This document shows positions 1 through 64,000 of a stretch of DNA of 64,000 nt, one piece after another. The stretch covers positions 68,519 to 132,518 of IMG/VR virus record IMGVR_UViG_3300045988_117466, one strand, 5' to 3'. Numbering within the stretch: the first letter of the stretch is position 1; each line of letters starts with the position of its first letter. Below the pieces are notes generated by a model, which worked only from the letters and a program-made list of their open reading frames with translations, was not told the DNA's origin and ran no database searches. The translations under genes and the position numbers were made by a program. The DNA is from a virus.

Positions 1-11
1 AATTTTCCTCC

Positions 12-3000
12 TTAATCTAAAGTAGTTGCTAATGTTTCTCCATCAACAACAAAAGAGCAACCAAAAGTCGCTCCATTCATAATATCTTGTCTATTTACAA
101 CAACACTTTTCATACCAGAGTGTTGTTCATTCCAATAAGTATCTCCGTCTGTATCAGATGATTTTCTACACCATTCAAAGTGATCTTCTGACCAATCGTT
201 TGTTACATCCGTACCATTTTTGGTGAGTGTGATGCTTAATGTAGATGTTCCGTCTACACCAAGTCTTGCTCCTGTAGAAGAAGTAAGAATGATGTTATAA
301 CCCATCTCAGTCATTTGAGAATCAAAATCATCCAGTGTGCTGTTCACACTTTCCTTAAAGGTCGTATACTCAACTCCCCACAAACCGCCTTTACCATCAT
401 AAATCTGTGTAATATCAATACCGCCTTGTGCGTTCGCCTCAACAGTAGAAAAGCTTAATTTATCTTTTGAAACCGATTTATCTCCAAGCATATTATTTAC
501 AATCAAACCATCAGCAATCGCATCTTTCGTAATACCTTGGCTTGTCATGATCGTTGCACCTTTATCGTCTTTGATAATAATGCTTGGATTTTTCTCTGTA
601 TCATAACCAATCTGGATGCCTACATTTCCTTCTTTATCTAAGAATTGCATAGCACTTCCATTCATAATGAAGTTGCCGTTCTCTGAAAGAATACGCATGG
701 TATCAGAGATTGTAATATCGCCTGCGGCTAAGTCACCGATAGTCATTTTGCCTGCAATACCATTAATGATCCATGCGGAGTCGAACTTTGCGTTTGCTGA
801 GGATAGATTGAATACAATACCTGTTTCTGTGGAAGAAGCACCGATGATTGCACTTTTAATGTTTGCTACTTCAGTTGTTAAATTCTTAAACTCACCAACA
901 TTAGCAATAACAACTCTTGCGTTAATATAATCGGCATCAATATACTTTGAAAAGAACTTCTCAAACTCAGCTTCAGTACCAACAATTTTCTTAACATTTG
1001 TTTGATTTGCTGTAATATTTAAAACACTGTTAGGTTGACTATTAATATACTCAACCATATTTCCAACAGCATTACCAAAACCAACAGATGTAGTTAATTG
1101 TCCCGTGATTGCTTTAAGAAGCTCTGGAGTAAGAATTGCATTGATACTTTCATCAACTCCAGTGTAAGCAGTAGAAGTGATAGAATTTCTGTTATTCTTT
1201 GTAGAAGAGTTTAATAAGAATACTTCATCATCTCGTTTTGCTTGAGATTTGATCATATTGGTAAATGAAATTTCAAACTTTTCAGATGGGTCTTTAGGAT
1301 TGAAACTAAAAGTGTACAATCTGAATTTCTCTAAATTACCATGACCACCGAATTCATTTCCATCGTCAATTTCTAACCAGATATAATCCCCAAGAACCAA
1401 TTGATCTAAATAAGGAGAGAAGTTCTCATCACACAATAAATTCTCAATCTGAGGAGAGTAGATATATTGTGGCTGGGCCTGTGAAGATAATTCCTTAACT
1501 GCAGCCTGATATAAATCTTCAGCTCGATCAACATAAGTTTCGATATCATCAAGAGTTGTGATCAAATAATTCTCATTTACATAATCAGTTGATACATATA
1601 ATTTGAGAATTGTCTGGCCCTCTGAGTTAAGATTTCCATCTTTGTCAATAAAATTAAAGTCTGGATTCTTCTTTAGGCTACAATCATCATGTGCTTCAGT
1701 TCGTTTATCTAAGTATCCCTGAACTTTATCACTTGCCTCTTTATATTCTTTTTCCCTTTCTTCAAGAGCGGCTTTTGCATCAGCTAATTTCTGAACATAC
1801 TCCTGATATTCTTTATAGTAATCTGTCTTATTATCAGAAACATCATATGGCTTGTCATATCCTTCTTTTACAAGAGTGTCAATAGAATTCTGATACATCT
1901 TGATACGAACTTTCAGCTCGTCAACACCAAACAATTCCCATGTAGTTTCCCACTTATCAATTGGCTTTATTTTGTCTTCATCTTGCTTAGGAATATTAGC
2001 TATTGCAATCTTAATATTTGGAATGACATTGTCCACATAAGCAGTATAAGAATACCAGCACATATCTTTGATCATTTGGGCTTTCAGATCATCTCCAGTT
2101 AAGATCGTTTCATATGTTCCATCTTCTTTCTTAATCGGCTCACCATTCTCATTCTTTTTAGCATATCCATACTCTAGTAAAATGAAATTAACAGCATCTA
2201 TATAGATGTCAAGTTGCTTCTGAAGTTCATCTTCCTTGAATGTATCCCAATCAGTTTTTAAACCATCATTAGGAACACGATTCTTAATTTCATCAGCAAC
2301 TTTCTTATATTTGCCCCACATTCTAGTGAGATAAGAATAATACTCTCTACGAGTCATTTCTTTTGAAGTTCCATCGTCAAGAGTATAAGTTACTTTTTCA
2401 TTCTTGGTGCTATCCCAATGTGTTCCTCTATATTTCAAATAAGCTTCATATTTGTCAATTAGATCCTTAGAAACCAATGGTTCTTTAAGAACGTATGATA
2501 AATTATCAATGGTAATTTCACCAAAGTTTACATATTTAATATCAAGATTCTCTCCACCGGCCACATTAAACTGTGTATAGACATCATTTGTTGCACCGGT
2601 TACACTTAAAGAATCAATATAGTTTGTTGTACTTAAAGAAATACCCGTGTCCTTACCAAGTTGACTGATATGATAACAATTGATCTTCCTATTTAATATG
2701 TCAAATGTGAACACGCATCTATAAGCCTGTGCTACTTTCTGAGTTAAGAAAGCATAAACATTAATAGACTCTTCTTCAAATGTACCTCTTACGAAAAACC
2801 ATTCATCTTCTCCGTTCTCATTTTGTCTCTTATAAGGAATAAGCCATTTGGTATTTCCCTCTTCATCAATATAAGATTCATCGACATGTCCAACAGACCA
2901 CCCCGGCAAGTTTTCAAGAACTAAATCTAATAAACTTAACTGACGATTATTGGGATCATATAAAGCAACATAGCGCTTTAAGATTTTATTACCTGTTAAT

Positions 3001-3437
3001 TTATCTTCGATAACATTCCCATCAGCAGTATATTCTTTACTTCCTGTTTTTCCTGTATTAACATAGAAAGTAACTAAATCTTTATTCTCGAGCTCAACAT
3101 CACAAGACTCAGCTTTGACAGTCTTCATCTCTGAATATCCATCAAACTGAACACTTGAGACCTCAGTGATCACAAAGTATCCGATACGATCTATATAAAT
3201 TTCCATTCCCTTATCTAAATATCCATATCCATTTGATAAGACAAAATTTGCATCATTATTAACATCAATATACTTTTCTACACTAAAACTCAATTCCCAT
3301 CTGTCATTAAGAGTAGCAGTGAGAGAAGTAGTAGAAGTGTCAATGCTATTCAAGGCGCAAATTGCCTTGCCTTCTGGATTCACCAGATAAAAATCATAGG
3401 GCTCTGTATGATTGAAAATGTCTTTTATAAATTCCAA
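12..3437 (-). CDS. tail-associated (Tal-like) minor structural protein, 1141 aa
   Basis: Complete ORF (ATG 3437, TAA 12-14) directly downstream of the Dit-like and tape-measure genes. N-terminal region resembles the siphovirus minor-structural-protein N-terminal module, with a long coiled-coil middle and beta-rich C-terminus. Argument from position, size and composition only. Confidence 0.65.
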   Translation of the reverse strand: MEFIKDIFNHTEPYDFYLVNPEGKAICALNSIDTSTTSLTATLNDRWELSFSVEKYIDVNNDANFVLSNGYGYLDKGMEIYIDRIGYFVITEVSSVQFDGYSEMKTVKAESCDVELENKDLVTFYVNTGKTGSKEYTADGNVIEDKLTGNKILKRYVALYDPNNRQLSLLDLVLENLPGWSVGHVDESYIDEEGNTKWLIPYKRQNENGEDEWFFVRGTFEEESINVYAFLTQKVAQAYRCVFTFDILNRKINCYHISQLGKDTGISLSTTNYIDSLSVTGATNDVYTQFNVAGGENLDIKYVNFGEITIDNLSYVLKEPLVSKDLIDKYEAYLKYRGTHWDSTKNEKVTYTLDDGTSKEMTRREYYSYLTRMWGKYKKVADEIKNRVPNDGLKTDWDTFKEDELQKQLDIYIDAVNFILLEYGYAKKNENGEPIKKEDGTYETILTGDDLKAQMIKDMCWYSYTAYVDNVIPNIKIAIANIPKQDEDKIKPIDKWETTWELFGVDELKVRIKMYQNSIDTLVKEGYDKPYDVSDNKTDYYKEYQEYVQKLADAKAALEEREKEYKEASDKVQGYLDKRTEAHDDCSLKKNPDFNFIDKDGNLNSEGQTILKLYVSTDYVNENYLITTLDDIETYVDRAEDLYQAAVKELSSQAQPQYIYSPQIENLLCDENFSPYLDQLVLGDYIWLEIDDGNEFGGHGNLEKFRLYTFSFNPKDPSEKFEISFTNMIKSQAKRDDEVFLLNSSTKNNRNSITSTAYTGVDESINAILTPELLKAITGQLTTSVGFGNAVGNMVEYINSQPNSVLNITANQTNVKKIVGTEAEFEKFFSKYIDADYINARVVIANVGEFKNLTTEVANIKSAIIGASSTETGIVFNLSSANAKFDSAWIINGIAGKMTIGDLAAGDITISDTMRILSENGNFIMNGSAMQFLDKEGNVGIQIGYDTEKNPSIIIKDDKGATIMTSQGITKDAIADGLIVNNMLGDKSVSKDKLSFSTVEANAQGGIDITQIYDGKGGLWGVEYTTFKESVNSTLDDFDSQMTEMGYNIILTSSTGARLGVDGTSTLSITLTKNGTDVTNDWSEDHFEWCRKSSDTDGDTYWNEQHSGMKSVVVNRQDIMNGATFGCSFVVDGETLATTLD

Positions 3438-3463
3438 TTCACTCTCACGCCTCCTTTCTGAAT

Positions 3464-4297
3464 TTAAAAAGCTCCAACCTTCTTAGGTTCGAGCCACTTG
3501 ATTTTTATTTTGCAACGACCTGTAATTTCAATCCGATTTTCTCCCGGGACAAGTCGTAGCCAATATAATTTTTGTACAGTGTCCATCTTGAACACATTTG
3601 ATAATACAATTCCTTTTCCATTCAGCTTAATAACTTGATGCTGACAATTGATCTCATAAGTACCTTTCGTATCCCATAAGTGCATTGTACTGTTATTGTC
3701 TGAATGATTTGTGATTTGAAGATCTGTCCAAAGCTCAGGGCTTTCAACTTCAATAATAGGATAAACATATTGTTCCAGCTCATCTGATCCACAATCAAGA
3801 ACTAAAGATCCATTATGATTAGGTGTTTCTAGTTTGTTTGTTAGGTCAAATAAATTACTTTCTTTTTCTACAAATCCATATGGTGCATTACACTCGAAGT
3901 CAACTTTTAAACCAGCAATTCCTCCAGCAAGAGCAGGAGTGACCTTAGTAACAATGGCATAATAAATGACATCATTCTTGCTACCATCACAACCATAGAA
4001 CTCTAATTTTCTATAGCTCTTAGGACTTGTTAACCACCTAGTAACTTCAGATACTTCATTTTCAGTAAATCGTTTCTGATCTTCATGAAGAAGAGTAATC
4101 TGGAATCCAAGTTTTCCTGAATATTTTGTATTATAGGCATGATAGATGTTACGATTCATAGTAGTTGAACCGTTTACGATCTCTCTATCAAGACTGAATG
4201 AATCTTCGGATTTGTCAAGATATCCAATGATCATTTTATGTGAAAAGTCCGATAGACTTTTATTGTTATAAGTAAAACTTACTGCATTTGAATACAT
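3464..4297 (-). CDS. distal tail protein (Dit-like), 277 aa
   Basis: ORF with SD (AAAGGAGAC) upstream. Canonical position between tape measure and Tal; size typical of Dit. Confidence 0.55.
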   Translation of the reverse strand: MYSNAVSFTYNNKSLSDFSHKMIIGYLDKSEDSFSLDREIVNGSTTMNRNIYHAYNTKYSGKLGFQITLLHEDQKRFTENEVSEVTRWLTSPKSYRKLEFYGCDGSKNDVIYYAIVTKVTPALAGGIAGLKVDFECNAPYGFVEKESNLFDLTNKLETPNHNGSLVLDCGSDELEQYVYPIIEVESPELWTDLQITNHSDNNSTMHLWDTKGTYEINCQHQVIKLNGKGIVLSNVFKMDTVQKLYWLRLVPGENRIEITGRCKIKIKWLEPKKVGAF

Positions 4298-4372
4298 AAA
4301 GTCTCCTTTCTAAAAAATTATCCTGTAAGATGTACAAACTTGTTTTTTAACCTTTACTTTTGGAAGTTATTG

Positions 4373-4579
4373 TCATATAATGACATTATTCGTATTTATA
4401 TACGATGCCTTGAAGGATATGTGGTAGGAAGGGGCATGTCGAGTGCTAAGAACATTACTTGTCGTGATTAGTGTGGCTGCGGATATTGCTAGCATAGCCT
4501 CACTCGTATTAACTGTACTCCAGTAACAAAAGATGATACATAGTTGTACGGAAGCAAAAGATTTTTGTATTTGACTCAT
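4373..4579 (-). CDS. hypothetical small hydrophobic protein, 68 aa (doubtful)
   Basis: ORF-track ORF with a weak SD. It lies in the non-coding island between the tape-measure end and Dit, enclosed by the 12-nt inverted repeat 4321-4332 / 4780-4791. Confidence 0.2.
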   Translation of the reverse strand: MSQIQKSFASVQLCIIFCYWSTVNTSEAMLAISAATLITTSNVLSTRHAPSYHISFKASYINTNNVII

Positions 4580-4686
4580 AATATCTACATACCTTTTTTG
4601 CCCAATTGGTGTGCCGGATACTAGAAAGAAAACCCACGTAATAGATTAGGCGAAGATAATACAAAACCTGCTGCTTTAAAAAATAA

Positions 4687-4715
4687 TTGAATCAATTCAC
4701 GATATGTGCTATGAT
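4687..4715 (+). promoter_or_regulatory. sigma-70/SigA-type promoter on the plus strand
   Basis: TTGAAT (4687-4692), 17-nt spacer, TGcTATGAT extended -10 (4707-4715). It points opposite to the surrounding structural operon. Confidence 0.55.
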
Positions 4716-4721
4716 GATATT

Positions 4722-4965
4722 GACAAGTAAAGTTAAGACATGAGCTTAGCCACTTCAAACCAAATTCAGTAAGAATGGGCATCTTACAGGAATTTGAATG
4801 ATGATTAAAGGATAGTAAAAGGAGGTTACAAGGAGATTAATACTTTGCACTTATCCCGATTGGGAATCTTCCCTTTAACGGGTTAATCCAATCATCACTG
4901 TGAATTTAATTAAACAAATTCACCCATGAGAGAAGACACTCACTATTTACAGTGGGTGTCTTTTT
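4722..4965 (+). ncRNA. candidate ~245-nt plus-strand transcript (sRNA or leader-peptide RNA)
   Basis: Bounded by the promoter at 4687-4715 and the intrinsic terminator at 4934-4965. Contains AAAGGAGG but only a 13-codon TTG-initiated ORF. Confidence 0.35.
4934..4965 (+). terminator. intrinsic terminator (plus strand)
   Basis: Stem AGACACTCACT / AGTGGGTGTCT with a 6-nt loop, followed by TTTTT. The U-run exists only on the plus strand. Confidence 0.6.
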
Positions 4966-4973
4966 CTTTACTT

Positions 4974-5192
4974 TTATAATAAATTTCCATCCCTCATAGA
5001 AGCAATTTCTTCCTTAATGTACATAGACTTCATTTTAGGAGTCAGCTCATCAAAAGGAGTTAATCCTTCATCATCCATATAGTTCATCAGAGCTCCCAGT
5101 GAAATTGAATACAGTCTATTCCTGTATTTCATTCGCATAACTCCGATTAATAAAATTCCAATAACAAGTAATAATAATAAATTAATTTCCAT
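4974..5192 (-). CDS. small single-pass membrane protein, 72 aa
   Basis: ATG at 5192 preceded by GGAGG. N-terminal LLLLLVIGILLIGV hydrophobic helix. Confidence 0.5.
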   Translation of the reverse strand: MEINLLLLLVIGILLIGVMRMKYRNRLYSISLGALMNYMDDEGLTPFDELTPKMKSMYIKEEIASMRDGNLL

Positions 5193-5206
5193 AATTTCCT
5201 CCAATT

Positions 5207-5237
5207 TTAAAAAGAGCCCATGCTTTCACATAGGCTC
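5207..5237 (-). terminator. intrinsic terminator after the tape-measure gene
   Basis: Minus-strand hairpin GAGCCUAUGU-GAAA-GCAUGGGCUC followed by UUUUU, 5 nt after the TAA at 5242-5244. Confidence 0.7.
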
Positions 5238-5241
5238 TACA

Positions 5242-8200
5242 TTATTTACCGATCGTAGGTTTACGACCAATTTTGTGATATTCTTTTAGTTTGTTAGCTT
5301 GCTCTTGATCATAAACCTGTTTTGCAACAACCTTAAGATCATTCAGAACACTCTTATCAACCATGCCTCCAGATTCTACTTTGATCAATGCATCATAATA
5401 AGAAGAGAAGTCTCCAGTACCAGTCATAATATCTTTTGTCTTAGAGGCTTTAACAACTGATTCAGAAATCTTAACAGCTTGTTTTAGCACATCAGATGTT
5501 TCTGGCTTCAGTAAGATTTCGTCTCTACGGACAGTAGCAATACCGTGATCATGATTACTTTGGATTACACCATTAAGTTTAGAAATTGGTATTACATCAT
5601 CAATGACACCACCGTTTCTTACACCTGCATTTTTCAGAGCTTTTAAGATTTTATTTGATTGAGCTTGAGTATATGTTTTCCCCTTAGCTAAATAAAATTC
5701 TTTACCCTTCTTAGAGTTTTTGCTAGTAATTACTCCGAGTTTTCTACCAAGGTCTCCCATTGGGCCTGGATTGTGTACAACATCATAACCCTTACTGGCT
5801 AAATAATTATTTAGAGGAGACCAGCTTTTAAGCTGAGCTTGAGTATAAGGAGTTCCTGTGTGGAATTTTAATCCTAATGACTTAGCTTTCTTTTGAGCAG
5901 GAGAAAGTTGAATTGTAACACTGAAACTTACTACAATTCCATTAGCCGATCTACACGTTGGAGTAATTGTTCCCTCATTGTCGCCTTTTGTGGCTGTAAT
6001 AGTACATGAACTACCAGAGCCTGACATTGTTACATATCCAAGGCTGTTAGGATACCAAGAAAATGATTGTCCAGCTCCATCTGGAGGAACAATATCAGAA
6101 ACAGTAACAGTCTTACTTTCTCCAGGGGCTAAAGTAATAGATGCTGGGCTAACACTGAAAGACATAAGATTATGTGCCTGTTGTTCGGGTGTTTTCATAG
6201 AACCACTAACACCACTAGCATTTCCAGTTTCAACTTTTGAAGAATCAACCTTAGAACCCGTAATACCAGTTGTACCAGTTACATTGGTATCAGGATTTGC
6301 AACATTATTAGTCACAGAGCTGTTCTTGTTCTGAGTATCTTTTGCGTTCTGTTCAGGTGTCTTGCCATTAGCAGAGCTATTGTATTCAGAATGATATAAC
6401 TCACTTAGACCATTAATAAGTCCAGAATTAATAGCAGTGTCATTAATCTTCTTAAAGACATCAGAATAAGAATCTCCAACCTGTTTTAAGAACTTGCTAA
6501 TAAGCTTAGATTGTTCATCCAGAGAACCGCTTAAAGATTTAAGCTGTTTATCCAAAGACTCTTGTAATTTTTCAGTCAGATCATCGTATCCTTGGGATTC
6601 CATAGAATATTGATGTTCTTTCTTAGTGTCATCCATCTGTTCCTGGGCATCAGCAATTTGAGCATCTAATTTAGCTCTTTGTGCTTTTGCAGCTTCTCCT
6701 TCGACACCCTCTAAAGCAGCACGCTGAGCTTCAAGTGCTTGCAAATCTTTTGTCTGACTCTTGATGTTTTTGTCGTAATCGTAGTATTCTTTCTTACGAC
6801 TCAATGCCTCTTTACGTTTATTAATGACTTTGACGAGAGCATCAACTTCAGCTTGCATCGTTGTCTTACCAAGTTCTACAATTTGATTCTTATAGTCATT
6901 GGTATTTGTTGCAGCCTCACGAAGTTGTTTGTTGATTTCAGCTAACTTACTTTCAAAAGTGGCATCGCCAACCATTCGTTTACCATTCTCGTCAAAAGTA
7001 TCATGTAATTTATAGAGAGCATTTCTTTGCTCCATAAGATCAGCCATGTTTTGTTGGCCTTGACGAACATTATCGCTCAAAAGAGCAATTTTAGCTTTAC
7101 CGTCTGTAGTCAACTTACCTGTGTCAGGATCGTTTAAGTAATCCTGATTCAGCATATTCATAAGATCGTTATTCTCATCGATACGAGTATTTCTCTTATC
7201 AATCTTACGACTGCTTTCATCAAGAGGGATCATAATAGCTTCTTGACGTAACTGTTCATTCTTTTCATCTAAAGAATAATTCTCTTCACGCCTTGAATAC
7301 CAATCATCATAAAGCTCTTTGTATCTTTCAGAATCCTTAGCAACCTTATTCATCAGTTCCTGATCAGTTTTCATGATCTCAGCATTGACAGCAGCTCTGT
7401 CATTATTTCTAGCAATCTGATCAGTTTTTGACTGTTTAGTAGCATAGTCGCCATGAGCTTCAGCCATAGAAGCAGTATGTTCTAAAGCAGTAGCAGCATG
7501 TTCAGCTTCATCTGCAAGTCTTGTCAATCTATCAATTTTGATCTGATCAATTTCTTTTCTCACATTTGCAATAGCAGTATCAGTATCAACAATATTATTC
7601 TTAAAAGTTTGAATCTGAGCTTCATATGTATTCTTTTGTTCATCTGTTAAGATTCCCTTTTTCTTAGCCTTATCATACTCTGCCTGATATTTATTCAATT
7701 CTTGTAGCTGAATATTTTTCTGATTCTGATATTGCTGAATCTGATTGTTTAAATTAGCTGTTTTATTATCAAAAGTATCTGTCCCTTGAGCAATATTAAG
7801 ATCATTGATCTTTTGATAGTTCTCTAGGATAGCAGACGTTTTAGATGCCATAGCATCATAATAACTAACAACCTTTTCAAGTTTGGTTTGTACCAGTTCT
7901 TGTTGTTGTTTCCTAAGCTCTTCAACTTGCTGTTTGCATTGTTTAGCTTTATCATACCAGTTCTTATATTCTTCAACAGCGCTACGAATCTTATCATTAC
8001 TAATAGTTTTGATATCAATAGACCCGTTACGTACTTTCTTGAAATAAGATTTTAAAGCTTTTTGGTTCTTAGCTTTTGAAGCTTTTTTTGTTTTAGGAGC
8101 TTTCTTAACTGCTTGTTTCTCAAAGCTTTCATAGAATTTCTTATATTTCTTATAGCCTTGATTATTAGCAGTGATAGAAGAACCAACACTCTTTAAAGCT

Positions 8201-8671
8201 TCATCGTAATCATTAACAGCAGAAGTAAGATCATGAACATTTTCTGCTTTAGCTGTCCAAAGATCAGTAGCAGCAGAAAGATTTTCAATCTTTACTTCAA
8301 TGAAATCAAAAGCTTTACCTATCTTATTAAGATAATTTTCAAGAGCTGATTTCTTAGATTTGGTTTTCTTCTTACCATTCCCAGAACCAGACTTACCAGA
8401 ACCGGTTTTAGATTTACTAGAAGAAGTAGTTTTCTTCTTTTTACCTACAGTAGTTTTACTACCATTAGATTTAATTTTAATTCCAGCAGAGTTAGCATGA
8501 GCAGATCCATGAGCAAATGCTCCTTCACCACCAACAATCTTAGCTCTACTTCCAGTTTTTCCTTTGTTTAGGAGTTCCTTTGTTTGTAGGTGATTAAATA
8601 CTATATCACCACGTTTGAGGTTCACAAATTCTGGGCCTTGAGACCCTACTGTAAACCATCTATTACCACGT
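5242..8671 (-). CDS. tail tape measure protein, exon 3 (about 1143 codons)
   Basis: The reading frame is open upstream of the ORF-track start back to 8670 (RGNRWFTVGSQGPEFVNLKRGDIVFNHLQT). No SD or ATG at its 5' end. Coiled-coil rich, with an Ig-like (Big_2-type) segment near the C-terminus. Joined to exon 2 by the intron at 8672-11024. Confidence 0.75.
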
Positions 8672-8862
8672 CAATTATGTTTTCATCGGTTCGCAACACC
8701 GACAAGAGTTTTCACTCCTCATGCTTTCACATGAGTTCAGACTATATCTTTTACCTGATTTTATTGTATGTATGTTTTGTTTGTTTTTTATTTGTGGGTA
8801 TTAAAAAAGAGCAGAAGTAAAATTACTTTTGCTCTTCGGTAGAGGTTAAATTAATTTGTTTA

Positions 8863-9750
8863 TTATGCTCCTATACTTCGCCATTTGCCTTTTGACCATT
8901 TGCAAATTTCTTCATCATCTATACAAAGGACATATTTTTTATTCCCGATTTTACAATTACAATGAATCTCTTCATCTCGGATATCCCACCATGTTAAAGA
9001 TCCTTTGATTTTAAAATTTACCTTAGTCCATGTGCCAGGTTTGAGATCGATGTATTTTTTATTCCCTGTTAGTTTTAAGTTTCTGTCATATTTTTTGTAA
9101 TCACAATCTAAAGAATAAGCACCTTTAGAATAAATACGAATTTTTTTATTACTTGCGTTAAAAAGCTTTGTTTTAAAAATATTTGATCGAGTATCGTATT
9201 TATGCAACCAGCCGTTCATATGAATGCTTTTATATGGTTTTACAATTACGGAAATTGTTTTTTTAAAAGTTGTTGTTTTGTCCCAGGCGTTTTTAATTAT
9301 ATGATTGTTTAAGTCATCATCATAGTTCCCATTTTCTCCATAGCGATAATCATCATATACAGCAAAATGGTCTTCATAACAATCAACACTTAATGTTATT
9401 TTGGATTTACCAAATTTCTTTGCATCAACATATGTATATAAATCTTCAACTCCAATTCCTTCATAAGAGTCTAAGGATATATTTTTATTAGATCTTGACC
9501 ATGAAATTGAATTAACATCCAAAGTGTATCCACCCTCTTCATCACCATAGTGCTTCCATAGCGTAGCATCATTTTTCATAAATTCCCCATTATAGTATAG
9601 CTTAGGAGTAATTTTTTTCATCTGTCCATAATACATTGTAATAGTTTTAGGGACAGAGATACTGAAACCTGCTTGAGCGCTTTTGGTGTTAATAATCCAT
9701 AAAAAACTAAACACTAATATAAAGGACATTAATTTTAAAAATTTTTTCAC
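8863..9750 (-). CDS. secreted protein (Sec signal peptide), intron cargo
   Basis: GTG at 9750 after AAGGAGGAGGG. N-terminus KKFLKLMSFILVFSFLWIINTKSAQA|G. Lies between the intron R and S elements. Confidence 0.6.
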   Translation of the reverse strand: MKKFLKLMSFILVFSFLWIINTKSAQAGFSISVPKTITMYYGQMKKITPKLYYNGEFMKNDATLWKHYGDEEGGYTLDVNSISWSRSNKNISLDSYEGIGVEDLYTYVDAKKFGKSKITLSVDCYEDHFAVYDDYRYGENGNYDDDLNNHIIKNAWDKTTTFKKTISVIVKPYKSIHMNGWLHKYDTRSNIFKTKLFNASNKKIRIYSKGAYSLDCDYKKYDRNLKLTGNKKYIDLKPGTWTKVNFKIKGSLTWWDIRDEEIHCNCKIGNKKYVLCIDDEEICKWSKGKWRSIGA

Positions 9751-9766
9751 AATAGCACCCTCCTCC

Positions 9767-10636
9767 TTAAAATTCCTTTGTAATCGGTTTTGTGAATGGT
9801 GTTTCACTTTCATAATAAGTATATTGCCCAGGGGATACCTTATCAGAATTTCCATAAGAAACTATTTCCATTTTGACAATCTTGTCCTTTGTTTCAAAAC
9901 TGCTTTCTTCCCACATAGATTGATATGCTTTTAAATTATAGTAGTATAGAGATTGATCGCTTACTACGGTTCCATTTTTATCATAAAAACGAATATCAAT
10001 ATTGGCCATATCATAATCATAGTCTGTTAGATTTTTGATTTTTATTCTATATGTCCGATATCCGTATGTAGATGCTTTGACTTCAATTTTTTCAATTTTA
10101 TACGTGTCATCTATAAGCGTGGCTCCTTTCGGACAATATCCATTCTCTTTTATAAGTTCGTCATATGATTTCTTATCCCCTTTGGTTGTAAAAGAAAGAT
10201 GTGTCTGATCAACTAACTTTTTTAGAATTTCCGCACGCTGGCTATTGTATACATAATAATTGTATTGTATCTTAGTCGGAGCACTGGTGTAATCATCAAA
10301 TAAATCATTTTGTGTATTTAAGGTTTTAATATATTCAGAAATTAAATTTTGTGTATTCTTGTTTTCGAATTGGATTTTAGTTTCTGAATATTTGTTTAGT
10401 GGTTTTAATTCAGTAGCGATATACTTTTGCATCATAGCTGCGTAGTCAGATTGAGATTGATTACTATCATCGGTCTTATCACTAATCTCCCATCTTTTTT
10501 CGAGCCCAGTTTTTAAATCATTTGCTACTTGTTTGTCTGTGATTTTGGCTTCTTTTTGAGGAGCATCTTTCCCACAAGCACAAAATAAACATAAACTTGT
10601 AAGAAGCATACATCCAATTAAAATTTTCTTTTTCAT
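9767..10636 (-). CDS. putative lipoprotein, intron cargo
   Basis: ATG at 10636 after GGAGGG. N-terminus MKKKILIGCMLLTSLCLFCAC|GKD (signal peptide with a lipobox-like Cys). Lies inside the intron. Confidence 0.6.
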   Translation of the reverse strand: MKKKILIGCMLLTSLCLFCACGKDAPQKEAKITDKQVANDLKTGLEKRWEISDKTDDSNQSQSDYAAMMQKYIATELKPLNKYSETKIQFENKNTQNLISEYIKTLNTQNDLFDDYTSAPTKIQYNYYVYNSQRAEILKKLVDQTHLSFTTKGDKKSYDELIKENGYCPKGATLIDDTYKIEKIEVKASTYGYRTYRIKIKNLTDYDYDMANIDIRFYDKNGTVVSDQSLYYYNLKAYQSMWEESSFETKDKIVKMEIVSYGNSDKVSPGQYTYYESETPFTKPITKEF

Positions 10637-10668
10637 ACATTTTCCCTCCATAATTTATTTATAAAGCA

Positions 10669-10705
10669 ATTATACATTATTTGACATGTTTTTCATAGAG
10701 AGAAT
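10669..10705 (-). promoter_or_regulatory. candidate SigA-type promoter inside the intron, upstream of the lipoprotein ORF
   Basis: Minus strand reads ...ATGAAAAACATGTCAAATAATGTATAATTGC. Perfect TATAAT at 10674-10669 preceded by TG; weak -35. Confidence 0.35.
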
Positions 10706-11024
10706 ATTTGTTTATCATATTTATCAGGTAATTTATCATTTCGATTTAAACATTACTGTACCGCCATTAGCTTGCGGCTCTACTCCTCATAAGAGGATAG
10801 TCGTTGAACCTTATCCTATTCGGATCTTGGCTGCTGATTGTCCATTGTAGCAGAAGCAGGGGATTTAACCTCGCTTCCATATAATTAATTCTTTTTACTT
10901 TCGTAGCGTTCACATCTAGGCATATTTCATCCTTCTGTTGTAGCTTAATTATCTTTAAGACTTTCCAGCAATTAGATAAATTTTCACATATGTATTACTA
11001 CATAAGGTCGCATATGTGGTTTAT

Positions 11025-14000
11025 ACGACAAGTTCGTCTCCTAATTCTCCTGTAAGAGCTCGTTCATCTTGTTTTAATCCCCAATCGCCACCATTAGCAT
11101 GAGCATCTCCAGCAGATGATTTGAGCTTATCCGTTTTCTCTTGTAAATATTTGTTCTTTTCAGCCTGCACAACAGGATTAATTTCTGATAAATCAGAGAT
11201 TTTTGTTGTTCCCATCGCAAGAGCACGGCTTCCAAGCTTCTTAATTGTTCCGTGAGCAAAAGCACCAAATTCTTCAATATCATCAAGCTCATTGTCGTAC
11301 CAGTCTGTTAAGTCATCAACAGTACCTTGAGCGAAAGCATTTGAATATGGAATGAAAGATCCGTGTGCATTTGCTGTACCATGGGCTTTGCCTTTCTTTT
11401 TTTTCTTTCCTGAGCTTTTCTTACCTCCTGAGGGCTCAGAAGGAGTACTACCAGTAACGAAATCAACAATTCGAGTGATATGTTTTGCTGCCCATCCTGC
11501 GATTGTTCCATCAGCAAGAGAGGTGTCCGCCTTAAGTTGTGCAGTGTTTGTAACTTTTTGGCTTTTCCATTCCTGAACTTTTTGATTCGCTTCAGTAATA
11601 TCTCCTTTAAGATGTCCGGTTTTATCAACCTCAATCCCAAGGTATTCTAAAAGCTTTTGATTAGCTTTAGAAGCATCTACGTCTAATTTTCCTTCTTTGT
11701 CAATTGGAATATTTAAAAAATCAGCTATTTCTTTGGTGGCTTTTTTAGTATCTGCATCAACTTTAACGGTTGTAGACTTCTTTCCGCCTTTGCCAAGATT
11801 ATCAATATCTTGTTTTGCCTTTTTGGTATTAGCCTTTACTTCAATAGTAACTTGACCTTTTTTCTTATGTTTATTGTATTCATCAACAAGACGTTTAATC
11901 TCTTTATCAATCTTATCATTGCCAGTTTTTTCTACGGTATTATCTTTGCCAACCTTAAGTCCAGATTTTAACTTATTAAGTTGAGTGTTTAATCCAGATT
12001 TTGTTTTGATTTGCTTTCTAAAAACACCATTATCACTTTTGCCACTGACCATATTGGCAGTTTCTTTTTCAAGTTTAGATACAGTTGTGTTTAAATTTTT
12101 GATTCTGCTTTTTAATTTACTTTGAGCTTCATTAAGTTTTTTCTTTGCACTTGCTTTATCATCGTCAGTTTTAGCATCTTTCCAAGTATCATAAGCATTG
12201 CTATAATCCTTTTGAGCTTTCTGTACAGAATCTCTAGCAGATTTAACTTTTTGATAAGAATTTTTCTTCCAGGATTCATATTTTTCGGTAGAATCTATAG
12301 CGTAATGGTTTTTGTCAGCTGTTGATTTAGCATTTGTAATAATTGAGTTACCATATTCAAACGCCTCTTCAGAATACTTATTACCATATTTGTTTACAAG
12401 CTTTTTATCATTGGAATCAACAGCTCCTTCAAATTTGCTTTCTGCATCTTTAAATTCAGCCTTATCCTGAGCAATCTCAATCTCAAACTTTAACTTCTTG
12501 ACCATCTCATCTGGGATATCTTCGCCAGCGTTTTTCAGTTTAAGAATCTGCTGTCTGTAATCCTCAATCTGTTCTCCTAATGCTGTTTTACCAGCACCAT
12601 CTTTCATATTTTTCCATTTATCAACCAGTTGGTCAACATAACTTTCAGCTTTTTCGTACTGTTCTGTAACAGATTTAAAATCAATCTTACCACCATAATC
12701 TTTTAAACGATTCAGTACAGCTTCGAAAGGTTCAATACCCATACCCATTGCTTTAGCGGCAGTAGCAGTATTAGTGATCTTTCCAGAATATGTACCTTCA
12801 GCAGTTTTCTTTAAAGTACCAAAATCAGTATTAGCTTTTTGGGATTTGGCAGATAAATCATCTAAGAATTTAACCAGACCGCTATCATCAGAAGTAAAAT
12901 ACTTAGTAGTCTTAGCCCATGTCTTATCAAAAGTAGCAGCATCAGTCTTACCAGATGAACTCATAACACTTGTCAATGTTTTGAAATCATCTGTTCCAAT
13001 AAGTCCTTTGTCACGTTCTTTCTTCTGAGCATTGAATGCTTCACGCATTGCTAAGTAAGTATCACCAGAGTCAGCTGTTTCTTTTGCTTGAAGATAATCA
13101 CTCCAAGTAGACTGAGAGTTTGCCTGATTGATTAATTTAAGACGCTCTTTCAACTGATCAAGACTACCTGTCCATTTCTCAGTTTTAGAATTTAAGATAT
13201 CAAAGGCTTGAGATGCTTCAGTAAGATTCAAACCATCAATGAAAGATTGAGTATCTTTATTATCACCAAGCTTTTCCTTGATATCTTCAATCATTGATTG
13301 AACATCTTTACCATCTTTTAAAAATCCTTCAAAATTTCCTTTATCGTCTAATTTGAAATCAACATTAAAAGAATCAGCCAAAGATTTGTTTAATTGCTCA
13401 ATACTAACCCCATCATCTGTGGCAGCCTCTTTAAGCTTATCATAAGCATCTTTGGTATTATTGAGCCAATTCTGAACACCCTTGTTACTAGATTTATCAT
13501 AGCTTTTAATAAACTTATCAAGAGCTCCTTGTGCTTTATCATCTTTAGCAAATTTCTTTGCTGCAGCAATAGTATTTTCTCGTTGTTCCTTGACCCAATC
13601 TTTATCTTTTAGATTATCTCTAGTCGCAGTATCTATGTTATAAGTATTAGATCCTAATCCTGTAAGGAAGCTTTGAGCACGACTACCCAATTTATTATAA
13701 TCAGTAATACTACCTGGCAATGAAGTGGCAATATCTTGATTGTATTGATCAAGAGCCTTTTGGGTTTTAGTAAGCCCAATTTTATATTTTTGAGCATAAC
13801 CTGAGATTTTAGCGATTTCTTCACTAAGATCAGTTCCCTTAGGTAAATAGTCTTCAGTTTTATCCAAGATCTGCTTATATGAACCAATAAATTTGTTCAT
13901 GTCAGCTTGTTTGTATAAATCGAAGGTTTGATCCTTTGGTAATTTCAACACATCTTTGGCAGCCTTGTTGAAAGCAGTAGTTAACTGGCTGGTTTTATCG

Positions 14001-15026
14001 CCTTGCAGACCGTTTCTTAACTGAGTAGTTAAGGTGTCCATGTCGTTGCCCCAGAACTTATCAACACCAGTTCCAGAAGCTTTCTTAACATTCTCTATGT
14101 TACCTTCAACTAACTTGTCCCAAGTTTCATCAGAAGCATATTTCTTTTGTGCGCTTTCTTGTTTCTTCTCCTGAGATTCAATCGCTTTGTCCATCAATCC
14201 AGATGTTTTAGCAATTGCATTTCCTTCTGCATCATATCCTGAAATAAGAGAAGGAGTAGTATCTAAAATTTCCTTGCGGATACTTAAGAATCTCTCATAA
14301 GAAGAAGTATCTAAACTGATGTTATTACCGTATTCGTCTACACCTTTGGATAAAGATTCAAATTCTACTTTATTCCCTTTGAGAGTGGAAATATTACTTT
14401 GGACATCAGACATTTTGTCCTGATAAGTGCTACGGGTTTTATCAGCTTTTTCTACCTTATCTTTGTCATAAGTAGCAGCTTTCTTAATGTTTTCAATTCC
14501 TTTAGAAAGAGCACTTCCTGCAAATTCCATGATTAGACTTGCACCTAATCCTAATAACACATTTGCGGCAAAAGCACCAGCCTTAGCAGCTATGCCAGAA
14601 GCTTTAACATTTTCCACGAAACCTGCTAATCCACCTGCGGCAGATTGAGCAATGCTACCAGATTTTTCAACCTCTTTGTTGAATTCTTCAAGACCTTTTC
14701 CATAACTATTTTTCTTATCACTAAGATCATAATTATTTTGCTTAGCTTGACCGTAAAGAGTACTAGCTGTATCACGACCTTTTTCAGTCTTCATTTCATC
14801 CTGAAGTCGCTTAAACATGTCCTCTTTTTCTTTGGTAGACTTATTACCAAAGATTTCAGGAACCATGCTGTTACTAAAGAAATCCTGCAATCTACTTTGA
14901 TCAGACTGCATATTCTCATAATTAGCCTTACGTCTTGTAGGACTAAGTGCATTCAGAATAGCACTACCAATTGGAAATTCATTTTTACCAGTTTCTTTAT
15001 TGTACTGTACAAGCAAACTGTTTACT
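11025..15026 (-). CDS. tail tape measure protein, exon 2 (about 1334 codons)
   Basis: Open frame begins right after a TGA at 15028-15026 with no SD or ATG. It ends ...LTGELGDELVV, which continues naturally into exon 3. Lys/Glu-rich coiled coil. Confidence 0.75.
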
Positions 15027-15383
15027 CAAGGGCAGGGAAATACCCTATTTTCACACTGGTAAAATATGTATTTGACAATCACTAATGCAATATTCTATAC
15101 TAATTATGTAACAAGAAATATGTATCATATCTCAAAGTAATAACACACATGGGGCTCACAATTCAGTGAGCCTTTTGTGTATCTGAAATTAAAGGAGAAG
15201 AGAGGTTCATAAAGATACCTCTTTTTCGCAATTAACCTTGCAATATTTGGAAACATAAGTTATAATTAGAAACATCATGGAATAATTAGTTCCCCAATTA
15301 ATTATTTTCATACTAAAGGCATTCCTAGGAGGTAGGGATGCCTTTTCTCCATTTATGGGGTAACGATTCGTTCACCCATCAAA

Positions 15384-16190
15384 TTAACTTTCTAACTGAT
15401 CTTCCAGATCCTTAATCTTAGAATCTCTAAATGCAATTTTCTTTCCAGTACTACGATGATTTGTTTCTATGTATCTACGTTTCAGATTGTTTAGTACATA
15501 CTCTGCAGTCATTCTGTACATTGGATTTAGAGAACCAGAAGTTTCAATAATCGATTCAAGTTTATCATCGATCATTGTTACGATTTTCTGCTTATACTCA
15601 GTTGCATTTAGTTTTCTATGATACTCATAGCGGTCTTTCTTTTTTAAATGAACGTGAACATCAATGATCTTATCAACAGTGGCTTCCAGATTTGTGTAAT
15701 CAGATTCTAAAAGAACACGATCAATGTTGCGTACAGAATATTTAATTTTATCTGCATCATACTGTCTCTGAAGCTGACATTCATCTGAAACTGCTACATC
15801 ATATAGATCGTTATTATCTTGCTGAAGTTGTGTGATCAGCTCAATCATTCTCTCAAAAGCATCTGTGTATCTAGCTGTAAAGATAAGAGCTTTGTTACCA
15901 GTAAACTTGTTTACCAGCATTGCAAATCCTTTACGATCAATATAATACATAGGACGCTCCTGGTTATTTAAATCAAGATAAGAGCCGAGGGAAAAATTTC
16001 CGGCGGCTAATTCAGGGATAACTTCTATAAAATGACGAATCTTTTTCATTACATCTGCATGGTCTTTCCCATAAGTCTCAGCCACATTGAGAGAAGTGGT
16101 GTACACATCACCATTGATCTCTTCAAGACCAAATTCCTCATTAATTTCTGCGATTTCACATTCAATAGCTTTCTTTGTTTCTTTTAACAT
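15384..16190 (-). CDS. Rha-family phage regulatory protein, intron cargo
   Basis: N-terminal TTSLNVAETYGKDHADVMKKIRHFI...YYIDRKGFAMLVNKFTGNKALIFTARYTDAFERM matches the Rha (Phage_pRha) pattern. SD AAAGGAGA. Confidence 0.75.
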   Translation of the reverse strand: MLKETKKAIECEIAEINEEFGLEEINGDVYTTSLNVAETYGKDHADVMKKIRHFIEVIPELAAGNFSLGSYLDLNNQERPMYYIDRKGFAMLVNKFTGNKALIFTARYTDAFERMIELITQLQQDNNDLYDVAVSDECQLQRQYDADKIKYSVRNIDRVLLESDYTNLEATVDKIIDVHVHLKKKDRYEYHRKLNATEYKQKIVTMIDDKLESIIETSGSLNPMYRMTAEYVLNNLKRRYIETNHRSTGKKIAFRDSKIKDLEDQLES

Positions 16191-16275
16191 AATTCAATTT
16201 CTCCTTTTAATATAAACTTAATTTCAAAAGGGGTCGCATTTCACGACCCCCTATCAACAACAATCTCACCAAACT

Positions 16276-17082
16276 TTAATCTTCAAGATCCCCAACAACT
16301 CTGTAAACAAGTTTCTGACCTTTACCAGTTACATAAGTCTGTGGAACAATCACATTGCAAATCACATGTTCACCAACTTCAAAACATCCGTTCTCAACGT
16401 ATCTCTGATATGGCATGTTGTCCCGCATCAGGATTCCATTACTTCTCAGAATCTCAAAAAGACGATTCCTTCCAATGTCATATCCATCATTCTGCAACAA
16501 TTTGGCCATTGTGTTCATGTCGATCGTATCAGAAGAAGCAGTAACACATCTTGCAAAATCTACATCTTCTTTGGAAGCTTCAAGTTCTCCACGAAGCTCT
16601 GCGATTGTAGCTTGCTGAATTTCTAATGCTTTGAGTACAAACTCAGCTTCAGACAGATTTTTATATGGAATGTATCCACCTGTACGTCTGATCTGTGGAA
16701 GAACTTCAGATGTTACCCATCTTTTGAAACGATGTAATTTTTCAATTCTCTCTTCAATAAGGGGGTCATTTTGTGACACCCCCTTTGCTTTAGCAGGTTG
16801 CATTAAGAATAATAATGAATATAGTCCTGATTCATTAAGAACTGTGATGTTTTGCATTCCTCCAGCGGTTTGAATTTTTGCCATTGTTTTGTCAGCTTTG
16901 TCAATTCTACGCAAGCTACGCTTGTGATTTGTATCTCCAAAAGCTATGCATACATCTTTTCCAACAAACCAAGGTTCATTGTCAATCTCAACGCATCTGA
17001 TTGATCCAAATTCGTCATTTACGAAGTTCATGATCTGATTGTTATTTCCTACTTCATTTTCTGCTTTTGTTAAATTTGCCAT
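16276..17082 (-). CDS. Bro-N / KilAC (Ant-like antirepressor) protein, intron cargo
   Basis: Bro-N pattern (IRCVEIDNEPWFVGKDVCIAFGD...ESGLYSLLF...FKRWVTSEVLPQIRRTGGY). KilAC-like C-terminus (MAKLLQNDGYDIGRNRLFEILRSNGIL). SD AAAGGAGA. Confidence 0.8.
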   Translation of the reverse strand: MANLTKAENEVGNNNQIMNFVNDEFGSIRCVEIDNEPWFVGKDVCIAFGDTNHKRSLRRIDKADKTMAKIQTAGGMQNITVLNESGLYSLLFLMQPAKAKGVSQNDPLIEERIEKLHRFKRWVTSEVLPQIRRTGGYIPYKNLSEAEFVLKALEIQQATIAELRGELEASKEDVDFARCVTASSDTIDMNTMAKLLQNDGYDIGRNRLFEILRSNGILMRDNMPYQRYVENGCFEVGEHVICNVIVPQTYVTGKGQKLVYRVVGDLED

Positions 17083-17162
17083 ATTAAATTCTCCTTTTCT
17101 TCAGAAAGGTGCACCAAATGGCATAGAACAGATGGTGCTGATGATTTGCTTATCCTTCTATG

Positions 17163-17245
17163 CATATATGGCTAATTTACTACCCCTTTAAAACACCAGG
17201 CTCTACCTAATGTTTTAAGACTCAATTAATGTGGTAAGTCTGCTA
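17163..17245 (-). promoter_or_regulatory. conserved ~80-nt structured element, copy 1 (upstream of the Bro-N ORF, inside intron 1)
   Basis: Minus strand: UUACCAC-AUUAAUUGA-[long stem]-AGGU-AGA-GCCU-[long stem]-GUAGUAA-...AUAUAUG. Homologous to 43548-43630 and 43733-43815, with compensatory changes in the stems. Confidence 0.6.
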
Positions 17246-17698
17246 GAGCAGTATAAAAAGAGTATTAAATTATGTTAATGAGTATTTATAATATATCATA
17301 TAAAATTCATTTCCCTATGTGCAAGCATGTTTCCATGCTGATAATTTTCTAGCGGCACATTCGCATACAGTTCTGATCATCCCTTTCTGATGTCACTCGT
17401 AAGGTGAGTTAACCAGATTCCCATTATGATCGATGGACGTTCCTCTAATATAGAGGCTTCGCTGCGGATTCTGTATAAATATTGATCTTATTACTATATC
17501 TTAGGAATTACCCCTTGCCCTTAATACATCACTGTACTAAGTTAGTAATCAATATCGTTTAACAGTTCCCGTACATAAATTATCAAAAAGTATTTCAGTT
17601 TCGGTTGTTTTCTAAGCAATCTCTTATTTGTATCACCATTTCGATACAAACTCGTTCTGTGTTACCACTAGATTGCTCTGGGCATTGTACATGAGGAC

Positions 17699-20600
17699 AA
17701 CTGATAATTTGCCCTACCCAGCTTTCCTTTCGCTCCTGCGACTCCTAAAGCACCCATAAAGGCTGTTCTAAGAAGCCCAGCTTTAGTTACTAAATTTGTT
17801 ATTTGAGTTCCAGCATCTACAAGTCCTTTGATAAAATCAGAAGAAATAGAAGTGTTCCACATTTCTTGGAAACTTGCTGTCAGCTGATCAACTTTACCTT
17901 GGATGGAATCAAGTTGAGTTTCGTTTTCACGAAGAGCTGATCCTTCTGAGTTTTGTGTTTCGTTGTAGACTTTTTCAAGCATCTCTGGCTTCTGTAAAAT
18001 ACTGGCAACAATATTAGCTCTATTTTTTCCTGCAATTTTCTCTAAAATAGAAGCTTGTTTAAGGTCACCACCATCGGTAGAACCAATTTCGCTCCAGATC
18101 TTACCCAATCCAAGTAAAAATTCATATGGATTTTTATAAGATCCATCATCTTTTAATAAATCAAAGCCTTTGTAGTCGTTTGATGCTACTTTAGTTTGAT
18201 TTTTAATGAGATCTCTCAACTGAGATGTGTTCTGAATGTAACCATCAACATCTTCACCTGCTTCTTGAAGCACATTCATATCAGTGCCTCGAATTCTTAA
18301 GGATACTGTTTTTAAACCAGCTCCAACGCTCTCAGGATTTTGCACGACGGAATTCCCAACTGTAGTAAGAGCAACTGACTGTTCATAGTTAGCACCTGCC
18401 GCCTGTAAAGCACTAGCAGATCTCTGTAATGAACTAGCAATCTCATCTGATGAAATAGGCTCTAAGTTACCGATATTATTCAAAACATCAACAACATTCT
18501 CTACATCATCAGCACCCTTATCGAATCCCTGCATAATAGAAATCAATGCATTAGTAGCATCATCTACCTGCTCAAATTCTGATACATTCATGAGAATACC
18601 TGTCCACTTAGACATCTTCTCAGAATCTTGTGTGTTATAACCTAATCTAGCCCAGTCAGCAGTAGATTTGGTTAATTCCACAGCATCTCTACCGATATCT
18701 TTACCAGTAGCATACATATCTTTTTCGACAGTAGCATAAACATCACTCGTATCACTTGTGACTTTCTTTAACTCTGTCATTGCAGCATCCATTTCTTTGA
18801 TGCTTTCAATTCCTTGTTGGAATCCTTGCCATACGACATCGATTCCACCCATTGAGATCAAGTACTTACTTAACTTAGTAACTTCTTGACCCATATCTCC
18901 AACAATTTGTCCGAACAAACTCTTATATTCAGAACGACTCTTAAGCTGTGATCTAGCAATACCAGTATCCTGATTAAAATTAATAGCATACTTTTCAAGC
19001 TTTCCATCATCTCTTGATCTTGCTTTGATATAAGCAGCCATTCCATTTCTACCCATACTGGTTTCAAGAATGTTACTGTTTACACCAGAAGCTCTAAATA
19101 ATTCTTCAGCTTTAGCTTCATTGAAATCATTTAAGGATAATCCTTCTCCGATAACAGTTCCCTGATTGTTCTGGAGCTTAAATTGGTTTCTAAGTCTACC
19201 ATGTTCAGTAAGCTCAGCGTTCAGTCTATTAAGCTCTCTAATATCTTCCTCAATTTCTTTATTGTCAAAGAAAACATCTCCACTATGTTTTTCTTTTAAA
19301 TCTCTAATTCGGTTAACTGTAGCTTCAACCTTAGTCGCAAATTCTGTTGTATATTGTTCAAGATCTTGACTAACAATGGTCTTTGATAAAGCTCTGTCAG
19401 CAGCATTTTTAACACGATCAGATTTAGGATTAGTATTCCCTAATGCTGTACCATCGTTTGCTCCACCAACATTTCCACCGGCTAAAACCTTGTTCATGTT
19501 CTTCAAGCCAGTAGCAATCTCACCAGTAAGATTAAATTTCTTATTTAAGTTATCAACCAGTCTTGTAACTTCACGAATTGAACTACCAATACCAGCAAAA
19601 GCACCTGCGATCTTAGCAGAATAAGCAGTAGACTTGTCAGCTAGATTAGCAATCTTATTTGTCATAGTCTCAATATCAGAAGCTTTCTTGTCTGTAAAAG
19701 ACTGTCCTGTATTGAATTTAACTTTTAAATCAAGATTCTTTTTCAGATCATTGATAATCTTCTCAACAGTAACTAAATCGTCTAATACAGCATCAGTATT
19801 GATACCAACTTTAATAGGCTCAGAAGCTTTTTCTCTTAAAGAAGTAAGCTTGCTTTCGGCTTGTGTTAACTCTTCATCATTAACATTGATGTCAATTTTT
19901 GTGTCTCCGCTGTTAGAATCCTCTTTAAATTTTTGAGTTGAAGTAATAGCTTTCTCAAGATCTTCAACATTGCCTTTAAAATTAACCGCAACGTCAATAG
20001 CATCCTTAGAGCGAAGTTCATTTACTTGTTGAAGAATGTTATCAATATTCTCTGTATTAGCTTTAAAATTAATAGTAATATCTATATTTTCTTTTGATCT
20101 TAGTTCATTAATTTCTTGTAAAATTGTATTGAACTCGGAATCGTTTGCTTTAAGATTAACAACGATATCTTTGCCTTCGTAAGAAGCAATCTTTTCATCA
20201 ACCTTAGCCAATGCAGATTCTAACTGAGAAGTGTCAGCAGTAACTTTTACAGAAGATTCTTTAGGGTGTTCACTTTCTGTAACACTGTTTGTCTTAGTTT
20301 CAGTAACATTTCTGCTTGGAAATTCACGAATTGCATCTTTGTTTTTGCTTAACCATTCACGGCTTTCTTGAGACCAAGGAGTTTCAATAGTAGCTCCTTT
20401 TTCAGCTTTAATAGATGTGTATGTATCAACAGTTTTAACAGCTTCTTGAAGACCTTTGGCTTCCTCGGCATAGATATTTTCTCCGTTCTTAATCTTTTCA
20501 TTGAATTTCTGGATATATTCTCTAGCGCTTTGGAAAGTACTGATCAGGTCTTTGTTACTCATGTCTTTCATGTCAGCAGGCATTTCAAAATCTTTATCAA

Positions 20601-21789
20601 CTTCCCTTTGATGGAGTTCTAATTTTTTAACTGCTTCAGATAAGAATTGTGTAATATTTTTATCAACAGCATGAGTAGTAGAACCTTCTTCTGGCTGATA
20701 ATTGCTTAGTATTTTACTGTAATACTCGGCTTTCTGTAATTCCTCATCGGTAAGAGTTTCACCTTTGGATTGTTTTTCCATCAGGTTCTTACTGCCGGCT
20801 TTTGCACCGTTGTATTGTTGAGGACTAATTGCTTGTCCTTCTTGAAATTTATATGGTTTACTAGAGTCAAACCCAGAAATCAAAATACCTTCTTGGGCTA
20901 AAATATCACTCCATTGTTTATTGAATTGGTTTTTAAGTTTATTGGTTACTCCTGTAGTCTTTTTGATATTTCTATCAGTGCTAGTCATAGCCTGAGTAAG
21001 AGCCTTATTAACCTGTTTAACAACATCCTCTTCGATCGGAGATAAAATATTTTTTAAGTCGATTCCCTGGGCTTGGAACAGGCTTTTATAACCTTCTGTA
21101 CCTGCAAAATCAGTTTGTCCTGTTAGCAATTCTTTTATAAACTTTTGCCTAGAAGTAATAGTATTTCTTAACTCACCAGCCTGTTTGAGCATTTCATCGT
21201 TCTTACTCCAATCAGAATTTGACATTAAACCATGCAGTTCTTCAAAAGCTTTTCCAATATCTTCTTGAGCTAGCATTCCAGCCATTGCATATTCTTTAAA
21301 ATCATTTAAAGAGATACCATTTTTAGAATTACCATGTAATTCGTTATATTGTGTTTTAGATTCGTTGTAAAAATCTTTATATTTATCTTGCTTATAAGTC
21401 TTTTTTTGTACTTCGTGTACCTTAGAAGCAGCTCTTGTGGCAAGATCACTGTCCTCGTAGCTACGTTTAGAAACCTTGCTTAAATTGTCGTTCTTAATTT
21501 TTTCAAGATCATTGTAAGTAGTTTTAAGATTCTTTAACTTCTTTTCTGCATCGGCCAAATCTTTAGATTCATATACAAATTGAAAATTTGTTAATCCAGT
21601 TTTATCAATATAACTTCTGATGCTTTTAGCAACTTTATCCATAGAGGATTTATTGATATTAGCACCAATAGGTACTTGGACTTGTTTAAAACCATTTACT
21701 ACTTCGCTTTTAGCTTTTTCTAAAGAGGCTTGATCAACGTCAACCCCCATAGAGGCAGTAAAAGAAATTACTTGTGTAGTTTCTGCCAT
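17699..21789 (-). CDS. tail tape measure protein, exon 1 (about 1363 codons)
   Basis: ATG at 21789 with SD GGGGGTGA. Contains a TP901-type tape-measure core-like segment (...ELTKSTADWARLGYN...DDATNALISIMQGF...SSLQRSASALQAAGANYEQSVALTTVGNSVVQNPESVGAGLKTVSLRIRG). The unspliced frame stops 10 codons into the intron (TAG 17668). Confidence 0.8.
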
Positions 21790-21792
21790 TTA

Positions 21793-22290
21793 TTATTTCA
21801 CCCCCTGTGATTTAAAGTCAGCTATCATTGCAGCTTTTAATTCGTTCATATATTGCCCTTGTACGATCGCCATAGCTTCTTGGGCACAACTAGCTTCCAA
21901 CTCAGCTCTTCGGCTGTTAACATCGTTCTCTATAGTCTGCATAGGACTAGGAGAAGAAGTAGGAGTTCCAACATTGTATCCACCATGTTCTCCACCAATA
22001 AAGTCCCATTCAAATACTGTTTCAGGACTCTGATTATAATGCCCACCTATAGAAGCAGAAGAGATAGTAATTCCACCTTCCGCTGTTCCAGGCCCACTGA
22101 TAGTTTTAACCAAAGGCTGACTAGCTTCATATAGTCCATAGCTTCGTCCATATTGCTTAGGACTGTAATCTCCATAAAAGCTGGCTGCAGCCAATTCACC
22201 AATTTCTTTCAATTTTTCTGATGCTAATTGAGCAGCCAAATTAGCTGCAGCAACATTCATTTTCGTTAACACTTCCTGTGCTTTGCTCAT
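21793..22290 (-). CDS. hypothetical protein directly upstream of the tape measure (chaperone position)
   Basis: 165-aa ORF whose stop lies 1 nt before the tape-measure start. Function inferred from position only. Confidence 0.4.
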   Translation of the reverse strand: MSKAQEVLTKMNVAAANLAAQLASEKLKEIGELAAASFYGDYSPKQYGRSYGLYEASQPLVKTISGPGTAEGGITISSASIGGHYNQSPETVFEWDFIGGEHGGYNVGTPTSSPSPMQTIENDVNSRRAELEASCAQEAMAIVQGQYMNELKAAMIADFKSQGVK

Positions 22291-22307
22291 GTAATTCTCC
22301 TTCCACT

Positions 22308-22332
22308 AAAAAAGAGCCTCACATGAGACTCT
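22308..22332 (-). terminator. intrinsic terminator
   Basis: Minus-strand hairpin AGAGUCUCA-UGU-GAGGCUCU followed by UUUUUU, just after ORF 22340-22876. Confidence 0.6.
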
Positions 22333-22339
22333 TTTAAAA

Positions 22340-22876
22340 TTATTCTACTTTTAATTTTTCAATCATTGTTTTCATAACTTCAGTACTATCAATTCCTTTA
22401 GCACCTTCTACAATAGCTTCCTGAATGCTTAGATTAATAAATCTTAATTCCCTTGAAACAATGGCTTCTAAAGAATTATGATTTCTCATATGGTCTTCCC
22501 AAGCTAATTTATATAGCTTTTTAAATTCTTCAAAATCCTTTCCAATTTCCTCTAAGATTCTGTCAATCAATCCAGCTTTAGCAAGAGAATCTAATACCTC
22601 GTAAGTGCTTTCTCCTTCAAACTCAATATTTGTATAAAGCTGTAGAGCAGTAGTGATCAATACATGATAAGCACTGATTGAATTTACAGTAACTGTATAG
22701 CTTTCGCTTTCTTTCCCCAACGCCTTAACGATTTCTTCAATTGCAGTAATTTTTATTGCAATTGGAACATAATGACCAATTTTTAAGCTTGGGATAGCAT
22801 GTTCTAATGTAGCTCCCTCTACAGAGTTATTAAATTCCTCAATAATAGTGTCTAAATTTACTGTATTTTCTCCCAT
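22340..22876 (-). CDS. hypothetical acidic helical protein (tail assembly chaperone position)
   Basis: 178-aa ORF between the tail tube region and the tape measure. Position-based call only. Confidence 0.4.
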   Translation of the reverse strand: MGENTVNLDTIIEEFNNSVEGATLEHAIPSLKIGHYVPIAIKITAIEEIVKALGKESESYTVTVNSISAYHVLITTALQLYTNIEFEGESTYEVLDSLAKAGLIDRILEEIGKDFEEFKKLYKLAWEDHMRNHNSLEAIVSRELRFINLSIQEAIVEGAKGIDSTEVMKTMIEKLKVE

Positions 22877-22878
22877 AG

Positions 22879-23349
22879 TTATTTCTCCTTTTCTTTTTTC
22901 TGTTTCTCTTTTTCTTTGCGTCTCTTTCTTCTTTGAGACTGAATATATTCATAAGTTTTCCATCCACCATCAATCTTTGAGTATGCTACCCAATAAAAGT
23001 TGATATGAGGATATTTATATAGAAGTAATTTTCTTTTCATAGGTGCCACATGATCTGGCATACCTTTTACATCAATGACATCTTCATGTCCGTCTTTATA
23101 TGTAAGTACAAAATCTGCCACATATTTAATAGGAAGATATTTTTTATCTTGATGTTCAAATCCTTCCTGTAATAAATATTCTTTCTGCCGTTCACAATAG
23201 GTGATTTCCCCTGAAAGAATACCCGGAAGAACAGCATCTCTGTAAAATCTCATCTCAAGAGCAGAGTCAAATACGATTCCATCACACATACGATTATCAG
23301 TTCGCTTACTAACATTGTACTTACTGTCTCTTTGTTTCTTTTCGCTCAT
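22879..23349 (-). CDS. DUF1064-family protein (predicted PD-(D/E)xK-like nuclease)
   Basis: KYNVSKRT...DGIVFDSALEMRFYRDAV...GEI...Q...Y.L........KYVADFVLTYKDGHEDVIDVKG....APMKRKLLLYKYP follows the DUF1064 pattern. Lys/Glu-rich tail. Confidence 0.7.
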   Translation of the reverse strand: MSEKKQRDSKYNVSKRTDNRMCDGIVFDSALEMRFYRDAVLPGILSGEITYCERQKEYLLQEGFEHQDKKYLPIKYVADFVLTYKDGHEDVIDVKGMPDHVAPMKRKLLLYKYPHINFYWVAYSKIDGGWKTYEYIQSQRRKRRKEKEKQKKEKEK

Positions 23350-23408
23350 AGTCCTCCTTATAAAATCCGTATACTAAAAACAGCAGAAGTACCTGCTGCC
23401 ATAATGTT

Positions 23409-23627
23409 CTAAATTAATTCATGTTTACACCAAGCATCATACAGGTGCTTAGTGTCTTCTCTGTTCCAAACAAATAAAATTTTATTCTGATCGAATCTAT
23501 TGTCTGGAATGATATCCAAAAGTTCAGCTCCATAACTTAAGTATTTAAAATTCTGAAGCATATTTGGAATAAATACACACTCATCCGGTTCATAAGTCTT
23601 CCCGGTAATTCCACTTGTAGTTTTCAT
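23409..23627 (-). CDS. hypothetical protein, 72 aa
   Basis: ORF with SD (CAGGAGGAAC) and a downstream terminator hairpin (CAGCAG...CTGCTG, about 23378-23398). Confidence 0.5.
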   Translation of the reverse strand: MKTTSGITGKTYEPDECVFIPNMLQNFKYLSYGAELLDIIPDNRFDQNKILFVWNREDTKHLYDAWCKHELI

Positions 23628-23646
23628 AGTTCCTCCTGTTTATAAT

Positions 23647-23690
23647 TAAAAAAAGAGAGACACATAAAACCTAATGGCTATGTGTCTCTC
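23647..23690 (-). terminator. intrinsic terminator
   Basis: 12-bp stem GAGAGACACAUA/UAUGUGUCUCUC followed by UUUUUUU on the minus strand. Confidence 0.7.
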
Positions 23691-23725
23691 AGTGATCATT
23701 TCTTTTCACTAAGAGATCCGCAAAC

Positions 23726-24064
23726 CTATCTCCATTTCTTCTTACTTCGAGAGTAAGAAGAAGGAGAAGAGGAAGGGGATTGAGCCGTTTTGTTGGTCTC
23801 AGCGAAAACTTTCTCAATAACGCCTAAAACGTCAGGGAGAAAGTCAGATTTGTTAGTTAAATCACACTTGTCCAGTTTTTGTCTTGTTTGTTCAGCATTG
23901 CATTCGCCTGTAGAATATCTCTGACAAGCATCAAATACTTTTCTACAATTGTCTGAATCAAAGATAAAATACCAAGATGGTTTATCTCTATCGACATCAC
24001 AATGAGGACAGTAGTGATATGCCTTCCCACAACAAAAACAGGTTCTCTGTTTCGTTTCTCCCAT
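23726..24064 (-). CDS. zinc-ribbon protein, 112 aa
   Basis: CFCCGKAYHYCPHCD (CxxC...CxxC) near the N-terminus; Ser-rich basic C-terminus. Confidence 0.5.
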   Translation of the reverse strand: MGETKQRTCFCCGKAYHYCPHCDVDRDKPSWYFIFDSDNCRKVFDACQRYSTGECNAEQTRQKLDKCDLTNKSDFLPDVLGVIEKVFAETNKTAQSPSSSPSSYSRSKKKWR

Positions 24065-24139
24065 GATATTCCTCCATTTCTAAATCGTTTCCAATCAAAT
24101 AGCTGCCTTATCATTTGACAAGACAGCTTTTAAATTTGA

Positions 24140-24943
24140 TTATTCTGTAGGCATTTTTGGTACGATGATATCGAAAAGTTTCTTTTCTTTATCACAGTAC
24201 TGTTGCATACACTGGATTTCAAATGGATGTTTACCATCAGTAGAGAATGTTAAGTCTACATTAGAGCTTAACTTAGCCTGTGGGAATACAAGATAAGCAT
24301 TGTACAGTGTACTTACGTTACATACGTCAGCACCTAAAATCTGTACAATCAGTTTTCCAGCTTTAGGGAATTTTGTAGCACTGTTAGTTACTTTAACAGC
24401 TTCATCTGTCTCATATTCGTATTCAACGAATAACTGAGAACCTTTAGATAAACCAGTTGGTAATGTTACACTATCTGTTCCTTTAGCATGAACAAATTTA
24501 TCATCACTAGCAGCTGCACCATTAGTGTATTTCTTTCCTAATGTGCTATCACCTTTTAATTCATAGATGTATTTAATCTGCTCTGTAGGTGTGTGTTTTA
24601 ATGTAACAGCAGTACCAGCTGTAATATCAATTGTTTCGAAAGCTGTAGCAATTACTTTAGACTCAGCATCAGCAACTTGTTTCTTTGTACCAAACTGAGC
24701 AGCAGCTAATCCTAAATCGAATAAAGAGTTAGTTGCAGAGAAAGTAGCTTTCTTAGCTCTATCGAATTCCATAATAGGAACTTCAAGAGCATCAGTAGCC
24801 TGAGTTGTGTCAGACTCGCATTTGATAGATGGCTCTGTAATCTGATTAATAGACCATAAGATTTCTCCTGTGTCTGTATCTACCATGATTGCACGTAAGC
24901 ATCTATCGATGACAAAGTTATTAATGTCGAATGTACTTGCCAT
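24140..24943 (-). CDS. major tail (tube) protein, putative
   Basis: 267-aa beta-rich ORF with a strong SD (AAGGAGGATT). It is bracketed by strong terminators, suggesting a highly expressed unit, and lies upstream of the chaperone and tape-measure genes. Confidence 0.55.
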   Translation of the reverse strand: MASTFDINNFVIDRCLRAIMVDTDTGEILWSINQITEPSIKCESDTTQATDALEVPIMEFDRAKKATFSATNSLFDLGLAAAQFGTKKQVADAESKVIATAFETIDITAGTAVTLKHTPTEQIKYIYELKGDSTLGKKYTNGAAASDDKFVHAKGTDSVTLPTGLSKGSQLFVEYEYETDEAVKVTNSATKFPKAGKLIVQILGADVCNVSTLYNAYLVFPQAKLSSNVDLTFSTDGKHPFEIQCMQQYCDKEKKLFDIIVPKMPTE

Positions 24944-24977
24944 GTTTAATCCTCCTTGAAATATTTAAAAATTTGTA

Positions 24978-25005
24978 TAAAAAAAAGCAGCTCCATAAGA
25001 GCTAC
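24978..25005 (-). terminator. intrinsic terminator
   Basis: Hairpin GUAGCUC-UUAUG-GAGCUGC followed by UUUUUUUU on the minus strand. Overlaps the stop of 25002-25718. Confidence 0.65.
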
Positions 25006-25718
25006 TTAATCCAATTAAGGTCTTCGGTTTTAATTTTTGAGGTATCTATCATACCTGAATAGCATCCTTGTAAAAGTGCAACAGCTTGTTTCTTTTTCTG
25101 AATCTGTTCAACGCTAGACATAAAAGCTGAGATATTTAAATCTTGAACAGATTGATAATCATACTTGAACTCTTCAGTATTTACCATTGAGATAACAAGA
25201 GGAAGAAGTATTGGTTCAAACTCTTTGTTTTGGTTCATTTCATATTTCATCTTGTCTTCTTCAATAAGGATTTTTTTAGTTTCTTCGTTACCAGCGATTT
25301 CTACTTTAGGTTTGAGGCCGTGCAAAGATCTAAAATAATCACATATTTTGATATAGGCTAGCTTGTCAATCATGATGTCGTCTTCCATATCAACAAGAAC
25401 AAGGTCTCCATTTACTTGATTTTGAGCCATCTCAAATTTACTGAGATCAACTCCCATGAATAATCGTTGAGATATGTCAGTTTCAAGAGTTGGAGCCATG
25501 AGCATAAATAAATCAAAGTCTTCAACTTCTTCGTAGTCTAATCCCAATTTAAAAAGCCTGTATTTCATATCACTAGGAATACAGGTTAATGTAAATACAG
25601 CTTGAAAGTATTTGTCTTCACCCATCTCTTTTATGTCTCTAAGAGTAGGCTGATGAATACTTATTGCATCATTGATATAATAATCATCTCCGAAAATGAT
25701 AGACAGGTCTTTATCCAT
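25002..25718 (-). CDS. hypothetical neck/tail protein, 238 aa
   Basis: ORF translationally coupled to its upstream neighbour (8-nt overlap). Lies in the head-tail joining region. Confidence 0.4.
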   Translation of the reverse strand: MDKDLSIIFGDDYYINDAISIHQPTLRDIKEMGEDKYFQAVFTLTCIPSDMKYRLFKLGLDYEEVEDFDLFMLMAPTLETDISQRLFMGVDLSKFEMAQNQVNGDLVLVDMEDDIMIDKLAYIKICDYFRSLHGLKPKVEIAGNEETKKILIEEDKMKYEMNQNKEFEPILLPLVISMVNTEEFKYDYQSVQDLNISAFMSSVEQIQKKKQAVALLQGCYSGMIDTSKIKTEDLNWIK

Positions 25719-26274
25719 GGTCTACCGTATTGTTAGGAATTTCCTCATGTGAGACATTGTTATGGGCATTATTTCTATTGTCCATTCGTCCCTGATAAGG
25801 ATTACTTGGAGTGATCACTCGGAATTTCAATGTCCTGCAAACATATCTGGTATCAGTAGTTCCTGACACATCGTATGTAAGTTTCATTTGAAATCCTAAA
25901 TTGTTACTCCACTGAAAATTATCTCTGATGCAATATCCTAAAAGATCATGTCTTTCAGCTCCATAAGGAGTAGCGAGATTATCTTCGTGGCAAAATACTC
26001 TAAAAGTACATACCTGTTCTTTCATCATCCCATTTCTGTCATTGATATCTACATCATCAATGTCGAAACAAATGAAATTCTGGACTTCAGATTGTACTGG
26101 TTCAATATGAACTGCGGGGAATATGTTTACTCCCAAATATTCATCTGGAGAGTTTGAATCAAGTTTTGGGTTATCCAAAAGCTCGATAATATCAGAATCA
26201 TTGTAAAGAATTTCTTTAATAATCCTTTTCTTGTAGATAATATCATCATCTATGTTCTGAAAATCTCTTATCAT
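25711..26274 (-). CDS. hypothetical neck/tail protein, 187 aa
   Basis: ORF overlapping the stop of the upstream gene by 4 nt (ATGA). Position-based call. Confidence 0.4.
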   Translation of the reverse strand: MIRDFQNIDDDIIYKKRIIKEILYNDSDIIELLDNPKLDSNSPDEYLGVNIFPAVHIEPVQSEVQNFICFDIDDVDINDRNGMMKEQVCTFRVFCHEDNLATPYGAERHDLLGYCIRDNFQWSNNLGFQMKLTYDVSGTTDTRYVCRTLKFRVITPSNPYQGRMDNRNNAHNNVSHEEIPNNTVDHG

Positions 26275-26894
26275 AATCCAATCACCTCCGTCTGAAATTC
26301 AGCTGTTAAATCATGTACAAATGCTTGGATGGTGATCGTCTCACCAATTAGAGAGTACACCTTATGACATTTGATATTCACTGTTGTGTCATCACAAACA
26401 ATGTCAAAGTCATCTAAGTGACCCTGTGGTACTATAACATTCCACTCCACTTTTTCAGGAGAAGAAGTAGTACCATCTCCACGTTTAATAATAGTAGAGA
26501 ATTTTTTAGCACTACCGCCACATTTAATCTGTGGTTTAGCACCAGCAAAGTTGATCACCAATTTATCATCTGGAAGATCAGGCAACGTAGGCTTGTCTTC
26601 ATCAGTTTCAATAGTTGGTGGAACTTCGGTTTTATAATAGTCAGCAATCAACTCGTCCACATTGTCTGTGTGACCATTGAAAGCATCTTGTTTTAATGTA
26701 ATTTTTGTAATCCCAAGAGGAACTGCATCCTCTCGTTTTGTAACTTTCCATGCCACTGGATGTAATGGATTACGTGTAATTAAGAATCGTGTATCGTAGT
26801 CTATGGTGTTAACCGTGTCATTGGTTGGAACCCAAAACTGTATCTGATTTTCCACAGAAGTCACGAGATAATCAGTCCAAGTTCCTTGATTGTT
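26271..26894 (-). CDS. split structural gene, exon 2 (5' boundary approximate)
   Basis: The frame is open upstream of the ORF-track GTG back to about 26950 with no SD or ATG (...KNNQGTWTDYLVTSVENQIQFWVPTND...). It follows the LAGLIDADG intron. The exact 3' splice site is unresolved; candidate G positions are 26895, 26909 and 26916. Confidence 0.55.
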   Translation of the reverse strand, partial: NNQGTWTDYLVTSVENQIQFWVPTNDTVNTIDYDTRFLITRNPLHPVAWKVTKREDAVPLGITKITLKQDAFNGHTDNVDELIADYYKTEVPPTIETDEDKPTLPDLPDDKLVINFAGAKPQIKCGGSAKKFSTIIKRGDGTTSSPEKVEWNVIVPQGHLDDFDIVCDDTTVNIKCHKVYSLIGETITIQAFVHDLTAEFQTEVIGL

Positions 26895-28257
26895 CTTTGA
26901 TTTTTTGTCTAGTCTCGTAAGGACTAGGCGATTTTGTTTACAAAAGAAGATAAGTATTTATCATATTTACGCTGTAAATAAATAGTTGCGTCATTGTACA
27001 TCCAATGCGCCATATATGTAGCATTTTTACCAGAGAAGTTTATAACTCCAGTAAAATCATTTCCTTTTTTGGCATTTCGAATATTGTATTTAACATCAGT
27101 AAAATTCTGGGTAAAATAGTTAATAAATCCCTCACAAAATGTTTTTGTTGATACAATTGAAAGATAATGGCCATGCGCCATAGTCCCATTTCCGTCAAAA
27201 TAACCTCTAATAAAATGAGAATGTAAATCTTTTCTAAGCCATGTTGGGTATTCTAAGCAATAACTTTTTCTTGGGACCATCCCAAGTGATTGTAATTGGC
27301 GACACATGTGAGCACTAAAAATTAACATTCTATATTGATTTTGATAAGAATATCCAAAATCATGCTTATTTGAATAATCTATAAATTCCAATGGATGTTC
27401 ATTATCCATCTCCTTACAAATTCTTTCAAGGATAGGGCGATCTCCTTCTTGCAAAGACATGGAGATAGTTTATTTAGGCATATAATTACAACCATCTGCA
27501 TCTAAAAAGCCTAAAATATAAGCTTTTTCTGGGGTATCAATCTCATCAAAATAATGTTCATTTACACTATAAGATCTTCGACCATTACCAATTCTTGCAA
27601 TTCCATAGGTGTCCAGAATTCTTCCAACTAATTTGTGACTTATACCATATTTTTTACCAATTGCAACAGAAGAGGCTCCATCTTTATACATTTGAGCCAT
27701 ATCATCTTTATGTTTTTGTGAAATGTCTTTATGGGTAAAACGTCCACCCTTTAAATCTTTTATAATTTTATGAATTTCAGGATATCCATCTCCTGTAATG
27801 TCTACAATTTCTGATAAAGTTTTTCCTTCTTTAAATAAATTTCTATAATAATCTGTTTCGTATTTCATTGAATTTCCTCCTAAAAATTTCAATATAAAAA
27901 AGACAGTAATTGTTGTGTTAGGAGCACAACAAAAGAGGAGCTACCTCCTGTCCTGTCTTAATTAACTATTTATGTAAACTAAAATCCTTATGCTTTCACA
28001 TAAGAGAAGAGCACATCAACACCATATTGTGAATACAACTTAGGTGGCTCCCGTTTTCAGGCACTTGCCTTACTTTGCTCGTTGAAGGTTTCTCTGTTCG
28101 AGACTTCCCGGCTGATTGTCCAATTTATTTTTTTTCAAACATTCACGCTCGCCCATATTTCATGACCACGTTGTAGTAAAATAACTTTAAGGAGTTTCCA
28201 GCAAAAAGAGAGCTTTTTCACTAACAAGTTTCCCTGATAGTGCGCACAAATTTACGA
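26895..28257 (-). mobile_element. group I intron with LAGLIDADG ORF (boundaries approximate)
   Basis: Minus-strand P TTTGCTGGAAACTCC (28191-28205), Q AATCAGCCGG (28108-28117), R-like CTTCAACGAGCAA, and a GAAA-tetraloop hairpin (about 27988-28005). The 5' core is about 70% identical by eye to tape-measure intron 2 (10921-10975 versus 28154-28206). Confidence 0.7.
26924..27868 (-). pseudogene. LAGLIDADG homing endonuclease gene split by one in-frame TAA (27470-27472)
   Basis: First motif ILGFLDADG lies at the end of ORF 27470-27868. Second motif IRGYFDGNGT lies in ORF 26924-27460. The two ORFs share a frame and are separated only by TAA plus 3 codons. The N-terminal part has an HTH-like segment (SVAIGKKYGISHKLVGRIL). 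Confidence 0.7.
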
Positions 28258-28680
28258 ATTTCGGCTGCGGATTGCACCAAGACATGAATACACTTTCCCA
28301 TTTGCAACCCACTTAAAAGTCCAATTGCAAAGAAGAATATTGTACCGATAGAAAAGAGGATGATTATCATGATCAACAATTAACCAAGTACTAAATTCCT
28401 CATCATCATTGACAGGAATATCTACATAAGTTCCTAAAGGATACTTAACCCCTGGTCTAAACTGCAGATGATAATCAATCGCATCTTTACTGATACTGTT
28501 TTTTGTATACGCTAAAAACTTTGCGTCAACATCTTCACCTAATATCCTACATTCCCGAAAGGCGGGGTCCTTTGTGAATGTGACATCCATAGCTTTCAGC
28601 GAATGGGCTCTGTACTTTTTAGAAGCAGCAGTACTATGAGCACCATTATTTAACCTATTTCTATAACTCTCTAGACTCAT
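28258..28680 (-). CDS. split structural gene, exon 1 (3' boundary approximate)
   Basis: ATG at 28680. Ends ...VYSCLGAIRSRN(S)*, with the stop just inside intron-type sequence. Confidence 0.55.
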
Positions 28681-28996
28681 CTACATCATCCTCCTTGATA
28701 TGGTCAACAAGTGATGTAGCATCGAGAATAGCTTTTCTATAAGCTGCATGATCGTAATCTTCTTTTAATGCTTCATCTCTAGCCTGAGCTAAGATAGCAA
28801 GAAGATCTAATACGACTGTCTGATTAGAAAAGATTTTATTGTATCCAGATAATTTCCATAATAATCCTGCAAAGTATCTATCCAAATTAGGATCTTTTTC
28901 TTCACGCATATATAACAGCTTGAAGATGGAATTCTGAATAGTTTTTTTATGAGCATGGATCTGCTCCTTTGGAAAATTTCCATATTTGCTATTCAT
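28661..28996 (-). CDS. hypothetical head-tail joining protein, 111 aa
   Basis: ORF in the connector region; overlaps the downstream gene by 20 nt. Confidence 0.4.
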   Translation of the reverse strand: MNSKYGNFPKEQIHAHKKTIQNSIFKLLYMREEKDPNLDRYFAGLLWKLSGYNKIFSNQTVVLDLLAILAQARDEALKEDYDHAAYRKAILDATSLVDHIKEDDVDESREL

Positions 28997-29005
28997 ACAT
29001 TTCTC

Positions 29006-29428
29006 CTAACTATTGTTCTGTCTAAATTTTTCTGTTTGATAATCTCTGTAAGCTTTTTGTTTTTCTACTCTGATCTGATCTCTCAAGGCCATTACCTTAT
29101 CTAATTGATTTGATTGAGCATAAAATTTTTCTTCAGCTCCACCAAAAATCTGTTTAGTAAGAAGAGTAGAGTTCACCTGAGGGCGAATCCATTCTTCTAC
29201 CATAGACAAGGCTAAGATTTCAATTTCAATATCTGAAAGATCATCTTCAAAGACCCCTTCAGTATCATCTCTCTTGGAAAGATCAGAAGTACATTTGCTA
29301 AACTTAGAAATGCTTGCAATTAAATAACCTAACATCATTTCATTAGCATCTTTATCAGATAGATCAGCAAAATTATAATCTTCGATCTTTAATAAGAAAA
29401 CAGAGTAGATGCGTTCGTAAGAGGTCAT
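29006..29428 (-). CDS. head-tail connector/adaptor protein, putative
   Basis: 140-aa acidic helical ORF directly after the capsid genes. Position-based call. Confidence 0.4.
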   Translation of the reverse strand: MTSYERIYSVFLLKIEDYNFADLSDKDANEMMLGYLIASISKFSKCTSDLSKRDDTEGVFEDDLSDIEIEILALSMVEEWIRPQVNSTLLTKQIFGGAEEKFYAQSNQLDKVMALRDQIRVEKQKAYRDYQTEKFRQNNS

Positions 29429-29438
29429 AATACACCTC

Positions 29439-30014
29439 CTAGAGCACTAACTTAGCAAACTCAGTTCCCAGTGATTTGTCGATTGTTTTCACAATACGAA
29501 TACTATCCAGCTGTCCATCTTTAATAAGTTTTGCAGCAGCTGTTCTAGCAGCATCTTTTACTCCTTCTGGAGCATTGTTTAAGAATGACTCTAAGGCATC
29601 TGGTGTCTTATCAAAGAAGCTTCTAGGATCATCTAATCCATAGAACTGATTTGTAATTTCCTGTAACTGAGGGTTTTCTTTTAAGAAATCTTCATCCATA
29701 ACAATAAAATAAGGATAAAACAGGTAATCGGATTTTCTGGCTAACATTGCTTTTAAGTCCTGATACTCAACATCAGTAATTTCTCCATACTGGAGCCACT
29801 CATATCGAGTACGAGATTTTGCGAATGTTTCGTGATAAATTAATTCTCCTGTTGTTACTGACATACAAGGAATTAATTCCTCCTTGTCAAACACACGAGC
29901 TTTTGGCTCTGGTTTAGGAGTAGCTTTTTTTGTTCTAGTTCTTTTCGCTGTGGACTTAGCAGCAGCTTTTTCCTCGACTGCATTTTCTGTGTTAGTTTTA
30001 TTAGTTTCTGGCAT
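29439..30014 (-). CDS. hypothetical protein, 191 aa
   Basis: ATG at 30014 after AAAAGGAGAT (the ORF-track start at 30050 lies inside the terminator). Basic Ala/Lys-rich N-terminus. Confidence 0.45.
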   Translation of the reverse strand: MPETNKTNTENAVEEKAAAKSTAKRTRTKKATPKPEPKARVFDKEELIPCMSVTTGELIYHETFAKSRTRYEWLQYGEITDVEYQDLKAMLARKSDYLFYPYFIVMDEDFLKENPQLQEITNQFYGLDDPRSFFDKTPDALESFLNNAPEGVKDAARTAAAKLIKDGQLDSIRIVKTIDKSLGTEFAKLVL

Positions 30015-30035
30015 TTTATATCTCCTTTTTAATAT

Positions 30036-30061
30036 CAAAAGAGCCAGCATTTAACTGGCTC
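30036..30061 (-). terminator. intrinsic terminator after the capsid gene
   Basis: GAGCCAG-UUAAAUG-CUGGCUC followed by UUUUG on the minus strand. Confidence 0.6.
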
Positions 30062-30066
30062 AGATT

Positions 30067-31176
30067 TTATCCTACTGTAAATTTGTAAGTTCCGAATAAC
30101 TGGTTGATAACAACATTGATACCAAGTTTCTGCATTAACTCGTACTCATATGTCATATCCTGGTTTGTTGCGCCATCATTGACCTGTTTAACGATAGCTT
30201 CACCTTCGTTAACAAGTTTGATAGGTTTGTTATCAGCATCAATAGGCATTAACAGTAATTTCTTATTGTCAAGCTTTTTGTTTCTTGTTCCCTGTTCATT
30301 AACCTGAGGGATAGCCATTAATCTGATTCCTTCAAACTGCCCTAATGTACCAGTTGTATGTCTTTCATTTCTCATATCATCTGAAATCCAAGCAGAAGGA
30401 GAAAGAGCGATAACTTGAGAAATAGCAGATCTTGTACCACAGATAACAACTTCTTTACCTGTATCTGTTTCAAGATTCTGAACAGCTTCAATTAATTTAT
30501 CAGCCTCTAATTTACCTGTGATTTTTAAGTCTGTAGGTAATTTTTCATCAGCTCCCATGAAAGCTTCATAGATCATGTCATTGATCTTTCTGTCAAAAGC
30601 TTCATATACTTTTGTGATCATAGCAGCAAAGTCACGTCTACCAGCCATGAAAAGTTCAAACTCTTCATAGATCTTAATTCCATACCAGTCTGTAGTAACA
30701 GAGAAGCTTTCTCCGATTCCTAATTTCTGGCGGATTAAGTTGTGATGATTACCAGAGAATCTACTAACTGTTAATACAGCCTGCTCTTCAACATAGAATA
30801 CATTCTGATCTCCATCAGCTAAGTTTCTCTGATCAACCCATTCCATGAAGAAAGGATTGTCTCCCCAACCGCTTACAAGTAAGTTCTCTAATGTTTCCTC
30901 TAACAGTTCGAAAACTTCTGTCTGATGTCTACGGATAGCTTTTCTAAGGACTTTACGATTCTTTTCATCTTCAGCAACTCCAAGAACCTGGGCAAATTTC
31001 TTTCTGATAACAGTATTAGCAGCACCTTTAGCATCTGCAACACCGTCAATTTTCTTCATTTTATCGTTAGCTGTGTCTAACATTAAAGCAGAGAAGTCCA
31101 TATATTCCTGCTCACCTTGTTCAAAAACAGCCTGAACTGTTTCAGCCAGTTCGCTAAATTTCATAAGTCTTAACAT
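30067..31176 (-). CDS. major capsid protein, putative
   Basis: 369-aa ORF with SD (GAGGAGGGGAG), followed by a terminator, downstream of the scaffold-like gene. Position and size argument. Confidence 0.6.
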   Translation of the reverse strand: MLRLMKFSELAETVQAVFEQGEQEYMDFSALMLDTANDKMKKIDGVADAKGAANTVIRKKFAQVLGVAEDEKNRKVLRKAIRRHQTEVFELLEETLENLLVSGWGDNPFFMEWVDQRNLADGDQNVFYVEEQAVLTVSRFSGNHHNLIRQKLGIGESFSVTTDWYGIKIYEEFELFMAGRRDFAAMITKVYEAFDRKINDMIYEAFMGADEKLPTDLKITGKLEADKLIEAVQNLETDTGKEVVICGTRSAISQVIALSPSAWISDDMRNERHTTGTLGQFEGIRLMAIPQVNEQGTRNKKLDNKKLLLMPIDADNKPIKLVNEGEAIVKQVNDGATNQDMTYEYELMQKLGINVVINQLFGTYKFTVG

Positions 31177-31194
31177 ATATTTCTCCCCTCCTCA

Positions 31195-31728
31195 TTACGC
31201 ACTAACTTCTGTGTTTTTCATTACTTCAAGCATGACCATAGTTACACCAGATTTGATGTATGTATAACGAATTTTCGCTACAAATCCATAATCTGTAACA
31301 GCTGTTGCCTTAGCAATTTCCTGATATTTACGATCTTTTGCAACAACTAAGTTACCAACTGTAACTTTTTCTCCAGTAGCTTTTGTGATCAGATAATCAG
31401 AAATTCCATACATATCTCTTGGGACAAGAGTATAAGCACGAGCACCTTTACCTGCTTCGATCACATAGTTGTATTCAGCCTGTCCAACTGTTGTAGACTG
31501 ATCATAAATTAATGCTGGATTAGCAATTAAAACAACCTGACTACCTTTTGTAGGTGTAGCCACTTTGTATTCTTCATTCCCACTTGTTTCTACTGGATCA
31601 CCCAGAGCAACAATCATTCCGTTTTCCATAGCAGCAGCATCGTCAACTACAGAAAAAATGTGTCCACCACCGAGATAAGTAGCATTGATTTTACTTGTCT
31701 CGACAACACCGTATTTTGTATTTGCCAT
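31195..31728 (-). CDS. hypothetical head protein (decoration/auxiliary), 177 aa
   Basis: ATG at 31728 after AAGGAGGAAAA. Lies between the scaffold-like and capsid genes. Confidence 0.4.
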   Translation of the reverse strand: MANTKYGVVETSKINATYLGGGHIFSVVDDAAAMENGMIVALGDPVETSGNEEYKVATPTKGSQVVLIANPALIYDQSTTVGQAEYNYVIEAGKGARAYTLVPRDMYGISDYLITKATGEKVTVGNLVVAKDRKYQEIAKATAVTDYGFVAKIRYTYIKSGVTMVMLEVMKNTEVSA

Positions 31729-31796
31729 TAAATTTTCCTCCTTGTTTTTAGACATTAAAAAAAGACACCACATAGGCATCCTTTAAAATTCATGTA

Positions 31797-33332
31797 TTAT
31801 TTTTCGAAATCATCAAATAATGAACCATATGGTTTATTTGCTGTAGATTCAGGTGATTTTCCGCCAACGCTCATACCAAACTTATGTTTAGCAGGGTTTT
31901 TGTAAGCAAATTCACCACTGATAGCAGCTTTTCCAATGATTTTTAAACATTCGTTTTCTAATTCTCCAACAGAGAATTTTTCGATCTGTTCATATAGAGC
32001 AGAATATTCTTCAGAACCTTTTAATTTTTCTTGGAAAGAATCTAACATGGCTGTCTTTTCTTTCTTATCAGCCTCTTTCTTAAACTCTCTAAGAGTTTCT
32101 AATTCAGGTTCCATTGCTTCATAATCAGCAACCTTTGATGTTAATTCACCAATTTTAGCTGTATATTTTTCTTCAACTGTCTTTTCAGTTGCTTTTTCAG
32201 CTTCATATTTAGCTTTATCAATCTCAGGTTGTACAATATCAGCAAGAGAGAAGTCTTCAGCTGGTTCCTCAGAACCTTCGAAATCTACAATTGTATATTT
32301 CTTTCTTTTCTTAGAGTCAAAATCAATTTTAACTTCATCGCCTGCAACATCAAAGCTGAATCCAAATAATTTGTATCCATCTTCTCTGTCGTAAGCATAA
32401 ACTTCTCTGCTGTCTAGATCATAGTCCACTACAAAATATTTAGAATAGCTTCCCCAGTCAGTTTCAATTTTCTGATCAGCAAAAGCTTCACTCATAGCTT
32501 CTCCGAGATTACTAGACAGTAAGAATTCTTTTGTCTCTTTCATCTGTGTTAATTTTTCAGTCAGGGCTTTTTCGTCCATGTCTGCATATTCAAAATCAAG
32601 AGACTCTGGATCAAATCCAAAAGATTTGATAAGTTCTTTCTTATTCAAGTCATGTTCCTCCTTTTTCTTTGTGATTTCTGTGTTTTTCATTTCAAAACAG
32701 TACTGTTTAAAGTCTTCAAACATTTCATTCATTGATTCTTTGAAAGTATCTGCACTATATGTTTCTAAACATGCTGATTCAAAACATGGTGGAGCACTCT
32801 CTAACAATGTGAACGCCTGAAATTCAAAATCAGTAACATGACACACACCATCAACCATTTCATATGAATTAACACCAATCTCCATGGATTGATCTGTAAT
32901 GCCATTTTCTTTGATGTGGTCATAAACTGCCTGACGTTTCCACAGAAGGACCTCACAACAAAAATAAGTCTTCACACGGCCATCATCTTCAGTAACATTT
33001 TCCCAATACCACTGTGGAGATTCAGGAATTACACCTAATGGATCAGTCAGATTGTATTCTTTCAAAACCCCGTTCTTATCTTTTCTAAATGTCGAGTCGT
33101 GAGAACCAATCTTGTCTTCATCAATTGAATAATTTGCTACAAGAGGTACGTAAGCAAGAGAAGAAGTAGCTTTTTCAAATGATTTTGTACTAATATAGCT
33201 ACCATTTCTGTTTTTGCCCTCATAAGCAATGTGTAACATTCCTTTATCAAAAGTGCTATTTGCAGACACAATGTCCTCAATATAGGCACTGTATTTTAAA
33301 CTCATTTTTGTTTTTTGTTTGTTTTTAGCCAA
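31797..33332 (-). CDS. capsid scaffolding / maturation protein, putative
   Basis: 511-aa ORF after the portal. C-terminal half is an acidic coiled coil (EKATEKTVEEKYTAKIGELTSKVADYEAMEPELETLREFKKEADKKEK), typical of scaffolds. Confidence 0.45.
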   Translation of the reverse strand: MAKNKQKTKMSLKYSAYIEDIVSANSTFDKGMLHIAYEGKNRNGSYISTKSFEKATSSLAYVPLVANYSIDEDKIGSHDSTFRKDKNGVLKEYNLTDPLGVIPESPQWYWENVTEDDGRVKTYFCCEVLLWKRQAVYDHIKENGITDQSMEIGVNSYEMVDGVCHVTDFEFQAFTLLESAPPCFESACLETYSADTFKESMNEMFEDFKQYCFEMKNTEITKKKEEHDLNKKELIKSFGFDPESLDFEYADMDEKALTEKLTQMKETKEFLLSSNLGEAMSEAFADQKIETDWGSYSKYFVVDYDLDSREVYAYDREDGYKLFGFSFDVAGDEVKIDFDSKKRKKYTIVDFEGSEEPAEDFSLADIVQPEIDKAKYEAEKATEKTVEEKYTAKIGELTSKVADYEAMEPELETLREFKKEADKKEKTAMLDSFQEKLKGSEEYSALYEQIEKFSVGELENECLKIIGKAAISGEFAYKNPAKHKFGMSVGGKSPESTANKPYGSLFDDFEK

Positions 33333-33390
33333 ATTTCATCTTCACCGCCTTTCTTTTTGTTTTTTACAACTAAAAAAAGACCTCAGCGGT

Positions 33391-33588
33391 CTAGAATGTC
33401 ATTTTATTTGTGAAAACCATCTTCATACGGTCATCCAGCGAAAATTCCATATCTACGGCTTCCAATTTATTTTCAAAAATATAAACCGTATGATCTTTAC
33501 ATTTTTCAACTTTTAACAGCTTACATTTTTGTTCTAATTTTTCTTTTAGTTGCTCATCTATACAAAAGATGAATGGTTTATTCTCCAT
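33391..33588 (-). CDS. hypothetical protein, 65 aa
   Basis: ATG at 33588 after GAGAGGAGAA. Overlaps the portal stop by 11 nt and is followed by a terminator hairpin (AGACC..GGTCT plus U-run). Confidence 0.45.
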   Translation of the reverse strand: MENKPFIFCIDEQLKEKLEQKCKLLKVEKCKDHTVYIFENKLEAVDMEFSLDDRMKMVFTNKMTF

Positions 33589-35125
33589 TTTTATTCTCCT
33601 CTCTGGTTGCAATACCTTCCTCAGTCATATCATCAAGATTCTTTTCTTCAGCACCGCCTTTAGAGTCAGTTGTACCTGTATTAGATGTATAAGAAGAGTT
33701 AAGAGGCTTCCATAATTCATCTAATCCCAGTGCATTTTCCAAACCAGTATTCTGCATAACTTCATAAGGCGTATAACCCAAAGAAGTAGCAAGTTCCATT
33801 TTTACTGGAACACCTAAGGCAGCAGCATCTTTTCTCACGTTGATATAATCTTCTTGTGTGAAATATGTATATCTGTGGAACTTGATAATATAATTTTCAT
33901 CAATATTGTTTTTGATGTACATCTGAGCCCATCTCTCAATCTTAACTAAGAAATCTATGGCTACAGTTTCATCAACTTCTATAGAATGTTTCAATCCAAC
34001 AGATCCACCTTTGTCAGAATTGAATAACATTTCAGATACACCAACTTTGCTCATTAAATTAGATAAAGAATTAGCAAAGATATCGGTGTCAGACGTGTCA
34101 TTTGTTTTAAAAGGAACGACTTCAAGATCACATGGGCTGTAAGCAGTTGCAACCAAAGAAGGAACAGCTTCACTTAAAAGTCCATCCATAGCTTGTACAA
34201 GATCTAAATCAACAGCAAAATCATTGATTTCTTTTGTACCAGATAATAATGGGATTTTTTGAAGTAATAAGACACTTGCTTCCAACTCTGTCTTAGCTTT
34301 GATTAAATTTTCATAGTCTAAAAGATCAATCAAAGACACAAAGAGTGGAAGTAGATATGGAAGCGGAAGAAGTGGATCGTTTCCAGAAATGATACAAATA
34401 GAGGTTTCCATAGGAATTTGAAACCATTTGTAATCCTGACCATTACTTTTGTAAGCATTGTAGCCAGTGCTAAATATAGAATCCCACTCTTCAAGATAAA
34501 TACTATTATTTCCCTGATCAAAGAAGCTTGCATCAAAGTCAAATCCATAAACACCATTGTCTACCTGAGTAACTTTGCAGTATTTAGCTTCTAACTGGTA
34601 TAAAAAGCATTCATCATCTCCATTGTCATAAACAAATCCAAAATAAGCACCATCTCTAAGTGCTGCTGCAATAACACCGGGCATATCGGCTTTAAAATTA
34701 ATTCGTTGAACACCTTTCACAGCTTCTGTATAAGAAGTAATGAAATCAGTCTGTCCACTACTCAATAGGTCCTCTTTGGGGACTAGCTGATAGTTATATA
34801 ACAACATAGAAGAGTAGTATTCGATCAGTTTCCGATATGGCATACTTACTCTGTATAACCATTCAGAAACAGCTCTGATATTGTTAATGTTCGATTGTGG
34901 ATTCTGAATATATTGTTGTAGTTTTGCTTTTGTGTAACGAGTATAACTACGACTCGTTTCTTTATTAGCTTTTTGTAAAATTAAACTATTGACCTGGCTT
35001 TGACTGAAAGTAGAAGCAAAAGGTCTTGAATAATTTCCTGATTGCATTTGTGTAACTTTACGTTTTATGGGTTGATTCTTACGCACGGGTTTCCCAGTAT
35101 TTTGTTTTTTCGCCACATTATCCAA
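33578..35125 (-). CDS. portal protein
   Basis: 515-aa ORF immediately downstream of terL exon 2 (SD AGGAGGTGAAAG). Size and position typical of SPP1-type portals. Confidence 0.7.
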   Translation of the reverse strand: MDNVAKKQNTGKPVRKNQPIKRKVTQMQSGNYSRPFASTFSQSQVNSLILQKANKETSRSYTRYTKAKLQQYIQNPQSNINNIRAVSEWLYRVSMPYRKLIEYYSSMLLYNYQLVPKEDLLSSGQTDFITSYTEAVKGVQRINFKADMPGVIAAALRDGAYFGFVYDNGDDECFLYQLEAKYCKVTQVDNGVYGFDFDASFFDQGNNSIYLEEWDSIFSTGYNAYKSNGQDYKWFQIPMETSICIISGNDPLLPLPYLLPLFVSLIDLLDYENLIKAKTELEASVLLLQKIPLLSGTKEINDFAVDLDLVQAMDGLLSEAVPSLVATAYSPCDLEVVPFKTNDTSDTDIFANSLSNLMSKVGVSEMLFNSDKGGSVGLKHSIEVDETVAIDFLVKIERWAQMYIKNNIDENYIIKFHRYTYFTQEDYINVRKDAAALGVPVKMELATSLGYTPYEVMQNTGLENALGLDELWKPLNSSYTSNTGTTDSKGGAEEKNLDDMTEEGIATREENKNGE

Positions 35126-35138
35126 GTTCTTTCACCTC

Positions 35139-35272
35139 CTAGTATTGCTTCCAGTTAAATTTGGCCGGACGAATATTAATAAATTGTTGTGTATAATCAG
35201 TTTTCTTTGGTTTACGCTTAGTAATATGCTCACGTCTTCTCTGAGCTAACTCCCAAGCGAGCATGGCGATTA
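35139..35272 (-). CDS. terL: terminase large subunit, exon 2 (44 codons)
   Basis: Short frame with no start codon: (L)IAMLAWELAQRRREHITKRKPKKTDYTQQFINIRPAKFNWKQY*. It completes the HDDRALIAMLAW nuclease-domain end of TerL. Confidence 0.8.
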
Positions 35273-36518
35273 CATCGTTCTGTTACTTTTTTTGACCTGT
35301 ATATCAAACACTATATTTCCAAATAAAACCTCCTGATGTTTTACAATGACCAGAACAGCAATATTGAATATTTTCTTTTTTAATTCCAGTTTGCTTTTCA
35401 GCAATAAGGGCAGATTCGAACTGACGTAAGAAATCACCTTTTTTTGAATATTGCAAAACACTTTTCCGTTTTATTGAAGTGGTTTTAGAATGTTTAAAAT
35501 CAGTCAACAGATCTTCTTGATGATCGGAGACTGAGTATTTGTCTACATATCTAAAAATAAATCCTTTACAAGTTTTTCTTTTTTTGTTACATACGGAAGA
35601 AATTTGTCCACCAGTAGCATTAATGCTTTCCCCCGCTTCTGTGGCACTTTTATATATACCAAGTAGATTAAAATCTAAATCATATTTGACGACCATTTTT
35701 GGCATTTGAGATACTTTGAGATAAGAAAAGTCAAAATCAGGTGAGTTATAATCATTTTCATATACCCAAAAAAACCCACCAATAGTTTTTTGATAATTTT
35801 GGCGTTCACAACATGATCGTATCCCTCGAATGTACAATCCTAAAGTTTTACCAGCATGTGAACAGCTATCCCATTTATGTACTATTTGTAAATCTTTATC
35901 TAATTGCAATACAGATTTGGGATTTTGAATATGTCGCATTTTAAATATCTCATTTTCTGAATGCTCGTACCCAACGATCCCTTTGCCTCCAATACATTGA
36001 TTGTAAACATGATTTTTTGAGCTAAAAAATTTAATCCATTTTTGCTCTCTGTCATCAAGTGTTGCTACATCACAAGTTTCAACAGATTTAAACTCAAAAT
36101 TATCTTCACCATATTTATTCCAGTCTCTTTGAAGTAGACAATTATGATGGCGGTTATTGTTTAAATCTGACTTATGGTGACGCCATCTTTTGTTTAATTG
36201 GGAGGTTTGTCCAATATAATAAGTGTCATTAATTTTATTTTTTATGTAGTATATATTTCCATTCATTTTCCATTTACTTCTTGGTATCTATACAGGCGAA
36301 TAAGACGTTAATCTTATTTCTCATATTTCATTTGTTATAGTATGAGTCCAGACTATCGCATCTCCATATAATTGCCGATGGAGTTCTTTCACTTAGTCGT
36401 TGCAGCTGCACGGTTTTCCTGCTTGCTGTGGGTTATCCTCTACAGGACTTTCCCAAATTGATCAGAAAGAATTGAAAATACAGTTTATGGATTATGCTGT
36501 ATTTGCCCTATGCGATTA
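35273..36518 (-). mobile_element. group I intron in terL (1246 nt) carrying a GIY-YIG endonuclease
   Basis: Minus-strand P AATTTGGGAAAGTCC, R GCAACGACTAAG (36392-36403), S GCGATAGTCTGG (36348-36359). U at 36519 precedes the 5' splice site and G at 35273 is the last intron base. A 7-nt block TAATCGC is shared by the intron start and the exon-2 start. Confidence 0.85.
35304..36266 (-). CDS. GIY-YIG homing endonuclease with three intron-encoded-nuclease (IENR/NUMOD-like) repeats
   Basis: N-terminus IYYIKNKINDTYYIGQT...R...H...N...G..NFEF...E..WI (GIY-YIG). C-terminal repeats ...GGFFWVYE / KGFIFRYV / GGFIWKYS. Confidence 0.85.
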   Translation of the reverse strand: MNGNIYYIKNKINDTYYIGQTSQLNKRWRHHKSDLNNNRHHNCLLQRDWNKYGEDNFEFKSVETCDVATLDDREQKWIKFFSSKNHVYNQCIGGKGIVGYEHSENEIFKMRHIQNPKSVLQLDKDLQIVHKWDSCSHAGKTLGLYIRGIRSCCERQNYQKTIGGFFWVYENDYNSPDFDFSYLKVSQMPKMVVKYDLDFNLLGIYKSATEAGESINATGGQISSVCNKKRKTCKGFIFRYVDKYSVSDHQEDLLTDFKHSKTTSIKRKSVLQYSKKGDFLRQFESALIAEKQTGIKKENIQYCCSGHCKTSGGFIWKYSV

Positions 36519-38370
36519 AGGCTCTATCGTCATGCATTTTATTAGCTTTCTGGGGATCAAGATCAAATCTGTCCTTGCCAGAAGCCTGTTTGAATCGATA
36601 AATATTAACCAATTCAGTTTTTGCGTGATCAATTTGTTTCAAAGCAATCTCTTCATAAGTGGTTAACTTGTGAATTTGAGTATCAACAGTGATTTCTTTT
36701 TTGCTTAATATTTTTTCCTCGTCCTCGGATGGGAAATAATCACGCAGAGTACGATTACCATTTTTATCAATCTCATAAATTAAGTTGATGAATCCCTTTC
36801 CGTCATACTCATTCGGAAATTCAATCAGACCTAAATCCATCATTTGAATCAAAGATTCAAACATTTCAGACTTATATTTCAATGGGGACATCAGTTTTAC
36901 GATGTCTGGGATAGCATTAGGGAAGTTTCTAGCTTCCTCGGCAGAATATTCCTTATCAATCAATCCTCGATGCATTAATCCGTCTGAATCTTCCCAATCC
37001 TCCAGAAAGAAGTCAGTAATAGGTACGCCAGCTCCACCAGAACCTGCATCAACTAAAAATCTCTTGATATTTTGGTAATCAGCAACGCCATCACCGTTAT
37101 AATCTAATAGTAATTGTTTGATTGCTTTAATCTGATTTGGGGTATTCATAGGAGTTTTATTAGCTTTGAAATAATCTTGAAGACATACAAGATTGACAAT
37201 TTTCATTTTTAATCCCTGTGTAGGATCTTCATAAAGTTCTCCTATGGCAAGAGCAGAATTATCGTGTGATCTAGCAGGGTCATATGCAAAAACATACTTT
37301 CTGCGACCATCTGGATTCTTAAGAACTGGAATTCTGTTGTAAGAGTTCTTAATGATCCTTGCTCTTTTAATGATCTGACCATCTCCACCTTCATTTGTGA
37401 AGATGTTATAATATTCACGCAATGCGGCTTCCTTATCTGTTCGCATAGCACTGTCTACAGTACTTTGACTTAACAGAGGTTTAGGTAGTCCAATGCCTCT
37501 TTTTGTTGCTTTAATAATGACATCACAGCTAATATCAGCACAAAAATAGTTTTTATCTCCTGCATCCATTCGTAGGCTACATTCTCTGTACTTTTTATAA
37601 AAATACTGGTCAGTACGACCTGCAGAAGAGCAGTAGAGTAACTGATTTTCGAACATAGGTGGTTTCATAAGCATTTCAGAACCATCTCCATTTGTTCCTA
37701 ATGCAAAATCAGCGTTCTGAGTTGTAAATGGTTCAGAAGTATCAAATAATTCATCTGGACTGTTCATTGCTTCATCATATACATTGCAATTGCTACGCTT
37801 GGAGCGGTTGTTGTTATATGCACCGTTCAAAGTAAAAATCTGTGCATCATTGTACAATTGATGATGATATGAAGCAGGATTGTGAACAAATCCATCTTTA
37901 TTTGCATGAGATTTAATAATTTCACTTGCATAAACACTTGTAAGTGTTGTAAATGAAGGAACTTCATTCTTTGTGATCTTTTCAAGCTTTGAATACATTT
38001 CAATAGACTGTGATCCAACACCGCATAGAATATAAGCGGTGAAGTTTGGTACTAACAGCGATTTAGTCATCAAATAGATAGATGCCAATGCACTTTTACC
38101 ACCATTTCGACTCATAGCCCATACTGCAACCTTAGAAGTCCAAGTATTCATGAATATATAGGTCTGATAGTCCATTAATTCAACACCGAATATCTCTGAT
38201 GCGAATCTGGTAGGATTCCTTCGGCCCCATTGAATGAACTCAGCAGTCTCTTTGTATTGCTCATACTGACGATTTGTAATGTCATATAGACTAGGTTTTT
38301 TGAAGATTTGATAATTCTTTGGGAGATATACACCAGATTCGTGTAATTCGTATTTCTTACTTTCTCTCAA
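36519..38370 (-). CDS. terL: terminase large subunit, exon 1
   Basis: Walker A-like AMSRNGGKSALAS. Typical TerL length. C-terminal ...KMHDDRA then intron. Overlaps the upstream gene by 4 nt. Confidence 0.85.
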
Positions 38371-39545
38371 TAATCAATCACCTCACCATCTTCAGTCATG
38401 AGGCGCTTTTCAATTAGAAAATCTTTAAGATCTCTGTTTTCTACGAGAAGGATTCTTGCCCTTTCAAGAGCTTCATCACGTTCTCTACTATATTGTTCAA
38501 CTAACTCAACTTTAATATCTTTGATTTCTGATGCAATGTTCTCATCATAGCCAATCTGTTTATGACGAGCTTCTTCTGAAATCTCTGCAACCTGGCGCAT
38601 TCCTTCACAAGTACCAATATCAAAGGTGTTAATTTCTGCCTCTCGGAACCCAATATCTCGTAAATGCTTTTCTTTCCCGGACAGAGTGAATGCACCTTTG
38701 GATTTATTATTGTTATTTGTGATAGAAATACCATTTTCTTTAGCTAATGAGTTAATATTATTGACCAGTTTTGAAACTGTTTCAGATAAGTTTTTGACAA
38801 CAGCATTGTTCTGTACAGCAGTTGTAACATCAATCGTGTACGCATCAATAGCTGCGTTAAGATTTGTGATCTGAGCTTGTGACTTAACAATTTGGATTGC
38901 AGCAATCATCTTCATTGCATCATTTTTAGTTTCTTCATCCAAAAAGTTAACAAGCTGAGAGTAGAGTAGAGGCATGTCTTTTTCACTTGGGTATTCATCA
39001 AATGGATCATACCCAATGATTTTAATGACATCCTTCCTATTTTGTTCATATGCTTCTTTAAGAGCTTCAGCATCAGTATAAATGGATTCTGTTTTTACTT
39101 TGGATACATGAGTCATATCTTTAAAAATATCACTATCACGCCAACGCTTACCATGATACTGATTCAAACCAAGACTTGTTAGATAAACACCCCATATAGT
39201 TTTATTTTCTTTCTTTTTACCTCTTTCTGGAGGCTTGTTTGCACTGAATACAGCAGTTTCCCATAAATCTTCATAGAATGGCTTATCTAAATACTCTAAA
39301 GCATCTTGAACGCTTTCTCTTGTCTCTCCAAGAAATTCTCCAGCATCAGTTTTTCTACGAGCAACAGCAGTAGAACAATCTTTACAGATTCTTGTAATAC
39401 CTGTTAAAACTCTAGGATCTGAACTACTATAGAATTTTGTCTTTGGAAGATCTTTGTTGCAAAAAGGACAGCGAAATGTTTCTTCTTTTTGCGCTTGTAC
39501 CTTTTTAGCAGAGGATTGTGTACGGCGCATTGCAGTTTTCGCCAT
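38367..39545 (-). CDS. zinc-ribbon protein, possible terminase small subunit
   Basis: 392-aa ORF directly upstream of and overlapping terL. N-terminal CPFC...CKDC zinc ribbon. Position-based call. Confidence 0.35.
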   Translation of the reverse strand: MAKTAMRRTQSSAKKVQAQKEETFRCPFCNKDLPKTKFYSSSDPRVLTGITRICKDCSTAVARRKTDAGEFLGETRESVQDALEYLDKPFYEDLWETAVFSANKPPERGKKKENKTIWGVYLTSLGLNQYHGKRWRDSDIFKDMTHVSKVKTESIYTDAEALKEAYEQNRKDVIKIIGYDPFDEYPSEKDMPLLYSQLVNFLDEETKNDAMKMIAAIQIVKSQAQITNLNAAIDAYTIDVTTAVQNNAVVKNLSETVSKLVNNINSLAKENGISITNNNNKSKGAFTLSGKEKHLRDIGFREAEINTFDIGTCEGMRQVAEISEEARHKQIGYDENIASEIKDIKVELVEQYSRERDEALERARILLVENRDLKDFLIEKRLMTEDGEVIDY

Positions 39546-39554
39546 ATCTTACTC

Positions 39555-40757
39555 CTAACTTAAATATATTTTTTCAGAAGCGGTTCTACCCTTACCTTCT
39601 TCAAAGATCGTAAAGTAGGCAGCAGAATCGCTTGATTGTAAAATTTTCTCAGCGAATGGATCAACACCCATTACACTTGGAACATTAATAACTTCAGCAT
39701 GACGACCAACATCAGAGCTTTCTAGATGATGTATGTGACCTGCAACCAAGTAGTCTAACTTTACACCATAGAAGTTCTGAAATTTACCATACGCATCTTT
39801 AATGTTCTTTTTATCACCATGAAAAGCCAGAACATTGAAACCACAGATGTTTTCATAGATCAATCCAGTGGGATTCTCAATTACCTCAATGTTCGGGTTA
39901 TTCTCTAATAATATTTTTAACATTGCTCTTACTACGATACCAAGATTTTCATGACTGAAAGTACCCTTAGGCTGTCCAAGCATTCTCAATTCACTATGGT
40001 TACCATCAGTCATGTGGAATTTGATTCGTACGTATTGAGACAATTCATTTAACCAATTTGCAAGAAAATATCCATATCTTACAGAGCTATCAATAACTCC
40101 ATATCGCAATATGAATAATTGTCCAACTCTCAGAAGACCATCAATAAAGTCTCCAAGAGAGAAGATGTGTAGCTCTGATAGATTATGTTCATCAATCAGG
40201 CCAATTGTGTAGCTTAAAAGTTTATACATTCGATTTTCAAAGATTTCTGGATTATATGAATTGATAATCTCACCTGAAAGGCCTTTAATTTCAAATTCAA
40301 CACCATAGTGCTCATCTCCGAAGAACAAACAACCAGCTTCTCGATTATGAGTTACCGGCAATAAATCTGGAATTATAAAAGGTTCAAGATCTTTCATTGC
40401 CGATCCAATCTTTTCAAAGATCAGATCATCTCGACCAATCTCACGTTTCCATCTGTTTAATTCAAGTTTTTCTGTTTGAACCTGTGTCTTCAAAAGCTCT
40501 AACTCTCTAGTTTTAGCTTTCACGGCAATAAGTTCACTGCTCTGAGTCATATCAGAAAATACATTTTCATAATATTTCTGAGCGTTTTGATATTCTTTAC
40601 GATACTTAGACTCCCCATAGTTGTAACCAAGTTCTTTATTAAGATGTTTGGCTAATTCTTCCCAACTATTGCCTATAATACCGTTACTCTTCATGTCACA
40701 CAGTCTCCATATGTACTGTTTTTCGTTTTCGTTTTCCTGTCTGCTTAAATCTACCAA
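39555..40757 (-). CDS. calcineurin-like metallophosphoesterase
   Basis: Motifs LGDFIDG, DGNHSE, FHGD, VAGHIHH in canonical order. Extra N-terminal helical domain of about 130 aa. Confidence 0.75.
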   Translation of the reverse strand: MVDLSRQENENEKQYIWRLCDMKSNGIIGNSWEELAKHLNKELGYNYGESKYRKEYQNAQKYYENVFSDMTQSSELIAVKAKTRELELLKTQVQTEKLELNRWKREIGRDDLIFEKIGSAMKDLEPFIIPDLLPVTHNREAGCLFFGDEHYGVEFEIKGLSGEIINSYNPEIFENRMYKLLSYTIGLIDEHNLSELHIFSLGDFIDGLLRVGQLFILRYGVIDSSVRYGYFLANWLNELSQYVRIKFHMTDGNHSELRMLGQPKGTFSHENLGIVVRAMLKILLENNPNIEVIENPTGLIYENICGFNVLAFHGDKKNIKDAYGKFQNFYGVKLDYLVAGHIHHLESSDVGRHAEVINVPSVMGVDPFAEKILQSSDSAAYFTIFEEGKGRTASEKIYLS

Positions 40758-40763
40758 TGTGTC

Positions 40764-41174
40764 TTAACCCTCCCAATCTTCGTTTACCAGTTCCTTAAAT
40801 CTATCAGTGAATTTACCATATGGTTGTAGTTTTGCAGGAACTGTAATAGGTTCTCTGTTCCTTGGATCAACCAATTCCTTTTCAGGAATATACCGAGATC
40901 CCAGTACAATACCAGAAGCGAGAGAAATCTCAGTGTCTTCAGCATCATTAGTTTCTTTCATAATCTTCATAACACAATCAGGAATAGCATCTAACACGAT
41001 TTTACAATCACCCTTAGTGAAACCTGTTGCATCAGAAACCATTGAAACAAGATCACGTTGTTTGTGTTTAAAATAATCTCTTTTTTTCTTTTTCAATTTT
41101 CCAGCACCATCCTTTTTATCATTTCTCCGAGTTACAGTCCGTGCTTGCTGCTCATAAAGAGTCAGCGTACACAT
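40764..41174 (-). CDS. HU/IHF-family DNA-binding protein with basic N-terminal extension
   Basis: LVSMVSDATGFTKGDCKIVLDAIPDCVMKIM...GSRYIPEKELVDPRNREPITVPAKLQPYGKF fits the HU fold pattern (beta-arm R-N-P...P). Confidence 0.7.
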   Translation of the reverse strand: MCTLTLYEQQARTVTRRNDKKDGAGKLKKKKRDYFKHKQRDLVSMVSDATGFTKGDCKIVLDAIPDCVMKIMKETNDAEDTEISLASGIVLGSRYIPEKELVDPRNREPITVPAKLQPYGKFTDRFKELVNEDWEG

Positions 41175-41184
41175 TTGGACATAG

Positions 41185-41257
<73 letters not shown>

Positions 41258-41258
41258 A

Positions 41259-41294
41259 CAAAAAGAGTACATTGTAACTACCAACAATGTACTC
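41259..41294 (-). terminator. hairpin plus U-run immediately 5' of tRNA-Thr
   Basis: 10-bp stem GAGUACAUUG/CAAUGUACUC followed by UUUUU on the minus strand. Could be a terminator or an RNA-processing hairpin. Confidence 0.45.
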
Positions 41295-41441
41295 AAATTT
41301 AGAAAAGAGGTATAAATTATGATTCCTACAAGAAATCTTAATAGCTTTGTAAATCTTTCTGAGGTATGAAACAACAATAGAAAAGCGCAATAATCAAAAC
41401 TTCACAAGAAAGGAGATAATATGATTCCTCAGAAAGATTAA

Positions 41442-41513
41442 CAGGGATAACTGGATTTGAACCAGTGAATACAGCAGTCAAAGTGCTGTGCCTTACCGCT
41501 TGGCGATATCCCT
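41442..41513 (-). tRNA. tRNA-Gln: tRNA-Gln (anticodon UUG)
   Basis: Acceptor AGGGAUA/UAUCCCU, anticodon stem CAGCA/UGCUG with loop CUUUGAC, T-arm ACUGG-UUCAAAU-CCAGU; 72 nt. Confidence 0.85.
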
Positions 41514-42126
41514 ATATGTATTTTAATTTTAAAGCAGGTCTTCACCTTACAGTCATTTGTGGAATAGTTTGTTCTGCAACATAGTAGATAAGTCTGAGCT
41601 TTGAGGAGCGACCTCTAACTTCTTACCTAAGTCTAAAAGACCAGTTCTATGACATGATCAATACATGCAATGTCAACCCGCCATTCAGAATTAAGTTTTA
41701 TTGTTATATACTCTATTAGCATATATATTCATTTTGAATTTGAACTTACCCTTAACTGACTTGAGCGACATACCAGCGACTTTTCTTATACACTGTCTTT
41801 TGAACAGCTTCACATCAAACTACATTATTTGGCTTTTCCACCTTTTACGTACCTGCCAGAGTACGCATTGAAGTGGATTATTCTCCACAGGAGCGTCTAT
41901 TGTTGTAGCGAAAAGTTCTGTGCGTTAACCAGACCAAAATGCTGCACAATATCCATTTGCTTGAGAGTTTCTCTCTTGTCCATATCAAATCACTCCGACA
42001 TAAAAAGAGACACAAAGAACGTATCCGTACAATGTATCTCTCCAATTCGACATATGTGCCTAGAATATTTCTCGGACTCATGGCATTGAGTTTTATAACC
42101 GAGTTGCTTATGTTTTAAAATACAAA

Positions 42127-42198
42127 CACCCTAAGCTGGATTTGAACCAGCACGAACGGTTTTGGAGACCGTCATTCTACCAACTAAATTATTAGGGC
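42127..42198 (-). tRNA. tRNA-Trp: tRNA-Trp (anticodon CCA)
   Basis: Acceptor GCCCUAA/UUAGGGU, anticodon stem ACGGU/ACCGU with loop CUCCAAA, T-arm GCUGG-UUCAAAU-CCAGC. Confidence 0.85.
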
Positions 42199-42205
42199 GA
42201 TATTA

Positions 42206-42279
42206 CTGACATGACAGGACTCGAACCTGCAACACCAACGTCCGTAGCGTTGTGCTCTGTCCAGTTGAGCTACATGTCA
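42206..42279 (-). tRNA. tRNA-Arg: tRNA-Arg (anticodon ACG)
   Basis: Acceptor UGACAUG/CAUGUCA, D-arm GCUC-AACUGGACA-GAGC, anticodon loop CUACGGA, T-loop UUCGAGU. Confidence 0.85.
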
Positions 42280-42322
42280 TTAAAATTCGACCTCAATCCA
42301 CATAGGATTTTGAGGTACTTTC

Positions 42323-42408
42323 GTCCCTGTTGAGGGAATCGAACCCACTCGTGACCGAAGCCATCTGATTTACAGTCAGATCCGCCTCCTTAGCGGGATA
42401 AACAGGGA
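42323..42408 (-). tRNA. tRNA-Tyr: tRNA-Tyr (anticodon GUA), class II
   Basis: Acceptor UCCCUGU/ACAGGGA, anticodon loop CUGUAAA, long variable arm, T-loop UUCGAUU; 86 nt. Confidence 0.8.
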
Positions 42409-42450
42409 TATAAGCCCGTGAGCTCGAAAGACATCACAGGACAACCTAAA

Positions 42451-42536
42451 CGCTGCGACAAGGATTCGAACCTTGAGGTCACTAGGACACAATAGTTTTC
42501 AAGACTACGCCGTTATAACCATTTCGGTACCGCAGC
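42451..42536 (-). tRNA. tRNA-Ser: tRNA-Ser (anticodon UGA), class II
   Basis: Acceptor GCUGCGG/UCGCAGC, anticodon loop CUUGAAA, long variable arm, T-loop UUCGAAU; 86 nt. Confidence 0.8.
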
Positions 42537-42541
42537 AAAAG

Positions 42542-42633
42542 CGTACAGAGTGGGCTACGACCCCACGTTACATGTATTCGCATGTAAACCCAATTAGCAG
42601 TCGGGCGCCTTAAACCAACTCAGCCATCTGTAC
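42542..42633 (-). tRNA. tRNA-Ser: tRNA-Ser (anticodon GCU), class II
   Basis: Acceptor GUACAGA/UCUGUAC, anticodon stem CCCGA/UUGGG with loop CUGCUAA, long variable arm, atypical T-loop GUCGUAG; 92 nt. Confidence 0.7.
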
Positions 42634-42817
42634 ATAATTTTTGTAGACCACTTGAAGTAAAGATTCACAAATCACATTGAACCAAGTTATCGAAAGCTTC
42701 TACATGTCTTCGTCCGTGCGCATCAGACTAATCATTTTACGATGTGTGATTTATTTATACTGCCTTAGCAGTTGGTTCACCAAAATCTGTTCGCAAACAG
42801 TCTGGATCTCTCGTCAA

Positions 42818-43201
42818 TTACTTGACTAAGTATACTTTTCGGTATTTCTTCCCAAATTTTCTAACTTGGCTGTGAGAAGAGAAGTACATGTCGATGTGTT
42901 TTCCTTTTACGCCGCCTCCGACATCTTCGGCTACCAGTGTCTTACCACCAATTCTCACTTTGCTACCGAGTTTAATTTTTCTTCGATCGACTGAGATAGT
43001 TCTACCGGCTTTTGCTCTGCGTCCAGAAGCAGTACGATTTCCCCATCCACCAGAACAACTACGACAACCACAGTAAGCTGTGATTTTGTATGTTCCTAAA
43101 CATTTGACTTTTTTGCTCTTTGCTGGAACAGAAGAAGTAAGTCCTCTAACTGTGATCAACAAGGCCATTAACAGTGCGATCATTGAAATTCTCTTTTTCA
43201 T
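42818..43201 (-). CDS. secreted 3D-domain protein (MltA/RlpA-like double-psi beta-barrel, cell-wall active)
   Basis: Signal peptide MKKRISMIALLMALLITVRG. 3D-domain pattern YKITAYC...GNRTASG..AKAGRTISVD...LGSKVRIGG.TLVAEDVGGGVKGKHIDMYF. Confidence 0.75.
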   Translation of the reverse strand: MKKRISMIALLMALLITVRGLTSSVPAKSKKVKCLGTYKITAYCGCRSCSGGWGNRTASGRRAKAGRTISVDRRKIKLGSKVRIGGKTLVAEDVGGGVKGKHIDMYFSSHSQVRKFGKKYRKVYLVK

Positions 43202-43406
43202 GTTTGTCTCCTTTGGTTGCTTTTACAAGTTTCCTCTGGAGGTCTATATATGTTATGGACAGTTGCAAGTCTCGGATGTCATCTCTGATTTTTTGTTTTT
43301 AGCATAGACCTCGGAACCTACGAAGCGAATATTCTTTGTTGAAACAGCGTAGGCGTGAATCTTTGATCCACTGACATTTTGAGATTTTATCTGCCCTAAT
43401 AACCAA

Positions 43407-43529
43407 TTATTTACTCTTGGAATCTTTTTTGATCTGCTGGCGTTTCTTGAATGGAACTGGTTTCAATCCCCATGCAGTTCTTAAATCTTCCAGTGAGTTG
43501 TAATGTTCAGTTACTGTATTCCTTTTCAT
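43407..43529 (-). CDS. mini-ORF, 40 aa, basic (below the ORF-track cutoff)
   Basis: ATG at 43529 preceded by GAAAGGAAGGA, immediately downstream of structured-element copy 2. MKRNTVTEHYNSLEDLRTAWGLKPVPFKKRQQIKKDSKSK. Confidence 0.3.
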   Translation of the reverse strand: MKRNTVTEHYNSLEDLRTAWGLKPVPFKKRQQIKKDSKSK

Positions 43530-43547
43530 TGTCTATATCCTTCCTTT

Positions 43548-43630
43548 CATATATCACTATTTTACCACCCCTTCAAAACACTAGGTTTTACCTGGGTTTC
43601 TGAGGGGTATTTAATGTGGTAATTCTGCTC
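43548..43630 (-). promoter_or_regulatory. conserved ~80-nt structured element, copy 2
   Basis: UUACCAC...CCCCUCAGAAAC-CCAGGU-AAA-ACCUAG-GUUUUGAAGGGG...GUGGUAA, then AAAUAGUGAUAUAUG and an SD. Confidence 0.6.
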
Positions 43631-43732
43631 ACCACTCAAAAATTTGTCTTAAAATACACTTTTTAGTATATATAATTAACTTTATTTTCTTTTTGAAAAT
43701 CTGATCTTTTGAGCATTTCCTTATCCTTCCTT

Positions 43733-43815
43733 CCATATATCACTATTTTACCACCCCCTGAAAAACGTAGGTAGAACCTAGCGTTTTCAGGGTCAATTAA
43801 TGTGGTAATTCTTTT
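43733..43815 (-). promoter_or_regulatory. conserved ~80-nt structured element, copy 3
   Basis: UUACCAC-AUUAAUUGA-CCCUGAAAACG-CUAGGU-UCU-ACCUAC-GUUUUUCAGGG-G-GUGGUAA, then AAAUAGUGAUAUAUGG, an SD and a 17-codon mini-ORF (43663-43716). Confidence 0.6.
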
Positions 43816-43823
43816 TGCTGGCC

Positions 43824-44678
43824 TTATTTTTTGTCAGAATTATAGTATTTAGTATATCTATTTAACTGCATTTCATTCTTACAAGAAATACAATACTGTC
43901 TAAGCCGTCCTTTACGATGCTTTTTCTTTTTTGAGATGTCTCTAAAAGGTTCTCCACAACAAGAGCATACAGAAATCTCAGGATATCCAATAAAGTGAAG
44001 ATATCTGTTCCCAAGATTCTTGAAGTCTGTAATTTCAAGAGCGACATCTCCTGAATCAGCAAGAATATCTACAGAGAAGTTTAAGCTATTAACTTTCTTG
44101 CTCATTGTTATACAATCGCTTCTGAACAGTCTGCCGATTATTTGGCATCTACGTTCTCTTGTACCTACTGTATTACCCAATGAGAATAAATCTTTGTAGT
44201 CTGTATTCACCCAGCTGTTATTTTGAGGATTCAGAGCATTATAATACTTGGCCAAACAAAGAGCAGTGAAGAGGATCTTTTGATCTCTAAGATTCTCTAA
44301 CCCATTTATAGTTTCCATTTCAGATTCATAGATCGGCAGTGAATCAATTTCTACAAGAGGATACTTTTTAGCTTTATGAATTATCTCATCAATGCATGAA
44401 TACCATTTGGCTTCTCTGTAGCTCTCACAGGACTCTTTTAAGAACTCATTGATAGTTTTATATACCTCTGCAGGTTCTAAGCCTTCCTCGTGGATATAAT
44501 ACTTTGCAAGCAGGGTAGCAGTATATGGGATACTGCCTTCCAGCTCTTTTGTTTCTAAAATTTTTTCTACCAGTTTTTTTTCATTTAGTACGATATTAAT
44601 AACAATCAGCCTCCTCAAACATAGATGATTCAATTTGTTTAATAGTTTCAATGACGAAAGAATCTCCGTCATATTCAA
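43824..44678 (-). CDS. hypothetical protein with C-terminal zinc ribbon
   Basis: C-terminus CSCCGEPF...CISCKNE. The ORF-track start overlaps the RNA polymerase 3' end by 83 nt, so the true start is probably internal. Confidence 0.45.
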   Translation of the reverse strand: MNMTEILSSLKLLNKLNHLCLRRLIVINIVLNEKKLVEKILETKELEGSIPYTATLLAKYYIHEEGLEPAEVYKTINEFLKESCESYREAKWYSCIDEIIHKAKKYPLVEIDSLPIYESEMETINGLENLRDQKILFTALCLAKYYNALNPQNNSWVNTDYKDLFSLGNTVGTRERRCQIIGRLFRSDCITMSKKVNSLNFSVDILADSGDVALEITDFKNLGNRYLHFIGYPEISVCSCCGEPFRDISKKKKHRKGRLRQYCISCKNEMQLNRYTKYYNSDKK

Positions 44679-45738
44679 AATCTCCTGATTCAGCTCTTAC
44701 AGGATAAGAGATCTGGTGATAGTTTCTCTCTAAGAGTCTTTGGACAAGAATGTCTCCAAACATGTCCCATACAAACTGCTTACTCTTACCATTGGTGTAG
44801 CAGAGATCAAGAAGAATGTCACAAGCTTTCTCAGGATCAGGAACAGCAGTAGCAACAGCTTCTCTGAACAACATGACTCGATTATTGATAATGTCTGTTA
44901 CATTTAGACCAAAACCACCCTTACCGTTGATCAGAGCATTTAAGGTTTTCATTTTCTTTGAATATTCACTGTACAGCTTCTTAAGAGCATAATAATCATT
45001 CTTGTTGTACTCATGATCTCTTTTGAGAATGGAGTAATCAAAATCTGTTTGTGTGTTCAACTTCTTTAAGTATCCATCAAACTCATCCTCAAAGAGCTTA
45101 CAGATTCGATTCATTACACAAGGCCCTGTACCTACAGGCAAGAACTTATAGTAGTGGTCTAAGAATTCCGCTTCATCCTCTGTGATAGGTTCTGTATCAG
45201 CTTTCTTGAGCAATTCATCAATCGTACACCCAAACCAGATGATGCATTTGTCATTTGAAGCTTTCACATAATTTGTATAATCCTTTCTCAGATGAGAGTA
45301 GATGTAGATCATGAAGTATGGCTTCTTGTCAGCTACGATTCTCTGGTTGAATTCTTTCCGCTTACGATCCTTTGGTGAGTCTTCAGGATGGATGTTATTT
45401 TCCTTGCGATTGTACCAGTAAGATGGTATTGGTTTACACACGATGCCTTTTAGACGATCAATACTTCCTTGTTGATATAGCTGACCACAAATGATTCTGT
45501 AATCTAGTTCTTTAAACTCATCACTGTCAGGGGAGTAATGAGACTGTACTTCAAACTGAGAAGTGATGATGTTTGTTGTGAAGCCAATTTCGTCTCCAAA
45601 GGCATCCTTGTAAGCTTTTAGGATGTCTTTCTTTTTGGGAACAATCTTATTAGCCTTACGCTGCACACAAATGATTGATGGAAGAGGACGATTGTTCTCA
45701 ACAAGTATTCTGTTGTTAGTTGTGAAGAAGAGGTCTCC
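44596..45738 (-). CDS. single-subunit two-barrel RNA polymerase (YonO/RdRP-like), exon 2 (380 aa)
   Basis: The frame is open 72 nt upstream of the ORF-track GTG and begins GDLFFTTNNRILVENN..., with no SD or ATG. It supplies the GD of the DFDGD motif. Confidence 0.65.
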   Translation of the reverse strand, partial: GDLFFTTNNRILVENNRPLPSIICVQRKANKIVPKKKDILKAYKDAFGDEIGFTTNIITSQFEVQSHYSPDSDEFKELDYRIICGQLYQQGSIDRLKGIVCKPIPSYWYNRKENNIHPEDSPKDRKRKEFNQRIVADKKPYFMIYIYSHLRKDYTNYVKASNDKCIIWFGCTIDELLKKADTEPITEDEAEFLDHYYKFLPVGTGPCVMNRICKLFEDEFDGYLKKLNTQTDFDYSILKRDHEYNKNDYYALKKLYSEYSKKMKTLNALINGKGGFGLNVTDIINNRVMLFREAVATAVPDPEKACDILLDLCYTNGKSKQFVWDMFGDILVQRLLERNYHQISYPVRAESGDFEYDGDSFVIETIKQIESSMFEEADCY

Positions 45739-46081
45739 CGATGTACCCTCGGTTTCCCGATATTTATGGAGAAAGGGGACTAGACTATATCATTACACAG
45801 CATAGGTCTTACACTGTGATGCTCGGCACTTCCCTTGGGGAGTTTCACCCTTTTGGTACTCTACTTGCTACCGATACCGTATTCCTCGAATATCAGTGCT
45901 TTGGTTAGTCGTTTAACTTTCAATTTCTTGCTTAGCACAGGATTACCACCGACTCTACTCGCTGAGGCTTCCCTGTTAGCACATGTGTTAACTTCCATTT
46001 CCTGAAGCTACTGTATGTCACATGTACACCTTACATTTGTAAGTTCACCGAGTTTTACTTCGACAAATGGTATGCTCAGAT
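45739..46081 (-). mobile_element. ORF-less group I intron (343 nt) in the RNA polymerase gene
   Basis: Minus-strand R GTTAAACGACTAACC (45903-45917), S ATGATATAGTCTAG (45780-45793), Q-like AATCCTGTGC, P-like CTAACAGGGAAGCC. U at 46082 precedes the 5' splice site and G at 45739 is the last intron base. Confidence 0.8.
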
Positions 46082-47731
46082 ATCGAAGTCGCAGCCGTTA
46101 AGTGATTCACATGTATTGTCCCAATTGTTGATCACACAAATGGATGGGAGATACTGGAACCAATATGAAAGCTGCTCATTGTTCTTCACTTTAAGATTGA
46201 CGATATTGTAATGGCTTGTCATTGGAGCTCTGAAACAAGCTACTTCATCAACCTGTCTATCAACCCAATGCTTGTGATACATTTCTCCTGCTTTAAGTAA
46301 TCCTGTGACTTCAAGCCCAAACATAGACTGCATGAGAGCATATGGATCACCAGCAACGATTGAATAATTACCTTTCACTTTGATGCGTCCAATCTTAGCA
46401 TCTTGGATTCGTTTCTTAATGAGCGAATGAATCTTAGATCGAATGAAAGGATCTTTGATCATCTCAGGTTCAGCTATGAGTGCCTGGATGTATGTAAAAG
46501 CATCTGACTGTAAGATGTTCTTCTCAGTCATATTCTTACCTCGTAGGAAGAGCAGAGTCTTTCTGTAATCCATTCCAAGAATGTCTTTGATCTCTTTTAT
46601 GGTTGGCTCACAAAGCTCTCTTATTTGGGCGTCTGTGAGGTGATAGCTCTGTAAGAACTGATAGTTAAGATTTCTTTCAGTATCACATTCTTGTTCAGCT
46701 GTCTTGGCAAGAGCAAAGTGATAATCATACTTCTCAATGTTCTCTAAGTAGTCTTCCATGGAATCATATGCGTCCCAGAGTTTAAACATAGATGTTGTAA
46801 GTATCACCTGAGCGTCTCTAACGTCCCTAGGATGGCCCCAAGCATCAATAATGGTATAAGTGTTGGCTACGTTCTCTGCAAAGGCTCTAAAGTCCATACA
46901 GTGAAGCATACCTTTACAGAATGGCCAACCTCTCATGTTGCCAGATGGAAGAGGAGTATCATAATCTCCATTCAGTTCACCATTCCATTGCTTTGCAAGT
47001 TCTGGAAGAACTAATCCTTCTCCATCAGATCCATTGTGCACAAACTCTTGGTTATCAAGAAGAGTTACTTCTGGTTCATCTGAGTTTGTATCATCCACAT
47101 AAAGAGCTTGTCCCTTAAAGACCGTCTCACAATCTTGTACAACAATCACTCCTGATGGTGGAGTAACAACTGTAGAAGAAGAGCAGAAGAGTGCTTTGTA
47201 TGCTCCAAGCTTGTGAGTTATGATCGGAACCTCTTTGTTCCTTCCTGCATCTACTTTCTCACAGAGAGTATCGTACACGTTGTCACTGACAAAGATTACA
47301 ACACTGTTCTTTAATCCTCCTGTAGTTCCTAAGAAGAGATTGTAGTGAAGATCGTTTACAATGAATCCATGCTTGCTACAGTAGTCATAATCTTTCTTTG
47401 TGTCGAAGACCACTGTGAGGTAGTCTGTTTGGAATCGACATTTGTACAAGTCATTGTAGAGTAGTGAGATAAGTTCTTTGCTTCCTCTGTTGGCTGAAAG
47501 CTCTTTGATCTTCTTTCGGATTCTTTTTGCTCTTATGTCTGAATCATAGTCATGGATTAATGAGTCGATTGTTCTTAATGCTTCAGAGCTTGAAAGAGTA
47601 ATAATGTCATCTCCATTCTCCCTCGCTTCATTGAGTGGTAGAGAAAGTTTCCACTTCGCCTTTCTTAACCGGCTGCTGTGTAGTTTGTAAATATATTTCT
47701 GACTCGTCTTTTGCTTAGAAATAATGATCAC
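46082..47731 (-). CDS. single-subunit two-barrel RNA polymerase (YonO/RdRP-like), exon 1 (550 aa)
   Basis: Probable GTG start at 47731 after AAAAAGGAG. Ends ...EVACFRAPMTSHYNIVNLKV...VINNWDNTCESLNGCDFD|, resembling the R-x-P...G-x-D-x-D-G-D region of YonO / cellular RdRPs / beta-prime NADFDGD. Confidence 0.65.
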
Positions 47732-47936
47732 TCCTTTTTTGATTTTTGTGTATGTTTTTACAGTAAATTGGAAAAATATGGAAAGCGAGTATATTTTCAT
47801 ATAAATACTCATTGTTACTACGTAACAACAAGTATTTTATAAAAATAGGATAATTAAATATTATATAATACTTAATTTTAGTAATGTATTAATAGTTTCA
47901 GACTTATCTTGAAACAAATGTCGATTTTATGCGGGT

Positions 47937-49067
47937 TTAAGAACCTATTCGAGGTTTACAGCCGGCCATCATTGTCCAATGATTTTGGCCCCCTTTGTAA
48001 AGAAAATCGACAACCTTTCGAACATCCGTTCCATACCTTGAAAATTTCTTTTTCCAGTAATCTATGGTAGATAAAGTATATACATGAACTAATTCTTCAT
48101 CGATTTCAAGTTCTGTTGACTGAGGAAGAAATTGATGAAATTTGAATTTCATTGACATATCGTTGATTAATTTATCCTTCCTGGACTGAGCAAGTTTGAG
48201 AACTTTTGGTTTCAAATTGTGCTGCAGTCTTTTTTGATACATATAAAAATCAAACTCTTTTAGGTATGAATGTTCATCTGGATAAAGATATTCTGGCTCG
48301 ATCACAAACCTATAATATAAACCTTGGAACTCAGGATAAGATGTAAGTATTTCCCGAAACTTTGGATATACTTCTGGATAAATCTTAGCCGTTTCGATCT
48401 CAATGGAGCGTGCCGTATTAAAGGTTTTTCGTAAAGCCTGTTCATACAAGTACCGTTCTCGTTTGGTAAATTCTCTTAGAGGTTCATCTATAGTTCTTCT
48501 ACACACAATACGTGTTCTTCTTTTAATGATTCCTCTTTTTTCCATATTTACCAAAGTGTCATGCAATCTTGTATGTGCGATTTGTTTCATACAGTCATAT
48601 GCCACCTCAAAATAAGATGGAGAATATTTAAATTCACTCAGATCATAATCTTTTCTGTTTGCCACCAAGAGACCAAGTACTTCACACCATTTGTTTTTAT
48701 CCCAGTTTTCATTGATGTGATTATCTAAGATATGAATGATCATCATTTCCAACATATATCCTGTACTCATAAATGGCTTCCTAAGTTCCCAAGAGAATGG
48801 GTTCTCAACCAACTCACCTTTGACCTTTGTGATTTTAATTTGTCCATCTTTTTGTTTCTGAGTGCATAAGAAGTAATCGAGCTTTTCTTTATAATACGCA
48901 TATTTGTTTTTCCTTGCTTCTTTACTAATGCCAGCCATTTGAAGAATTTCGCCGTAATTTTTGTACTTTGTACCCTTTTTAAATCCTGACATATCGAACA
49001 AGTGCTGTCTTTCTTGCTGGAACCATGATTGTTCTGTTAGATATTCGTTTCTTTCTTGTATCGTCAT
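47937..49067 (-). CDS. hypothetical protein, 376 aa (first gene of the minus-strand block)
   Basis: ATG at 49067 after AAGGAGGTCAA. No recognisable motif. Confidence 0.5.
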   Translation of the reverse strand: MTIQERNEYLTEQSWFQQERQHLFDMSGFKKGTKYKNYGEILQMAGISKEARKNKYAYYKEKLDYFLCTQKQKDGQIKITKVKGELVENPFSWELRKPFMSTGYMLEMMIIHILDNHINENWDKNKWCEVLGLLVANRKDYDLSEFKYSPSYFEVAYDCMKQIAHTRLHDTLVNMEKRGIIKRRTRIVCRRTIDEPLREFTKRERYLYEQALRKTFNTARSIEIETAKIYPEVYPKFREILTSYPEFQGLYYRFVIEPEYLYPDEHSYLKEFDFYMYQKRLQHNLKPKVLKLAQSRKDKLINDMSMKFKFHQFLPQSTELEIDEELVHVYTLSTIDYWKKKFSRYGTDVRKVVDFLYKGGQNHWTMMAGCKPRIGS

Positions 49068-49121
49068 TTTTTGACCTCCTTTGTGTTGTTTGCTTTTGTT
49101 AATTCAATGAAAAAGTGCATT

Positions 49122-49231
49122 TGTCTGAGCAATGACACTTTTCTTTCGATGAATTCACATTACCATAGATGTAGAGTAAAATCAATAGTTTTTTGAAGAA
49201 AAAATAAAATTGTGTGAGTAATGACACTTTT
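49122..49231 (+). repeat. direct repeat pair TGT(C/G)TGAG(C/T)AATGACACTTTT
   Basis: Copies at 49122-49142 and 49211-49231, 19/21 identical, in the non-coding switch region. Confidence 0.7.
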
Positions 49232-49279
49232 TATTTCATTTAAGTACGTTTAAGGAGGCTTAGACTAGGATTTTTGTGT

Positions 49280-49474
49280 CAAGTGTTTTTTGAAAATTTC
49301 TTAAAATAATGTTTTCTTTGGCTGTTTTACTGGGCTTGTTCTGGATTTTTCTTTAACTCATTGTACTTATATAGGTAGAAATATGGCTGTTTTATGCGAT
49401 TGTACAAAAATAAAATAAATTAATTTTTTATACGCTAAAGTATTGACTTTTGAAAAATCAAGTGTTTTTTGAAA
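49280..49474 (+). repeat. direct repeat pair CAAGTGTTTTTTGAAA
   Basis: Identical 16-mers at 49280-49295 and 49459-49474. Related TTTTTGAAAA strings lie at about 49545 and about 49925. Confidence 0.7.
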
Positions 49475-50428
49475 GAAATTTAAAAAAATTTTTACCGTGT
49501 GGATTTCTCAGAGAGGGTGTTTGCATTTATATAAGAAGAGCCTGGTTTTTGAAAAAATTTCAGAAAAGTGGGTTTAAAGCAGAACAGGTGTTCTATATTT
49601 TAGAGTGTGTTAAGAGGTGCGTTTCTGGGGAAAGTTTTTATGAGGGGGGAGGGGTGTATGTGTGGTGTTCGGAAAGAAATGTGGAGGATGTTTTTAGAGG
49701 GTTTTGAGGGGTTAAGTGGCGTAGATGTGGGGTGGAGAAACGTCTGGCTGAACTTGTGGTATAGAATTACCAGCTATACGAATATCAGCAAAACTGCGAT
49801 TTAAAAATAGTTTTAAGTAGCCCCCTAAACACTTTTAAAAGTCTGTAAATAACTATTTACTTGCGTTTTTGATCAGAAATAGATAGTCAAAAAAGCACGT
49901 ATTTATGCGGGTTTGAGACCGTTTGAAAAGATTTTTAAAAATATTTTTTTTAGGGTATTGCAAAATTTTGGTGGGCATGGTCTTATACAGTTGTTCCAAG
50001 GGACAAGGAACTAAAACAAAAGTTCAAAAATTTAAAAAGAAAGAAGATGATAAAAGCCCAGTGCGTGGGCAGAACGCACGAACAAACGAAAAATTGAAAA
50101 TCTTTCCTAAAGTAGGCGTTCCCTACCACTAAGAAAGTAGTCATAGGTACAGCGACTATAAACCAGTACCCGCACTTTGACAAAATAATACTCTTTTCAA
50201 GTCTTTGGCGGTTAGTCCGTCAATCACATGGTTAGTCCATGCCCCAAAAGACCTGAATCGTTAGGTATCGACATACGCAAAAACTCTACTTTGCTACAAG
50301 TGGACTTTGCCAAAAAATCGGTTTTGATTCTATATCGGGAAAATACAGTAGCAGGAAATTTGCCCTTTGACGTTGGAACGTATTACGTCCAACTCATAAA
50401 CAATTATTTTAGTTTGTTGAGTCTTGAA

Positions 50429-50516
50429 CTCAATTAGCCAACAGGTGGCAATCCTACGCAATAACTCTATCCTTTTTTAGAGTTTGGGTTAATCGGTTCG
50501 ACTCCGATAGTTGAGA
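50429..50516 (+). ncRNA. tRNA-like element (acceptor plus T-arm, non-canonical middle)
   Basis: CTCAATT...ATCGG-TTCGACT-CCGAT-AGTTGAG-A: a 7-bp acceptor-like stem, a perfect T-arm and a D-like hairpin GCC-AACAGGT-GGC. No canonical anticodon arm; instead a hairpin CTCTA-TCCTTTTT-TAGAG with an 8-nt loop. Confidence 0.4.
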
Positions 50517-50574
50517 TTTAACCAATAACAATGTTTTTAGCTGACACACTTAGTCAGCAGATAGGAGAATTATT

Positions 50575-51450
50575 ATGTTAAATATCAAAACTTACAACAA
50601 AACAACAGCTTCTTTTGACAGCACAATCAACATGGTTGAACCTAAGAACCTTATCAAAGAAGAGTCAGACAACTTTGCTACAGCTGTACAGGTACAGGCT
50701 ATGCACTGGACTTTTTGCAACGCTCGCAACAAGTGTGATGATATTCGTAAAGAATACCCACAGTTTGATACTTTAAAAGATGATGATATTTCTAAGTTAT
50801 CAGCAGAAGAAGTATCTGCTTACAGTAAATATCTTGAGAATAAAGCTGTTGTCACAGCTTATGAAAACTATAGCTTCACAGAAGAAGAACAGGAACTACT
50901 CAAAAGACACGACAAACTGCCAACCATGGTAAGATTTTACGCAAGCTTTCTGTCTAGTGACGAGGGTATTTGTATGAATGGATTCGACAGCATTTACAAG
51001 AAATGCCGTAGTTTATTCAATGATTACATTCTTACAGACACAACAGACGCTATGAATTCTGACGAGAGCTTCAAAGCTCTGCGTAAAGAAATTGTTACAT
51101 GGTATAACAATCTGTTCAAACTCGCAGAAGACAACGAGTATCTTACAGCACGTGGTTCATCTATCAGCAAAGTGTCAGCTTCTTTTGTAAAGCTCTTAGT
51201 ATCTGACTTTAAAGTCCCTGCTAAGCTCAATAGAAAAACTGGAAAAGCTGAGATTGGTTCATACAGACAGATGAAAACTTGCAAGAAAATTTTCCGTACA
51301 TACATTCTTGCAAAAGTACAGAATCTGTCTTTAGACGAAGCAAAGAAAGCTATTCAGGACGCAATCAGCAAAGAAACAAACAAAGTGGAATCAGAGTCTA
51401 AAAAAGACGAAGTAGTTAAAGATGCAGACACAACAGAAGAAACAAAATAG
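50575..51450 (+). CDS. hypothetical protein, 291 aa (first plus-strand gene)
   Basis: ATG after TAGGAGAAT. Acidic C-terminus. Confidence 0.55.
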   Translation: MLNIKTYNKTTASFDSTINMVEPKNLIKEESDNFATAVQVQAMHWTFCNARNKCDDIRKEYPQFDTLKDDDISKLSAEEVSAYSKYLENKAVVTAYENYSFTEEEQELLKRHDKLPTMVRFYASFLSSDEGICMNGFDSIYKKCRSLFNDYILTDTTDAMNSDESFKALRKEIVTWYNNLFKLAEDNEYLTARGSSISKVSASFVKLLVSDFKVPAKLNRKTGKAEIGSYRQMKTCKKIFRTYILAKVQNLSLDEAKKAIQDAISKETNKVESESKKDEVVKDADTTEETK

Positions 51451-51473
51451 ATACCTCCAAAATTGTAATAGAC

Positions 51474-51522
51474 AGCACGACCGATAGGCGGTATAGGCAG
51501 AGTTCGACTCTCTGCCCGTGCT
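51474..51522 (+). ncRNA. 49-nt tRNA-like minihelix
   Basis: AGCACG-[ACCG-ATAGG-CGGT]-ATA-[GGCAGAG-TTCGACT-CTCTGCC]-CGTGCT: acceptor-like stem, D-like hairpin, and a T-arm with the canonical UUCGA loop. No anticodon arm. Confidence 0.4.
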
Positions 51523-51579
51523 TTGAAACCAACAAACTACTATCCTACGACCGTAGGACTAAAGAACAGGAGTGAAATT

Positions 51580-52008
51580 ATGAGACAATTTAGAACTGTC
51601 AAGTCATTCAATGAACAACTCCACGGACGAAAACTCCCAAAAGGTGCAGTCTGTGGATGTTACAAGGGTACAACATACTATTGTACTAACCTTAGCACCT
51701 ATTGGCTTTATGTACACGTCCGTATCTGGAATGATGATTTTCAGATGTGGGAAGAACTCGACAACAAAGACAATGAATCTATTTGTAAGTTCATAGCATC
51801 TAAAATCAGACGCTTCCACTTATCAAACAGTGACATTGAGTATCCTTTAGAGTATAAGTCTGCAGACGTATTGCCACGTCAGAAGATGCCACAAACTTAT
51901 AGTGGTTATCAATTTAGAGCTGGCAATATGCACAATCGCACCATGACCGACTCAGACGCCATGAGACCGTACCGTTTTAATGACGAATACGGTATCAAAC
52001 CAACATAG
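51580..52008 (+). CDS. hypothetical protein, 142 aa
   Basis: ATG at 51580 after ACAGGAGTGA. The ORF-track TTG start at 51523 overlaps the minihelix and is unlikely. Confidence 0.5.
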   Translation: MRQFRTVKSFNEQLHGRKLPKGAVCGCYKGTTYYCTNLSTYWLYVHVRIWNDDFQMWEELDNKDNESICKFIASKIRRFHLSNSDIEYPLEYKSADVLPRQKMPQTYSGYQFRAGNMHNRTMTDSDAMRPYRFNDEYGIKPT

Positions 52009-52081
52009 ACACCTCCAAACTCACACTCCTGTGCGTATTCTATGCACATAGTATAGTTGTAAATCGGACAGGAGTGTGATT

Positions 52082-52285
52082 ATGACTATATACTACTTGA
52101 CCTATACGATGGGTATTGACATGACTCCGTTGTCAAACCAGTATACAGTGTATTTTAATTCCAAAGATGCACTGGACACGTTTATTAATGGGTTTATGAA
52201 AAATACCTATCAAGAGGGTTACAACGAGATAATCAGCAAGGGAAAAGCCCACTGGAACTCTTATGGAATCCTCATACCAAAGTAG
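52082..52285 (+). CDS. hypothetical protein, 67 aa
   Basis: ATG at 52082. Its SD (GGAGTG) is sequestered in the stem CACACTCCTGT/ACAGGAGTGTG (52022-52079). Confidence 0.45.
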   Translation: MTIYYLTYTMGIDMTPLSNQYTVYFNSKDALDTFINGFMKNTYQEGYNEIISKGKAHWNSYGILIPK

Positions 52286-52380
52286 TACTTAGACAGGATG
52301 GGATAGTATATCTATCTCATTCTGTGTGAGCAACAAAGGAAATCAATTCTCTGTGACCACAGGGAGAAAGGAAATGAAAC

Positions 52381-52686
52381 ATGAAAACGAAAAGAGATAA
52401 CACGTCAACAATACTAGGAATGGTAGCAATGGTGTTTTTGAGTATAGTTCTAATATTAACATTAGTATTTCCATATGTAAGAAATAAGACAGCTAAGGTA
52501 AACACTCGCACAATCAATGGAACTTACAACAACGGAACTATTGTAACTACAGACAACAACGTCTGGAAAGTAACCAACTACAATGGAATCAACACAAAAG
52601 GAAATCATAAGGTATCTGTCAAGTTTGATACAAAAGGAACTGACAGCGTACTTGATGACGAAATTGTAGAAATTAAAGAGAAATAG
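52381..52686 (+). CDS. small membrane protein, 101 aa
   Basis: N-terminal TM helix ILGMVAMVFLSIVLILTLVF. SD GGAAATGAAAC. Confidence 0.5.
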   Translation: MKTKRDNTSTILGMVAMVFLSIVLILTLVFPYVRNKTAKVNTRTINGTYNNGTIVTTDNNVWKVTNYNGINTKGNHKVSVKFDTKGTDSVLDDEIVEIKEK

Positions 52687-52702
52687 AAAGGAAATCAAAG
52701 CC

Positions 52703-52888
52703 ATGATGAGCCAAAGATGTAAACAAGAACACTATAAACATATGAAAGGAAGAAAGCGTAAACATAAATACTATATTGTGGATACTGGGTGTGAAGCTGG
52801 ATTCTTTAGGAAGTATAAAGATGCACGCAGATATGCAAGAAAAAACAGAATAGGAATACTTGTACCTAAAATATACAAAGACAGATAA
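52703..52888 (+). CDS. small basic protein, 61 aa
   Basis: SD GAAAGGAAATCAAAGCC-ATG. Lys/Arg-rich. Confidence 0.45.
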   Translation: MMSQRCKQEHYKHMKGRKRKHKYYIVDTGCEAGFFRKYKDARRYARKNRIGILVPKIYKDR

Positions 52889-52905
52889 GAAAGGAAACTA
52901 AAACC

Positions 52906-53628
52906 ATGACAAAACAGGAAATAGAAATTATCAAAGCAAAAGCAATCACAACTCTTGCAACTTCACTAAATCGAGTTGAACTAAAAGATAGCCACAAAAC
53001 AGTTACAAGATGTGAACATAAATGGAAATTTAAATGTAAATCAGATACAGAACACTTCTATGTAGAAAGTATCTTTGATGCTGTAGATTGGCTGTATGAA
53101 GATTTAATTGCGGATGACGAAGAAGAGAAATGGAAACTCAGATTCACAACAAGGGTAGAGCCAAAGATTGTAAGAGATATTTTGGAGAGTCTAAGTGAAT
53201 ACAGTGAGATTCTTACAGATATGTCAGACACGGCTTGGGGTCTATATCGAGAAAATGGAAATGAAATCCATCTCGGAGAAAATAGTGCATATATAGCTGG
53301 AGCAGATTTGTTTGACCAGATGCGAGAGAACCTAGAAAATGACTTAAAAGAACAGAGCACTGAAAAGAAAGATAGAATTCAGGAATCACAGGCAAAAAGC
53401 GATATAGGACAATCAGTGCTTACGCAGACTATAGAAGAAGCGAAAAGAGAAGGGGAATATGATGCACTAAGAGAGGTGAATGGTTTTTGTGCTGTAAAGT
53501 TGGCATTCGAAACCAGTTCAGATGCTCAATTAGCATACTTGTATGTGCAAAAACATATTGAAGAGCTAAAAACAAAAAATAGAAGACAATCAATAAGTCA
53601 ATACATAGAAAGGAAACTAAGACCATGA
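52906..53628 (+). CDS. hypothetical protein, 240 aa
   Basis: SD GAAAGGAAACTAAAACC-ATG. Acidic. Confidence 0.5.
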   Translation: MTKQEIEIIKAKAITTLATSLNRVELKDSHKTVTRCEHKWKFKCKSDTEHFYVESIFDAVDWLYEDLIADDEEEKWKLRFTTRVEPKIVRDILESLSEYSEILTDMSDTAWGLYRENGNEIHLGENSAYIAGADLFDQMRENLENDLKEQSTEKKDRIQESQAKSDIGQSVLTQTIEEAKREGEYDALREVNGFCAVKLAFETSSDAQLAYLYVQKHIEELKTKNRRQSISQYIERKLRP

Positions 53629-54176
53629 GAACAAAAAGAGAATTAATGACAGAAATTTTAGAAACAGCTGTAATCGAATCTGTAAAATCAGATTGTGAAG
53701 TTGTCCATTACGATGTAGAAGTACACGGGGAGATGCACAGATTACAAGTAATTACAGGTCAATTTTTTGTTGAGTTTCATCATCTGGAAGATGGAGAGTA
53801 TGACTACAATTGTCCACACTTAGTCTATACTTTCGATCCATGGGAAATCGAAGAAGCGTTGGATACTTTCTTTATGATGGATGGAGAAACAGGAGAACTT
53901 CATGTTGACGAAAGCAAAATCGAACTTGGTATTGACTCTGATTTTACACCAGAAGCGAAACCAGAAATCACACGAGAAGATATCGAGGAAGCGAAAAGAG
54001 AAGCACAGATTGAGATGCTTCATCGTATTAAAACCTATAGCCTTTCTGTAAGTTTTGAAAACGCAAAAAACCTCAACAAAACAGGGAACTGCTTTTATGA
54101 TGGTAAAATAGAAGCATATAAAGACATTAATGAAACGTGTGAAGCTTTGCTATACCGATTAGGAGAAGAAGACTAA
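53625..54176 (+). CDS. hypothetical protein, 183 aa
   Basis: ATGA overlap with the upstream gene. Acidic. Confidence 0.5.
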   Translation: MRTKRELMTEILETAVIESVKSDCEVVHYDVEVHGEMHRLQVITGQFFVEFHHLEDGEYDYNCPHLVYTFDPWEIEEALDTFFMMDGETGELHVDESKIELGIDSDFTPEAKPEITREDIEEAKREAQIEMLHRIKTYSLSVSFENAKNLNKTGNCFYDGKIEAYKDINETCEALLYRLGEED

Positions 54177-54252
54177 AGCAAATCAATACATAGAGGGGTA
54201 GTGATTTGATATATATCTAGTACAAACTGTATATATTTGTAGCTAGAAAATC

Positions 54253-54292
54253 AGCCTTAGATAGCCAGTAAAGGAAATCTAAGGCTCTTTTT
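54253..54292 (+). terminator. intrinsic terminator
   Basis: 10-bp stem AGCCTTAGAT/ATCTAAGGCT followed by CTTTTTG. Confidence 0.7.
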
Positions 54293-54344
54293 GTATCTAT
54301 AAATATATTAATTCTTGTGGATGCACAAGAGAAAGGAAGAGCTT

Positions 54345-54617
54345 ATGGGATTAACAAAAAAAGAAATCTGCGAACGCTCAGAAACCATTGCATATTACAG
54401 TGGTTTATGTGGCGTAGAAGTGAAACAAATTACCTATGGAATAGAAGACTACATGTACTGTGAGTCTGGAGCTTGGGGTGGTGGCAAGAGCTATCACAAA
54501 CTAAAAATCCAGACAGACAACAAAGGAAATATGTTCGTGAAATTACACGGATATAGACTATTCTTAGATGAATTCATTCGCACAGGAAAGGAACAGACAG
54601 AGCTATGGGAACAATAA
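54345..54617 (+). CDS. hypothetical protein, 90 aa
   Basis: ATG at 54345 after GAAAGGAAGAG. Confidence 0.5.
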   Translation: MGLTKKEICERSETIAYYSGLCGVEVKQITYGIEDYMYCESGAWGGGKSYHKLKIQTDNKGNMFVKLHGYRLFLDEFIRTGKEQTELWEQ

Positions 54618-54892
54618 CATCTTTAACATTGTTTGAACAACAATGCATGGAACAAAAGACATTCAAACTGAAAACACTAAAAGATTTTGGTCATGCAACT
54701 TACAAAGGATTTACACTTCGCAATGGATACAGATATGGAGTCACAGAGGAAGACGGAATCCATGTTGCGACTTCAAACTGGCAGCAAGGGAACTTCATTT
54801 ATATGTACTTCTACAATGAATTAACAAGCCAGTGGGAAGGATTATGGATTGACTTAGAAGACGTAGAGATTGTGGAAGAGAAAGGAAATTAA
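54605..54892 (+). CDS. hypothetical protein, 95 aa
   Basis: Overlaps the upstream gene by 13 nt. Confidence 0.5.
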   Translation: MGTITSLTLFEQQCMEQKTFKLKTLKDFGHATYKGFTLRNGYRYGVTEEDGIHVATSNWQQGNFIYMYFYNELTSQWEGLWIDLEDVEIVEEKGN

Positions 54893-54893
54893 G

Positions 54894-55301
54894 ATGGAAA
54901 TTATACAATCTGTAATGTATATGGTAGCTGTGTGGTTTGGAATGTGGATGGAAAGATTTTTACTCAAAAAGCAAGGTAAAACCTATGAAAAAGTAAAAGA
55001 AGAAAATCTTGAATTAAAAGATATGTTATATTCTATTGAGGAAAATAGAAACTATTATAAAATGTTAAGTGATAATTATTATGATCTAAATACAAGATTA
55101 AAAAGACTAAATTATATACTAGAAGAGGAAGTTAAGATACTAAAAACTCAACCAGAGGCAACAACACAGCACATAAACCCAGCAGACCAAGAAATCATAG
55201 AAGCTGTCAAGTATGCTATGAAAATGTCTCATCCAGACAACAATGGAAACGCAGAAGACTTTATGAAGTTCAGAAAGCTTTATAAAGAAATAACAGAATA
55301 G
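54894..55301 (+). CDS. membrane-anchored protein with J-domain-like HPD segment
   Basis: N-terminal TM helix (IIQSVMYMVAVWFGMWM), a coiled coil, then ...AVKYAMKMSHPDNNGNAEDFMKFRKLYKEI, which resembles J-domain helix II-HPD-helix III. Confidence 0.45.
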   Translation: MEIIQSVMYMVAVWFGMWMERFLLKKQGKTYEKVKEENLELKDMLYSIEENRNYYKMLSDNYYDLNTRLKRLNYILEEEVKILKTQPEATTQHINPADQEIIEAVKYAMKMSHPDNNGNAEDFMKFRKLYKEITE

Positions 55302-55313
55302 GAAGTGAAACAT

Positions 55314-55604
55314 ATGTGGAAAATTGGAGATAGAGTAATTGTTGTTGAGGCTCCAGAAGAAAAGAATATTTGGAGATTAAATATTTCAGCAGGCGACAAG
55401 GGAACCATTATAGCCAAAAGAGATGGTCAGTATTTAATCCAATTTGATAAGGATATTGGTGGGCATGATGGAGCTTTTGAAAAACCACTAGGTAAAGATG
55501 GTCATTGTTGGTGGTTGTATGAAGAACATTCTTACCTTGTAAGTTGTGCCTTAGAGCTTAAGTGTAAGTGGATTCCAAAGAAAAGAAACAACAACTTCTA
55601 CTAA
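55314..55604 (+). CDS. KNNYY-tail family, class a (MWKIGDRV...GHCWW), ends KKRNNNFY
   Basis: ATG at 55314 after AGGAAGTG. C-terminal tail motif directly before the stop. Confidence 0.6.
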   Translation: MWKIGDRVIVVEAPEEKNIWRLNISAGDKGTIIAKRDGQYLIQFDKDIGGHDGAFEKPLGKDGHCWWLYEEHSYLVSCALELKCKWIPKKRNNNFY

Positions 55605-55622
55605 AAGAAAGGCAAGGTAAAC

Positions 55623-55922
55623 ATGAGAGAACTTAAACTTGAAGATTGTAAGGTTGGGATGACTCTTAAGCTAAAGGAAGATTGTCCTTTTAGAGAGTAT
55701 TGGGAAATAGATCCTAAGGAACCGGTAAAGTGCATTGTCCTAGAGGTGATCGGGAGTCAAATAGATAGCATTTTTGTAGATATCTACTATAAAAATGGGC
55801 GAAAATGTGTCCCGAGGAATTGGTATTTCTATACAGAAGATTCAATAATAGAGGCTAACGGTTATGAACTAATCTCAAAGAACTTAGAGTATCCGAACAA
55901 GCGAAAGAACAATTACTATTGA
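55623..55922 (+). CDS. KNNYY-tail family, class b (EDCKVG...DCPF), ends KRKNNYY
   Basis: ORF with SD. The tail and stop are fused to the next SD (TGAGAGGTG). Confidence 0.6.
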   Translation: MRELKLEDCKVGMTLKLKEDCPFREYWEIDPKEPVKCIVLEVIGSQIDSIFVDIYYKNGRKCVPRNWYFYTEDSIIEANGYELISKNLEYPNKRKNNYY

Positions 55923-55933
55923 GAGGTGCAAAT

Positions 55934-56239
55934 ATGCAAAAAGAAAAGGGAATTCGATTCGAAGATTGCCATGTTGGAGATGTATTTAGGTTAAAAACAA
56001 GGTGTCCTTTTGTGTACTATTACCTTATATCTGAGGGGATTGCTGTAGCAATAGAAGATAAAGTTACTGCAAGAGTAGTTCATAAAGAAAGAGATACTCT
56101 TGATGTAATGGTATATGTAAATGGGAAAAGATGTGCAACAGATTGGGATTGTTGGCTTGCAAGCAGTTCGATCTATCGTGAACATAGTTTTTACCTTAAT
56201 GTCGATTCAAAGATTAATCGAAAGAACAACTATTATTAG
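55934..56239 (+). CDS. KNNYY-tail family, class b, ends NRKNNYY
   Basis: ATG at 55934 after GAGAGGTG. FEDCHVGDVFRLKTRCPF. Confidence 0.6.
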   Translation: MQKEKGIRFEDCHVGDVFRLKTRCPFVYYYLISEGIAVAIEDKVTARVVHKERDTLDVMVYVNGKRCATDWDCWLASSSIYREHSFYLNVDSKINRKNNYY

Positions 56240-56264
56240 ATATAAGAGAAAGGAAAATAAGGCT

Positions 56265-56780
56265 ATGGGATATTTTAAAGTAGGAGATAGAGTAGAAGTA
56301 ATAGGCATCTATGGGCAACTTCCTGCCTATTATGAAGAACAAATAGAGATAGGTTCAAAGGGAACTATAATTACTGTAGATTGGTATGGTATTGACGTAA
56401 TATTTGACGATCTTAAACCTTATAAAGAGCCATCAAAGAACTCTTTGAATTTTGCTCCAATGTGGGATGATGATAAGGATAGTGAAGAATTTATTGATTC
56501 TGATATCCAAGGGACTGTTATTTTGGGCAAGGAAAACGCACCAAAAGCAGAGGTTCAAGTGAAATCTATTAAAATCAAAGATCGGACTGTTATAAGAGAC
56601 AATAACGGAGACCGCTTAGATGTAGAAATTATTACAGATCAGGGAAAGATTTTGGGAAGCACTTGTAGATGCTACAAAGGTTGCCACAATACTTGGGACA
56701 TAACCAATTTAATAGGCAGAAAATTTCAAGGTATGAATGGTTTACTTCGTTATTTAATTGTGGAACAGAAAGGAAAATAA
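56265..56780 (+). CDS. class a-like paralogue without the tail, 171 aa
   Basis: ATG at 56265 after AGAAAGGAAAATAAGGCT. MGYFKVGDRVEVIG...GSKGTIITVD..GIDVIFDD. Ends ...LIVEQKGK. Confidence 0.55.
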   Translation: MGYFKVGDRVEVIGIYGQLPAYYEEQIEIGSKGTIITVDWYGIDVIFDDLKPYKEPSKNSLNFAPMWDDDKDSEEFIDSDIQGTVILGKENAPKAEVQVKSIKIKDRTVIRDNNGDRLDVEIITDQGKILGSTCRCYKGCHNTWDITNLIGRKFQGMNGLLRYLIVEQKGK

Positions 56781-56782
56781 AA

Positions 56783-57082
56783 GTGAAAGATAGAGAAATT
56801 CGGACAGGAGATAGAGTAGAAGTTATTAAAAGTCATAACGAGGATTCATGTATTGATCACTATGCTCCTGTAGGGCTTAAAGGAACTGTAGTTTATGCAG
56901 AACCGAGACATTTGACAAAGCAAATAGCTGTTGAGTTTGATAAGTCTTTTAAAGAAGGACACGGTTGTAGTGGAAAAGTAAGAGGTAAGCGAGGGCAGTG
57001 GTATGAATATGATCCACATTCCAATATATATTGGAAAAATTGCTTAAAAATCTTATCCAAAAAGAAAAACAACTATTACTAA
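56783..57082 (+). CDS. KNNYY-tail family, class a, ends KKKNNYY
   Basis: GTG at 56783 after GAAAGGAAAATAAAA. TGDRVEVIK...GLKGTVVY...VEFD...GHGC. Confidence 0.55.
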   Translation: MKDREIRTGDRVEVIKSHNEDSCIDHYAPVGLKGTVVYAEPRHLTKQIAVEFDKSFKEGHGCSGKVRGKRGQWYEYDPHSNIYWKNCLKILSKKKNNYY

Positions 57083-57129
57083 AGGTATTTCAAAATCAGT
57101 GGAGTGATTTTTGTTAATACATGAAGAAA

Positions 57130-57156
57130 GGCGGGATTTATTCCCGTCTTTTTTTA
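57130..57156 (+). terminator. intrinsic terminator
   Basis: GGCGGGA-TTTA-TTCCCGTC followed by TTTTTTT. Confidence 0.65.
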
Positions 57157-57175
57157 AAACAGAAAGGAAATTAAG

Positions 57176-57556
57176 ATGAGTAAATTTAGATATTTAAATG
57201 AAGAAGAAACAAAAGTGTTATTACAGGTAACAGAATGGTTAGATAATCATTTCTTTAATCCAGAAAATAAATTCGATGAAGAATATTTTGAGAAATACAT
57301 GAGAGCAATCATTGACAACACAAGGGAAATGTACGAAGCGGTATACATCTGTGTGAACACAAAACCTGTAACTGTAATGATTTATGACTATGTACTTGAC
57401 ATTATTATTACCGATGCACGAGTTGACAAAGAAGCTAGAGAGATTGTAGAGATTGCTTTTACAACTTGGTTAATAAACATGACAGATAAACCATTTGAAA
57501 AGATTTTTGAATGGATGATTAGGCTCGCAATCCAATCACGTAAAGCTGATGAGTAA
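57176..57556 (+). CDS. hypothetical protein, 126 aa
   Basis: SD GAAAGGAAATTAAG-ATG. Confidence 0.5.
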   Translation: MSKFRYLNEEETKVLLQVTEWLDNHFFNPENKFDEEYFEKYMRAIIDNTREMYEAVYICVNTKPVTVMIYDYVLDIIITDARVDKEAREIVEIAFTTWLINMTDKPFEKIFEWMIRLAIQSRKADE

Positions 57557-57606
57557 AGAGTCATACAAAACAGAGAATATACAAATAAAAGTGAGGCGAT
57601 AAATAA

Positions 57607-58716
57607 ATGTTAAAAGCCTATAAATATAGATTATATCCAAACAGACAACAAATAAAACAAATTCAAAAAACTTTTGGGTGTTGTAGATTTGTATATAATC
57701 AAACTCTCGCATATAGGAAAGCAATGTATGAAACGAAAAAAGAATCTATGAATAAAACTTCTTGTAACAACTATGTTAATCAAGTTCTAAAAAAAAAATA
57801 CGAATGGTTAAAGGAAGTGGATAAATTTGCTCTTACGAATGCAATTTATGATATGGATTTCGCATATCAGAAATTTTTCAAAGAGCATACAGGTTTTCCA
57901 AAGTTCAAATCTAAACGAGATAATAAAAAGTCATATTCTACTAATTTTACAAACAACAATATCGGAGTATCGTTTGAGAATAATAGGATTAAACTTCCGA
58001 AACTTAAATGGATTAAAGCAAAGATTCATAGAGAATTTATAGGGAAGATAAAATCCGCAACAATTTCACAAGTACCGTCTGGCAAATATTTTGTATCAAT
58101 TCTTGTAGAAACAGAGCATATTCCAATGGAGTCTACCGGTTGTATGATTGGTATTGACTTAGGTGTTAAAGATTTACTTATCACTTCCGATGGAGCAAAA
58201 TTTGATAATATTCGCACCACTAAAAAATATGAAGATAAACTAGCAAAAGAACAAAGAAAATTGTCTCATAAAGTAAAAGGTAGTATGAATTGGAATAAAC
58301 AGAGAATAAAAGTAGCAAGAATACATGAAAAGATTCACAATACCAGAATTGATAACTTACATAAAATTTCTCATAAACTTGTCAGCGAAAACCAAGTGAT
58401 AGTTTCTGAGGACTTATCTGTAAGTAATATGGTGAAGAATCGTAATCTTGCGAAGGCGATTTTAGATTGTGGATGGTATGAATTAACAAGACAGATAAGT
58501 TATAAGTCTGATTGGAATAATCGTCAGTATATCAAGATTGGAAGATTTACAAAATCAAGCCAACCTTGTAATATATGTGGTTACATTAATAAAAACACAA
58601 AAGATTTATCTGTTAGAGAATGGATATGTCCTCAATGTGGAACTATCCATGATAGAGATATCAATGCTGCAATTAATATTCTTAATGAAGGATTGAGATT
58701 ATTAGATGTAGTATAA
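57607..58716 (+). CDS. tnpB: TnpB (IS200/IS605-family OrfB, RuvC-type RNA-guided nuclease)
   Basis: N-terminal YKYRLYPN..Q...I...FG.CRFVYN. RuvC residues intact (IGIDLG, VSEDL, DRDINAAINI). Zinc finger CNICG...CPQCG. No tnpA anywhere in the window. Confidence 0.9.
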   Translation: MLKAYKYRLYPNRQQIKQIQKTFGCCRFVYNQTLAYRKAMYETKKESMNKTSCNNYVNQVLKKKYEWLKEVDKFALTNAIYDMDFAYQKFFKEHTGFPKFKSKRDNKKSYSTNFTNNNIGVSFENNRIKLPKLKWIKAKIHREFIGKIKSATISQVPSGKYFVSILVETEHIPMESTGCMIGIDLGVKDLLITSDGAKFDNIRTTKKYEDKLAKEQRKLSHKVKGSMNWNKQRIKVARIHEKIHNTRIDNLHKISHKLVSENQVIVSEDLSVSNMVKNRNLAKAILDCGWYELTRQISYKSDWNNRQYIKIGRFTKSSQPCNICGYINKNTKDLSVREWICPQCGTIHDRDINAAINILNEGLRLLDVV

Positions 58717-58830
58717 ATAATACTTAGTACGACAGGGACTGTCGGAATTTACGCTTGTGGAGTTAGTAGGTTACGAGGACGATGAAACAAGAAGCCCAAC
58801 GAGCTTTAGCTCGTGGGTAGTTCAAGAAAG
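58717..58830 (+). ncRNA. putative TnpB guide-RNA (omega/reRNA) scaffold and element right end
   Basis: Directly 3' of tnpB. Hairpins CGACAG-GGA-CTGTCG (58730-58744) and CCCAACGAGC-TTTA-GCTCGTGGG (58795-58817). Extent is not determinable by eye. Confidence 0.45.
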
Positions 58831-58865
58831 TTACAGGATAAGACAAAGAAGAGAGGATGAAGACG

Positions 58866-59009
58866 ATGAATAGATTTGAAACAGTAATGAAGTTAATTTG
58901 TTGGATTGCAGCAGTGACATTGGCATGGATGCACGTTTCAATTGTTGCAGTGATTGCACTTGCATTGGTTGGAACTTTTGGAAGTGAGGTTGATTTGGGT
59001 GCAAAGTAG
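58866..59009 (+). CDS. small membrane protein, 47 aa (below the ORF-track cutoff)
   Basis: ATG at 58866 after AGAGAGGATGAAG. MNRFETVMKLICWIAAVTLAWMHVSIVAVIALALVGTFGSEVDLGAK, with two hydrophobic segments. Confidence 0.4.
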   Translation: MNRFETVMKLICWIAAVTLAWMHVSIVAVIALALVGTFGSEVDLGAK

Positions 59010-59349
59010 ACAATTAGGAAGGCAAGTATGTTTTAAAGATTGTCATGTTGGAGATGTTTTTGGAATAGATAAAGACAGTCCTTATATGCGTAGAAGTAGA
59101 AGCAGATTGGTTGTAGATAATTTATACGATCTTGAACCATCAGACATATTAAAAGCAAAAGTTATATCTGTAGAGGAAGAAGATTCTACCATTTGCATAG
59201 ATGTTTATGTAAATAATGAAGAGTATCCAAGGGTTTCAGGCTGGCTTTACTCCTGGATATACAATTCAGAAACACCACTGCATGGTTCAGATTTGTGGAT
59301 TGAGAATAATCTCAGATTCTTGTCAAAGAGAAAGAATAACTACTGGTAA
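58999..59349 (+). CDS. KNNYY-tail family, class b, ends KRKNNYW
   Basis: Probable GTG at 58999 after GAAGTGAGG. CFKDCHVGDVFGIDKDSPY. Confidence 0.5.
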   Translation: MQSRQLGRQVCFKDCHVGDVFGIDKDSPYMRRSRSRLVVDNLYDLEPSDILKAKVISVEEEDSTICIDVYVNNEEYPRVSGWLYSWIYNSETPLHGSDLWIENNLRFLSKRKNNYW

Positions 59350-59363
59350 AGAGAGGTGTGAGA

Positions 59364-59570
59364 ATGGAGTTAAAAGTTGGGATGAAACTCTACGACAAAA
59401 AACACAATATTGTATTAGTAATTGTGGATTTAGACATAGACAAAATATGTGTTTATAGTAAATCTTTTACCGGCAATAGAAAGTTATCTTTAAGTGTGAA
59501 TTTTATACAACATAGTTTAAAAGATGGACGGTTCCGTATTATAAGAAACAGGAAAAATAATTTTTGGTAA
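59364..59570 (+). CDS. KNNYY-tail family, class c, ends NRKNNFW
   Basis: ATG at 59364 after AGAGAGGTGTG. MELKVGMKLYD... Confidence 0.55.
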   Translation: MELKVGMKLYDKKHNIVLVIVDLDIDKICVYSKSFTGNRKLSLSVNFIQHSLKDGRFRIIRNRKNNFW

Positions 59571-59586
59571 GGGAAGGGGTAAGTAA

Positions 59587-60174
59587 ATGTTAATAATTCC
59601 TAAAGTAGGGCAAAGGTTTGTTCATGGTTTTAAGGCCTACCTCGTTACAGAAGTTAGGTTAGTAAAAAGAACAAGTCCGTTTAAAGAAAATTCGTTTGAA
59701 ATAGCTAACAAATATAATGAATTTAGATCAAGAGTCTATTGCATGGACAAGCAAACCAAACAAATTACATGTATTACATTACATGGATATTCAAGTTTGG
59801 TACAAAATGGATATATTGTATTAACCAAAAGTAGACAAGAAGATGAGCAAATGTTAATAGAAGCAGGTGTAGATATGAAAAGAAAAGTATATTTCAAAGA
59901 CTGTCATGTAAACGATGTTTTTAGGATGGATGTAAATTGTCCATGGATATCTGAAATTCATGAATCTTATATAGTAGATAGCTTAAATCCCTTGGATAGA
60001 CTAAGAGCGAAAGTTGTGTATATAGATGAAAACGATCATAGCATTCTTATACAAATTTACATAAACGAAGAGAAGAGTTCTAGTATTAGTGGTTGGGTTT
60101 ATGAAGAACTTGGTGATTTATCTATTGAAGATAATCTTGAATTCATACCTAAAAAGAAAAATAACTACTGGTAA
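59587..60174 (+). CDS. KNNYY-tail family, class c plus class b fusion, ends KKKNNYW
   Basis: The N-terminal half (IPKVGQRFVHG...) resembles class c. The second half begins MKRKVYFKDCHVNDVFRMDVNCPW, a full class b unit. Confidence 0.6.
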   Translation: MLIIPKVGQRFVHGFKAYLVTEVRLVKRTSPFKENSFEIANKYNEFRSRVYCMDKQTKQITCITLHGYSSLVQNGYIVLTKSRQEDEQMLIEAGVDMKRKVYFKDCHVNDVFRMDVNCPWISEIHESYIVDSLNPLDRLRAKVVYIDENDHSILIQIYINEEKSSSISGWVYEELGDLSIEDNLEFIPKKKNNYW

Positions 60175-60188
60175 AGAGAGGCAAGCAA

Positions 60189-60506
60189 ATGGAAGAGAAA
60201 AGAGAAGTATGCTTCGATGATTGCGAAGTTGGCATGTTTTTTAGGATTGATAAAGACTGTTCATGGATGTGTTGCAATGAGTGGATGGATGGTTTTGATA
60301 CATTGAGAAATGCAGATGAGTTAAAAGTTAAAATTATTGATAAAGACGCTGATGATACCAGTGTTAGGATAGAATTTTGGGCAGATGGTCAAAAGACAGA
60401 TATAACAGATTGGCTCTATCAATATGAATGTGAAGACGATCCAGAAGACAGAATTGGAAATAACCTTGAGTTCCTACGAAAAAGGAAAAATAACTACTAT
60501 TGGTGA
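60189..60506 (+). CDS. KNNYY-tail family, class b, ends KRKNNYYW
   Basis: CFDDCEVGMFFRIDKDCSW. SD AGAGAGGCAAGC. Confidence 0.6.
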   Translation: MEEKREVCFDDCEVGMFFRIDKDCSWMCCNEWMDGFDTLRNADELKVKIIDKDADDTSVRIEFWADGQKTDITDWLYQYECEDDPEDRIGNNLEFLRKRKNNYYW

Positions 60507-60515
60507 GGTAAGCAA

Positions 60516-60776
60516 ATGGAAAATGAATTAAGAATTGGAATGCAGTTCTTAGAATTAAAAACGGGAACTGTCTGGAAGCTTGTAGATATGAAATTTATAC
60601 AAGAAGGGTTTTATATAACAGACATATCATTGTGGTTTCAAGCTGTACATGTAAATACAGACGAGGACAATGTATGGAAAAGTACATCGTCAATGATGCC
60701 TAAGGCGATGCTCGAAAGAAGATTGAAAAAAGGCGTATGGAAACAAATAAACAATAGAAAAAACAATTACTATTGA
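60516..60776 (+). CDS. KNNYY-tail family, class c, ends NRKNNYY
   Basis: MENELRIGMQFLELKTG... Confidence 0.6.
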   Translation: MENELRIGMQFLELKTGTVWKLVDMKFIQEGFYITDISLWFQAVHVNTDEDNVWKSTSSMMPKAMLERRLKKGVWKQINNRKNNYY

Positions 60777-60798
60777 TTAATAGTAGAAAGGACATATT

Positions 60799-61932
60799 AT
60801 GGAGGATTTAAGATTAGTAACAACAGAAGAATTTAATGGAGTTGATTGCAACTTTTACAAGGCAGATAGTAACATGTGGATGACTAGAGGACAGATCGGT
60901 AAAGCTTTAGGGTATCACAACCCAAGGATTGCAATCGGGAAAATACATACTGTACATAGAGATAGACTTGATCCACTTTCAGTTGATACCAATTTAGTGT
61001 CTACTGATGGAAAAGAATATTCTACCTATATATATAATGAAAGAGGCATCTTTGAAATCTGTAGATGGTCGAGACAGCCAAAAGCAAATGAATTTATGGA
61101 TTGGGTATGGGACATTATAGAAGCTTACAGACATGGAGAATTCCAGAGAAAGCCTAGGGAAACAGCCATTACACCTGTTGAAAAATTCTTAGATGGAATG
61201 CAGAATATGTTCTTAGAAATGAGAGAAGAGAACAGAGTATTCAAAGATACTGTGTTGCAAATTTTAGAATCTCAGCAAGGACAGGTAGTACAAAAACCTG
61301 TTGAAAAAGTTGAAGTTCAAGAGAAAACTGTTAATCAATTAAAATCAAAACCAGTTGTTAAGCCAGTTGTTAAGATTGAAAATCCTAGATTAGATACTTG
61401 GAAGTTCGAAATTAATACTAAAGCAGCCTATATTGTTTTTAATGGAAATGAATATAAAACAAAAGGGAAAGTATTCTCAGCATGTTATTCAAAGATGAAG
61501 AACGTGTATGGAGTTTGTTGGCCACAGGAAAATAAAGAATACAGAAGAGCTTTTGGATTAGAATCTCAGAGAGGCAGACTAAGCACTTTAGATGTTGTAT
61601 TCAATGACGAAAACTTGAAAGACCTGTTTGACAGTATTCTTGATGGAATATATGAAAACACAAAAAGAAAAGTTATAAAGAAAAATACAGAAATCAATCC
61701 AGAAAAAGATTGGCAGTATTATAAAGAAAAGATTCAAAAACTTTGTGAGCAGACAGGCAACAAAAGTGTAGGCGGAAGCTCTATTTACTCAGGAATCATT
61801 AGAATGATGAATGTAGACTGGAGCAAGTATGAAACAAACAAAAAGAAAACTGAATTAGTTAGAAAGTATCCAGAGTTATTTGTAGAGTTCTCTAAGACAG
61901 CGGATAAATATTTAGAGGAGAAGTTAAAATGA
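60799..61932 (+). CDS. Bro-N domain protein, 377 aa
   Basis: N-terminal ...FNGVDCNFYK...MWMTRGQIGKALGY...ERGIFEICRWSRQPKANEFMDWVWDIIEAYRHGE fits the Bro-N pattern. C-terminal half unknown. Confidence 0.65.
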   Translation: MEDLRLVTTEEFNGVDCNFYKADSNMWMTRGQIGKALGYHNPRIAIGKIHTVHRDRLDPLSVDTNLVSTDGKEYSTYIYNERGIFEICRWSRQPKANEFMDWVWDIIEAYRHGEFQRKPRETAITPVEKFLDGMQNMFLEMREENRVFKDTVLQILESQQGQVVQKPVEKVEVQEKTVNQLKSKPVVKPVVKIENPRLDTWKFEINTKAAYIVFNGNEYKTKGKVFSACYSKMKNVYGVCWPQENKEYRRAFGLESQRGRLSTLDVVFNDENLKDLFDSILDGIYENTKRKVIKKNTEINPEKDWQYYKEKIQKLCEQTGNKSVGGSSIYSGIIRMMNVDWSKYETNKKKTELVRKYPELFVEFSKTADKYLEEKLK

Positions 61933-62048
61933 GTATTAAAATTTTAGGGCTTCGTCAAGATTGCTACAAAGTAATCATTGATGGAGTCCTTTTTAAATTC
62001 CCAACAGAACAAGAGTTTTTGGAATTCCTAGAGGAGATTGAGATATGA
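61929..62048 (+). CDS. mini-ORF, 39 aa
   Basis: ATGA overlaps at both ends (61929 and 62045), indicating translational coupling. MSIKILGLRQDCYKVIIDGVLFKFPTEQEFLEFLEEIEI. Confidence 0.4.
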   Translation: MSIKILGLRQDCYKVIIDGVLFKFPTEQEFLEFLEEIEI

Positions 62049-62323
62049 GTTTTAGATTTGAAGTAGGTCAAGAGTTGGAATTACACAATAACTTGACGGA
62101 TATGAAAGTTTACATGAGATCGGGAACGGTTGTTCGTATCTTAAGTAGAAAAACAAGAATGGATCATACACAAGAGGTTGAGAGAAATCGTTACAAGATT
62201 GCATATGAATTTCATACAAACTTTTTGAAAATTGGAGATGGTTGTTGCCACTCTGGAAAAGACTTTGTCTGGGAAGAAGATTTAATTAGAGCTGTCGGTC
62301 AACGGAAAAATAATTATTATTGA
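62045..62323 (+). CDS. KNNYY-tail family, class c-like, ends QRKNNYY
   Basis: MSFRFEVGQELELHN... Confidence 0.55.
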   Translation: MSFRFEVGQELELHNNLTDMKVYMRSGTVVRILSRKTRMDHTQEVERNRYKIAYEFHTNFLKIGDGCCHSGKDFVWEEDLIRAVGQRKNNYY

Positions 62324-62335
62324 GAGGTGATTAAA

Positions 62336-62605
62336 ATGTGGAAAGTTGGAGATAGAGTCGTAATTATTCAAGATACTAGGAGACCTTTAAAATCCTTTGT
62401 AGGCTTTAAAGGAACTGTTAACTTTGTAGATGGAGATGACATAAATGTTGTTTTTGACAAATATGTAAACGGTCATGAGTTAGGAGGGAGTTGCCAAGAC
62501 GGTCATGGATGGTATTTGTCCACAAGGGGAGAGAACGAAAACGAAGCCGAATCAAATGGAATGAGAGTCAAGAAAATTAGCAATAGAAAAAATAATTATT
62601 GGTAG
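62336..62605 (+). CDS. KNNYY-tail family, class a, ends NRKNNYW
   Basis: ATG at 62336 after TGAGAGGTGATTAAA. MWKVGDRVVII...GFKGTV...VVFD...GHGWY. Confidence 0.6.
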   Translation: MWKVGDRVVIIQDTRRPLKSFVGFKGTVNFVDGDDINVVFDKYVNGHELGGSCQDGHGWYLSTRGENENEAESNGMRVKKISNRKNNYW

Positions 62606-62614
62606 GTGATTAAA

Positions 62615-62887
62615 ATGTGGAAGATTGGAACTAGAGTTAGGATTATAAAATCAAATAGATCTACAACACCAGTTGGCATTACGGGTACTGTGGTTTACAT
62701 TCGTAAGGATAAAAACGATCGTTTTATAGTAGAGTTTGACGAACCTATGGATGGGAATATTATGACTACTCTTTATGATTGCAAACCGAACTGTTGGTGG
62801 TGGTTTGATAATGTTCCAGGGAGAATTGTTAAAACAGATGGTATAACGATTGAAAAAATAGGGAAAAGAAAAAACAATTATTACTAA
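62615..62887 (+). CDS. KNNYY-tail family, class a, ends KRKNNYY
   Basis: ATG at 62615 after TAGGTGATTAAA. MWKIGTRVRII...GITGTVVY...VEFDEPMDG...NCWWW. Confidence 0.6.
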   Translation: MWKIGTRVRIIKSNRSTTPVGITGTVVYIRKDKNDRFIVEFDEPMDGNIMTTLYDCKPNCWWWFDNVPGRIVKTDGITIEKIGKRKNNYY

Positions 62888-62899
62888 GGTGGTGAGAAC

Positions 62900-63247
62900 A
62901 TGTGGAAGATTGGAGATAGAGTTGTAGTTACAGACTTGGGTAAAGCTTCACAAGATGATTTTGGGGTTGAAATAAAGATTGGATACAAGGGAACTATTAT
63001 CAACTTTTTAAAGGTTGATGTTCCATGGAATCCTGATGAGATAATTAAATTCTTAGTAGAGTTTGACGAACCCATGGATGGACATGATGGAAATGATTTC
63101 GGTAAAATAAGTGGGAAACCGGGACACTGTTGGTGGATGCGTGGAAACCAAGATAGTAATTTAATCAAATGGCGAGATAACCGGGATTGTGAAGCACCAT
63201 TAATATGTAAGAAAATTATGAAGAAAAGGAAAAACAATTTTTACTAA
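62900..63247 (+). CDS. KNNYY-tail family, class a, ends KRKNNFY
   Basis: MWKIGDRVVV...GYKGTII...VEFDEPMDGHDG...GHCWW. Confidence 0.6.
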   Translation: MWKIGDRVVVTDLGKASQDDFGVEIKIGYKGTIINFLKVDVPWNPDEIIKFLVEFDEPMDGHDGNDFGKISGKPGHCWWMRGNQDSNLIKWRDNRDCEAPLICKKIMKKRKNNFY

Positions 63248-63274
63248 AAGCACAGGTTCTACTTGTGCTTTTTA
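63248..63274 (+). terminator. intrinsic terminator closing the tail-family array
   Basis: AAGCACA-GGTTCTACT-TGTGCTT followed by TTT. Confidence 0.6.
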
Positions 63275-63434
63275 CATTGTATAGGATGACCAAATATTGG
63301 TCGTCTTATAGAGTGTAAAAGCTCTAAATTACATATCTAAAATACATAACACTGCAAATTAATGGCTAGGGCAGGATCGTGTGTAAAAGATACATAGCTA
63401 CAATAATATTTTATAAAAGAAAAGGAGAAACAAA

Positions 63435-63800
63435 ATGAAAGTAGTAATCGCAGAAAACAGATTAGAGGTAGTAACAGGAATCAAAAAGGCAGACTTCGAC
63501 AAACAGGTAACAGACATGACTGTTAGAGACGACAAAGGAAATGTGACATTCAAGTTAAAAGTTGGAGAACAGCCTAACATTTCAGTACTAGGATTAACTT
63601 GCAACACAACTGTTGACAAAGAGTTAGCGGTAACAATGATTCTTCCAATGGAAACAGATGTTGAAGAAATCAAAATCAAGTATGGTAAGGCTTTAGTAGC
63701 AGCTGAAAAGAATCTGAAAGTAATTGCCGACAGAATTGTAGCAGATACAGAAGCAATTGATGGAATCTTTGCAGACACAGAAGAAGCAACAGAAGCCTAG
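63435..63800 (+). CDS. hypothetical acidic protein, 121 aa
   Basis: ATG after AAAAGGAGAAAC. Followed by the terminator at 63857-63884. Confidence 0.55.
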   Translation: MKVVIAENRLEVVTGIKKADFDKQVTDMTVRDDKGNVTFKLKVGEQPNISVLGLTCNTTVDKELAVTMILPMETDVEEIKIKYGKALVAAEKNLKVIADRIVADTEAIDGIFADTEEATEA

Positions 63801-63856
63801 GAACAGCCTTGAGTAAAGGTAAAACAATATAATCTAATATTAATTCATTCACTTAT

Positions 63857-63884
63857 AGGACGTCTCCCAAGGGCGTCCTTTTTA
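63857..63884 (+). terminator. intrinsic terminator
   Basis: AGGACG-TCTCCCAAGGG-CGTCCT followed by TTTTT. Confidence 0.65.
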
Positions 63885-63928
63885 GTTACACATTTACATA
63901 TTCAGGAGATTAAAAGGAGAACAAAATT

Positions 63929-64000
63929 ATGATGATCAATGTAACATTAGCAACAACAGCAGGTAAAAGTTATGTAACAGCAGAAGGAAATCAGACTCCA
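63929..64000 (+). CDS. hypothetical protein, 5' fragment (runs off the window)
   Basis: ATG at 63929 after AAAAGGAGAAC. MMINVTLATTAGKSYVTAEGNQT... Confidence 0.4.
   Translation, partial: MMINVTLATTAGKSYVTAEGNQTP

Follow-up and report, generated by a model that had tools for sequence, protein, structure and literature searches.

Why do thirteen small genes of one phage, encoding proteins that differ over most of their length, all end in the same few residues? The window examined here, a 64,000-nucleotide (64-kb) stretch of an IMG/VR virus record, holds these genes at positions 55314-63247, where a first-pass annotation had read an array of proteins with different domains and one C-terminal tail. 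All thirteen open reading frames lie on the + strand where they had been placed and carry the C-termini reported for them; in each the tail forms the last residues before the stop, and its pentapeptide is absent from internal positions in the window. Eleven genes start with ATG and two with GTG, a purine-rich SD lies 6-10 nt 5' of every start, and the packing is operonic, with the stop fused to the SD of the next gene in 7 of the 13. The genes form a co-directional block oriented opposite to the structural module; a promoter scan gave matches at chance level only.

BLASTP comparisons made without the tails bear out the proposed three classes at the sequence level. Class a comprises tail genes 1 (55314..55604, 96 aa, KKRNNNFY), 4 (56783..57082, 99 aa, KKKNNYY), 11 (62336..62605, 89 aa, NRKNNYW), 12 (62615..62887, 90 aa, KRKNNYY) and 13 (62900..63247, 115 aa, KRKNNFY). 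Class b comprises tail genes 2 (55623..55922, 99 aa, KRKNNYY), 3 (55934..56239, 101 aa, NRKNNYY), 5 (58999..59349, 116 aa, GTG start, KRKNNYW) and 8 (60189..60506, 105 aa, KRKNNYYW), together with the C-terminal half of tail gene 7 (59587..60174, 195 aa, KKKNNYW), a fusion in which an N-terminal tail-less domain with a stand-alone relative (P0451) is joined to a class b domain. Tail genes 6 (59364..59570, 68 aa, NRKNNFW), 9 (60516..60776, 86 aa, NRKNNYY; family 3) and 10 (62045..62323, 92 aa, QRKNNYY; family 4) are singletons, mutually unrelated. The array is not contiguous, since tail-less genes are interspersed: 56265..56780 (+; called gene L001 3366-3881), whose 171-aa product ends QKGK and has an N-terminus, MGYFKVGDRVEV, that looks SH3-like; 57176-57556; a TnpB/OrfB_IS605 gene (57607..58716, +), an insertion that relatives lack; and a 377-aa Bro-N domain gene without a tail (60799..61932, +), whose position in the middle of array 1 is kept in all relatives. 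Nor is the array single beyond the window, as related genomes show it to be the first of two. A hairpin and T-run follow tail gene 13, and after them come p121 (63435..63800, +), the first gene of a conserved cluster that separates arrays 1 and 2 in relatives, and the start of a 79-aa gene (63929..64000, +) cut by the window end.

The thirteen C-termini have the consensus [RK][KN]NN[YF][YW](W)-stop. In a six-frame translation of the 64 kb, the pattern [RK]NN[YFW][YFW](W)-stop has 12 matches, all at the ends of tail genes, the thirteenth (55314) ending in the variant RNNNFY; these 12-13 occurrences far exceed chance, the expectation being 0.02 per 64 kb and 0.003 per 8.4-kb region in shuffled sequence, and 1.7e-6 per C-terminus from the amino-acid composition of the tail proteins. 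Tail codons vary synonymously, as the annotation had noted (Asn AAC/AAT 7:6 and 6:7; Tyr TAC/TAT about 1:1; Arg AGA/CGA/AGG/CGG), and their pairwise identity is 0.88 at codon positions 1 and 2 but 0.42 at position 3. In orthologue comparisons, pN over the last 7 codons is 0-0.06, with pS up to 0.31, and dN/dS over the gene bodies is 0.22-1.63 (median about 0.56); values for comparison genes are 0.05 for a ThiF/E1-like gene, 0.16 for a JAMM-motif gene, 0.20 for p580, 0.13 for the Bro-N gene and 0.07 for g54605. With third positions free and pN about 0 in relatives, the earlier suggestion of selection on the peptide holds, and the evidence supports strong purifying selection on the tail as a peptide. 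Within it only Asn-Asn is invariant in alignments, and the aromatic pair is strongly conserved.

The tail arrays belong to a clade of uncultured human-gut phages of siphovirus type, in which both the SD-rich genes and the relatives of the portal suggest a Firmicute host. A search by body sequence gave 313 homologues, and 289 of them keep the tail (98/113 in class a, 97/102 in class b and 94/98 in the other families), and the exceptions look truncated or frameshifted. Close relatives carry 11-24 tail genes per genome, chimeras and new members among them, and related gut siphovirus contigs up to 24 over two arrays: the bodies evolve fast and turn over as paralogues while the tail stays frozen. 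When the motif was sought beyond this phage, real tail genes occurred only in this clade among the matches listed, and among the first 120 bacterial and archaeal matches listed there was no real open reading frame bearing it; the tail matches no described family, and the first reading too had found no match for it.

Without tails, the bodies in this phage and its relatives group into 7-10 sequence families, class a being the largest, and profile comparisons among classes a, b, c and d give no pair above 30% probability. The idea of different domains is supported by this lack of mutual similarity, but it is weakened by structure, the best matches of classes a and b both being small SH3-type barrels. 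Class a proteins have an SH3_12/CAP-Gly-like barrel. Each of the top 23 PDB matches to the class a AlphaFold2 model (tail gene 13) is a CAP-Gly domain (Foldseek probability 0.96-1.0 but weak E-values of 0.03-0.3; TM-score normalised to the target 0.28-0.68), and the seven best PDB sequences for the class a profile are dynactin CAP-Gly, aligned over the whole domain at a weak HMMER E of about 0.1. Its motifs correspond to those of CAP-Gly (VEFDEP.DGHDG to VELDEP.GKNDG, GHCWW/GHGWW to GHGIF), but the GKNDG signature is not conserved and has DGHDG in its place. In Pfam, SH3_12 is the better assignment, matching 71 of 99 members (tail gene 4 at 28.9 bits against a cut-off of 26.2), whereas CAP_GLY matches 7 of 99 (best E-value 1.4e-4). 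The class b model (tail gene 5) has KOW, LSM and chromo barrels as weak best matches. In both models the strand just before the tail is confident and the last five residues have pLDDT of about 47-53, so that the tail is predicted to be flexible.

We consider docking of the tail to a partner somewhat probable; selection, retention in relatives, unrelated bodies and predicted flexibility all fit a linear motif, and to this extent the proposal of a shared docking, targeting or degradation peptide stands, weakened where it relied on different domains. We hold as an evenly balanced proposition the fuller reading that the tail is a flexible C-terminal recognition motif: a hydrophobic last strand followed by [RK]-K-N-N-[YF]-[YW]-COOH on a flexible end would address a large, fast-turnover set of small beta-rich binders, with 13 to 24 genes per genome, to one constant partner, the bodies diversifying and the tail staying frozen. 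Simple docking does not account for the invariance of Asn-Asn. The leading single candidate for the partner, though only a tentative one, is the phage's own ThiF/E1-like and JAMM-motif cluster, which is as good a candidate as a host hub; a host protease, unfoldase or other host hub is itself rather unlikely to be the partner, and the class a barrels themselves are improbable in that role.

This cluster begins just beyond the window end and in relatives lies between the arrays in the order p121, 79-aa gene, p114, second 79-aa gene, p580, JAMM-motif gene and ThiF/E1-like gene, the last separated from the first gene of array 2 by a gap of 4-12 nt. It is 96-100% conserved, and of the first 12 IMG/VR relatives compared, 11 have it in this position. 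The E1 matches Pfam ThiF at 77.7 bits (cut-off 28.1), and the JAMM motif, HSH-x7-S-x2-D, was read by eye; apart from ThiF, the cluster proteins match none of the library models, and no E2 was recognised. The 79-aa product may, by inspection, be ubiquitin-like, although sequence comparison gave no support for this. Conservation between the arrays and the ThiF and JAMM identities count for the candidate, as do a divergent short contig in which the E1 is directly followed by three tail genes and a second phage clade, its E1 only 40% identical, in which class a-type genes flank the cluster in 21 of 25 loci. The tail proteins could then be interchangeable substrate adaptors, or acceptors via the conserved Lys at -5, in a logic resembling F-box or SOCS-box families. 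Against the candidate stands one relative, L016 (UViG_3300029610_000357), in which arrays 1 and 2 are fused with the loss of 5.6 kb and the tails are intact, but which lacks an E1/JAMM cluster over 20 kb around them and does not appear in the E1 scan. The NN[YF][YW] tail is missing from phages that carry distant versions of the cluster, so the cluster is independent of the tail, and it seems to have a small substrate protein of its own. The class a domain, moreover, is widespread in large phages without the tail and without an E1 nearby, and to our knowledge the C-terminal residue that characterised E1 enzymes act on is small, and not Tyr or Trp.

Several other explanations compete with the main reading. 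The annotation had also proposed that the conserved gene ends act in the DNA, as recombination elements providing microhomology for cassette shuffling, and paralogue recombination is real: P0001-P0004 are natural chimeras of two adjacent genes, with tail gene 12 as donor of the N-terminal half, and L016 records the fusion of whole arrays. Nevertheless, tail codons are randomised at the third position, and the longest exact run common to two gene ends has a median of 8 nt. A single run exceeds 15 nt; it spans 22 nt and is shared by the ends of g58999 and g59587, both class b. The only crossover mapped falls in the conserved body motif VEFDEPMDG, outside the tail. This recombination reading is largely refuted, and we give it almost no credence. 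All families might instead be one very diverged SH3-like barrel family, with the tail and preceding strand an ancestral remnant kept for generic binding of nucleic acid or anionic membrane through its basic-aromatic cluster. Many families do open with h-x-[VI]-G-x-x-h and close with G/E-x-h-[RK]-h-h just ahead of the tail, the barrel matches of classes a and b agree, and body evolution is fast enough to erase similarity. But the 95% probability linking class a and b profiles depends on the tail itself, class d (YKAVPKNYKG...) lacks the SH3-like start, and a generic electrostatic role needs neither an invariant Asn-Asn nor exact C-terminal placement, leaving common ancestry improbable. Of similarly low probability is the proposal that the tail is a ligand of class a barrels from the same array, whose acidic groove (VEFDEPMDGHDG) would bind the basic-aromatic KRKNN[YF][YW]-COOH and thereby build head-to-tail networks, or autoinhibition, among 20-odd proteins. 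CAP-Gly domains bind C-terminal EEY/F-COOH tails, and the consistent CAP-Gly matches of this most numerous family favour the proposal; weak scores throughout, the better fit to SH3_12 and the missing GKNDG weigh against it, as do the AlphaFold2 class a model, which does not dock its own tail with confidence, and class a relatives elsewhere, which have no such tails nearby.

Two explanations remain. In one, the tail would be a degron or an address for a protease, recognised by ClpX or another AAA+ unfoldase of the host; it would limit all tail proteins to a brief, timed existence, or else swamp or divert the protease. The tail resembles ClpX C-motif 2, as in MuA-type RRKKAI, in that its extreme C-terminus runs from basic to hydrophobic or aromatic residues; its predicted flexibility, its presence on unrelated bodies and the probable Firmicute host also agree. 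The invariant Asn-Asn and the Tyr/Trp-only last residue are left unexplained, however, and mimicry of a host signal finds no counterpart in the bacterial and archaeal matches listed, so that we regard a degron as rather doubtful. The tail might otherwise be a site of chemistry instead of docking, its Asn-Asn cleaved, cyclised or modified, either by removal of the aromatic pair and E1-type adenylation of the C-terminal Asn or through a Lys-Asn isopeptide bond. MccB adenylates the C-terminal Asn of microcin C7, Asn-Asn is the part of the tail that never varies, ThiF/E1-like enzyme and JAMM-motif peptidase genes adjoin the arrays, and the E1 has MccB as one of its solved relatives (E 2e-7). This evidence is purely circumstantial: the E1 aligns to solved relatives over the nucleotide-binding part only and is closest to UBA5/ThiF, L016 lacks these enzymes, and strong conservation of the aromatic pair would be odd for discarded residues. 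We judge tail chemistry quite improbable, a little below the barrel ligand.

A constant recognition tail on diversifying binders would have partial parallels. The microtubule plus-end network of CLIP-170, p150Glued, EB1 and alpha-tubulin likewise combines a small barrel of SH3 type, its groove rich in glycine, with different proteins that have a common C-terminal aromatic tail, some bearing both, but its tail is acidic and its setting eukaryotic, and class a differs in its DGHDG, its weak scores and its Pfam preference. ClpX degrons (SsrA LAA-type, MuA RRKKAI-type) are also short, unstructured, extreme C-terminal peptides on unrelated bodies, MuA's running from basic to hydrophobic; the present tail differs in sequence, is far more strictly conserved, including Asn-Asn, and sits on about 20 paralogous phage genes, whereas ClpX substrates are scattered. 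The SSB C-terminus (DDDIPF) and clamp motifs (QLxLF) are linear C-terminal peptides with an aromatic end that recruit to a shared partner, but there a single hub (SSB) bears the tail, or else the motif is acidic or built on Gln-Leu, unlike a basic tail on many proteins. Encapsulin C-terminal loading peptides and the T4 capsid targeting sequence are short terminal peptides common to unrelated cargo; their sequences are unrelated to the tail, the tail genes run opposite to the structural module, and no sign of late expression or packaging is seen.

F-box, SOCS-box and BTB adaptors are large, fast-evolving tandem families with one short element frozen, and the arrays adjoin a cluster with E1-like, JAMM and possibly Ubl-like genes. 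The analogy extends to function only: the constant element here is 6-7 C-terminal residues and not a folded domain, and no E2 or E3 was identified. The cluster itself resembles prokaryotic E1-like/JAB/Ubl neighbourhoods (Iyer et al. 2006, PMC1779556; CBASS Cap2/Cap3; Bil; Bub, PMC11601596) in that a mobile element carries a ThiF-family E1 together with a JAMM-motif protein and a small protein, but it lacks a recognised E2, its small protein ends in KADSAM/F, not Gly-Gly, and no description of tail arrays beside clusters of this kind is known to us. A literature search for an invariant terminal peptide across unrelated phage array families found nothing relevant. Among the SPO1 host-takeover module, the T4 hyperplastic regions and the T5 pre-early genes, we know of none with such a peptide. 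The arrays resemble these in their packed small genes, translational coupling and high turnover, here adjoining the replication and early regions of a large siphovirus of probable Firmicute host.

The first-pass annotation described thirteen small ORFs on the + strand (array 1, 55314-63247) sharing one C-terminal peptide, and all of their coordinates and C-termini are borne out by the window sequence. The peptide, [RK]-K-N-N-[YF]-[YW] directly before the stop codon, is here called the tail, and the remainder of each protein its body; genes are named by their start in the window (for example, g55314). Eleven of the tail genes start with ATG and two with GTG, each behind an SD-like purine run, and the abutment of the stop codon on the SD of the next gene, which had been described as usual, is found in 7 of the 13. 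A six-frame translation of the 64 kb contains the pattern [RK]NN[YFW][YFW](W) 12 times, always directly before a stop and always inside the same 8 kb; the thirteenth gene, g55314, ends in the variant RNNNFY. Such ends are expected 0.02 times per 64 kb in shuffled sequence, and with a frequency of 1.7e-6 per C-terminus from the amino-acid composition of the tail proteins, which confirms that the array is far beyond chance.

Selection acts on the tail as a peptide, because the first two codon positions are conserved (88% identity among the 13 tails) while the third is free (42%), and because the last seven codons of orthologues in related phages have a pN of 0-0.06 against a pS of up to 0.31. 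The synonymous variation of tail codons that had been noted earlier is real, with Asn and Tyr codons used at about 1:1 and four Arg codons in use. An RNA-level or translational-coupling signal is ruled out as the cause of tail conservation by the free third codon positions, and the codon pattern and the orthologue pN/pS together leave no room for an RNA or DNA element as the cause.

The bodies to which this tail is attached are diverse. When the tails were removed from 200 unique tail proteins (from the window and the first 54 loci, L001-L054), the remainders formed ten BLAST clusters; profile-profile comparison of the tail-less families linked family 5 to family 6 (88%), gave weak links for the pairs 0/7 and 4/9, and found none among classes a, b, c and d. 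A relationship between classes a (g55314, g56783, g62336, g62615 and g62900) and b (g55623, g55934, g58999, the C-terminal half of g59587, and g60189), scored at 95% with tails, was carried by the tail and is gone after its removal. As judged from these comparisons, the tail appears to be spread over 7-10 families in tandem arrays, an arrangement that seems to be undescribed. That the tail genes are instead one diverged family with a generic nucleic-acid or membrane role is improbable in our estimation. Searches of the tail proteins against Pfam, PHROGs and NCBIfam give weak SH3_12 matches at most: PHROGs returns no significant match (best E 0.003-0.08 for 10 of the 13 proteins, all to entries of unknown function), and NCBIfam returns none for the three tail proteins searched. 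The AlphaFold2 model of class b is a small barrel plus a helix (pLDDT 80) with no clear match in fold searches, where KOW, LSM and chromo-like barrels match weakly. In both AlphaFold2 models, of class a and class b, the last five residues have a pLDDT of ~47-53, a value expected of a flexible linear motif, so the modelled tails are consistent with flexibility; a hydrophobic strand, h-[RK]-h-h, directly precedes the tail in many families. In g59587, a tail-less domain (residues 1-95) that resembles families 5, 6 and c and exists elsewhere as a separate 97-aa protein (P0451) is joined to a class b domain bearing the tail (residues 96-195). A tail-less 171-aa gene within the array (56265-56780), with the SH3-like N-terminus MGYFKVGDRVEV, could belong to one of the families and either have lost the tail or never have acquired it.

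Conservation of the tail extends to related phages, as its reading as a functional peptide had implied: homologues retrieved in three body searches keep it in 98 of 113, 97 of 102 and 94 of 98 cases, the tail-less remainder being truncated or frameshifted in appearance, and endings such as KKNNYW and STKNNYW persist in class a representatives of greater divergence. In relatives, the array matching that of the window holds 11-16 tail genes, and a second array (array 2) of eight tail genes lies ~5.5 kb downstream, past the end of the window, which brings each genome to 15-24 tail genes (UViG_3300045988_144639, for instance, has 16+8); gene content differs between near-identical phages. The wider distribution was scanned with an exact DNA pattern for KRKNNYY-stop in IMG/VR, GTDB genomes and metagenomes. 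In IMG/VR this pattern ends real ORFs in this clade only (other matches being 7-24 aa pseudo-ORFs); among the matches listed from metagenomes the real ORFs likewise come from this clade only, and the 120 matches listed from GTDB bacterial and archaeal genomes include no convincing ORF end. When 5.8 billion proteins were searched with a profile centred on the tail (E<=10), body homologues alone were recovered, and no new families.

The two arrays of the relatives are separated by a cluster whose proteins are 96-100% conserved, and the window holds its beginning: p121 (63435-63800), the last complete gene of the window, followed by a gene for a 79-aa protein that is cut at 64000. Beyond these, as seen in the related locus L009 (12919-18073), come p114, a second 79-aa protein, p580, a 321-aa JAMM-motif protein and a 227-aa ThiF/E1-like protein (E1); p114 and the second 79-aa protein are paralogues of p121 and the first. 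Library models support E1 only among the cluster proteins: it matches Pfam ThiF (PF00899) with 77.7 bits against a cut-off of 28.1, retains the nucleotide-binding GxGxxG, and matches the PADLOC E1-E2 models at 6e-16 in a scan of the seven cluster proteins. Its closest solved relatives are UBA5, ThiF-type proteins, MccB and MoeB, and its NCBIfam matches all fall under the equivalog cut-offs. The 321-aa protein is a candidate JAB/MPN+ metallopeptidase by virtue of an exact H-x-H-x7-S-x2-D motif (HSHVNMATSPSGVD) seen by inspection, and it has no match in Pfam, PADLOC, NCBIfam or PDB sequences. The 79-aa proteins, putatively ubiquitin-like on inspection, have no family or PDB match and no C-terminal Gly or Gly-Gly, ending instead in VVKADSAM or VVKADSAF. 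A PDB sequence search with p580 gave no match, and no E2 was recognised in the cluster.

Array 2 begins 4 nt downstream of the E1 stop, and in a more divergent short contig E1 is followed by three different tail genes. Other gut phage contigs (L029-L054) encode distant versions of the cluster, with E1 identities of 40-47%, and the small proteins end in KADSAM/F or KADCA, not Gly-Gly. In a second clade of phages, whose E1 has just 40% identity, the same cluster recurs with class a-type genes on both sides (1-4 of them, as at L031 5070-5869 and 12751-13041, and in L030-L054). These genes match the tail-less class a profile at E 7e-11 to 4e-8, and their endings are acidic-aromatic (DIWEYI(K), SIWNYI, ESDVW); the second clade has none of the other tail families and no NN[YF][YW] tails.

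Rates of evolution separate the bodies from their surroundings. Bodies have a dN/dS of 0.22-1.63 (median ~0.56), compared with 0.05 for E1, 0.16 for JAMM, 0.20 for p580, and 0.07 and 0.15 for g54605 and g53625, two genes upstream of array 1. The Bro-N domain gene (377 aa, 60799-61932), which all relatives carry midway through array 1, is unlike its neighbours under purifying selection (0.13). The picture is one of a frozen tail on bodies diversifying like arms-race genes, the sole constant feature being 6-7 residues under near-absolute purifying selection. Paralogues have also recombined: proteins P0001-P0004 of related phages are 101-aa chimeras of the adjacent g62615 and g62900, and P0002 joins residues 1-46 of the former to residues 60-115 of the latter, with the crossover in the common body motif VEFDEPMDG. 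In L016 (IMGVR_UViG_3300029610_000357, ~12371-14485), and also in L068, arrays 1 and 2 run into one another and the 5.6-kb E1/JAMM cluster is missing from between them, a deletion that apparently arose by recombination between class a paralogues; L016 keeps its tails. The earlier suggestion that conserved gene ends provide microhomology for recombination is essentially refuted by the free third positions, by the short exact runs common to two gene ends (longest run, median 8 nt) and by a crossover that falls in a body motif. A TnpB/OrfB_IS605 gene (369 aa, 57607-58716) inserted in the tail array is a recent arrival, because it is absent at the same position in L002-L005. The stored gene calls of the scaffold holding the window (L001, 6100-6670, equivalent to window 58999-59570) omit g58999 and g59364, just downstream of TnpB; a 116-aa homologue of g58999, 99% identical (P0114), is present in the protein collection.

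Class a is the family about which most can be said. Its member g56783 matches Pfam SH3_12 (PF18129, Xrn1 SH3-like domain) with 28.9 bits (E 1.2e-6), above the 26.2-bit gathering cut-off, and the other four window members score ~14 bits, under it; the domain is matched by 71 of 99 class a homologues (E<=1, best 5.1e-8) and with 64 bits by the tandem-repeat relative P0251. The AlphaFold2 model is a beta barrel (pLDDT 81), whose best 23 Foldseek matches in the PDB are all CAP-Gly domains (probability 0.96-1.0, weak E 0.03-0.5, target-normalised TM-score 0.28-0.68). In a profile search of the PDB, dynactin CAP-Gly supplies the seven best sequences, at a weak E of ~0.1 and over the whole domain, with VEFDEp.DGHDG paired with VILDEAKGKNDG. 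Pfam CAP_GLY (PF01302) is matched by 7 of 99 class a members (best E 1.4e-4) and by no window member at E<=0.1. The GKNDG loop of CAP-Gly domains binds a C-terminal carboxylate; class a lacks this signature and reads (D/N)GHDG, the CAP-Gly Lys aligning with Gly and the Asn with His. A viral fold library returned only uncharacterised phage proteins for the class a model. Among 1.84 billion representatives the domain has 1,960 relatives, many of them proteins of 300-970 aa with 2-6 tandem repeats on large phage-like contigs (up to 279 kb), with no tail and no E1 nearby; the repeat consensus is GDRV..G.xGTV..VEFDE.I.GH.G..GHGWW (P0216-P0351, e.g. P0216, P0222, P0228, P0253; L357, L359). The class a barrel thus looks, from sequence and model comparison, like an uncharacterised CAP-Gly/SH3_12 relative widespread in phages.

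Short terminal peptides that direct many unrelated proteins to one machine, such as degrons, PTS1, SSB tails and cargo-loading peptides, are a potent means of organisation. We hypothesize, at somewhat better than even odds, that the tail is a C-terminal short linear motif of this kind, by which many diversifying small binders would be addressed to one constant partner; the logic resembles that of terminal address peptides and of adaptor families with a constant motif. The leading single candidate for the partner, proposed tentatively, is the adjacent E1/JAMM cluster, because its co-operonic arrangement with the tail genes is conserved and class a genes recur around it in a distant clade. However, L016 keeps its tails without the cluster, other cluster-bearing phages have no tail, and bulky C-termini are unsuited to known E1 enzymes. 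A fuller and rather doubtful version is that the phage maintains a library of swappable adaptors or acceptors whose frozen tail plugs into the ThiF/E1-like and JAMM machinery, so that ubiquitin-like modification, or its removal, would be steered to a wide range of quickly changing host targets, for example defence proteins; such a system would amount to F-box-like logic in a bacteriophage. In a related variant, the tails would be read by the CAP-Gly-like class a barrels.

Other readers of the tail can be imagined. A host protease or hub could recognise it as a degron or docking peptide, and the tail is like the ClpX C-terminal degron (MuA/C-motif-2 type) in composition only, basic and then hydrophobic; among the GTDB matches listed, however, there is no sign of the tail mimicking a host peptide, and we regard a host reader as rather unlikely. 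Class a barrels might themselves read the tails, by analogy with CAP-Gly domains and EEY/F tails, and their structural resemblance to CAP-Gly, though weak, is consistent with this; the GKNDG signature is not kept, and the idea seems improbable. Chemistry at the invariant Asn-Asn pair is less probable still. Whichever reading holds, the tail motif, its spread over these families and its position around the E1/JAMM cluster appear to be new: Pfam, PHROG and NCBIfam have no model of the tail, literature searches with peptide strings gave irrelevant matches only and no paper describing it, and searches on phage E1/JAB/SH3-like proteins and on CAP-Gly with phage found nothing describing such a system.

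Tail proteins take up as many as 24 genes, or several percent of the genome, in this one clade of uncultured gut phages. Knowing what reads the tail would explain at one stroke what a large set of phage 'dark matter' genes does, and would make a portable tag available for work in Firmicute hosts. Should that reader prove to be the E1/JAMM cluster or a CAP-Gly-like barrel, viruses would be shown to have a new type of system for modifying or networking proteins, eukaryote-like in its logic; tail-reading class a barrels would form the first CAP-Gly/tail network from a prokaryote or virus. The motif is in addition a practical marker of the clade in gut metagenomes.

The window lies within ENA scaffold OBRE15-1_SAMN03283283 scaffold_18 (133,420 bp), and its close relatives are human-gut assemblies and IMG/VR genomes of 70-134 kb. 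By sequence comparison the phage has no close cultured relative: a nucleotide search with the array and a 20-kb structural region against 50,697 phage records gave no match, or tRNA matches only, and its portal shares 26-30% identity with the portals of large Firmicute siphoviruses (such as Brevibacillus Sundance, Bacillus vB_BanS phages and Lactococcus phage PMBT69). Strong SDs likewise suggest a Firmicute host. At ~48000-50500 the coding strand switches and GC and AT skew reverse, with - strand structural genes to the left and a co-directional + strand block containing the tail array to the right; divergent promoters or an origin probably lie here. A promoter and terminator scan gave matches at chance level, which speak neither for nor against early expression. 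The - strand half encodes terminase, portal, tape measure and tail proteins, and seven tRNAs (Thr, Gln, Trp, Arg, Tyr, Ser and Ser; 41184-42633, - strand) that separate the packaging genes from the divergent region; the set covers Tyr and Trp, which are tail residues, and has no Asn tRNA.
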